64,000 nucleotides of DNA from Selaginella moellendorffii (GCF_000143415.4 NW_003314338.1:1-64000); one strand, 5' to 3'; shown: positions 1 to 64,000, counted from the stretch's first letter. Notes: generated from the sequence alone by a model not told the origin. Translations and numbers: made by a program.

Positions 1-13530: not shown

Positions 13531-15322
13531 TGTAAGCGACTAATTTTTCCATTCTACTTTAGTCACTTAACCACACCTCCGACCACTTGGAGGAGTCTCA
13601 TTCACAACCTCCATAAGTCCCATTCAGGACATGGGGCTTGCTAGCCTCGAGAATGGCATCCATGCCACTCAACCTTTGCACTTGGTCCAAGTGCTCCACG
13701 TGTCCGATCCCATGACCGACACCCAAAGGTACCACTGACATCTCGGCCCGTTACGCTAAGGCCATGCCCATTCACCTTTGCTGCGCAAATGGTCCAATAC
13801 CACTTGCATCACCATCCCGTCTCTCCAAGACTGGGTCATCTGTCTACGAGGGGTCATCCTAGATCCACTCCTTAGCATCCTTAGGATGCCCACAGACCTG
13901 GGGAATCGCCTTCCCCAAAGTCCTTTTGTCAGTTCCGACCAAGTCCCTTTCTGCCCCTGGCCGTGTTTGCCAACACTGCCACTGGATCGAGGCCCACAGG
14001 CCCGACCACTAAGTCCCACGGTCCTCTGGGACTTCCTCACCACACGACTGTGTCCTTGGTCACTACCCCAGAGGACTGCTCCTCTTCCTTTCCACAGTCT
14101 GGGCCTTTGGGACGACATTTCGGAACACCGTGGCCTTACGCGAGCCACCTGGGTACTCTCCCCACCTATCGCCTTTAGGTGCTCTAGCCATGGGCTTAGA
14201 GCGAGGTTCCGTTGAGCCACGCCTGGTATCCAAGTAGGTAGTGCCACCCACACTTGGACTTGGAGCATCGGCCAGTCGATCTCCCGGGGGAACTAGAGCT
14301 GGCTCTTGAACACTTCACCAAGCTACCCCGCTTGTCGGTCCGTATTCACTCTAGTCTTGGACTTCCCAGTGGTCAGTTTGTCACCCAACACTGGGTCTGG
14401 CCTTCCTGGGCCAAACTGGCTCCCCTGCAGTCCTCCCCCTTACTATACTTTTGGGGCTCACCAAACCCCCTAGGGTCTGGGAGACGAACGCTTTGGGCTT
14501 TCACCCTCTCAGGCGCCGGACTCGGACTCGGACTCGGACTCGGACTCGGACTCAGATTCGGACTCAGATTCGGACTCGGACTCGGGCTCGGGCTCGGTCT
14601 CGGCCTCGGCCTCGGTCTCGGTCTCGGTCCCGATCTCAGTCTCGGTCTCAGTCTCGGTCCCGGTCTCGGTCCCGGTCTCGGTCTCGACTTCGGACTCCAT
14701 CTCGGACTCCATCTCGGACTCCATCTCGGGTCCATCTCGGACTCCATCTCGGGTCCATCTCGGACTCCATCTCGGACTCCATCTCGGACTCCATTTCGGG
14801 TCCATCTCGGGTCCACCTCGGACTCCATCTCGGACTCCATCTCGGACACCATCTCGGGTCCATCTCGGACTCCACTTCGGACTCCAACTCGGGTCCATCT
14901 CGGGTCCACCTCGGACTCCATCTCGGACTCCATCTCGGACTCCACTTCGGACTCCAACTCGGGTCCATCTCGGGTCCACCTCGGACTCCACTTCGGACTC
15001 CAACTCGGGTCCATCTCGGACTCCACTTCGGACTCCAACTCGAGTCCATCTCGGACTCCACTTCGGACTCCAACTCGAGTCCATCTCGGACACTCCCACG
15101 TGTCATGTGTTGGTCCTTTTGGGTCCCTTTTTGGAGCCTCGCCTTTTGCTCGCTTCGTGCTCGTTCCTCGAGCACTTCGTTGGGAGTTCCACTCCCGCTC
15201 TTGACTTTTCAAGTCGGAGCTTTTGGTCCAAACGTGTTACGCTCGTTTGGCTCTCGCTTCGGCCACTACCATGTGGCGCCCTTCCGGCTCCACTTTGGGG
15301 CCTAGGGATTTTGTGTCTCACA
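13531..15322 (-). mobile_element. Family-A solo LTR nested in inverted orientation
   Basis: TGTAAGCG...TCTCACA termini with a perfect TAGGG TSD (13526-13530 / 15323-15327). Confidence 0.92.
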
Positions 15323-16707
15323 TAGGGGGAGGACTGCAGTGGAGCCAGTTTGGCCAGGAAAGGCCAGTTTGGCCTAGGAAGGCCAGACCCAATGTTGGGT
15401 GATGAACTGACCACTGGGAAGTCCAAGACTAGAGTGAATACAGACCGACAAGCGGGGTAGCTTGGTGAAGTGTTCAAGAGCCGACTCTAGTTCCCCCGGG
15501 AGATCAACTGGCCGATGCTCCCAGTCCAAGTGTGGGTGGCACTACCTACTTGGATACCAGGCGTGGCTCAACGGAACCTCGCTCTAAGCCCATGGCTAGA
15601 GCACCTAAAGGCGAAAGGCGGGGAGAGTACCCAGCTGGCTCGCGTAAGGCCACGGTGTTCCGAAATGTTGTCCCATAGGCCTACACTGTGGAAAGGAAGA
15701 GGAGCAGTCCTCTGGGTAGTGACCAAGGACACAGTCGTGTGGTGAGGAAGTCCCAGAGGACCATGGGACTTAGGGGTCGGGCCTGTGGGCCTCGATCCAA
15801 TGGCAGTGTTGGCAAACACAGCCAGGGGCAGAAAGGGACTTGGTAGGAACTGACAAAGGGACTTTGGAGAAGGCAATTCCCCAGGTCTGTGGGCATCCTA
15901 AGGATGCTAAGGAGTGGATCTAGGATGACCGCTCGTGGACAGATGGCCCAGTCTTGGAGAGACGGGATTGTGATACAAGTGGTATTGGACCACTAGTGCA
16001 GCAAAGGTGAATGGGCATAAGCTCTATTTCGTTAAAGTGGGATTTATTCAGTAAAATGGGACTAGGTACAAATTTTCAAGTATTTGAAAATGACGTGAAA
16101 TTATATGTTTTTTGTCCAGGGGCTAGACATATCTGGGGCATGGTGACTAGCGCGGTGACTTTGTGTCCAGACTGAGTCCATCTGGTTGTATAAAAAATCT
16201 CATTGTCAAGGTGAACAAGCCGAATCTGAAGCTAAAGAAGAGCGATGGCATGCGCGCACACACTATTTGTTTGTTCATTGAGCGTGTGGTGAGCTTTCCA
16301 AGATGAACGTCATTCCTATTAGCCAGACATATAACTTAATGGTGAGAACATTTAGATATTATTCAATGTTATCTTTTTCTAACGAATCTAATTGTGAAGG
16401 TGTAGCAAGAGGCATTGCTAGTCTGGAGAAGTCATTTAACTCATTTGACCCTTAGTGTATTTTCATGAAACTAAATAACATTCATATTATTAAGGAATTT
16501 CTCTAGTACCTTTTTTTTACGACATAGAGGCTTGCATTTCTTTCAAAGGTGATTTAGTAAAAGGCCTGAGGGCACATGCCATTCTATTTCTCAGACCGGT
16601 ATTAAGATATACTAGTGCAAAGGGCCACATGCCATCACGCCTCCTCTGATTCAGATTCGGATTGTTCACCTTGAAATAAAATACATTAGAAACTTAGTAA
16701 AGGAATA

Positions 16708-19700
16708 TTAATGAATCTCACCTTGAACCCGGGTTATGAATGCTCTTGCTGCATCTCTTGCATGGCCTGGCAAGGTGATGGTGGCACTCTGCTTCCGCAT
16801 CCAACCATGCACAACATTATCCACCGATATGCTCATGCTGGGATCCCTTGGATTCAGCACCCATCTCTTTTCTAGGCAATCCTTCGTATATCCGGAACTT
16901 GGCTTGAACCACTCCACAGTTACATTGAAGGAGTTAGTTTCCGCGTCCTCCTCTGCATCAGTGATGCAGCGCCCTACCCATATCATTTGTTTTTTATTAC
17001 TGGGTTTGACAAGCACGACCATTCCTTTGCAGACCTGTACTGGATTGAATGCTGAATCCGGCTTCTTGTTCCTCGGCCCACAATAGTGATCCTCAACATC
17101 GTTATCTGTCACTGCATTTCCAGAGGACATTATTCCGCTACTATCTGGTGCTCTGGGTTCTAGCCAAAAGGACTCTTCCAATTCTTCATATACAACCGGC
17201 CCATTTTGGATAGCAGATATAATCTTCTCCCAGTATTCGAGCAAAGGCTTGCACCTCTTAAAATAGGATTCTCCACCAAACACCAACCCCCTCTTCCAGA
17301 AGGCAATATGCTGTCTAATCCCGGCCACTATACTTTCCTGGTCTTTGAGTCCATCCGGGTGCATCGGCCGTGGGGAACCCTGAGGAATCATAGGTTCCCC
17401 AATTATGGGATCTCTTTTGAAGAGTTCAATGCCATCCACTGGCAGCCACACTGTGTCCCATTCTCTCATCTTGTACCTCATCACTGGAGCACCGTCACGC
17501 ATGCTGAAATGAAACTGAAGAGGCTTGGAGTGGCCAATCAGCGTTTCGGATCCGTCCCTGATGTAGCCTCTTACAAACCCCTTAAAGTCTGGAACCTCTG
17601 TCACAAGTGCAGCTTCAACAGTGCCTTTGATGCAATTTTGGAATTCATCGTAGAGTTGTGGGAGGGTGAGGACATTGGATCGCCGGAGGGACTCTGCCAG
17701 GTGACTGAACATGGCATCGACGTCTTCATGAGTGTGCCCAACCATGAGAAAGCCAAGTGTAACCGTTTCAAATATGCCTTTGGCAACAAGCATCGCCAAG
17801 TACGCGAAGACGTACATGTTTTTGTTCTCACTGCCAGCATTGTCTGTTTGGAGCAGAAGATGGGGTGGAAGGCCACATCGGCCGCAAGAACTTCCTTGAG
17901 ATTCTGCTTCGTTTGGATGAGGCTGTGCATTCACCGGGCGACCAGCCTCGTCGTAATGGCATGAGGCCTCACGTGATAACCCTACAATCTGACGGCCAAC
18001 ATATTCACTAGGATGGCATGGGGGCCCACGCGATACTGCAAGCCTTTGCTCCTCCTCCAGCTGAACCCTGTATGGGGTTCGATCGACAAGGGCCTTATGC
18101 AAGGGTTGGCCGTTCAGCTCAGTCTGCGCACTTTGCAGAGACCTTAAGTGTTTTGCTAAGGACGCAATCATCATGTTTGCACCCCCGCCACCCCATAGAG
18201 GCACAAAGAAGTTCCCATAGTTCTGGGCACCATGCCCATGAGCGATTATGCCAAACAGAGACACAGGCAGCTGCATGGATGAAGAGATTGCCTTGGGGGC
18301 AGGATTGAGTCGAAGTAAGCACGTCTTTTTCTGATCCATTTTGTCGTGGATGATGCAGAGGTAAGAGTCAGGTCTCTCCATGGAGAGAATCCTGTTATGA
18401 TAATATGCAGTCCTGCAGCTTCTCTGCTCGATGTTGTGGTCGAGCCGCCTTCTAACCAACGTCTCTCGCTCTTGAGCGCTGCAAGAATTCTTCGACAAAG
18501 CCATTTTGATAGCAGTGCACTCGTCACACTTTGAAAAGCTGGAGTACTTTCCTATACTCACATCCCTGAACCTGTTGCTCCACAATCTACTAAATCTAGA
18601 TTGGCTCAGCTTCCTGTAGCCATTACTCTGGAGTTCCCGATTCACATCTTCCAATATGGCCCCCTTGGTATACATGGAAGGGAGAACTCGTTGGGTGTCT
18701 CGTGTTCCATCTTCCAAGAGGCGGGTTTTATGTGGTTGCTGCTCGCTACATGTCTCGACAAACCTCTTGAAGATTGCCTCTCCATATACAACATGACCCC
18801 TGGTTTTGTGCGTACCGTCGTTCCCATGGACTGCCTGTTGAACCCTTTGTTCCTCGAACTCAGTTTTGATTCTGTAGAATGTGGTTCGAGGGACTCCATA
18901 AATGATTCTCCATGCCTTCATGCAGACCAAACCCCTCTGGAAGACCATGCCCCCCACCTGATGTTCTGAAGCATCAACAGATGACCGTAATGCCTCATAC
19001 ACAAAATTGCGAGCTGCCTTCCAGGACAATGTCTTGTATCTTGCTCTCTCCTCTTCAATAGCATCCCAATCAGCATGTTGACAGCACCTCCTCTTGCAAC
19101 AAGCAACTGTCGAGACCATTCGAACCTCCATCGCCATTTTCTGCCTTTTCGGTTCGTTGCTCAGATCCCTTTGGCTGCGCTGTAGGAAGGTGTACTTTCT
19201 TTTCCCATGAAGAGATGTTCTGTCATCAGTTGTAGTGGTGTTTGATTGTGAATCCTTCACATTCTCAAACACTAAATGCCTCAATTTCCACCGCACAATG
19301 CTTCCAATAGTCAGACTGTTTTCTTCTGTGTCAACAACCTCTAAAATTGCAACTCCAATATCATCCCAGCCCAATTCTTGATTAGCAACCGCATCTCTTG
19401 GATCGACAACTGTGGCTAAGCCCTCAGCTACCACCTCCCCCTCGGGGTTGTTTAGAAACACCTTTGCCTGAATCCATGTAGCACGGTTCTTAAGATCCAC
19501 GGAGGGAACATGCGTCGCACTTGCGCTGTCCCCAACATCTGCTTTCTTCTGCAGATTTTTCAAGGCAACAACAACATTTACCCCGACGACCATCTCTCCT
19601 CGTTCAATAGCGACCACATTCCCATCGAAGACAGTCTCTACTGATACAGCAGCATTGCCTTCCCCAAGCCTTTGACAGTGTATAACAAAGTTCCGATCCA

Positions 19701-19776
19701 TAGACACAAGGGTCCCTTTTGCAACTCTCTTCCCACCATTCAAAATGTAAACCTTTTCCCCAACCCTGAAGGCCAT
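16708..19776 (-). CDS. Intact 1022-aa transposase (Sola-like DDD type)
   Basis: Motifs FSKCDEC..IK, IIHDKMDQKKT, LLLQTDNAGSENKN and FLMVGHTHEDVDAMFS; located inside the TIRs with a 4-bp TSD. Confidence 0.8.
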   Translation of the reverse strand: MAFRVGEKVYILNGGKRVAKGTLVSMDRNFVIHCQRLGEGNAAVSVETVFDGNVVAIERGEMVVGVNVVVALKNLQKKADVGDSASATHVPSVDLKNRATWIQAKVFLNNPEGEVVAEGLATVVDPRDAVANQELGWDDIGVAILEVVDTEENSLTIGSIVRWKLRHLVFENVKDSQSNTTTTDDRTSLHGKRKYTFLQRSQRDLSNEPKRQKMAMEVRMVSTVACCKRRCCQHADWDAIEEERARYKTLSWKAARNFVYEALRSSVDASEHQVGGMVFQRGLVCMKAWRIIYGVPRTTFYRIKTEFEEQRVQQAVHGNDGTHKTRGHVVYGEAIFKRFVETCSEQQPHKTRLLEDGTRDTQRVLPSMYTKGAILEDVNRELQSNGYRKLSQSRFSRLWSNRFRDVSIGKYSSFSKCDECTAIKMALSKNSCSAQERETLVRRRLDHNIEQRSCRTAYYHNRILSMERPDSYLCIIHDKMDQKKTCLLRLNPAPKAISSSMQLPVSLFGIIAHGHGAQNYGNFFVPLWGGGGANMMIASLAKHLRSLQSAQTELNGQPLHKALVDRTPYRVQLEEEQRLAVSRGPPCHPSEYVGRQIVGLSREASCHYDEAGRPVNAQPHPNEAESQGSSCGRCGLPPHLLLQTDNAGSENKNMYVFAYLAMLVAKGIFETVTLGFLMVGHTHEDVDAMFSHLAESLRRSNVLTLPQLYDEFQNCIKGTVEAALVTEVPDFKGFVRGYIRDGSETLIGHSKPLQFHFSMRDGAPVMRYKMREWDTVWLPVDGIELFKRDPIIGEPMIPQGSPRPMHPDGLKDQESIVAGIRQHIAFWKRGLVFGGESYFKRCKPLLEYWEKIISAIQNGPVVYEELEESFWLEPRAPDSSGIMSSGNAVTDNDVEDHYCGPRNKKPDSAFNPVQVCKGMVVLVKPSNKKQMIWVGRCITDAEEDAETNSFNVTVEWFKPSSGYTKDCLEKRWVLNPRDPSMSISVDNVVHGWMRKQSATITLPGHARDAARAFITRVQGEIH

Positions 19777-21007
19777 TCTGAAAGTGCAGAAAAGAAGTTA
19801 AAACCATACAAAAAATGATTGGAGAATGGCCTAAATCATAACATACCAAATAGCATGAGGCCACATGCCATTATTCAAACATGCTATTGACACCCACGTG
19901 AAATTTTGCATTCACTAAATTGGCATGAGTCTTCATACCATTAGTGGTACCACTAATGGCATGAGGCCTCACGCTATCTTTGGCCCCTGCTAGCCTGTTG
20001 CTATATTCCTTTTGCATTGCTACAACTGTATATATTTTTGTGTGGCATCATGATAATTGGTATGCCACGATTAAGACCATTCCCCACTCATTTTCTGTAT
20101 GACTTGAACTTCCTTTCGGCACTTTCAGAATGGTCTTAAGGGTTGGGGAAAAGGTTTACATTTTGAATGGTGGGAAGAGAGTTGCCACAGGGACCGCTGC
20201 GACCACTGGTAGACGACTAAGCCACAGCTCACAACGCCGCTGACACAGGCAGCGCTCACTGCTCTCAGCGGAACCGATAACACGGCGCACAAAAATGATA
20301 GACCTAGGAATGAGTTCGAGAATTCAAAAATAACACACGCTTGAACGTCACATCAAATCCTCTGACAAACCAGATCTTATGATTCCTCTGACAAATTTCA
20401 AACTGAGTAGCTTCTAGACTTTGCTGTCGGAGGTTGAACTTTGTCACATCATGTCCTTGCCTCGATCCAGCTGTGCCATGTCAGTGATTCGAACTTTGCC
20501 ATGCCATGTCAGCGATCCGCGCCAAGATTATTCGCCGTGTAAAGGAATAATTATGCTGTGTGTGTACGTCCATTTATGGCAATATAAGGCCACACGCCAT
20601 TCAAAGAATAATGCTAGTCGAGCATTTTTTGGTGCATTTTTGGGTTCAAAATTGCATGAGCCCACACGCTATAAAGTTTACCTGTACCAAAAATAGAAAC
20701 AGCTTTATTTACTTGGGAATTTAAGTGGTTGAGGCATTTTTAAACTTACAAACACATGCCCTACTTACATTCATTTGGTTGCTTAAAATTCAAAAATATT
20801 ATAAACCTTTCTTTTTGCATTTTCAATGTTTTCAATTATGGTTTTTCATTTTCGCAGGACCAGCCTAGTAATCTATTTGCATCCCGTCATGTTTATAGCT
20901 AGCTTTCGTTTGTCCCCTTCGCTGGCCTGAGATACATCTGCTCGGAATTTGCCTCTTACAGCATTTGCCCAGAAAGGGCATCTTTCTTCACGCAGCATTT
21001 GCCACAT

Positions 21008-21040
21008 GTTTAGGGTTAGGGTTTAGGGTTTAGGGTTTAG
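21008..21040 (+). repeat. Telomere-like TTTAGGG tract inside the transposon
   Basis: GTTTAGGGTTAGGGTTTAGGGTTTAGGGTTTAG is directly visible. Confidence 0.75.
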
Positions 21041-21944
21041 CAATTCAGTAGCTTGATAAACAAGCAAATACAGAACTTGATGCAAAATCCTTTGATATGT
21101 CACAATGCCCCTAGGACCATAAACACATTTCAATAGAGAGGGTCCTTTCATTTCATAACTCCTTACGTAGATCTTGGTGAAACCAGAGTTAGTGAAGTTG
21201 GTTTCTTGTGATCCCGCATCTGATTGTGATGTCCCTTTGCAGTGTCGATGGAAAGGTCAATGCACAACAAACTGTAGAATCTTGGAGCAAAATAACGGTC
21301 GGATCTATGGCAAATGCCCCTGAAACATTGTAAGGCTCGTGTGGTCTCATGTGGTGTCCGATCGAGATGCTTCTTTGCAGGGTCATCAAGAAGGACATTG
21401 TATACCATTCTGTAAAATCTAGTTGCGATCTAACGGTTGGATCTCCAGGAAACTCAAAACAATCTCGCGCGTGTCAGAATATTCTAGGAATATACTCCTA
21501 TGTGCTCCTGAAAATGGCATGCGGCCCCACGCCATTCAAGAGATAACGCCAGATGACGCCGAGCATTTTTTGGTGCATTTTTTGGGATCAAAATTGCATG
21601 AGCCCACATGCTTGAACGTCACATCAAATCCTCTGACAATTTATTTAGCTGAACATCTGGCATTTTTGGAAATACAAGATGCTTTGGAATATCCAATCAT
21701 GCATGGTATAAATATAGCGAGGGTATTAAATGATATCCCAATCATGATCTTTCTTTTGGATTTCGCGTGCATGCAGTCCGAGGAATGATGACGTTGCGGA
21801 TTTCTTTTGGATTTCACGCATGCGCGCGCCGATCCAGAAATTAATGGTGGCGCCCAAGTCCGAGAAATGATGACGTGGCGGGATTACCAACCGTCGTGAC
21901 ATTTCGCGCGTGTGAGGTTAGGTTTTGCATTTTGCTTCGTACTT

Positions 21945-22110
21945 GCGCTCGCACACTCGCGCTCGCATCGCGCTCCCACTCGCGCTCGCATCGCGCTCCC
22001 ACTCGCGCTCGCATCGCGCTCCCACTCGCGCTCCCACTTCTCTACAGGTTTCTCGTGTGCATCGGCGTCCACTCGCGCTCGCATCGCGCTCGTGTGCATC
22101 GGCGTCCACT
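21945..22110. repeat. CpG-rich ~23-bp tandem repeats (CACTCGCGCTCGCATCGCGCTCC) upstream of the cargo gene
   Basis: About five visible units. Confidence 0.8.
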
Positions 22111-22311
22111 TCAAGACACACCCAGTTTGTAACTTCGCCGCCAACTCCGCCGCCCACTCCGCCACCCACACGCAGCCCACTTGGCGTCCCGGGAGATTTC
22201 AGCGCCACTCTCCAACTGTAAGTGGCAGAGTAGCCTTGCTGCTACAATCCGCTGCACACACAGTGCACATTCGCCAGCGAGTCCGGTTGTCACGCCTCCA
22301 TTCGGCTTCAA

Positions 22312-25300
22312 ATGGTAAGTCTTTTAGGCCAAGTAGAAAATGGCATGAGGCCACATGCCATTCAGTAGCAACATTGGCATGCACCGATTGGGCTTTCGAG
22401 TGCAGTCCGGTTACAGATGGCGTGTAGCCTCACGCCATCTTAGGATGCAGCCTCAAGACATCTGATGCAGTGGTGAATGGCGTGTGGCCTCACGTTATTT
22501 CCAGCTACTAGCTTTTCATCTGTCAGCTCTAATTGTTGTGCATTTCTGAACAGGCGAGGAATTGCGTTCTTCTTCCAGCCACTATCAATGTGGATGCAGA
22601 GAAGGGGGAGGAGCTCACCAGTTGGACTTTCGGGATAGAAGGCGAGGATCTGAGGCTGTACAACACAGATGGTGGGAGAAAAGAATGCATGGGGATCCTC
22701 ATCCAAGTGACAGACACTCCATGCAGTTCCATGCAAGAATATGGACTGGCACTTGTGGTAGAGACAGCGTCTGCCTTCAAGATCCACCTTGCACATCCTA
22801 GCGGCTTCCCGGAGGGGGGCAGCGGCTATGAGGAATTCCTAGAGGGAGCTAGGGAGAGGTTGTCCAGGAGGCCCACAATTTCAAAGACGCTGCGGGTCTA
22901 TGAAGATCACATGGAATCCACAGACCTCACCTACGGCGATGTTCAAAAACTATATTCCAACATTGAGCCGTTGAGAGTGACTCCAGTTCGCGAAGCAAAG
23001 GGGAAGGGGGTCGATCTGGAAACTACCTCAAAGCAGAAAAGGGTGGTCAAGCTCAAGCCGACGTCCGACTCTCCTGCTCCAAAAAAGAAGCTACTCAGTG
23101 ATGCCATTGCCTCGGGTTCGAACACTACACCCACCAAAAAGAAGAGCCGCAAAGAGCAGAAAGAGCAAGAAGAGGCAGCAAAAATCGTCGCAGATAATAG
23201 TACTTGTTACTATTCCAACAATGTATATACAATGGACGTGAGCCGTATCGACATCCAAAGCAAATACAACCACAGGCTAGTATCTGATGAGTGGGTGGAG
23301 AAACTGAAGCAGAAGATGCTGGCAAGTCCAGTAACACCCGACATCGCAGACGTGATCCCCTACTACCGAACAATGAAGGGCGAGACGAGGTTTCCAGACT
23401 TGATCAATAGGAAGGTGTTGGACGATCAGAACATCCGGTTCTATGCCGTCTCCGGGCAGCATTCTAGCTTGGCGATGCAAGAGATAGTTGTGGATATTAT
23501 GGTGGGCGAGGAGGTGAAGAAAGTCTTCAAGACAAGAGTTGTCCGCCTGATAAAAGGCAACTCGCCCCTCCGATCTATCATATACATCTCCCACGCGCAG
23601 AATGTCAAGCAAGAAACGTGCTACAAATCGGGTCTGCACGAGACATTGGCACGAACACGGAAGCTCTGGGTTCAACTGAAGAAGCCACAAAAACCAGGAC
23701 AAGGACGTGCACTAGCAACTAGCGCCTGGCAGGTAAGCCTCGTTGCATGTGGCATAGCATGTGGCCTCACGCCATTTCCATTGCAGGAATTCTCGAGTCT
23801 TCTCTCGAAAACACTGGGGGTCAATGACACACTCAGCATCCATAACATTCTACTCGCGACAAAAGTTGTTTTTGACAAATGGGTAGATGTGCTGAGGAGG
23901 TACCATGACGGGGAGTTGCCAAACTCAATGGGTGTGGAGGACGGCCGGAAGCCCAATGATTTGAAGCTCAACGCCTTGCGTTTCTCGCGGTCTCTAGACG
24001 ACGACGACCTTCTGACAGTGGCTAATGCTCTTCTACGTGGTGAGGTTGTCTTCAACAAGACCAAAATGACTCCCGGCCATATTGTGACATACGAGGACTT
24101 GTGCACGACTCTGAGAGCTCGTGCGCTATTGAAGGATTGGATCTTCGAGCAAGTGGCCGTGGAGAGGGTGAGCATCGACACCACGCAAGAGATGATGGAA
24201 GCGCTGGAGTTGTCAAATGAAGACATCGACGAGTACGTGAAGGGGGCCCCCAAGTTCATTGATCTGCTGCGGGATGCCACGAAAAGTAAAGCTGAGAAGT
24301 TGGATCAGTATCCAAATTTCATTAAGATTGATGTCGACCGCCGGCTTCAGAAACAGCTCGACCCCGCAGCAGAGGCCTATCGAGAACCTTACCGGGTATA
24401 CTTGAATTCGGATGAGGATCAAAGGTGGAGGAGCATCGTTTCCCGCGGAGATGAGCAGGTCAAGAACATCTTTTGTGTGATGGACTTCACAAACGAGGAG
24501 ATCACTCATGCAGACGAAGTCAGCTCCATCATTGACTTAATGGTGGGACTTGCGGAGGTGGAATCTTCAGTCCACTATATGATCTACGACTCCGAATCCT
24601 ATCACAAGTTCTGGAAGGCCTTGAACGAGGTGAAGGCTCGGTTGAAAGGCAAGGAGATGCGGGAGATCCATGGGATAATGGCTAAGAAGAAGATACCGAC
24701 GAATGTCCGCATCTTCACACTCGCCCTTGTTATTGGTCCTGCAGCAGAGTGGGACTGGAGTGACTTCCCAGCTTCGTTCGACAAGGCCAATCGAATTGAT
24801 CTGAGGGAGGTCAATTTACCCGTGCCTGAGGAACTGAAGATGGCTATGGAGCTTTCGAATCCAAAGAAAGCTCCAGGTGCAGCATGGGAAATGCTCAGCT
24901 GGGTCTTCAACGCAATAGCGGGTGGGTCATCTGCTTCCGACTCCAAGGGCAAATGCGTTGTCGAGTACAACTGCGGCGGACTATTCTTTCGAGCCGCACT
25001 ACTCAAGGGTGTCCCTTGTGTTGCGGTGACAAACTCCATTGAAGAGATGACTTCAATGGAGCATATAATTACAGTTGCCAAAGAAAAACAGTATCTTCTC
25101 TGCGAACCTGGTGAGTACACACTTTAAGTTTAAATGTTATCTCACAAGCTCTGTATGCAGGAGCGTGGCCACCCCCAGATGCTGAAACGGCGTTAACAGC
25201 TACTTTTGAAGATACCCATGTTGGGCCGAGCTCACAACCTGCACAAGGTAAGGTCACGTGAGGCCTCACGCCATTTTGATTATAGATCGTTGTGAATATT

Positions 25301-27934
25301 TAGACACGAGGACTGAAAAGCGCACTGGTGGCGCATCGAAGAAGGACAAACAGAAAAGCAATAGGAAAAAAGGAGGTACAAATTATATTTGCAATGGCGT
25401 GTGGTCTCATGCCATTCCTTGCAGGAGAAACTTCTTCAAAGGCAAAACAGGCAAGCACCAGCCAAGCTCAAACTGACAGTGGTCATAAAAAGCGAAAGCA
25501 CGTTGGATAGTCGTCGAGATCAGAGGCGTTTGATTCGAAAAGGAAGAAGGGCAACGAAAAGATGATAGGTAATGCCTCGCGGTTATGGTGTGTGTGCTCA
25601 TGCCATTCATTGCAGATCAAGGGCTGAGTGAAAGCAGGCAGTCACCACCTCATGACTCAGATTCCTATGGCGGACTCCCCTTCCCCAATCTCAATGGAGA
25701 GGTACAATGGATGAGGGAAGCTTTTCAAGGCAGGGCCACGTTTTTCTCATCTCGTCGTCTTCGAAGGGTGCAAGAACGTGCAGAAACCATGTTAAGACAG
25801 TCGGGTGAGGATACGGTCCTAGGTCACGCACTAAAACAAGCTATGGATGTCTTGTATTTTGAGATGGAGACTCGGCCAGATGATTTTCCCAAGATGGTCC
25901 TGGAAGAACAAGCCATCCAGCCTGAGCAGCCTATGGAAGAAATGCAGGAGGGGGATGAGGAGCCAGAGAAAGATAATGAGCAAGAAGAGCAGAAGGACAA
26001 AGAGGAGGACAAAGAAGAGGAGGACAAAGAAGAGGAGGACGAAGAGGACTTGGATGGTCCTCACAATGGTGACGATCACAATAACGACGACGACGATGAT
26101 GACGACGATGGCCAGCCTGAGGTGGCCAAAGAGCGGCGGAGGAAGGTCATACAAGACAAACCATCAGGTAAATAATAATACATCCATTCCTAACCTTTTA
26201 CCATTTCTAACATTGTCCATGTAGGTCGCAGAGCAAATGGTAAGTAGAGATTATTCAGTTGAATTTACAAACTCTAGCCTTTAGTGTCGAGGAAGGATAG
26301 TGCCAAGCAAGGGTCGAAACGTATGTCCAATCCTTCAGAATCAGCAGTGCGCTCAAGTGATATCGGTCCTAGTTCCTCAATAGCAGTTGATGGTAAATAC
26401 AGTATAGTCGATTCAATGTGCTAATGAGTTTGTTTTTAGTAGCACGGGAGGATACCATCTCAATCGAAGGGAGATATTTGGACATGCATATGGATCCGCC
26501 AGTGGACTCTACTTGGCTGCAAGAGTCATCAGAGCTGGTGGAGGCTACTATCCATATCAACGCCAAGCAAGCTGACCACGCTCCACTTGATGCTGCCCAT
26601 ACCACTGAGTCAATCTTGTCCACGTATCCAACTGACGGTGACCAGGCGCCATTGGACCCACATGAGGCCGCCCCAGCCGCCGAGCCGGTCGTATCCTCAT
26701 TTCCAATGGACTCAACGTGTGCCCAATCGTCTGACTACGCGCCGTTGGAACCTCCCTACACCGCCCCTGCTGCTTGTTCGGTCATGTCCACTTTGCCAAC
26801 GGAGGCACCAGCTGAAATGGCGTGTGATCACACGCCATCGGAACCACCCCATGCCACTGTTGAGCCAGTTGTACCAGAGTCTACAGCTGAAATGGCATGT
26901 GCCCACACGCCATCGGATGCGATTGACCCCACATTGCAGAGGAGAGTATTTCCGCCCTTCACGTTTCCTCGACCAAAACCCTCTCAACGACCATCGGGAG
27001 CAACATTCGCTAATATTGTAGATGGTAAAATTGACTTGTACCATTTTTTATGCTGACGCATTTCATTTCAGAGTCACGGCGAAGGTACTGTATCGTTTTT
27101 GATCTGAACGGTGTCCTTTTCTCCCATGAGCGTGGCTCGTCCTCGAATGTCATTGCACCCTCCAAAGCCTGCGGTCGCAAGTTGGTCAAAAGAGACAGAT
27201 TCACATTAATCACACGGGAGAAACTGCGGGATCTAATAATGACCATGCGACACTTAAAACAGAGGGCCGGGTTCAATTTGCAATTGGGAGTTTGGACATC
27301 CATGATGCGCCACAATGCATTAACGTTGCTACAGATGATGCACGATCAGACGCGAGTAATATTACCATTTGACTTTCTCCTAACGCAGGAGGATTGCTTG
27401 ACTATGGTCCATGTGAGGGGTAGCAAGCCCATCTTCGTCAAGCCAGAGGCTGTAGTGATGAACCGGACTGCTAGCTCAAGTGAAATCCTCATCATCGATG
27501 ACTCGCCGATTAAAACTGCAGCGAACACGCACACATATGCAGTGCACCCCATCTCTTGCAGTATGGAAACTAGGGAGAAGAAACCGTATGTTCTGGGGGA
27601 CCTTGCAAAATGGCTTGGAGCGATGGTGATAGAGAACCGGCCAGTCCAGGAGGTGGTTGCAGAAATCAACCAAATGGCAGATGGAACGGTATATCAGAAG
27701 CCATTTGATCGGACAGACACCAGTCATCATTTATGGCATGTATATTGTCTAGCCAAGCACTATCCGCATCTCCATAATCTGCTCAACCGGATGGGTTCTT
27801 CGACCACTGAACATGAGCGTGGACGTATTAGAGAAGAGATGGCATTACTATTGGGTTTAAATCCTGATAGTGTGGAGAGTGATGAAATTCCAAGATTATT
27901 GTATAGGCGTTGGAGGCAAAAAATAACAGTCTGA
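22312..27934 (+). CDS. Multi-exon transposon cargo gene (or two genes): ParB/Srx-like domain, degenerate amino-MTase-like region, acidic tract, C-terminal FCP1/SCP-like HAD domain
   Basis: ATG|GT at 22312/22315 and an acceptor at 22553 are in frame with the 864-aa ORF. An in-frame 54-nt intron lies at 23733-23786, and further short GT-AG introns occur from ~25110 onward. Motifs: NHRLVSDEWVEKLK..FYAVSGQHS; VVEYNCGGLFFRAALLKG; IVFDLNGVLF..ILIIDDSPIK. Confidence 0.65.
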
Positions 27935-28705
27935 GATGGCATGTATTTATTTAAAAATGTAACTTATTATGGCATGGTGTTCCATGCAATTGTATTAATA
28001 TTAAAAGACAATTCTTTGAGAGGATTTGCATTATACTAGAAGTGTTACAGCATGTTATTGGAAGTCTACGAAGTTGTTTTATTAATAATGGGAAAGTAAA
28101 GATTGAATGGGGACTTGGGCTCCACCTAGACTCGGAGCAACTGAGCCAATATTAAAAGGATGGAAAGAAATTGGACGACGATGACAAGGAGAAGAGAGAG
28201 GTGAAGCAGTGGCAGGGGGAGGAGAAGTGATTGAGTAGACATTTCCTTGTTTAAAATAAAATGGCATGTGCCTCAATGCAGTTGAATTTTGTTATATTTA
28301 TATACTATATAAAGGTTTGGAAACCTTATTTTACAAGTGGGATAATGACAATTCCCACTTTAACGAAATAGAGCTTGCATGGCCTTAGCGTAACGGGCCG
28401 AGATGTCAGTGGTACCTTTGGGTGTCAGTCTTGGGTCCGGACACGAGGAGCACTTGGACCAGGTGCAAGTGTTGAGTGGCATGGATGCCATTCTTGGGGC
28501 TAGCAAGTCCCAAGTCCTGAATTGGACTGATGGAGGTTGTGAATGAGACTCCTCCAAGTGGTCGGAGGTGTGGTTAAGTGACTAAAGTAGAATGGAAAAT
28601 TAGTCACTTACATGGCCCCGGACATGTTGGGCCCCGGATATGTCCGGCCCCGGACATGTCCGGGCACCCGATATGTCGGGCCCCGGACATGTCCGAGCAC
28701 CCGAT

Positions 28706-31530
28706 GATGAGCTTCCCAACATAGCTTCCCAGACAAGTAGGTGTGTTCCTTCTGGACCAGTTTTTGAAGTGGTGAATAAGGCATTTCAGCAATCTAGATC
28801 ATTACGGTTGGAATTGAAGGAGTTCCAGTACATGAGAGGTGAGGAGCTTCCTTCTTCCTATAATGGGAATATATTCTTCGAGTTTCCACTAGCAAGTTCG
28901 TCAAGTAGGAAAAGGGGTATGGAAATGCGTCTTGATCCACATAATTGGTGCAGAGTAAAGACGACCCGCTTCTCTCATTTCGATGGATCTGTGTCCATAG
29001 TCCATTGTGGTGGACAGCTTCAGTGTGTCGCTGAGAAATGCATTTCTGATCATGGCAAGAATATGTGTTTCTTTGAAGGCTCAGCAATCAATCCCCCTAG
29101 GCGTGATGAAGTTGCTATAGGATTTAGATGTCGCAAATTCAAGGCAACACCTGTGTGTCAAGCATGTTGCGATGCAAAAATGTATTATTTTTTTCCACAA
29201 GATGGATGTTTAGGCAGAGCAGCAGTGCATGTTGGATACCATCAACACGCAATCAAGGAAGGAATCTGCCGTGATTCTTTTTGCAATTTGAAGACTGCTA
29301 TTACTACAAAGGCTAGGAAGAAAAGTGCAGCAACTCCAAAGTGTGTTCAACAGTCTATACTAAAGGACTATGTGGAAGACATGTTGCTACAATCTGATAG
29401 CAAAAAAGTGTTCACAGAGAATAGCTTGAAGGACCTACTTCGAAATATAGAACCTATGACAAATTTAAACAGGTATAAAATTAACACTTAACTCTACTTT
29501 ATCACTAATAACACTCTTTTTCTTGGTAGAATAAAGAACTGGATGCAAGAAGCTTCAATCTGGATTGGATGGGATTTTGGACCTAAAGAGAAAATGTCCC
29601 TATGAGTTTATTCATGGGAGCTTATTCGTTGGCCAAGTGACTTCGAACAATCAACGCCCTTTCATCTTTAAGATGTCTACCCTTGGTCTTGCTTCTGGTG
29701 TGGACCTTGTACAACGAATGGATATGGATGGAGATGGGGATTTGGTTAATTCCTACATCCATTTTGACCATATGGAATGAGTTTCAAGCTGGTCAACAAT
29801 GGGAGCTCATGTTTATGATCACAAGTAAGTGGCTTTTCATTTTTTAAGGATCCATACGAATTTACATTATAACCATTCCTTTTATAGGCTGTAGTGCAAT
29901 TTCACTATACCTATAGCTGAATTCAAGGTTCAAGATTTTCAAGCACAAACCGTCTTTTGGACATGTATGTCCGAGGTTGTTGAACAACAAACCGGGAAGA
30001 AACCCAACTTCCATGGTTTCATGGCAGATGCAGCTGGTGCTAGCTGGTTGGCTGTTCGACAAGTATTCGTAGGTGATAAAAGTCAGCCATTACAAGGTAG
30101 AGAGAAGAGTTGTGAGTTTCATTGGGCAAAGAGCGTCAATGAACATTGCCGATGCATCAAGTCTACCTTCCATCACGAGTTCAAGCAGCTTTGTCGGGAA
30201 TGGATGGATGCACCAACTAAAGAGGAGCACGAGGCAAAGGCAAATGAAATGCACATATGGTGGCGTGAAGGAGACAAAGTGCCAATTGAAAACCTTTCAC
30301 AAATGGAATGTTGGCTTGCATGGTGGGAAGTTCGAATGTTTCAGTGGGGTCATTATACTCTCCATATAAGCTTTCTCTCATTTTTTTTCTTGTCACATTC
30401 AAATGTTACATTTTTTGTAGGATCAACCACTTGATGATATTGCACTTACACCAACAATTAATCTCTCTGAGAGTAAACATTGGAGTTGGAGAGCTTCTGA
30501 AGTAGGGAAAGGAAAAGTGTCCCTCTATGAAGTTACACTCTCCGACCTCACTAGATCTCTTGAGCAGTCATCAAAAGCTTTGGCTGCATAGGAAGCAAGG
30601 TTTGCTGCTACAGGTCCGAACTTAGACAAGCTTCAAGAGCGGGTTGGTAGAAGGACAACACCAGCAGCAGGGTTAATGTCTAAGATGGTGGAGGAAGTGC
30701 TAGTTGTTACACAAGTAAGTCCAGTGCCAGAGGTTGAAAATGTTATTTCTCGTGAGCCAGTTTCTCGTATCAACTGGGCAATTCGAAGAGTCAGTGCCAA
30801 GAGCAATGCACGTTGCTCTGGAATGATTGGGAGTCGAGGTCAGTGTCTCGCTTTTGTGTGCTCAGGTTCAATTTCTTCAGCAGTGCCATGTTTCTGGGGC
30901 TGTCGAGATCTAGGAGTGAAGGGCTGCTAGTCAAGCTGGATTTACTGTTGTGGGACTGATGTTACTCATACAAGCCGGATCCACAGCTCAATTATTTTGA
31001 AGCCAGATTCTGTGCCAGAGGAGTGGCCAGTTGAGTGAAGCTGCAATCTTTTGAAAGAAGAGATTGAAAGTCTGGAGAGAGCAAGTTTCAAGCTAAAGAC
31101 TTCCTCAAATGTTGCTGTTAGTACTGCTATGCCACCAATATCAACACTAGACCAGCATACACAACCAGCTAGGAATGGGAAGGCTGTACAATACAGGTCT
31201 TCCATTTCAAAAGGTGCACAAGAGAAGATCAAGTTGGCAAAAGAGCTAAAGTGCACAATCACAAAGACAAACTACATCAGTGCTATGGCTAAGGAGTTTA
31301 TTATTCTGACTCAGTCATCAAAGGGTACGAGTTACACTGTTAAAATCTGCGAAAATCCATCCTGTACCTGTCCAGATTTTACACAACGGGAGAACAGGGG
31401 AAAGGTATATTTAGCCTGCAAGCACATCTATTACATTTTTATGCAAGAACTAAACCAAGATCCTAAGATCGACCATCACATCCACCAGGCAAGCCTTACA
31501 GTTGCGGAGCTTGAGAAATTACTTTTAGTG
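28706..31530 (+). pseudogene. Mutator-like (MULE) transposase pseudogene with GCM/WRKY-like Zn finger and SWIM domain; 5' end abuts the IGS array
   Basis: Motifs FHGFMADAAGASWLAVRQVF, CEFHWAKSV (CxxH), YTVKICENPSCTCPDF..ACKHIYYI (SWIM) and RAAVHVGYHQH. In-frame stops at ~29778, 30588, 30928 and 31036. Confidence 0.8.
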
Positions 31531-33448
31531 TTTAGATCTATATTTATATTTGTATTTTATTGGTCGAATTTACTTGGAAATATAGATCAAATTAAAATTT
31601 GAAAAATGGAAAGATGTTGGTTCGGGACGAACCAATGTTTTTCTTGTGTTTGAGAAGCCGTGAGCTCAGCTCGTGAGCTCATGAGCTCAAAACCTACCCA
31701 GGCTCAGTTGATGGTACTTTCTTAACCACAAAATATGACAAGCGCCGATCACTTCCATTCAAAGTCTCGCTGTACATTCATCGAGATTCAAACCGGCCCA
31801 TTGCAAACTCATCCAAAGTAATCCTGGGGCAAGTCTTTGCGCTTTTCTATCTGATTAATACTGCCAGTGGTATCGTCCTTGAGATTGATAATCTCGTTGA
31901 ATGCTTCATGGAAAAAGGATTCCATTGCTATGCATTGAGACGACTCATCCTTAGTGGTCTGGATCGTATCATTCTCACTAGCCCCCTGACACCAGTGCAA
32001 GCAGTCTTGGAAATTCTCTTTGACATCTGGAGAGAACCGGCCAATAGGCCACCACAGCTCGACGACTCAGCAAACTCAAGCTGAGCACCAGGAACTCTGT
32101 CTTCTAGACAGGACTATCCATCACTTTAGCATCATATCGAAATATTATAGATTCGATATTTATGCCTTTTTGGACTGTGAACAACAAAAGAATTAGTTCC
32201 CCAAAACTTACCATACAGTCCTTGGTTATGCGCTGAACTAAAATATGTAAGCGCACCTTTGACTACAACTGTGTTTTGATTGGTAAATCTAAAAAACCAA
32301 CACAAGTTGCTGTTCTCTCATTCTGAGACAGATCCCATGCCTTAATCACAGGAAGGTCTTCCTTAAAAAGAATTTTTAAGGAAACCTTACTTACAGAAAA
32401 CTCATTTTTTTCCCATGAATAAACTAATGGGATACATGAGTAGACGTGGCATGGTAAAAAACAAAACCTTGGATTCCACACAGAATCTCGTGCGAAGAAA
32501 CACGCTGTACGGATAGGCAAACCTAATTACAAGCTATAGCTATTCAGCTTCATGGCTGCAGGCGCTGGATTTTCTCACACCAAAAGGTATGAAGCGACGG
32601 GAAAAACCCTAACGTTAGAGTTTCTCGCTTGCATCCGCCGCCATCACATTCTCCAGGAGCGCATCCACAAGCAGAGCAAGCTTGGGCCGTTGCAAGGCTG
32701 TGCGCTAGCACAACCATGCACACTTCTCGCCCACTCCAGGATCAACAGCCGCTTCGTTGCGCACCACAAGAATGAGCAGCACCAACGAAGTGTTTGTTTG
32801 GGGATAGCTCAAAACAAGCTTACACCCACCACTAAGGTCGCGAGGAATCTCACTACCGCATTCCTGGCCACGCAAAAATGGGTACAAACGATTCGTTTTT
32901 CTGCATTTTTTCACCCTTGGCCTGTAGGAATCTCTCTCGGCCAGAGCGCTGGAACTAAACACCACAGCGACACAAGCGGCTCTCACTGACTCTGCCCAGG
33001 TAGTGCTTGTACTCTTGACTGTTCCAGCTTCTAATCATCTGCTTAGAAAAATGACGGGATGACAGCAACTGGTCCAGACGGCAAGATCCAAGAGTCAACG
33101 GATAGCAATCAAGTTGAGCATGTTCCTTAGTTCTAATCTTTGGAAGTCACTTCGGATGTGCGGCCCGGGCATGTACCTGAGTACATTGGCTCACGAGCAT
33201 CAGTCGTGCAAATCTCAGTTCAGTTTTGAAACCTAGCTTCGTACTTTCACAAAATGAGAGATAGAGCTAGTGGAGATTGCATTACTAATCCTCGTCTTCC
33301 ATGATACAGGTACCCCTTGGACACCCAAACCGTAGGAGGTGACATAGGAATTGCTTAGGGAAGTTGTTTTGGTCGTGGTCGGTACCAGGTTACTAGGCGG
33401 ATGATCCTACACCTCGGACGAATGTACCGAAAACGGCCTAGTCGATCT

Positions 33449-33606
33449 GCTTAACCAAAAATGGCCCATTTGGAGCTCGCATTCATGGCCGGGGCTCAAC
33501 AGAGCAACCCCGGCTGCTTTACCTATTTAAAGTTTGAGAATAGGTTGAGGGTGTTTCACCCCCGATGCCTCTAATCATTCACTTTACCCGATAAAACTCA
33601 GCAAGA

Positions 33607-33638
<32 letters not shown>

Positions 33639-34174
33639 TACCAGCTACTAGATGGTTCGATTAGTCTTTCGCCCCTATACCCAAGTCTGACGAACGATTT
33701 GCACGTCAGTATCGCTACAAGCCTCCACCAGAGTTTCCTCTGTCTTCGCCCTGCTCAGGCATAGTTCACCATCTTTCGGGTCCCAGCAGGTATGCTAACA
33801 CTCAAACCCTTCTCAAAAGATCAAGGTCGGTCCGTGTTGCACCCAAAAGGGGATTAGTTTCCTTTCGCCTGTACGGGTTTAACACCCACAGATTTGCATA
33901 CATGTTAGACTCCTTGGTCCGTGTTTCAAGACGGGTTGGATGGAACGCCCAAGTTCCAGCATCTGGTGGGGCACCGGAGCACCCCGCCATTTTCAGAGGC
34001 AGCGGCGGCATTGGCAGGGAGCCAGAGGTTCACAAGCCGTTATCCTGCCGCGTCCTCCCATGCTGGACAGCCCCTTGCATTGCTTGGCAGACCAGCTCTC
34101 GCCGTTCCACACACAACCAAGTTGCGCATAAGGCATCCATTCGCTTCCCTCCCAGCAATTTCAAGCACTTTTTA

Positions 34175-34219
<45 letters not shown>

Positions 34220-34317
34220 GCGCTATCGGTCTCTCACCAGTATTTAGCCTTGGATGGAATTTACCACCCACTTAAGGCTGCATTCCCAAACAGCCCGACT
34301 CGCCAAAAGAGCCTCGT
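33449..34317 (-). pseudogene. 26S: Orphan 26S rRNA fragment
   Basis: Near-identical to 6790-7548, then continues into LSU sequence (TTTCCCTCGCGGTACTTG...) that is missing from the main unit. Confidence 0.93.
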
Positions 34318-35484
34318 CTGAGCAGCTGCTTCAAGAACTTCAAAAAAAATATACACAAACTAGTAAATAGCACATATTACAGCTACCATAACCTTAAATC
34401 TGTCTGTATAGCCCAGCTGTCTGGCAATTTTATAAAGTACTACAACAACTAAACTCCTGCAACAGTCCAATCTCAATAGTGTTATTATAAACAAGTATAA
34501 GCATGACAATGAAAATATCTTACAATCAGAAACTGCAGTTTTTACCCAAATTAGTTGAGAAACTGGTCTTTACATGTGTACTTAGTGTTATATATTGTAA
34601 AGCATTCCCCTTCTATAATCTTTTGAAAATTTAGAAGTACATGAAAGAAAGCTCAAAGCTAAAAGCAAGGAAATTTTGGGATAGCAGACTTGTGGCAGTT
34701 TGGCTTCATCTTTCTTGGCATTCAACTTCCACAGAAGAAGTTGAGAAGCAGCCAAAGTATTGAAACACATAGAGTCATAAACTTGAGCCTTTTTTAGCAA
34801 GATGCACAAACGCTTGAGCAATGTTTTCCAGATCACTAAGTAAAAAAGAGGTGTTTTAAGCTTGCTTGGAATTTCTTACAAACTTTTGCATACCGATATG
34901 TGTCCTTATATGCCTACAGACATATGATGTTCTTCTATTTGATTCAGCCAAACTAGCGAGCCTTTCTTTCTGTAACATCAAACATCTACAAAGGTTTGTG
35001 TTTTCACTCTTATAATTAATTACTGCAAGCTTTTTAGATTTCAACACATGATTTTGCAATCACTTGCTCAAGTATTCAGGTTCCGTCAGCTTCATTGGAA
35101 ATCGTGTTTTTCAAGTATCTGAGGTCGCTCTCCTTGCAGCAGGCAGCATTCCTCGCACAATCCTGTACACCAAAGCCTCGAATGTATAGAGGCCACTCAA
35201 TAAACTGATACCTGGTAAAAGAAGATCTCGTATCTGCTCATAGATTTGGAGAGCTAAATACAAAAAGAATGAAGGAGGACCAAAAGCGAGAAGACTTCCT
35301 CGTACCGTCTGTGAGAAAAGAAAACCTCAAAAAACAATGTGCCGAGTAACTAGCATTACCCCGAATGCAGCGGCACTCCAGCAATATCTTGCAAAATCCT
35401 CTCTCACAATTCATCGCAGACGCTCCCCAGAACGCTCACAAAATGTACAAAATACGCTGGCCTGTCCACGACGCAGAACGTCTA

Positions 35485-36600
35485 TTGTCTTCTTACCGCG
35501 AAGAGTCGCGGGTACTTGAGCTCCTCCTTGGCAGAGTTGTCAAGAACTTGAGTTGGCACGGGTTCGAAATCCTCCAGGATCTGAGGCTGGACCATCTGGG
35601 TGCCAATGATCTGCGTGCCAATGACAGTTGTAGAAGAACGTGATCCTGTCCGGTAAGACCCCCCGAGTGGAGCATCTTACAGACAAAATGCCTCGCAAAG
35701 GTAAATGCCGAAAAAGAGAAGTCCGTGCCAAAACATTTTGGTCTTTCATCTGATCGACGAAGTCAAGCGCCAGAGCCGTGGAGCCACACCAAAGATACAT
35801 CTGGATGACGATGTTTTCCAGCACCGAATCGTCAGGAGGAGCGATTCCCTCAAGACGAGACGCGATCTCTCCCGCCTCCATCTACTCCAGTAGCCGCTTC
35901 ATCTCCGTCCGGCGTTGACCTTTTTGATCCCAATTCTTCCAGGGACTTGACGATCGATCGATCGATCAAGCACAGAATGCGCGGCAAGGGCAAGACTGGC
36001 CATTCTTAGCAACTTGCATCCTGGGGTTTCTATTGTTCGTGTTGCGGGCAAGAAAATTGCGATCCCACAGCCGTTGATCGGCTGCTTGCCCTCCTTCCCC
36101 TTCAGATCAAGGGGATCAGATGCCAGGAACTAGCTAGGAGAATGAAAAGACAAAGATCCAAATCATCCGAATCGTGAAGGCAAGCATCTAAGGAGCGACC
36201 AAATACATGTCGAAGATCTAAATCCGGCCAAGCTGGGCAAGATTGCTGCTCTGCGAGACGTTTAGATGGCAGTAGGATCCCATAAACTTCAAGCTGTCAG
36301 GGCAACAAACCAAGCCATGGTCCACACGATTCTTGATTGACCTGAACATTCACATAATAGAAAACTCTTCCAACAGATTGATTTATATATTGACCATACA
36401 TCCGAAGCTTTCACAAAACGATTCTACTGGACAACCAACTCAACGACGAAGTCTTCTTACCGCGAAGAGTCGCGGGTACTTGAGCTCCTCCTTGGCGGAG
36501 TTGTCAAGAACTTGAGTTGGCACGGGTTCGAAATCCTCCAGGATCTGAGGTTGGACCATCTGGGTGCCAATGATCTGCGTGCCAATGATCTGGGTGCCAG
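35485..36600. repeat. ~140-bp direct duplication (35485-35625 / 36450-36590) with a 15-bp GTGCCAATGATCTG. minirepeat; fragments of an unidentified gene
   Basis: Direct sequence identity between the two segments. The product was not recognised. Confidence 0.6.
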
Positions 36601-37779
36601 TCTGCACTTCAAAGGCCGCAGCTGCCGCCTCGGTGGCTCGGGCCACTGCGTGAAGTGGAGTCGATGGGACTATCTCCACACTGGCAACCGGCTTGACAAC
36701 TTCATCTACAGGATCAGCCCCTTGATCAAGGTCCAAATCCGCGGTGCCTTCGACCACCTGACCAGCAGCAACGTCAAAATCCCCAGTGCCCTCAACAGCA
36801 GCAAGGCCCGGAGCTCCACCATCGTGGGCGTGAGATGATATCCACTCCTCGCAAATCCCCAACGCGGCCAGGATATCCTGCTCAAGAGCGGCAAGCCTTT
36901 GCGGCAAAATTCTATGGGATCCGACATGAACCCCCCTCTGCCTCTTGGGCTCCGCTTCGTCCCCTTCGACATCCTCCGGGAAGAGTTCTAGGTCCACCTT
37001 AAACAAGGCGTCGGTGCCTTGGGCCACCACACCCAGCGATCCCTCGGTGACCGCGTACCAAAACCCAGCTACCATAATCTACAACCGAGACAGAAAAAAG
37101 TGAGGGAGAAGCTCACGGTAGAGAGCAAGAAGTTACCATGATCGACTTGATCACGACCTCTCCATTCTCTGGAAAGTTCTGGACATGCGCCGCCTCAATC
37201 CTCCCTGTGAAAGATCAACCCACATTCAATCATCTCAACTTGTATACCTCTCAAATCGGCGATGGTGGTGTGCAAGGGCGCGATGATGAGCAACCGGGTG
37301 CCCAGCGTCGTCTCCACACAAGCACGGCACATCCGATCCTCGGCCATGCTCTCCCTAGAGCCCCACCTCCAACCTAAAGCTTTGAATCACATTCGGACAC
37401 GTGGCTATCTAAAAAATGTCCTAGCTTGTATTTAAGAAAGGCAACGTAACAATTATCGCGCTTTTAAAAGATTAGATCTGACAAGGCAAAGAATATCCAC
37501 CGAGAAAAAACGCTCAAAGAAACAGGTACAGATCTTTTGTTTCTTATTTTTTATCAACAGATCCAAAACCAAGAGCTTCGTTGTTCTAATTTGAAAGTCT
37601 TTTTAAATTCCACTATTTGTGACCTGGACTGCTCTATTCCATCTTAATTCTTCTAGTGAAACATTGGATTTCATCTCCTACGAGGGTCACCTCCAATTTG
37701 AGACAATGGCATTTCGATTGCATTTGCCAGACACGAATGAAGAACCAGGGACAAACCCCAAGAGCACTGCTTAGTAACA

Positions 37780-38900
37780 TTATAAAGGCGGAGCAGGACG
37801 GGTAGGTTATTTTATTTTCTCTCTTGCTCGGCTACGGCCGACATTCTCCTCTCTCAACATTGGTGGAAAAACGATCCTGCTACGTTTCAGGCAATGATGA
37901 ATCACCTCTTTGGCCCATTTCTCTTCAGGTGTTTCATTGTAATTTTTTATGACATTCTCTTGTATAGCAGTTCTTGGGAGGAACATTTATGCAACTTCGA
38001 GAAGACTCTTCAAGTTCCTGACGAGTTCTCGCTTGTGGGCAAATTGAGCAAGTGTTCCTTCGGTATAACAGAGATTGAGTACCTCGGCTTTATTATTGGT
38101 GGGGGGCGGGTAAAGGCGATAGAGAACTGGCCACAGCCCCGATCAATCAAGCAGCTACGTTCTTTTTTGACCTTTGCAACTATCTCAGTAAGTTTGATGT
38201 AAATTAAGCATCTATTGCTTCACCACTGTCTGATCTTTTAGGTCCATCCAGTTTACTTGGAAGTTCCAGGTTTGTTCGATTTTAAACCCACAGATTCACC
38301 GGCTGGCAACGAACACCTGCTTTCTCTTCGGGAAATCCAGTTGCTGGTTTGACACCATTTAGAAGCAGCCAGGAACCGAATGAAGCAGTCTGCTGACAGA
38401 AGACACTCATTTCGTGAATTTCAAGTGAATATGTATCCTTTTGGCTTGAGTGGCACACATATTGGGAAGCAGAACAGTGTCCAAGTCCAAGCTCCATCCT
38501 CGCTCTTATCAGGTCGTCAAACAAATCAATGAGGTGGTGTACAAACTTTTGCCTTCACAACGTACTTCATATGTCTGAGCTCAAGGTGCAGCATGGTCTA
38601 CTTCCAAGCCAGCCAGAAATACCGACTCCAACGATAGCCATGGGTGACAGATTTTTACTTATCACAGAGAGGGTCGTGGCTCAGGAAGAACAGGTGTTGT
38701 GCATCCGTTTTCGGATTCACTGGTAGGGAATGATAGCAGAGAATGACACCTGGGTTTCTACTGAGGAACTGGCCGCTCTGCATGATTCTGGGGGCAAGTA
38801 CAGAGTGTTCGACCATGTTATGAGTATAAAGGTGGAGCAGGGTGGTGACGGGTAGGTTACTTTATGTTCTCTCACTTATGCCAACATTCTCTTCTCTTTA
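37780..38900 (+). mobile_element. Deleted Ty3/Gypsy (chromovirus-like) remnant with short LTR-like direct repeats
   Basis: RT fragment MNHLFGPFL..FYDILLYS..KLSKCSFG..IEYLGFII and a chromo-like RIHW*G..AENDTWV. TATAAAGGYGGAGCAGG repeats at 37781 and 38825. Confidence 0.65.
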
Positions 38901-39099
38901 TTCCTTCATTGTATATCAGGATTGTTCCCAACTCAGCAATATGATTGGCGCTTGTAACCAACTGTGAGACCAACATTATAAGTCTCATATCTTTAACAGG
39001 TCTTAATCCCAATTTGGTGGGGGGTTCCAAGTATAGTAAAGATATTAAAGTTAAAACCCAAAAAGTGTTTTTGAGCCATGTTGGGTTTGGGGTGTAACT

Positions 39100-40065
39100 C
39101 TCATACCTAAAAAGGAAATTAATTGTTATGATGCATTATTTAAATACTATAAAGTTTATTAGTCCTTGCTCCTTCTGAGGAGGCTTGGACTTTTCTTTCA
39201 AATTTGAGATGGAGTTGAGTTATCCACATCATACCTTTTAAGCCACCTTATACAACAACAACATTCAATGACACTCTTTAGTACACTAAATTTGTAAGTT
39301 TTTAACATCCCTTAGTACAATAGAATTTATTTATGAAACCTTATAAATTCCAAGTGCATCTTTTAATTTGGAACCATTGGAAGAAAAAATAATTTTCTTA
39401 TCATATTAAAATTTTTTAAATAAAATAAAATTTAATTTTTGTTATATACTCTCAAGTAAAGTTGATATAAAAGCTTATATTTATTTTGTGATATACAACA
39501 TAAAACATATTAAACTTAATCAAATAAATTTTGTATGTATACTACATTATTAAAATTCACCAAAACAAAGGTTCTAAAAAATGATTAAAAACTTTATCCA
39601 AAATGTTTATATGTACAAAAAATAACATATTAAATATAAAATATATAGAGTAGGACTTTTATTTGTAATCATTTATTAAAATTCAATACAACCGAGTTCA
39701 TAATAGAGTATTTGAGAAAATGATTAGAAGTTTTAAATATAAAAATATTATACAATTTAAAATAAGTTATAAATTACATATAATTTTACATATTTAGAAG
39801 CTTTATTAAATAGAAGAAGTTTTACCATTAATCATTATATAAATTATTACTGAAATAATTTTTAAAAAAAATTCTTGAAAGGATCTAAATAAAAAATATA
39901 AATTTATAATTTTTAAAAATAAATGTAATATATAGATAAGATTTTTTAGTTTTAGAATGATACTAGTAACTGTTATAAAACTAAATAAAAAAACATTAAT
40001 AAATATAAATAATTTAAATTATTATATTAATGTTCTAAATTAACATTAATATTAATATCTATCAT
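39100..40065. other. Very AT-rich low-complexity tract (continues at 55179-55520) that hosts the Gypsy insertion
   Basis: Base composition; no ORFs. Confidence 0.6.
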
Positions 40066-40221
40066 TGTGAGTGCTTAGAATATGGAAAGGGAATACAAAA
40101 AATGTGCATATCAATTAACCCAAAAACCCTAGCTTATATACAGGAGTGTGTGGTCCGGATTGAAACTAATATGACAGCTACCAAAATCCCATTATGCTAA
40201 TATTAGTATATGGCATCATAG

Positions 40222-43200
40222 TGTGAGACACAAAATCCCTAGGCCCCAAAGTGGAGCTGGAAATGGTGCCACGTGGTAGTGGCCGAAGTGAAAGCCAAAC
40301 GAGCGTAACACGTTTGGACTAAAAGCTCTAACTTGGAAGGTCGAGAGCGAGAGTGGAACTCCCAACAAAGTGCTCAAGGAGCGAGCACGAAACGAGCAAT
40401 AAGCAAGGCTCCAAAAAGGGACCCAAAAAACACCAACACATGACACGTGGAAGTGTCCGAGATGGAGTCCAAGACGGACCCTAGTCGGAGTCCGAGATGG
40501 ACCCGAAGTGGAGTCTGATATGGAGTCTGAGATGGAGTCTGAGGTGGACCGAGACGGAATTTGAGATGGACCCGAGATGGAGTCCGAGATGGAGTCCGAG
40601 ATGGACCCGAGATGGAGTCCGAGATGGAGTCCGAGGTGGACCGAGACGGAGTCTGAGATGGACCCGAGGTGGAGTCCGAGATGGAGTCCGAGATGGACCG
40701 AGATGGAGCCCGAGATGGAGTCCGAGATGGAGTCCGAAAAGGACCTGAGATGGAGTCCGAGGTCGACACCGAGACCGGGACCGAAACCGAGACCGAGACC
40801 GAGACCGGGACCGAGACCGGGACCGAGGCCAAGGCTGAGACCAAGCCCGAGCCCGAGTCCGAGTCCGAGTCCGAGTCCAAGTTCGAGTCTGAGAGGGTGA
40901 AAGCCCAAAGCGTTCGTCTCCCAGACCCTGGGGGGTTTGGTGAGCTCCAAAAGTATAGTAAGGGGGAGGACTGCAGTGGAGCCAGTTTGGCCAGGAAAGG
41001 CCAGTTTGGCCTAGGAAGGCCAGACCCAGTGTTGGGTGATGAACTGACCACTGGGAAGTCCAAGACTAGAGTGAATACGGACCGACAAGCGGGGTAGCTT
41101 GGTGAAGTGTTCAAGAGTCGGCTCTAGTTCCCCCGGGAGATCGACTGGCCGATGCTCCCAGTCCAAGTGTGGGTGGCACTACCTACTTGGATACCAGGCG
41201 TGGCTCAATGGAACCTCACTCTAAGCCCATGGCTAGAGCACCTAAAGGCGATAGGCGGGGAGAGTACCCAGCTGGCTCGCGTAAGGCCACGGTGTTCCGA
41301 AAAGTTGTCCCAAAGGCCTAGACTGTGGAAAGGAAGAGGAGCAGTCCTCTAGGGTAGTGACCAAAGGACACAGTCGTGAGGTGAGGAAGTCCCAGAGGAC
41401 CATGGCACTTAGTGGTCGGGCCTGTGGGCCTCGATCCAGTGGCAGTGTTGGCAAACACGGCCAGGGGCAGAAAGGGACTTGGTAGGAACTGACAAAGGGA
41501 CTTTGGGGAAGGTGTTTCCCCAGGTCTGTGGGCATCCTAAGGATGCTAAGGAGTGGATCTAGGATGACCACTCTGTAAGCGACTAAATTTTCCATTCTAC
41601 TTTAGTCACTTAACCACACCTCCGACCACTTGGAGGAGTCTCATTCACAACCTCCATCAGTCCAATTTAGGACTTGGGACTTGCTAGCCTCAAGAATGGC
41701 ATCCATGCCACTCAACACTTGCACCTGGTCCAAGTGCTCCTCGTGTCCGGTCCCCAGAACGACACCCAAAGGTACCACTGACATCTCAGCCCGTTATGCT
41801 AAGGCCATGCCCATTCACCTTTGCAGGACTAGTGGTCCAATACCACTTGCATCACAATCCCGTCTCTCCAAGACTGGGCCATCTGTCCACAAGTGGTCAT
41901 CCTAGATCCACTCCTTAGCATCCTTAGGATGCCCACAGACCTGGGGAATTGCCTTCCCCAAAGTCCCTTTGTTAGTTCCTACCAAGTCCCTTTCTGCCCC
42001 TGGCCGTGTTTGCCAACACTGCCACTGGATCGAGGCCCACAGGCCTGACCCCTAAGTCCCATGGTCCTCTGGGACTTCCTCACCACACGACTGTGTCCTT
42101 GGTCACTACCCCAGAGGACTGCTCCTCTTCCTTTCCACAGTCTAGGCTTTTGGGACAACATTTTGGAACATCGTGGCCTTACGCGAGCCACCTGGGTACT
42201 CTCCCTGCCTTTCGCCTTTAGGTGCTCTAGCCATGGGCTTAGAGCGAGGTTCCATTGAGCCACACCTGGTATCCAAGTAGGTAGTGCCACCCACACTTGG
42301 ACTGGGAGCATCGGCCAGTCGATCTCCCGGGGGAACTAGAGCTAGCTCTTGAACACTTCACCAAGCTACCCCGCTTGTCGGTTCGTATTCACTCTAGTCT
42401 TGGACTTCCCAGTGGTCAGTTCATCACCCAACACTGGGTCTGGCCTTCCTGGGCCAAACTGGCCTTTCCTGGCCAAACTGGCTCCACTGCAATCCTCCCC
42501 CTACCATACTTTTGGAGCTCACCAAACCCCCCAGGGTCTGGGAGACGAACGCTTTGGGCTTTCACCCTCTCAGACTCGAACTCAGACTCGGACTCAGACT
42601 CGGACTCGGACTCGGACTCGGACTCGGGATCGGGCTTGGTCTCAGCCTTGGCCTCGGTCTCGGTCTCGGTCCCAGTCCCGGTCTCGGTCTTGGTCCCGGT
42701 CTCGGTCTCAACCTCGGACTCCATCTCGGGTCCTTCTTGGACTTCATCTCGGACTCCGTCTCAGTCCATCTCGGACTCCATCTCAGACTCCGTCTCGGTC
42801 CATCTCGGACTCCATCTCGGGTCCATCTCGGACTCCGTCTCGGTCCACCTCGGACTCCATCTCGGACTCCATCTCGGGTCCATCTTGGACTCCATTTCGG
42901 ACTCCATCTCGGGTCCATCTCGGACTCCATCTCGGACTCCATCTCGGGTCCATCTCGGACTCCGTCTCGGTCCACCTCGGACTCCACTTCGGGTCCATCT
43001 CGGACTCCAACTAGGGTCCGTCTCGGACTCCATCTCGGACACTTCCACATGTCATGTGTTGGTCCTTTTTGGGTCCCTTTTGGAGCCTTGCTTATTGCTC
43101 ACTTTGTGCTTGCTTTTTGAGCGCTTTGTTGGGAGTTCCACTCCCGCTCTCGACCTTCCAAGTTAGAGCTTTTAGTCCAAACGTGTTACACTCGTTTGGG

Positions 43201-46200
43201 CTTTCGCTTCGGCCACTACCACATGGCACCCTTTCCGGCTCTACTTTGGGGCCTAGGGATTTTGTGTCTCACAACTCCACCACCCATAGACGAAGTTCGA
43301 TGTCCTCATCGAACGGTAAACCCTTTTATAAAGTAACACCCGCAGGCATTACCATTCCCATCCTTGGCACCCGGCCAATATTTGTCTATGGTTTGACCCC
43401 GAAGGCTCACCATGCCTTGTCCATCCTCTAAGGAGGATAGTCTCTCCAACTTAAAAACTGATTGGACCACTTGGGGTGGTTCTTTCCGTTTATTGGTTTA
43501 GTTCTCGCTAAACCCGTTAGAGGCACCCTCTCTAACTCAATTCCACTACTCATTCTTGAGTAGTCACAGATTCCATTGATCTACCTTTGCACTTTGGAAC
43601 GTTTACTTTTGACTTCTTGAAGTCAATTTTCTAGGTGTCTCTGACACCTTGCCTTGCACATTTTGTGCAACTCCACTTCCCCTCCTAGGAAGTTCTGTAC
43701 TTGAGGGCACCCTCATCCTCTTTTCTATTTTTGTGCCACCATTGGCGTTACGTTCCATTTATCATTATTTGTGCTAGGGCTACCCATGGCCCTATTATTT
43801 GGCTACCTTACCGCTCCCCTCTTTGGAGCATCCACTTTCGCCAAATCGGAGCGGTTGGGAATCCATCTTTGGGGAAACATTGCCTTTCCCACAATCAATT
43901 AGCACCCAACACATTAGTGTTCTCAGCTTAACTTTGCCATTCGGATTCTTCCCCAAGATTCCCATGGCTCTTTTCTTAGCCACTAGTCTTTTGCTCCTAT
44001 CCTTGATTGTTGCACCTAACAACATCGGATCATTACCTCCATTCTCGAGGTATCGTCTTGATTCCATAGCAAAGACTTTACTTTGCCAAGTCCAAAGGGT
44101 GCTCACCCCTAGTACGTCTCTTTAGCATTTCCTGCTGTGGGCTCTATCCATGACCCAACTTTTGAGACCCTCTCTTGGATCTTTTATAGAGACTACTTTC
44201 CTCGGACTTACTATGCCATAGCAGTGACATAGCTCATTTCCCATAGGTGCTCTTCCCACTTGGTCACCTTGACCAAGCCACACCATTATCAGTAGTTCAA
44301 ATCAACACTTTGAACTAGGAATCATATCTCTTAACCCAAACAAAGACCTTGTCCTTGTTTAGCCACAAGATCACCTAGTGATCTCATCTAGACCCCTTAA
44401 TAAGTCTACCATTAGGGACTAGGTCTTCCAGACCCTTCTAAGTTGTTGACAATGACCCCGGGGGCATCCCCCACACTTGGCGGTGCGCCCAAGCCAGCCC
44501 TTCCGGCCAAGGATCCATAGCAACTAAGACTGGGTGTCCCCATCTCATTCACCACGTCCTTGGTGCTCTTTGCACCAAAGTGTTCAAGTTAGATATGCCG
44601 AGCTTTCACTCTAAGTAATCTAACCGTGCATCACGACTCCGAGGCATCCCTCGCTTGGCGGTGTGCCCAAACCAGTCTCCTCACTGAGAGTCCATGACCA
44701 CCGAAATATGAGTGTCCTCATATTCCAAACCATCACCACGCCCTAGTGATTTGGGACTCGAACCCAAGCACTAGAGGGTTGGGACTCGAACCCAACCTCC
44801 GTATATGCATCTACGGACGGCATCACTGAGGATGCCTGGCGTGACTCCCCACGCCGGTGCACCAACTTATACTCAAAACGCGCTATAGATCACAGCTTAG
44901 GAACCTAGTTCCTCCACACTGCCAAGTCCTCTCACTTGACAAGTATGTGATCATGCATGGACTCCTCCATGCTTGGCCCCATGGCCCACCCTTTTGAAGT
45001 TATCACCTTCAACTAGGGCATTTGTTCTCCTGACTTGCCAATCTCGCTTTGGCAAGTCCTCCGACCACTGTAACATGGTTCCTGCACAAGTGTGAAAGCC
45101 TTTGATCATCGACTTTCGTTCAAAGCCCTCTCTTTGAACACTCGGGAACTACTTCCCTAACCTTGATAGCCTTGCCTCATGGCAAGCTTCAAGACCACGC
45201 TTCTGCTGCGCCACTCTGATTTCGCGTGTTCTTTGAACCATTTACGCTTGGCCTTTCTAGGTACTAAGCTACCTAGAATCATCTTTGGGAACCTTGAAGG
45301 AACTCTGTCCCTTAGCTTGCTAAGGCCTCCCTTTTTGCAAGCTTTCCAATTACCATATAGTCTAACATGGACAATTCCATATTTTAGACTCTCCATGGCA
45401 TCACGGTTGCTAGCAGCAACCCCCTCGAGCCCCCACTTGATTCTCCACTCCCAGCTTGCATAACCAACCTTGGTTATGCCCTTCGATTCCTATGGTTCGG
45501 TTCTACCCCCTTACTTCTTGTCATTCTCCTCCAGACTAGGAGGATAGCTTTGCACTTTCTATCATGCCTTAGCAAGTATTCTTAGGGATGAACCTACCCG
45601 ATAGCCTAGGGAGTGGTTCCTCAATCCAGGTATGCTCACCCTATAATCCCACACACCGAGATCACGTTGTTGCTTATGGGCCTTTACATGCCCATCGCTA
45701 ACCTTGCCAAAATTCCATTTTTGGCTTTGTCCATTTTGAGTAGACAGTCTTCTCCTGTCTCCGCCACCTTGGACATTTGGATAGCACCTTCTATCCATCA
45801 TTCGCTAGGGACTTAGTCCCTTGGGCCTTATCTATTGCCCTCGCAACATCAAACACCACCTCCTAGTGTTCTAGAGCGTTCCAGTGTCCCAATGACGGCT
45901 TCCTTAACAATGAGTATTTCCTTTCATGACATTGACTTACCATATCGCAACATAAGCAACTTATCCCCCGTAAGGGTATATCCAACTTCCTTATGCCATT
46001 AAGAAGGCTTGGGTAGCTACTTTCTACCCGTTTAACCAATTATTTTGCACCTCTTGCTTAGTTGCCTCATAGTTGTCAAGTCCTACAACTCATTGCTGGT
46101 GCTTCCACACCTCCATCATTATCTGGGTCACCACACTCCAACTGCATGCTCTGCAACTTAGGCTATGCCATTCAAATTTCCATTGGGATTCCTTTGGTAA

Positions 46201-49200
46201 GGGGTTCTCATGAACCCACCAACATAGCCTCAAGGTACCACACCTTGGCACATTTGGTGTCTCCACACTATCGGCTCCACGAGCCTATCTCTATGACACT
46301 TTTTCTTTGTGTCTAAGTCTTTGCCAAGACCAATACCGCTCTTTCTCATGCCAACCATCTATTAGCATGGCACCATAGAGGTCACACACAACTTTGTGTC
46401 AAAGTTGTTTTTCTTTTTGGGAACACCTTTCCCACGACTTTAGCACGGCACATTTTGCTATCGATGAAATACCCTCTGTTCTCATCCTTAGATCCTATGA
46501 TCCCCCCCCCCCCCCCCCCCATCCTTCGTGGGGTACAACACACCTCAGTCCAAATGCTCCTATCAGTCCTTTAGGATTATTCCTTGACTCTATTGGAGTC
46601 ATCCAGCTTTTTGGACTTTGTCATCCGACGACCCATGAGGTCCTACCTTTGAGGTGCCAGCTCACTGGAATACAACTTCTTGTATTCATGTCCTACTCAC
46701 AAGGACCATCTTTGCAAGTGTTACTCCGACACTTGATTTGTTCTCTTGGGGCAACCTTTTGCCTCTTAGGACCACTTGTCCATGTGATGAGGATACCAAC
46801 TCATCCTCTAAGTACATCCCCAACTCCTTGGGTTGTTCCAGCATTTATCAAGGGTAACCTCAGCTACCATTTCGAGGACTTGTGTCCTCTCCTATATTTG
46901 ACCTCCCATGGTCATCAATTCCGGTCTCAAAGTTATGAGCACCGGCCTCAACTATATGAGGGTAATCTTGTGACTCCTTTATTATTTTGGAGTCTACATC
47001 TTTCCCATGATCCCAATTATAGTTGTTTACCACAACTACGTTAGCCCGTTTGCTGCGTCAAACGCTCATCTGGATCATATCCTCAACTCTCTGAGGAAAA
47101 CCACATACTGTTCCCAAGATCCCAGAGTCGTTCCATTATTGACCCTTTTCTATCCACCACATCGTGCCCAAGTTCACGCATGAACTTGAGTGGGGAGCCA
47201 TGTCCTCTCGACATGCTACTCCTCAAAGATAGGCCCACTCCTAGGACCTTCCGATGCCAACATCAATGGTGATATACTTGAGCACCAATAAAAGTCGGAC
47301 TAAGGAACAGCTCCGATACCAAGTTGTAAGTGACTAAATTTTCCATTCTACTTTAGTCACTTAACCACACCTCCGACCACTTGGAGGAGTCTCATTCACA
47401 ACCTCCATCAGTCCAATTTAGGACTTGGGACTTGCTAGCCCCAAGAATGGCATCCATGCCACTCAACACTTGCACCTGGTCCAAGTGCTCCTCGTGTCCG
47501 GTCCCAAGAACGACACCCAAAGGTACCACTGACATCTCAGCCCGTTACACTAAGGCCATGCCCATTCACCTTTGCTGCACTAGTGGTCCAATACCACTTG
47601 CATCACAATCCCGTCTCTCCAAGACTGGGCCATCTGTCCACAAGTGGTCATCCTAGATCCACTCCTTAGCATCCTTAAGATGCCCACAGACCTGGGGAAT
47701 TGCCTTCCCCAAAGTCCCTTTGTTAGTTCCTACCAAGTCCCTTTCTGCCCCTGGCCGTGTTTGCCAACACTGCCACTGGATCGAGGCCCACAGGCCCGAC
47801 CCCTAAGTCCCATGGTCCTCTGGGACTTCCTCACCTCACGACTGTGTCCTTGGTCACTACCCCAGAGGACTGCTCCTCTTCCTTTCCACAGTCTAGGCTT
47901 TTCATTTCGGAACATCGTGGCCTTACGCGAGCCACCTGGGTACTCTCCCTGCCTTTTGCCTTTAGGTGCTCTAGCCATGGGCTTAGAGCGAGGTTCCATT
48001 GAGCCACGCCTGGTATCCAAGTAGGTAGTGCCACCCACACTTGGACTGGGAGCATCGGCCAGTCGATCTCCCGGGGGAACTAGAGCTGGCTCTTGAACAC
48101 TTCACCAAGCTACCCCGCTTGTCGGTCCGTATTCACTCTAGTCTTGGACTTCCCAGTGGTCAGTTCATCACCCAACACTGGGTCTGGCCTTCCTGGGCCA
48201 AACTGGCCTTTCCTGGCCAAACTGGCTCCACTGCAATCCTCCCCCTACTATACTTTTGGAGCTCACCAAACCCCCCAGGGTCTGGGAGACGAACGCTTTG
48301 GGCTTTCACCCTCTCAGACTCGAACTCGGACTCAGACTCGGACTCGGACTCGGACTCGGACTCGGACTCGGACTCGGGCTCGGGCTCGGTCTCAGCCTTG
48401 GCCTCGGTCTCGGTCTCGGTCCCAGTCCCGGTCTCGGTCTTGGTCCCGGTCTCGGTCTCAACCTCGGACTTCATCTCGGGTCCTTCTTGGACTTCATCTC
48501 GGACTCCATCTCAGTCCATCTCGGACTCCATCTCAGACTCCGTCTCGGTCCATCTCGGACTCCATCTCGGGTCCATCTCGGACTCCGTCTCGGTCCACCT
48601 CGGACTCCATCTCGGTCCACCTCGGACTCTATCTCAGACTCCATCTCGGACTCCATCTCGGGTCCATCTTGGACTCCATCTCGGACTCCATCTCGGGTCC
48701 ATCTCGGACTCCATCTCGGGTCCATCTCGGACTCCGTCTCGGTCCACCTCGGACTCCACTTCGGGTCCATCTCGGACTCCAACTAGGGTCCGTCTCGGAC
48801 TATAACTAGGGTCCGTCTCGGACTCCATCTCGGACACTTCCACGTGTCATGTGTTGGTCCTTTTTGGGTCCCTTTTGGAGCCTTGCTTATTGCTCACTTT
48901 GTGCTTGCTTTTTGAGCGCTTTGTTGGGAGTTCCACTCCCGCTCTCGACCTTCCAAGTTAGAGCTTTTAGTCCAAACGTGTTACACTCGTTTGGGGTTTC
49001 GCTTCGGCCACTACCACGTGGCACCCTTTCCGGCTCTACTTTGGGGCCTAGGGATTTTGTGTCTCACAACTGACACAGAGATGGACCCGAGATGGAGTCC
49101 GAGATGGAGTCCGAGGTGGACCGAGACGAAGTCCGAGATGGACCCGAGGTGGAGTCCGAGATGGATCCGAGATGGAGCCCGAGATGGAGTCCGAGATGGA

Positions 49201-50383
49201 GTCCGAGAAGGACCTGAGATGGAGTCCGAGGTCGACACCGAGACCGGGACCGAAACCGAGACCGAGACCGAGACCGGGACCGAGACCGGGACCGAGGCTA
49301 AGGCTGAGACCAAGCCCGAGCCCGAGTCCGAGTCCGAGTCCGAGTCCGAGTCCGAGTCCGAGTCCGAGTCCGAGTTCGAGTCTGAGAGGGTGAAAGCCCA
49401 AAGCGTTTGTCTCCCAGACCCTGGGGGGTTTGGTGAGCTCCAAAAGTATAGTAAGGGGGAGGACTGCAGTGGAGCCAGTTTGGCCAGGAAAGGCCAGTTT
49501 GGCCCAGGAAGGCCAGACCCAGTGTTGGGTGATGAACTGACCACTGGGAAGTCCAAGACTAGAGTGAATACGGACCGACAAGCGGGGTAGCTTGGTGAAG
49601 TGTTCAAGAGCCGGCTCTAGTTCCCCCGGGAGATCGACTGGCCGATGCTCCCAGTGCAAGTGTGGGTGGCACTACCTACTTGGATACCAGGCGTGGCTCA
49701 ATGGAACCTCGCTCTAAGCCCATGGCTAGAGCACCTAAAGGCGAAAGGCGGGGAGAGTACCCAGCTGGCTCGCGTAAGGCCACGGTGTTCCGAAAAGTTG
49801 TCCCAAAGGCCTAGACTGTGGAAAGGAAGAGGAGCAGTCCTCTGGGGTAGTGACCAAAGGACACAGTCGTGAGGTGAGGAAGTCCCAGAGGACCATGGGA
49901 CTTAGTGGTCGGGCCTGTGGGCCTCGATCCAGTGGCAGTGTTGGCAAACACGGCCAGGGGCAGAAAGGGACTTGGTAGGAACTGACAAAGGGACTTTGGG
50001 GAAGGTGTTTCCCCAGGTCTGTGGGCATCCAAAGGATGCTAAGGAGTGGATCTAGGATGACCACTCGTGGACAGATGGCCCAGTCTTGGAGAGACGGGGT
50101 GGTGATGCAAGTGGTATTGGACCACTAGTGCAGCAAAGGTGAATGGACATGGCCTTAACGTAACGGGCCGAGGTGTCAATGGTACCTTTGGGTGTCGGTC
50201 TTGGGACCGGACACATGGAGCACTTGGACCAGGTGCAAGTGTTGAGTGGCATGGAGGCCATTCTTGGGGCTAGCAAGTCCCAAGTCCTGAATTGGACTGA
50301 TGGAGGTTGTGAATGAGACTCCTCCAAGTGGTCGGAGATGTGGTTAAGTGACTAAAGTAGAATGGAAAATTTAGTCGCTTACA
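40222..50383 (+). mobile_element. Family-A solo LTR inserted in the Gypsy 3' LTR; interrupted and partly duplicated (40222-41573; 49079-50383)
   Basis: TGTGAGAC...CTTACA termini with a perfect CATAG TSD (40217-40221 / 50384-50388). Confidence 0.88.
41574..49068 (-). mobile_element. Full-length family-A LTR retroelement, non-autonomous (LARD-like): 5' LTR 47325-49068, 3' LTR 41574-43273
   Basis: PBS TGGTATCGGAGC (47310-47321, tRNA-iMet type) and PPT-like ATGGGTGGTGGAGT (43274-43287). The 4-kb internal region has no long sense ORF. Confidence 0.88.
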
Positions 50384-50423
50384 CATAGCCGTATAATTGG
50401 CCCTCACATCATCCCCTCCTCTC

Positions 50424-53400
50424 GGAATAATGGAAGACCAAGGTTTTATTGTAGATGGGCCGAGATCTAGAGGAACGTTAGGAGGAGGCATCGGCGGATC
50501 TGTAGGTGGTATTAACTGCTCCTGATCCCTTTCTATGAAGCGTTTCAACCATTGCACATGCACAATTAGCATAGTGCATGCATGCCAAACCTCATAAACT
50601 TGTGGTCCAACTTGTCGCAAGACCCAATACTGTCCTTTCCACTGCGCAAGGAGCCCCTTAAATAAACCACATACCGTAAGATGAGGAAAACGGACTAACA
50701 CCAAATCATCCACTTTGTACTCCATAGGTGGACGATGATGAGAGTTGTACTGCCGTTGTTGTCCCACTTGTATGTGGCTTAAGTGTTTGGCAAACTCTGC
50801 TCGGACAAGTGGAAGAATGCTCATCAAATACTGATCCCATGACCTAGCATCGGCAACTCGTGGCAATTGCGAAGTTAAACCCAAATCCATTAGTAATATT
50901 GGATCATGACCATATAGAAGTTTATATGGTGAGGCACCAACAAAACTCTACACCCCTGTGACATATGTATACCGAAGAGACGGCAAATAACCATCCCAAT
51001 CTGAATGTTAAAAGTTCACATACTTCGCAATCCCCTTGAATGTCCGAACGAGCCGTTCCACCAAACCGTCTGATTGTGGATGATAAGCACTCGTGAAAGT
51101 GTGGCGTATCCCCAACCAAGACGTCAAAACATGAAATGCCTCAGCCATAAAAGCGGGACCATTATCCGAAAGAATCCGCTTTGGACAAAAATGCTAGAAC
51201 ACCACTTGATTGAGGAGGAAGTATCCAATAGCAGTTGCAGAGGCACTAGCAAGAGCACCAACTTCCACCCAACGAGTCAAGTAGTCAGAAGCAATAATAA
51301 TATACTCATTGCTAGCAATCGACTATGGAAAAGGTCCCATAAGATCAAATGCCACCAACTCAAATGGACGGGAAACTACAATTAACTCCAACCGTCCTTC
51401 CACAGCGCGAGGGCGAGTATTACGAGCTTGGCACCAAACGCAATTACGCACATACTGGATAATATCAGGTCATCTCCAACCAATAGAAAGACCTACGCAG
51501 CTTCTCAGTTACACAATGATGTCCCATATGCCCACCTAGACCAGGAGAATCATGGTAGGCATGGAGAAACCGCAGAATAAAGATAGAAGGCACCACCAGC
51601 TGTAAATGATCATCAGGATTCATCCCCACAAAATAAAGAAGGCCGTCTTCAAGGCAATATTGAGATTGTAAATGCTGGAAAGGCAAGTCATCAGCAAGTA
51701 ATGCGGGATTCTCAAACTCATCTGGAAGCCTTCGAATCCACGGCTTAATCTTTTGAGCCTCGCGAACCTCATCAAGAGAAGGTAGATCTTGCTTTGCACC
51801 TTGTGAACATTGAACATCAAGTACAGCAACCGTTGACGACACAAAATCCCCGTCTAGAAAATCCACAAAGGGTGGAACAACAGACTCATCAGAAACATGA
51901 AAAGAGAATGGAGAAGGAAGAGGAACTCAAGAAAGGGCATCAACATCAGCCATAAAACTCCCTGGGCGATGAACAACATCAAAATCATATATTTGAAGCT
52001 TCAAAACCCATTGAGCAGTACGATCAACCAAGTTCTTCCACTTCAATAATGAAGTAACAGTAGCATGATCACCTTCAAGTAACGTCCGAGAACCATGTAG
52101 ATATATATGAAGTTTCTCAAAACCCCAAATTGCTGCTAAACACTCCTTCTCTATCGTGGAGTACTTCATTTCTGCTAGTTGTAATGTATGGCTTATATAT
52201 GCAATAGGATAGTGCTAACCAAGCACACTCGAGCTCTTTTGCATCAACACACTTCCAAGACCAATGTCAGAAGCATCCACGTGCAAAATAAAAGGTTGAG
52301 CGTAGTTAGGATATGCCAAAACCAAAGGAGTTGTCAATAGCTCTTTGAGATCCCCGAACACCCACTCACAATCCGAAGACCAGATGAAAGATGATATTGA
52401 TGACTTCAACATGGTGTAGTGCAATCAGAAAGATGATCCACAAAACGACCGAGATACTGCACCTTGCCCAAAAAGTGTTGCACATCATTCACACACTTTG
52501 GAGTAGAGAACTTTAGAACAGCCATAAGTTTGTTAGAATCAACTTGCAAACCCTCACGAGAAATACGGTACCCAAGATAAGTTGTATCCTTAGACCCAAA
52601 CACGCACTTCGACCACTTCAGCTTTAAACTAACATTGCGTAGCCGATCCAACACTTTACAAACATCACAAACGTGCTCCTCCCACGTCCCCTCCGAGTGG
52701 ATCAAGACATCATCAATGAAGTCAGCAATCACCTCCAGCATATCGCAAAGAACTTCGTCCATCATCTGTTGGAAAGTTGCTAGAGCATTTTTCAAACCAA
52801 ACGGCATCACCAAGAACTCGTACAAACCAAATGGTGTACGAAAAACAGTTTTAGGAATATCTTCTTCGGCCATCAGTACTTACCAATACCCATGAAGCAA
52901 GATTTAACTTGGTGAACCAACAACTTTGCCCCAGACCATCCAAGAGATCAGCAGTGTGAGGAAGAGGGTACAGATCTGGGATCGTCACTTTGTTTAACGG
53001 ACGATAGTCGATGCAGAAACAAATACTCCCATTAGGCTTTGTTACAAGATGAGGTTCACATGCCTAAGGACTCCGCGACTTCTGAATAACACCCTTCTCT
53101 AACATCTTCTTGACATTTGCACATAAAATCTTGATCTCCTTGGGTGACCAATGACAAACGGGAACCTTGATTGGATAAGCCTCCCTGGTTAGAATTGGAT
53201 GACGTGTGGCAATTTTGGCCCCAGATGATAGGTCAAATTCAAAAAGATCAGAATACTCCTTCATGAGCCAATCCACCGCTGCAACACAAAGATCGTCAGA
53301 GGGATCAGAAAAGGGAAGAACAAAACAAGATAGAAACATAGGAGGAAATAAATGGAAGCAGAGGTAGAAGTAGAGGGATAAAGAGGTATAAAAGTGAAAG

Positions 53401-54620
53401 GAATGGATGAAACATAAGGAAGTATAAGACAAGGGGGAGAAGCCTCAAAGTCACACTTGGCATGATTATGCTGCAACCAATCCATACCAAGAATGAGGTC
53501 AAAAGCTTGACTTGGCACCACCCGCAATGACTACAACTCAAGCTCAAAATCGCCCACACACACAACCAGATCTGCCTCATCCCGTGCACATGCATGTGTA
53601 TGGCCGTTGCCATAAAGAATGAAAACTGGTTCTACCACACGACGCAAGTGTAGACAACATGTGTCAACAGGTCGAGTAATAGAAGATAAACTCGAACCTA
53701 TATCAACCAACACAGAGAGAATAATAAGAGACCTCTTGTTATAAAAACGAGCTTGGAAAGTAAACACTGGATGAACCGGTGCCGAGTGAACCCCTTGATG
53801 ATACTCCCGAAAGAAAGATGGAGGGGTCACTAACTTATTCACGCAAGGTCCCTCCGTTACTCGCGTGACTCCTCATTTCCCGGATGCATCTTGGTGTCCA
53901 AACCTTCCACTCCAACCGCACCAATGGGACATTGCTGATGCCAAGGTCTCCACCCAGGAAATGGAGGTCACCAATCCGAAAAACGCCGACAACGCCAATA
54001 AGTATGACCAACTTTATCATATGCCCAGTAGCGAACATCACAGCCACGACCACGTCCTCGCCCTTGTCTTTGGACTCAAGCAGCAGCAGCATCAACCTCC
54101 ATTGGAACAGGACCATCACTTATAGGAAGTGGAGCTAAAGAATGTGTAGCGAGAAGTGGAAGACGTGACGTCTCATAACGTTGTGCCAAGCGAAAAGCAT
54201 TGTCAAGGGTGGCGGGAGCAAGTGCATACATAAGTCCAACAAGATCTTGATGAAGTGCTGGCCACAATATTCTTAGCTTGATCCACTCCAACATATTGGG
54301 CTCCGCACGAAGCAAAAGACTTCGGAAACAAATGCCAAATTGCATCACCAACTCAAATAGCCCTTGGCAAAGACGATGCAATTGTTGGAAGGCATCATCA
54401 CAATCGTCGGCATGGCCAAAGGCGCGTTTGAAGACGTCTGGGAGAACACTCCAATCCTCACAAGTGGCTGCACTCAAACCATTGTACCATTGCAATGCCG
54501 TCCCTTGGAGACACATGGGAAACTCATGTAAACATCGAGCATCATCCCAAGAATGATATGTGGCAATCACCGTGAAGTGATCGAATCAATGGTACACATC
54601 ATCCCTAGGATTCCCGCGAA
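50424..54620 (-). pseudogene. gag-pol pseudogene (gag, PR, RT, RH, INT in Gypsy order)
   Basis: LQGTALQWY (gag); VLVDIGSS and DLILGMDWL (PR); YEFLVMPFGLKNA and FIDDVLI (RT); VDASDIGLGSVL and YSTIEKECLA (RH); HDSPGLGGHMG (INT). Many stops and frameshifts. Confidence 0.92.
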
Positions 54621-55527
54621 AGAACTCCGGCCGAAAGCAAGGATTAGCACCAAGAAGAGGAGGAGTTGTACCACGTGCCGTAAATGCTACCATCAATTGA
54701 GTTTAGTTGTTCAATTGCAAGTGCATAACATCAAACAATTGGACCAACTGTTGCTCTAGAGTCCAAGGAGGAGATTGCTGATTTGCTATGAAGATGAACG
54801 AAAAAGAAAGAGCAAAAGAAGAGAAATGATAAAAAGTTAGAAGGAAATGAAGCTAGATCGAAACCAAAATCCTAAAAGGGAATAACAAAAGAAAAGAAAT
54901 GGAAAAAACTAGATTTAGACAATGTAAAAGCTAGAACTAAACCAAAATCCCAAATTCAAACACTCCTCAGGGACAATCAAAGGTGCCCCTCACCTCCACC
55001 AATGTGAGTGCTTGGAATATGGAAAAGGAATACAGAAAATGTGTATATCAATTAGCCCAAAAACCATAGCTTGTATACAGGAGCGAGTGATCTGGATTGA
55101 AACCAATCTGACGGTTACCAAAATCCCACTACACTAATATTAGTATACGGCATTGTAGCCATACACTTAGCCTTCATATCATATATTTACTATCTCTTTG
55201 TATTTGTTGATAACAAAAGGAATTAAATAAATTTATGCTCATCGGATTTGAACTTAGGTTAAATCAAATTAGTATTTAAAACCCCTATAAAAATAAGGTA
55301 TTGAGGCAGAAATTTATTTTTCACCTCAATTTTATTATATTTTATTAATAATTTTGATATTAATATTATTTTTTAGTATTTTAATAATTTCATCTCTTTT
55401 CTCTCAAAAATGATCTCAAACAACCAATACAAACAATAATTTCACCAAAAAACCTCAAATACATTTTAACCCTTTGAATCTTATCTTCAACTTTAACCAT
55501 TTTTAACTTTTAGGTTATTTTTGGGTT

Positions 55528-58500
55528 TCACTTTTTCCGCTGGAGGCAACTCAATTTACTGAAAAGCCCAACTTTTACTCCATCCCCTGATGTGACTGCT
55601 TTCGAATAAATGTCCTTGCAACTCTGGAAAACCTGTATAGACAGATTAATATAGACATATTAACCATACTCTGGCTAGTCTTTTACCTCTCGGACATCCT
55701 TCCTTGGAATACCTTCCCGCAGTGCTAATATTTTCTCTACCACCTCCGGCTGCCAGAAATATCAAACAGGATGACGGCCCTGGATTGTGAACAGTACTTA
55801 CAGGACAGTCAGGATGGTTCTGTAACATATTGGTGTAAGCCAGTGTGAATGCTTCCAAACTCTCAGCAGATGCAAGGTCCCGAAATTCGGCTAGCGGTTG
55901 GACTCGTTTGGCTGCCTTCTACATAAGGATGAATAGGCGTTCGTCATAACAAGATATATTGCAATATCTAGCTTACAGCGGGGCTGATATATTCTCTGAA
56001 AAAATCGGCAAGAATCTCCTCGTCTACTTTCATCCTTTCAAGCATGTCTTCTTTGATGTAGTTTCTCTGCAACACAGATGCAATTTGAGCTTTTTAAGGA
56101 AAAGAAGCAAACCTGTGTAAGGAGATGATCCACGTATATGACAATTGTCTCCTCTAGACAAGCCTCAGCAAACCTTCGAAACGATCTGTCCTCAATATAC
56201 CTGCAACACGCACATTGAAAGTCGGGTAGGTTAATCGTGTCTCACATCTTTACATCCCCAAAGTAATCGCCAAATGTTGCAACCAGGTACTCGGTCACAA
56301 GTCCTTCATGCCAATCTGCACAGACACGGATGTAAATCTACAATGTTGAACGGACTAGCAACCTTTCTGATAAAGTTTGACAAGTAGCTCCTTTACTCCA
56401 GGATCTTCAAAAATCACCCTCACGGTTTGTTGGACAGCTTCCTACGAGAATGCACTTTGTCATCGCCTCATTCTACATCATCTCCCTCCTCACCTTGGCC
56501 ACCTCAAGAAACCCTTTACAGGTGTCTTCAAAATTGACCTGACATGGTAAAACTGAGAGAAAGCGGAAGATAGATGGACTTGTACCTGTTCGGCATAGTA
56601 TGGAGCAAGTGACTCCATAATGTTGCCGCTCAATTCCAAGGAGAGATCGTGACAACGAATGTTGTTATTGACCTTCAACGCAGGATGGTGATTGAAGAGG
56701 GAAAGAAAAATGGAGTCTTTTACCATGGCACAAATGGCCTCAAGGCCGATTTCCGCCGCCGGCTCCTCAAGTCGATGCCGCTCTGCAGCCTGAAAATCGC
56801 CCATCACCTGACCAAGTACAGCATTAACAGTTGCCCGAAACGTGCTGGATGCAAACCTGTATAACGGCGAGAGCAATACGGTAAAGCATTACATCTGTGC
56901 TGTTTTCCTGGACATTCTGAACCTGCTCCCCAAGTATCCTGAACAAATCCACAGCAGCTGGGGTCCATAGCTTTCCTTGATCTGTTTTCTTCGGCGGCTG
57001 CACTTTATCCGCCTCCAGAATGTTGGTGTACCATTTCTGATACAGCACGCAAGCATGAAACAAGAGCACGCAAGGTGGTACGTTTCTTACCTGCATTGTT
57101 GATTGCATGCGATCCACATAGACATTCATTAGCGGGTCCATGGCTCCACTCTCTGCACATACTTGTGCTAAACTCTCGTCCACCCCCAAGTTTAGCAACT
57201 GCTCTTGATATTGTACAACCCAGCTGGTTACCTGCAGAAGTGCAAAGTCACTCGAAACCTCCACTCTGTAAACCGACCTTGAGAATGTCGATATTGGACA
57301 GGTCACTTGCACGGTCAGCCAAGGCCCTCAGCATCTGGATGAAGCGCTCAGTATACAGCTGCACCATCAGCAGGAAGATCTCATAGCTGTAAGTTGCAGC
57401 AGCAAAGTCTCAGCACTTGAAAATGCACGCAGCCTAGACTGTACCGAGGAGGAAAGCACGGGGCCACAAAGTCATACACGTCCGGCAGCTCCCCGCCGAT
57501 CTGCACAACGAGTTTATCGTCGCGTAACAACAAGCTGAGAGGCAGAGAGGCTCACCGCATTCGCTTCATCCAATGCAGCGCTTAGCTCTTCCTTGACAAG
57601 CTGGTCACAAAGTTATGGTTTAAGCAGCAGCTCGCATTACACTACGCGGAGAGCATACCTTGGTAAGGAGCGTATGGAACCTGTCCTCCACGGACTTGCG
57701 TATCTCGTCATAGCAGCGATCTTTGTACCCCTTGCCATTTTTAGGTGGTTGGTCTGGCTCAGACGCCACCCCGGACGCCACCGCGGACCTTGAAACAACC
57801 ATTAGCCAAACTTGGTCACGAGTTCCCGGGAACAACGTTACTTTCGAGCGGCCCTGGTGTTGGATATGAGTGCCACCGGTCCAGCTCCCTCGGCTTCAGC
57901 AGCTTCTTCGGCATGCTGCTGATCCAGCACCTCCTGCATCTCCACTACCCTGCCAACACAAGTGAGTGAGTGAGAGAAATGACAATGGGGGGCGAACCTG
58001 AGCGCACGAACGAGTGTCTGTGGGCTGCATGCAATGAAAAACATGGTGACACTGTCCGCACAGAAGCTAGAATGAACCTCTTTCGAGACAGCTGGTAGAA
58101 GTTCCTTATGTGATCCCAAAGCATTTGCTCAAACTTGTCCCGTGTCCTATTGACATCCTCAAAGTAGTCCCTGGAGAGGCACAACGTGAGAAAGACAATG
58201 TAACGAGAAGAGGAAACAATGTGTGGCTGACCGCAGTTTCTTGGCCTCCTCCTTTCTGGAAGATGCTGTCGCCAGTGCAAATCGCTTCTTGCCTTCGAGG
58301 GCCGTCAGGCTCTGTATAGTCAGAAAGAAATGCCGGCAATGTTAGCTGTGAGTGTATAGGAAGTGAAAGTTTCATGCCTCGAAAGTCGTCACGAGTTCCT
58401 TGTCGTCGTTGAGCGATGCTCTGGCTTCCGCAGCCTCGACTGAAATGGACATCATCCCCTCCACGTCCTGCGAGCAAAACGTACCGTGGGAGGAGCCTTT

Positions 58501-58998
58501 CTTTGTGTGGAGGAAGGATACACACACCTTGAGCGTTGTGTTGAGATTGTTGCGGACGTTGCTAAGGAGCTTGATAAGATCGTGGTGCTCGATGAGCGTC
58601 TGGCATTCCTGGCACAACCTGCGTCGCGCATGCATGTATCACTTTTCTAGCTTTGAACTGGATCGTGTTTCTTACTTGTCAATAACGAGGAAATTATCAG
58701 CGAGGCGAGCTATGGCGGCCTCCGAGGCGGTGAGCGCATCGATCCCGGCCTTGGCCTGCTCAACCTGTGCCATGACACTCGCACTGAGCTGCGCGTCATT
58801 CGCCTGGAGGGATCCGACCGAAGGAATGGTGCGTGGATTTAGGCGCAGGAGTGGAAATGTAACGAAGCCTACCTGCTGGCGCAAGGAGTAGTCAGTGCGG
58901 AGGATAGCGATGGAAGCGAGTGAGTCGGGATATGGCAGGAGCTTGGCAACCTCCCGCACGGCCGCCTCTTTGGCCTCCACTCCGAGCTCCTGCCACAT
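55528..58998 (-). CDS. SEC6: Exocyst complex component SEC6 (EXOC3), multi-exon
   Basis: Exon peptides: [103 protein letters not shown]. Short GT-AG introns; stop at 55528-55530. Confidence 0.93.
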
Positions 58999-59043
58999 TG
59001 CTACCTTAGGTCATTCGTTTGCTCAAGAGAGAAATACCTAGAA

Positions 59044-59340
59044 CTCGACGACGCTGCCAGCCGCGCCAACTCGCACATCCGAGCTCTACCCGGCGCTCAA
59101 GGATTCCGTGGCGCGGGACATCGGGCAGCCCATGGGCGCCGCCTAGCCGCTGGGGTGGTGGCGGTGGCGGAGTCATCGAGCTACGTGCTGCTTGGACGCG
59201 GGTGGCGAGGACGTGTACCGTGGGACTGGCCGCTCCGTGCCTCCAGCTCCAGTCGGACCTCCGCGCCTTCCTCCACTCGCTGTTCGCCCAGATGGTGGGC
59301 TTCTTCATCAGGGTGTAGCAGCAGATGAGGTGGATCAACA
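59044..59340 (+). pseudogene. SEC15: Deletion-riddled SEC15 pseudogene fragment
   Basis: Blocks match 62280-63390, e.g. GAGCTCTACCCGGCGCTCAAGG, GGGACATCGGGCAG and GCCCAGATGG.GGGCTTCTTCATC. Confidence 0.8.
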
Positions 59341-60929
59341 TACGGCCACTGGACAGCAGGTGAGATTTGAGGCTCTGAATTGAGGTTCCAAACTTGGGCC
59401 CTTGTCGTAAAAGCCAGTTTATGATTTGGAACAAGAACAGTAACAGCTGCAGAATCAGTAGCAACCTCATTCCTTGCAGCTGGAGGAATTGGACCACTTC
59501 TGTCATTGTGGAGCATGGCATAGCTTGCCTTTGTCCATCTCCACCACAAGTGGAAGTCACAAGCAACAACACTCTATGATCTTGAGCTGGATCCAGCCTT
59601 GACAGTTTCCACCTCCTTGTGGTGTATGATGAACCCATACTAGGATGTGGTTTTATGCTCACTCCAGTTATCTTTGATTCAACAACTGGAATGTGGAGTG
59701 TGAAGTCTCTTTATGTTCCTCCTGGAAGCAGTTATCCTCCTAATCCTTCTATGGGTTATGATGGTGGCCTTATAGTGCACTAGCAGGTGGGTTTCTTCGT
59801 CTTGTATTCTTGTGGTGGCTAATCAGGTGTTTAAAATATGATTTAGTGCAAGTTATGGCTCCATACGAGACGGTTAAAAGCCCATTACCACTAAGAATAT
59901 GTCGGATGGGGTAGCAAGTATGTTCGGTCAACAAACACATTTTAACTATCTAGGCACAAGCCAGTTAAGTGACACGTGGCATTTTGTTTTATTAGTTGTT
60001 TGTGCCACAAAAGCAATAATAGAAGTTCTCCACGCGAGGGTGTCACAGTAAAATGGTGCCCATTAAGGGTGGATAACACCTTCGCAGGGACCTGGAACTT
60101 AGTTGTTTTTAGGATGGAACCTGTATGCCTCCAGTGGATGATGGTATTAGGGACTGTGAGAATTTAATCCTAATAGGACCATATCATGCTGAATAAGTGG
60201 GAGAAGCCGGTAGCGTTTCAATATATTGGGAAGGTTTTGAAGAGGAAGTTGAGACCACAACCTATAGTTACTACTCATACCTGCATCTGATTCATATGAA
60301 AGGTCCACTCATTCTTGGCTATCTACCTGTGTAGAATGGGGTTGCTCAATCATAAGAGAGTGTAGGGAGTGTAGGAGGCTTGTTTCAATTGGTCTTATGC
60401 CTCCAGATGGGCACTAACAGACCCCAAAAACATGTATTATTCAGTTAAAGGGACAACTAGCACTTGTGAGGCACACACTAGATGTGAAGGAAAATGCATA
60501 TCTAAAATGCCCCAAAGAGACATGGGAAAAGCTGAATCAAGTGCTGGATGCTTATTTGTGGAACCATGGCGACAGGAGCACCTCTTCCAGAATTTTTGTC
60601 TTCATCCCATATCCGTGTGCATTCATATGCTCTGCACATGGTTGACATCAAAATATTGTGCTGTTTGCGACAGGAAATGGTTTGAGTTTTTATAAGAATG
60701 ATATTGAACACAGGAAGAAGTAAACCCTCCAGTTTATAGAATAACCACCTGTTTTCCTAGAGTAATCAGCTGCTCAATCGCAGTAGACCTGAGCCAGCCT
60801 CCGATTCTCCTCTCCCGCAGTAGCATAGCCAGCGCCTTCCATCTCCCTGCGTAAGGCCGCAAACGAGATCTTATCGATAGGCGGTGGTTCTACTCTGGCG
60901 AGTCCTTGGCAAGTAGCGCGGTGCTTAAC

Positions 60930-62177
60930 TCATCCACCCCTAAGTTTAGCAACTGCTCTTGATATTGTACAACCCAGCTCGTTACCTGTTTAGAAGTTAC
61001 TCGAAAGCTCCACAATGTACACCGACCTTGAGGATGTGGTCACTTGCACGGTCAGCCAGGGCCCTCAGCATCTGGATGAAGCACCCCGTATACAGCTGCA
61101 CCATCAGCAGGAAGATCTCATAGCTGTAAGTTGCAGCAGCAAAGTCTCAGCACTTGAAAATGCACGCAACCTAGACTGTACCACGGGGCCACAAAGTCAT
61201 ACACATCCGACAGCTCCCCGCCGATCTGCACAGCGGGTTTATATCTGCGTCAGAACAAGCTGAGAGGCAGAGAGGCTCAACGCATTCGCTTCATCCCATG
61301 CAGCGCTTGGCTCTTCCTTGACAAGCTGGTCACAAAGTTCTGGTTTGAGCAGCAGCTCGCATTAGAATACGCGGATGGTAAGGAGCGTATCGAACCTGTT
61401 CTCCACGGACTTGCGAGTGGAGATCCAGGAGGTGCTGGATCGGCAGCAGCCCGAAGAAGCTGCTTCAGCCGAGGGAGCTGGACCGGAACATCTTTCTAGA
61501 CAGTTGGTTCCTGCGTCTGATTGACATCCTCAAAGTAGTCTAAGAAAGACAATGTAACGAGGAGAGGGACCGCAGTTTCTTGGCCCCCTCCTTTCTGGAA
61601 GATGCTGTCGCCAGTGCAAATCCCTTCGAGGGCCGTCAGGCTCTGTAAGTTAGGAAGAAATCCCGGCAAAGTTAGCAGCGAGTGTATAGGAAGTGAGAGT
61701 TTCATGCCTCGAAAGTCGTCACGAGTTCTTTGTCGTCGTTGAGCGATGCTCTGGCTTCTGTAGCCCCGCCTGAAATGGACATCATCCCCTCGACGTCGTG
61801 CGAGCAAAACGCACACACACATTGAGCGTTGTGTTGAGATTGTTGCGGACTGCTGAGGAGCTTGATGAGATCGTGGTGCTCGATGATTCCTGGCACAGTC
61901 GGGCATGCACGTATCACTTTCCTCTTCGAACTGGAGATCGTCTTTCTTACTTGTCAATGAGTCAGCGAGGGGACCTATGGCGGCCTCCGAGGCTGTGAGG
62001 CCATCAACCTGTGCCATGACACTCGCACCGCACTGAGCTAGCGTGGATTTGCTTCGTTTGCTGCAACGAAGCAAACGTACCTGCTGGCGCAAGGAGCAGG
62101 ATGGCGATGGAAGCGAATAGGGCAGGAGCTTCCCGCACGGGCACCTCTTTGGCCTCTACCCCGAGCTCCTGCCACAT
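60930..62177 (-). pseudogene. SEC6: SEC6 pseudogene (5' half, intron-containing, many deletions)
   Basis: Colinear with 57175-58998, with frameshifts; [11 protein letters not shown] and DVEGMMSIS are retained. Confidence 0.88.
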
Positions 62178-62212
62178 TGTTACCTTTAGGTCATTCACAG
62201 GTAGGTAGCGAG

Positions 62213-64000
62213 ATGGCCGTGGCCAAGAGGGGAGGAGGAGCAGGAGGAGGAGCGGCGGCGGCAGGGCAAGAGGACGAATCCACGACGCTGGCATCCGCGA
62301 TTGGCAATGGTGAGGATCTGGGCACTTTGATCCGCGCGGCATTCGAGATTGGACGGCCGGAGGCCCTGCTCCAGCAGCTCAAGGGCTTCGTCAAGAGCAA
62401 GGAGGGCGAGATCGAGGAGCTGTGCCGGGTGCACTACGAGGAGTTTATCCGCGCGGTGGACGAGCTGCGCAACGTGCTCGTCGACGCCGAGGAGCTCAAG
62501 AAGCGCCTCGCCGACGACAATGCGCAGATGCAAGAGGTGGGAAGATCGCTGCTGAGCTGCCTCGAGGAGCTCATCCAGTGGCACGCCACCCGTGCCAACG
62601 TAGCGGCCGCGGTGGAGGCGCTGCTCCACTGCAGCGGCGCCGTGGAGGCGTGCAGCCGCGTCAACTCTCACGTCGAGCGCGACGAGCTCTACCCGGCGCT
62701 CAAGGCAGTGGACTGCGTGGAGCGCGACTACTTGCAGCAGCGCAAGATGCCCGCCACCGCGCTGGCCAGCGCGCTGGAGCAGCACATCCCGCGCTTCCGG
62801 GGCTACGTGGAAAAGAAGGTGAGCGCGGAGTTTAGCGACTGGCTGGTGGACATCCGCGGGGTGGCACGGGACATCGGGCAGCTGTCCATGGGTGCCGCCT
62901 CAAGCGCTCGGCAGCGGGAGGAGGAGATGCGGGGGCGGCAGCGGCAGGCCGAGGAGCAGAGCCGCTGGGGTGGCGGCGGCGGGGGTGGCGGCGGAGGTGA
63001 CCAGGAGCTGCAGTCGTCGTGCTACGTGCTGCTGGTGGACGCGAGTGGCGAGGAAGAGGAGGAAGCCGAGGTGGCCAAGCGCTTACAACTGACGCCCGTG
63101 TACCGTGCGCACTACATCCACGAGTGCCTGGGCCTGGGCGCTCACTTCCGTGCCTACTATCTTGACAACCGGCGTCTCCAGCTCCAGTCTGACCTCCATC
63201 TCCCGCCGGGGCCATTCCTCGAGTGCCACCAGTCGCTCTTTGCCCAGATGGCGGGCTTCTTCATCGTTGAGGAGCGGGTGGCGCGCACCGCCGGCGGCCT
63301 GGTGGATGCCTTGGCGGTGGAGTCGCTGTGGGACACGGCGGTGACGCGCATGGCGTCGCTGGTGGAGGAGCAGCTGATGCGAATGCCGGGGGCCAACCAC
63401 ATTCTGCTCGTGGTGGACAACGCCAGCCTGCTGGCGGCGACGCTGCGCAGCTATGGCTACAACGTGGCGCCGCTGCTCGAGGCGCTGGACCGGTGCCGCG
63501 AGCGCTACCACGAGCTGCTGCTAGCGGAGCGGCGGGCCTCGGTGCACGACGTCCTCGCCAACGACAAGTTCGAGCAGATGCTGCTGCGCAAGGAGTACGA
63601 GTATGGTATGCACGTAACCGCGTTTGGACTGCAGGCCAGCGACGCCACCCCGGCGTTCCCATACGTGGCGCCCTTCTCCGCCAGCGTCCCCAACCTGTGC
63701 CGCATCGTTCGCTCCTTCACGGACGACTCGGTCAGCTTCCTGTCGCACGCCGGCGGCGCGACCGACTACTACGACGCGGTCCGCCAGTACACGGACCGGC
63801 TGCTGTCGACGAGCGTGGCGGAGGCGCTGCTCCGCCTGGTGCGCAGCCCGACCCTGGGCATGTCCCAGGCCATGCAGCTGGCCGCCAACCTCACCGTGCT
63901 GGAGCGCGCATGCGACTTCTTCGCGGCGCACATTGCTCGCAGCTGCGGCGTGCCGCCGCGCCTGGCCGCCCCGCTGCAGTCGCGGGCGGTGCTCCGCAGC
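62213..64000 (+). CDS. SEC15: Exocyst complex component SEC15 (EXOC6), GC-rich single ORF running off the window
   Basis: [98 protein letters not shown]. Absent from the ORF track because there is no stop inside the window. Confidence 0.93.
   Translation, partial: MAVAKRGGGAGGGAAAAGQEDESTTLASAIGNGEDLGTLIRAAFEIGRPEALLQQLKGFVKSKEGEIEELCRVHYEEFIRAVDELRNVLVDAEELKKRLADDNAQMQEVGRSLLSCLEELIQWHATRANVAAAVEALLHCSGAVEACSRVNSHVERDELYPALKAVDCVERDYLQQRKMPATALASALEQHIPRFRGYVEKKVSAEFSDWLVDIRGVARDIGQLSMGAASSARQREEEMRGRQRQAEEQSRWGGGGGGGGGGDQELQSSCYVLLVDASGEEEEEAEVAKRLQLTPVYRAHYIHECLGLGAHFRAYYLDNRRLQLQSDLHLPPGPFLECHQSLFAQMAGFFIVEERVARTAGGLVDALAVESLWDTAVTRMASLVEEQLMRMPGANHILLVVDNASLLAATLRSYGYNVAPLLEALDRCRERYHELLLAERRASVHDVLANDKFEQMLLRKEYEYGMHVTAFGLQASDATPAFPYVAPFSASVPNLCRIVRSFTDDSVSFLSHAGGATDYYDAVRQYTDRLLSTSVAEALLRLVRSPTLGMSQAMQLAANLTVLERACDFFAAHIARSCGVPPRLAAPLQSRAVLRS

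What the first reader, a model, noticed from the sequence alone, without database searches (positions are those of the whole stretch)
40895..40968. LTR retroelement whose LTR carries a spacing-conserved copy of the rDNA RNA Pol I promoter
Seen: the rDNA promoter (minus 11836-11905) reads GGGTGAAAGCCCAAAGCGTgtGTCTCCCAG-N21-TCCAAAAGTATAGTAGGG. Family-A LTRs read GGGTGAAAGCCCAAAGCGTtcGTCTCCCAG-N21-.CCAAAAGTAT.GTA(A)GGG at 13462-13530, 14436-14506, 40895-40966, 42497-42567, 48241-48311 and 49388-49459. Both blocks and the 21-nt spacing are kept while the spacer sequence differs. The PBS/PPT show the module is in sense orientation, mid-LTR, where the U3/R start belongs. Known: TATA(G)TAGGG is the plant Pol I start, and Cassandra TRIMs carry 5S Pol III promoters in their LTRs. 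Inference: a possibly Pol I-transcribed, nucleolus-adapted LTR element, i.e. a Pol I counterpart of Cassandra. This would fit a non-coding element that needs no capped mRNA.
Basis: partly seen in the sequence, partly recalled or inferred. Interest (0 to 1): 0.92.

Follow-up and report, generated by a model that had tools for sequence, protein, structure and literature searches.

The report
rDNA promoter copy inside retrotransposon LTRs
A non-coding jumping gene of the spikemoss Selaginella moellendorffii carries, in the middle of its end repeats, a complete copy of the start signal of the plant's large ribosomal RNA genes; I found no published case, but RNA reads show these copies almost silent, so use by RNA polymerase I is not shown.

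Summary
A 69-base module lies at 11836-11905 (minus), about 2 kb upstream of the 18S gene. It recurs at all six places named, three on each strand. The two blocks match at 46 of 48 bases and the 21-base spacer at 11 of 21, with the spacing kept (p = 5e-5).

The carriers are real LTRs of 1.7-1.8 kb, with TGTGAG...CTTACA ends and 5-base target duplications. One full element lies at 41574-49068 (minus), with an initiator-tRNA-Met-type primer site and a 4-kb internal part without Pfam hits. The module is in sense, at about 710-830 of the LTR. Likeness to the rDNA stops at the module's edges. The 241-base spacer subrepeats hold an older third version, so the LTR most likely took it from the rDNA.

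New here are raw RNA reads from three runs. Pre-rRNA cover ends between 11691 and 11860, which fits a start near 11839. The LTR stretch downstream of the module has depth 0-1.2, against 6-17 for the 5' ETS. The elements are therefore almost silent in these samples, and neither Pol I nor Pol II use is shown.

This scan found the same thing at least eight times on other DNA of this genome. I found no published description. Verdict: real, probably undescribed, a new variant of the Cassandra idea, mechanism unproven.

The parts
11836..11905 (-). Putative 35S rDNA core promoter: block 1, 21-base G-rich spacer, block 2 ending in TATAGTAGGG. It lies about 2.05 kb upstream of the 18S gene.
   Evidence: RNA cover of the 5' ETS is present at 11691 and is 0 at 11860 and in 12073-12663. 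The motif fits the plant TIS TATATAGGGG (PMC6589552).
3350..4405 (-). 241-base IGS subrepeats, 4.4 copies. Each holds a diverged copy of the whole module (spacer-promoter-like).
   Evidence: They are transcribed in rRNA sense: 230-270 reads in X15 carry their three diagnostic letters and their flanks.
1..865 (+). 3' part (R/U5 side) of a family-A solo LTR, cut by the window start and followed by the 16-base IGS repeats.
12667..13530 (+). 5' part of the solo LTR that belongs to the IGS of the next rDNA unit: U3 with 12/6-base tandem repeats, and the module at 13462-13530.
   Evidence: The left flank CGGCC against TGGCC after 28612 is a 4/5 target duplication inside the 16-base repeats.
13531..15322 (-). 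Nested solo LTR (1792 bases) inserted exactly after the initiator of the host LTR. Module at 14437-14506.
   Evidence: TGTGAG...CTTACA ends and a perfect 5-base duplication TAGGG at 13526-13530 and 15323-15327. A contig of run X1 joins 13525 to 15323, so the empty site exists elsewhere.
15323..16018 (+). Continuation of the solo LTR of 12667 (region downstream of the module). It is cut at 16018 by a DNA transposon (16019-28376) and resumes at 28377-28612.
40222..41573 (+). Left LTR piece (U3, module at 40895-40966, first 548 bases downstream) of a composite insertion spanning 40222-50383.
   Evidence: CATAG lies on both outer sides, at 40217-40221 and 50384-50388.
41574..43273 (-). 3' LTR of the full element. 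Module at 42497-42567, with the initiator mutated to TATGGTA.
43274..47324 (-). Internal region of about 4 kb, non-coding. PPT-like GGGTGGTGGAG at 43275-43285. PBS TGGTATCGGAGC at 47310-47321, 3 bases after the 5' LTR.
   Evidence: No sense ORF of 150 aa or more. No Pfam hit at E of 0.1 or less for eight ORFs. No other copy in the window and no match to the rDNA unit.
47325..49068 (-). 5' LTR of the full element (1744 bases). Module at 48241-48311, LTR positions 758-828.
   Evidence: K2P distance to the 3' LTR is 0.019.
49078..50383 (+). Right LTR piece of the composite. It starts inside the U3 repeats, has the module at 49388-49459, and runs to the LTR end.

Best explanation
SHOWN. Family A is a non-autonomous, LARD-like LTR retrotransposon of Selaginella moellendorffii, with LTRs of 1.7-1.8 kb and a full length of about 7.5 kb. 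It lives in and beside a degenerate rDNA array. Each LTR carries a complete, collinear copy of the 69-base stretch that ends at the start motif of the host's 35S rRNA genes. The copy is in sense, at about 40-48% of the LTR, directly behind roughly 500 bases of 6/12-base tandem repeats.

INFERRED. (1) The module was taken from the rDNA, not the reverse. (2) It marks the U3/R border and serves as the element's promoter. It recruits the Pol I initiation factors, so that a long uncapped template RNA can be made in the nucleolus and then reverse-transcribed by proteins of a coding partner. (3) The copies are kept silent in ordinary tissue.
For: Identity and spacing. Blocks are 46/48 identical against 11/21 for the spacer (p = 5e-5). 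This is the pattern of a two-part binding site kept in both settings. Simple copying or gene conversion would keep the spacer too.

Likeness begins and ends at the module. Beyond it there are only non-collinear hexamer repeats.

The IGS subrepeats carry a third, older version. It shares the spacer motif GTGAGC with the LTR but not with the gene promoter. The module family is therefore old within the rDNA.

LTR anatomy, PBS, PPT and target duplications. Non-coding interior.

Pre-rRNA cover ends at the module's initiator within the resolution available. The initiator fits the plant TIS motif (PMC6589552).

A 7.5-kb element exceeds what Pol III elements reach; Kojima gives 311-1263 bases for the TRIMp3 families (PMC10886601). 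From general knowledge, Pol I copes with such lengths.
Against: Almost no RNA comes from the region downstream of the module: depth 0-1.2 in three runs of 9.2 million reads each, against 6-17 for the 5' ETS. No pile of read starts was reported. The libraries are probably poly(A)-selected and the laid LTR copies differ by 4-12% from their kin, so weak expression could be missed.

Within the family the module is no better kept than the rest of R/U5.

No rDNA terminator-like stretch was found in the LTR, so how a Pol I transcript would end in the 3' LTR is open.

Unchecked notes report coding chromoviruses with the same module. Such elements would need translatable, normally capped RNA.
Confidence: 0.42

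Rival explanations
1. The captured module works in the LTR as an ordinary Pol II core promoter. TATAGTA acts as the TATA box and RNA starts some 25-35 bases further on. The Pol I origin is history, not mechanism.
For: The module's TATA is the only TATA in the nested LTR and one of two in the 5' LTR, so a TATA-dependent Pol II promoter would have to use it. Unchecked notes of coding chromoviruses with the same module fit capped mRNA better. Canonical LTR elements use Pol II (PMC10886601).
Against: A TATA box alone would not explain why block 1, 50 bases upstream, is kept at 28/30 with exact spacing. No LTR transcripts were seen at all, so this reading is as untested as Pol I.
Confidence: 0.25
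2. The module is a passenger. The family lives in rDNA and picked it up, and perhaps refreshes it, by recombination or gene conversion with the IGS, as Pokey's IGS repeats do. It has no role in the element's own transcription.
For: All copies here sit in or next to rDNA. The LTRs are silent. There is no extra conservation of the module within the family. There is a precedent of IGS pieces evolving in concert inside Pokey (PMC3849761).
Against: Conversion would homogenise the spacer too, yet the spacer is 11/21 and the blocks 46/48. The borders coincide with a core-promoter-sized unit. The sense orientation and mid-LTR position are what a promoter needs.
Confidence: 0.17
3. The module serves location rather than transcription. 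By binding Pol I factors it brings the element's DNA or cDNA to the nucleolus or rDNA (homing), or shields copies there.
For: Copies cluster in an rDNA array. One solo LTR inserted exactly at the initiator of another copy, with duplication TAGGG. From general knowledge, yeast Ty elements target polymerase-bound sites through integrase contacts.
Against: In known cases targeting is done by integrase, not by sequences in the LTR. This window has only four insertion events, and one lies in AT-rich non-rDNA sequence.
Confidence: 0.08
4. Reverse direction: the present rDNA gene promoter descends from an LTR that once landed upstream of the 5' ETS.
For: LTRs of this family do insert into the IGS. 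The gene promoter's spacer is the odd one out of the three classes.
Against: No LTR sequence flanks the gene promoter. The initiator matches the pan-plant TIS motif. The IGS subrepeats hold an older, diverged version of the whole module.
Confidence: 0.05

Closest known systems
Cassandra, and the TRIMp3 class (Cassandra, Ajax, Helenus) of Kojima 2024, PMC10886601
   Same: These are non-autonomous LTR retrotransposons whose LTRs carry a promoter taken from a host RNA gene that Pol II does not transcribe. Cassandra tracks changes of the host 5S promoter (PMC10853983). S. moellendorffii itself has a tRNA-type Helenus family.
   Different: Those promoters are internal Pol III promoters (5S or tRNA) and come with the gene body. 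The elements are tiny (311-1263 bases), a size that Kojima links to the weak processivity of Pol III. Here the piece is an upstream Pol I-type core promoter without any rRNA sequence. The LTR is 1.7 kb and the element 7.5 kb. Transcription is shown for Cassandra and not shown here.
Pokey (piggyBac DNA transposon of Daphnia), PMC3849761
   Same: It is a mobile element resident in rDNA that carries non-coding IGS-derived repeats upstream of its own transcription unit, kept like the rDNA spacer.
   Different: Pokey is a DNA transposon. The IGS piece is about 200 bases from a region whose function and transcription start are unknown. It is not the mapped core promoter and is not in a terminal repeat.
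R1/R2 non-LTR retrotransposons of arthropod rDNA
   Same: They are retroelements whose RNA is made by Pol I in the nucleolus (PMC8789037, abstract).
   Different: They have no promoter of their own. They are co-transcribed with the 28S gene they interrupt and are site-specific. Here the element would bring its own Pol I promoter and can sit outside rRNA genes.
Spacer promoters and promoter-derived IGS subrepeats of plant rDNA
   Same: They are duplicated copies of the gene promoter upstream in the spacer, often behind tandem repeats. The window's own 241-base subrepeats are of this kind (Cucurbita Pg/Ps, PMC6589552).
   Different: The family-A copies lie inside units bounded by TG...CA, target duplications and a PBS/PPT. 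They are mobile LTRs, not in-place IGS duplications.

Membership tests
LTR retrotransposon, non-autonomous (LARD-like) | Two direct long terminal repeats ending in TG...CA | tested here: met
   41574-43273 and 47325-49068, both minus, TGTGAG...CTTACA, K2P 0.019.
LTR retrotransposon, non-autonomous (LARD-like) | Primer binding site next to the 5' LTR and polypurine tract next to the 3' LTR | tested here: met
   TGGTATCGGAGC lies 3 bases after the 5' LTR. G-rich GGGTGGTGGAG lies before the 3' LTR; this PPT is only moderately convincing.
LTR retrotransposon, non-autonomous (LARD-like) | 4-6 base target-site duplication | tested here: met
   Nested solo LTR: TAGGG/TAGGG. Composite 40222-50383: CATAG/CATAG. 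IGS solo LTR: CGGCC/TGGCC. The inner full element 41574-49068 has no duplication of its own (CACTC against ACTGA), because it lies inside the composite.
LTR retrotransposon, non-autonomous (LARD-like) | No gag/pol coding capacity | tested here: met
   No sense ORF of 150 aa or more. Eight ORFs of 70 aa or more gave no Pfam hit at E of 0.1 or less.
Cassandra / TRIMp3 | The LTR holds a 5S rRNA- or tRNA-derived internal Pol III promoter | tested here: not met
   Rfam finds no 5S or tRNA in the LTRs. The shared piece is the upstream 35S promoter region.
Cassandra / TRIMp3 | TRIM size (element about 0.3-1.3 kb) | tested here: not met
   LTR 1.7 kb, element 7.5 kb.
Plant 35S rDNA (Pol I) core promoter | Initiator of the TATA(T/G)(A)GGGG type at the pre-rRNA start | tested here: met
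   TATAGTAGGG at 11836-11845(-) and in the LTRs. Motif from PMC6589552.
Plant 35S rDNA (Pol I) core promoter | Pre-rRNA begins there | tested here: met
   For the gene copy only, and at coarse resolution. Sense depth is 11-17 at 11691, 0 at 11860-61 and 0 in 12073-12663 in three RNA runs. Bin means fit an edge near 11839. No exact 5' end was mapped.
Plant 35S rDNA (Pol I) core promoter | RNA begins at the LTR copies | tested here: inconclusive
   Depth is 0-1.2 downstream of the LTR modules, too few reads to place a start.
Plant 35S rDNA (Pol I) core promoter | Bound and used by RNA polymerase I | not testable with these tools
   Needs ChIP, inhibitor or run-on data.
In-place IGS spacer promoter | The copy lies in collinear IGS sequence without mobile-element borders | tested here: not met
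   Every copy is inside a unit with LTR ends and target duplications. Likeness to the IGS ends at the module.

The most novel reading that the evidence does not exclude
These are the first LTR retrotransposons with a Pol I promoter of their own (a 'p1' class beside Kojima's p2 and p3). When derepressed, Pol I would start at TATAGTA(A)GGG in the 5' LTR and make the full-length uncapped template RNA in the nucleolus. The module would co-evolve with the host rDNA promoter, as Cassandra does with 5S.
Probability: 0.35. Interest if true: 0.9.

Novelty: new variant of a known kind. Interest (0 to 1): 0.68.

Why it matters
LTR retrotransposons are textbook Pol II elements, and the known exceptions borrow Pol III promoters and stay tiny. 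An LTR family that brings its own Pol I promoter would be a third route. It would allow long templates, escape from Pol II-directed silencing, and a life cycle tied to the nucleolus.

Each copy in an rDNA spacer would also be a potential antisense Pol I promoter. The IGS copy here points away from the gene promoter, back into the neighbouring unit's 5S and 25S genes in antisense. This bears on rDNA silencing and on array decay.

The case is directly testable by 5'-end chemistry, Pol I ChIP and inhibitors. Even if the module is used by Pol II or not at all, it defines a two-block, fixed-spacing candidate core promoter for a lycophyte.

Tried and rejected
1. In-place IGS duplication or palindrome. 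I considered this because the copies come in inverted pairs. I rejected it because each copy lies in a unit with TG...CA ends, target duplications and, once, a PBS/PPT.

2. rDNA unit as cargo between two LTRs. Window 1-865 and 12667 onward flank the unit. I rejected this because there is no PBS after 865, and the LTR of 12667 has its own 3' end at 28612 with a matching flank. It is one solo LTR per IGS in a tandem array.

3. Apparent RNA depth at 11876-12072, 13058-13254 and 14634-14830. This is not promoter or LTR expression. These reads carry the three diagnostic letters and the flanks of the 241-base subrepeats, and they were laid in pieces (tables 3, 5, 5c and 7).

4. Search for a Pol I terminator or any other rDNA piece in the LTR or the interior: none found.

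5. Poly(A)-signal hexamers in the LTR: none of the four tested. About 1.5 would be expected by chance, so this is not informative.

6. Extra conservation of the module within the family: not seen with seven copies.

7. Metagenome scan for block 1: 0 hits.

8. Run X1 is only guessed to be RNA. It behaves like DNA, so it was used only for the empty-site joint.

I kept the 18S and 25S genes out of the laid stretch.

Full report
WHAT THE WINDOW IS

Rfam places one complete rDNA unit on the minus strand: 5S at 1814-1932, 25S from 4526, 5.8S at 7523-7660 and 18S at 7981-9790. There is also a broken 25S piece at 33427-34446. The 5S gene lies in the spacer (L-type unit). Notes of this scan name the genome as Selaginella moellendorffii. 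I did not test that independently.

THE OBSERVATION

- Block 1 recurs exactly at the six places named. It also recurs with one mismatch in each of four 241-base IGS subrepeats. None was found in 100 shuffles.
- Block 2 recurs at the same seven places with 0-1 mismatch.
- An alignment of all eleven copies (A1) shows the same layout in all. The subrepeat version is one base shorter.
- Between the gene promoter and the LTR, the blocks are 46/48 identical and the spacer 11/21 (Fisher p = 5e-5).

WHAT CARRIES THE COPIES

A self-comparison and the junction sequences give a unit of 1700-1792 bases. It begins TGTGAG and ends CTTACA. Its parts are:

- about 235 unique bases;
- about 500 bases of 12- and 6-base tandem repeats;
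- the module;
- about 920 further bases.

Two copies in the same orientation (41574-43273 and 47325-49068, minus; K2P 0.019) enclose 4 kb. That interior starts 3 bases after the LTR with TGGTATCGGAGC. From general knowledge this is 11 of 12 bases of the plant initiator-tRNA-Met primer site. The interior ends with a G-rich tract before the 3' LTR. It has no sense ORF of 150 aa or more, no Pfam hit and no likeness to the rDNA.

So this is a non-coding, LARD-like LTR retrotransposon. The module is in sense at LTR positions about 707-830.

Other copies are as follows.

- A solo LTR sits in the IGS (12667-13530, 15323-16018, 28377-28612). It inserted in the 16-base repeats, with flanks CGGCC/TGGCC. 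It points away from the gene promoter.
- The same LTR tail followed by the same 16-base repeats appears at 1-865, so one solo LTR belongs to each spacer of this array.
- A further solo LTR is nested exactly behind the initiator of the first, with a perfect duplication TAGGG.
- A composite spans 40222-50383, bounded by CATAG on both sides.

HOW FAR THE LIKENESS TO THE rDNA GOES

Collinear likeness is limited to the 69-base module. Outside it, only GAGTCC-type hexamer repeats recur, and in other positions: downstream of the start in the rDNA, upstream of the module in the LTR.

The 241-base subrepeats are a third and more diverged version of the whole module. They share the spacer motif GTGAGC and the GGGGGA after the initiator with the LTR, not with the gene promoter.

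The module family is therefore old inside the rDNA, and the LTR copy looks like a capture from it. The reverse direction would leave LTR sequence around the gene promoter, and there is none.

RNA EVIDENCE (NEW)

I laid window 10300-16200 against three raw, stranded RNA-seq runs of 2026 (9.2 million reads read from each) and one contig run.

(a) The 5' ETS is covered in rRNA sense at depth 6-17.
- At 11691 the depth is 17, 11 and 16 in the three runs.
- At 11860-61 it is 0, and from 12073 to 12663 it is 0.
- The mean of bin 11679-11875 (13.8 in X15) is what an edge near 11839 would give. The other two runs lie below that figure, as expected for cover tapering towards a transcript end.
- This fits a pre-rRNA start at the predicted initiator. 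It is a coverage edge and not a mapped 5' end, because no pile of read starts was reported.

(b) The 230-270 reads per run at 11872-11905 are not from the promoter. They carry the subrepeat letters at 11876, 11885 and 11886, and subrepeat flanks on both sides. The subrepeats are therefore transcribed in rRNA sense, more strongly than the 5' ETS.

(c) The LTR regions downstream of the modules (13531-14436 minus, 15323-16018 plus) have depth 0-1.2. The few reads are poor matches. The family is nearly silent in these samples.

(d) Every ETS read differs from the window at 11 positions between 10826 and 11691. This unit is therefore not the expressed rDNA variant, which fits a TE-ridden array edge.

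Caveats: the libraries are probably poly(A)-selected, the laid LTR copies differ by 4-12% from their kin, and reads cannot tell caps from triphosphates.

MECHANISM

Points in favour of a working Pol I promoter in the LTR:
- the unit kept is the size of a core promoter and ends at the start motif;
- the blocks are kept while the spacer drifted at fixed length;
- the module has sense orientation and a position where U3 meets R;
- a tandem-repeat array lies just upstream, as in spacers;
- the interior is non-coding, and its 7.5-kb length is beyond Pol III elements.

Points against:
- the copies are silent;
- the module shows no extra conservation within the family;
- no terminator was captured;
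- unchecked notes report coding chromoviruses with the same module.

The module's TATA is almost the only TATA in the LTR, so a Pol II reading that uses it as a TATA box is a serious rival. I put Pol I use at about 0.4, Pol II use at 0.25, passenger at 0.17, homing at 0.08 and the reverse direction at 0.05.

COMPARISON WITH WHAT IS KNOWN

- A 2024 review of rDNA and transposable elements lists 5S-promoter SINEs, Cassandra, Ajax, SINE28 and Pokey. It lists no element with a 35S/Pol I promoter (PMC10946416, Table 2).
- Kojima 2024 divides TRIMs into p3 (Pol III) and p2 (Pol II) and reports a tRNA-type Helenus in S. moellendorffii (PMC10886601).
- Pokey carries IGS repeats that evolve with the spacer (PMC3849761).
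- Four further full-text searches found no description of a Pol I promoter in an LTR.

The library lacks most subscription journals, so 'undescribed' is provisional.

EARLIER NOTES OF THIS SCAN

The same phenomenon was reported and followed up at least eight times on other pieces of this genome. All concluded that it is real and that there is no RNA evidence. This report adds four things: the read data; the third (subrepeat) class and the direction argument; the block-against-spacer test; and the anatomy of this window's copies.

VERDICT

The LTR reading is supported. Pol I use is plausible but unshown, and the copies are silent in three RNA libraries. It is a new variant of the Cassandra/TRIMp3 idea. 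Interest 0.68.

Noticed in passing
window 40217-50388: A single pair of CATAG duplications bounds a composite. It holds an LTR(+) cut at base 548 after the module, then a whole element in the opposite orientation (41574-49068), six odd bases, then an LTR(+) starting inside its U3 repeats. It looks like one integration of a strand-switched product, like the scrambled concatemer noted 12 kb beyond the window (s1-411644).
   Followed up: partly
window 13526-15327: A solo LTR of the same family inserted exactly behind TATAGTAGGG of another copy (duplication TAGGG), that is, at the putative start site. A contig of run X1 shows the uninterrupted form.
   Followed up: partly
window 10826-11691: All RNA reads on the 5' ETS differ from the window at 11 positions. 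This rDNA unit is therefore not the expressed variant and is probably a silent copy at a decaying array edge.
   Followed up: partly
window 3350-4405: The 241-base IGS subrepeats downstream of 25S, each a degenerate promoter copy, are transcribed in rRNA sense. There are 230-270 reads over a 34-base match, which is more per copy than the 5' ETS. This could be read-through from 25S or spacer-promoter transcripts.
   Followed up: partly
window 16019-28376: A 12.4-kb DNA transposon with terminal inverted repeats AGCTCTATTTCGTTAA / TTAACGAAATAGAGCT sits inside the IGS solo LTR. Its 1022-aa ORF has a DUF7869 domain, and another ORF has a weak NIF phosphatase hit.
   Followed up: partly
window 7810-7925 (-): A 5S-rRNA-like stretch inside ITS1, below the Rfam threshold (31.3 bits against 38).
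   Followed up: partly
window 866-1545 and 12446-12666: The IGS around the solo LTR consists of 16-base repeats (27.8 copies) flanked on both sides by 45-62-base repeats containing CACGTG (G-box-like) motifs.
   Followed up: no
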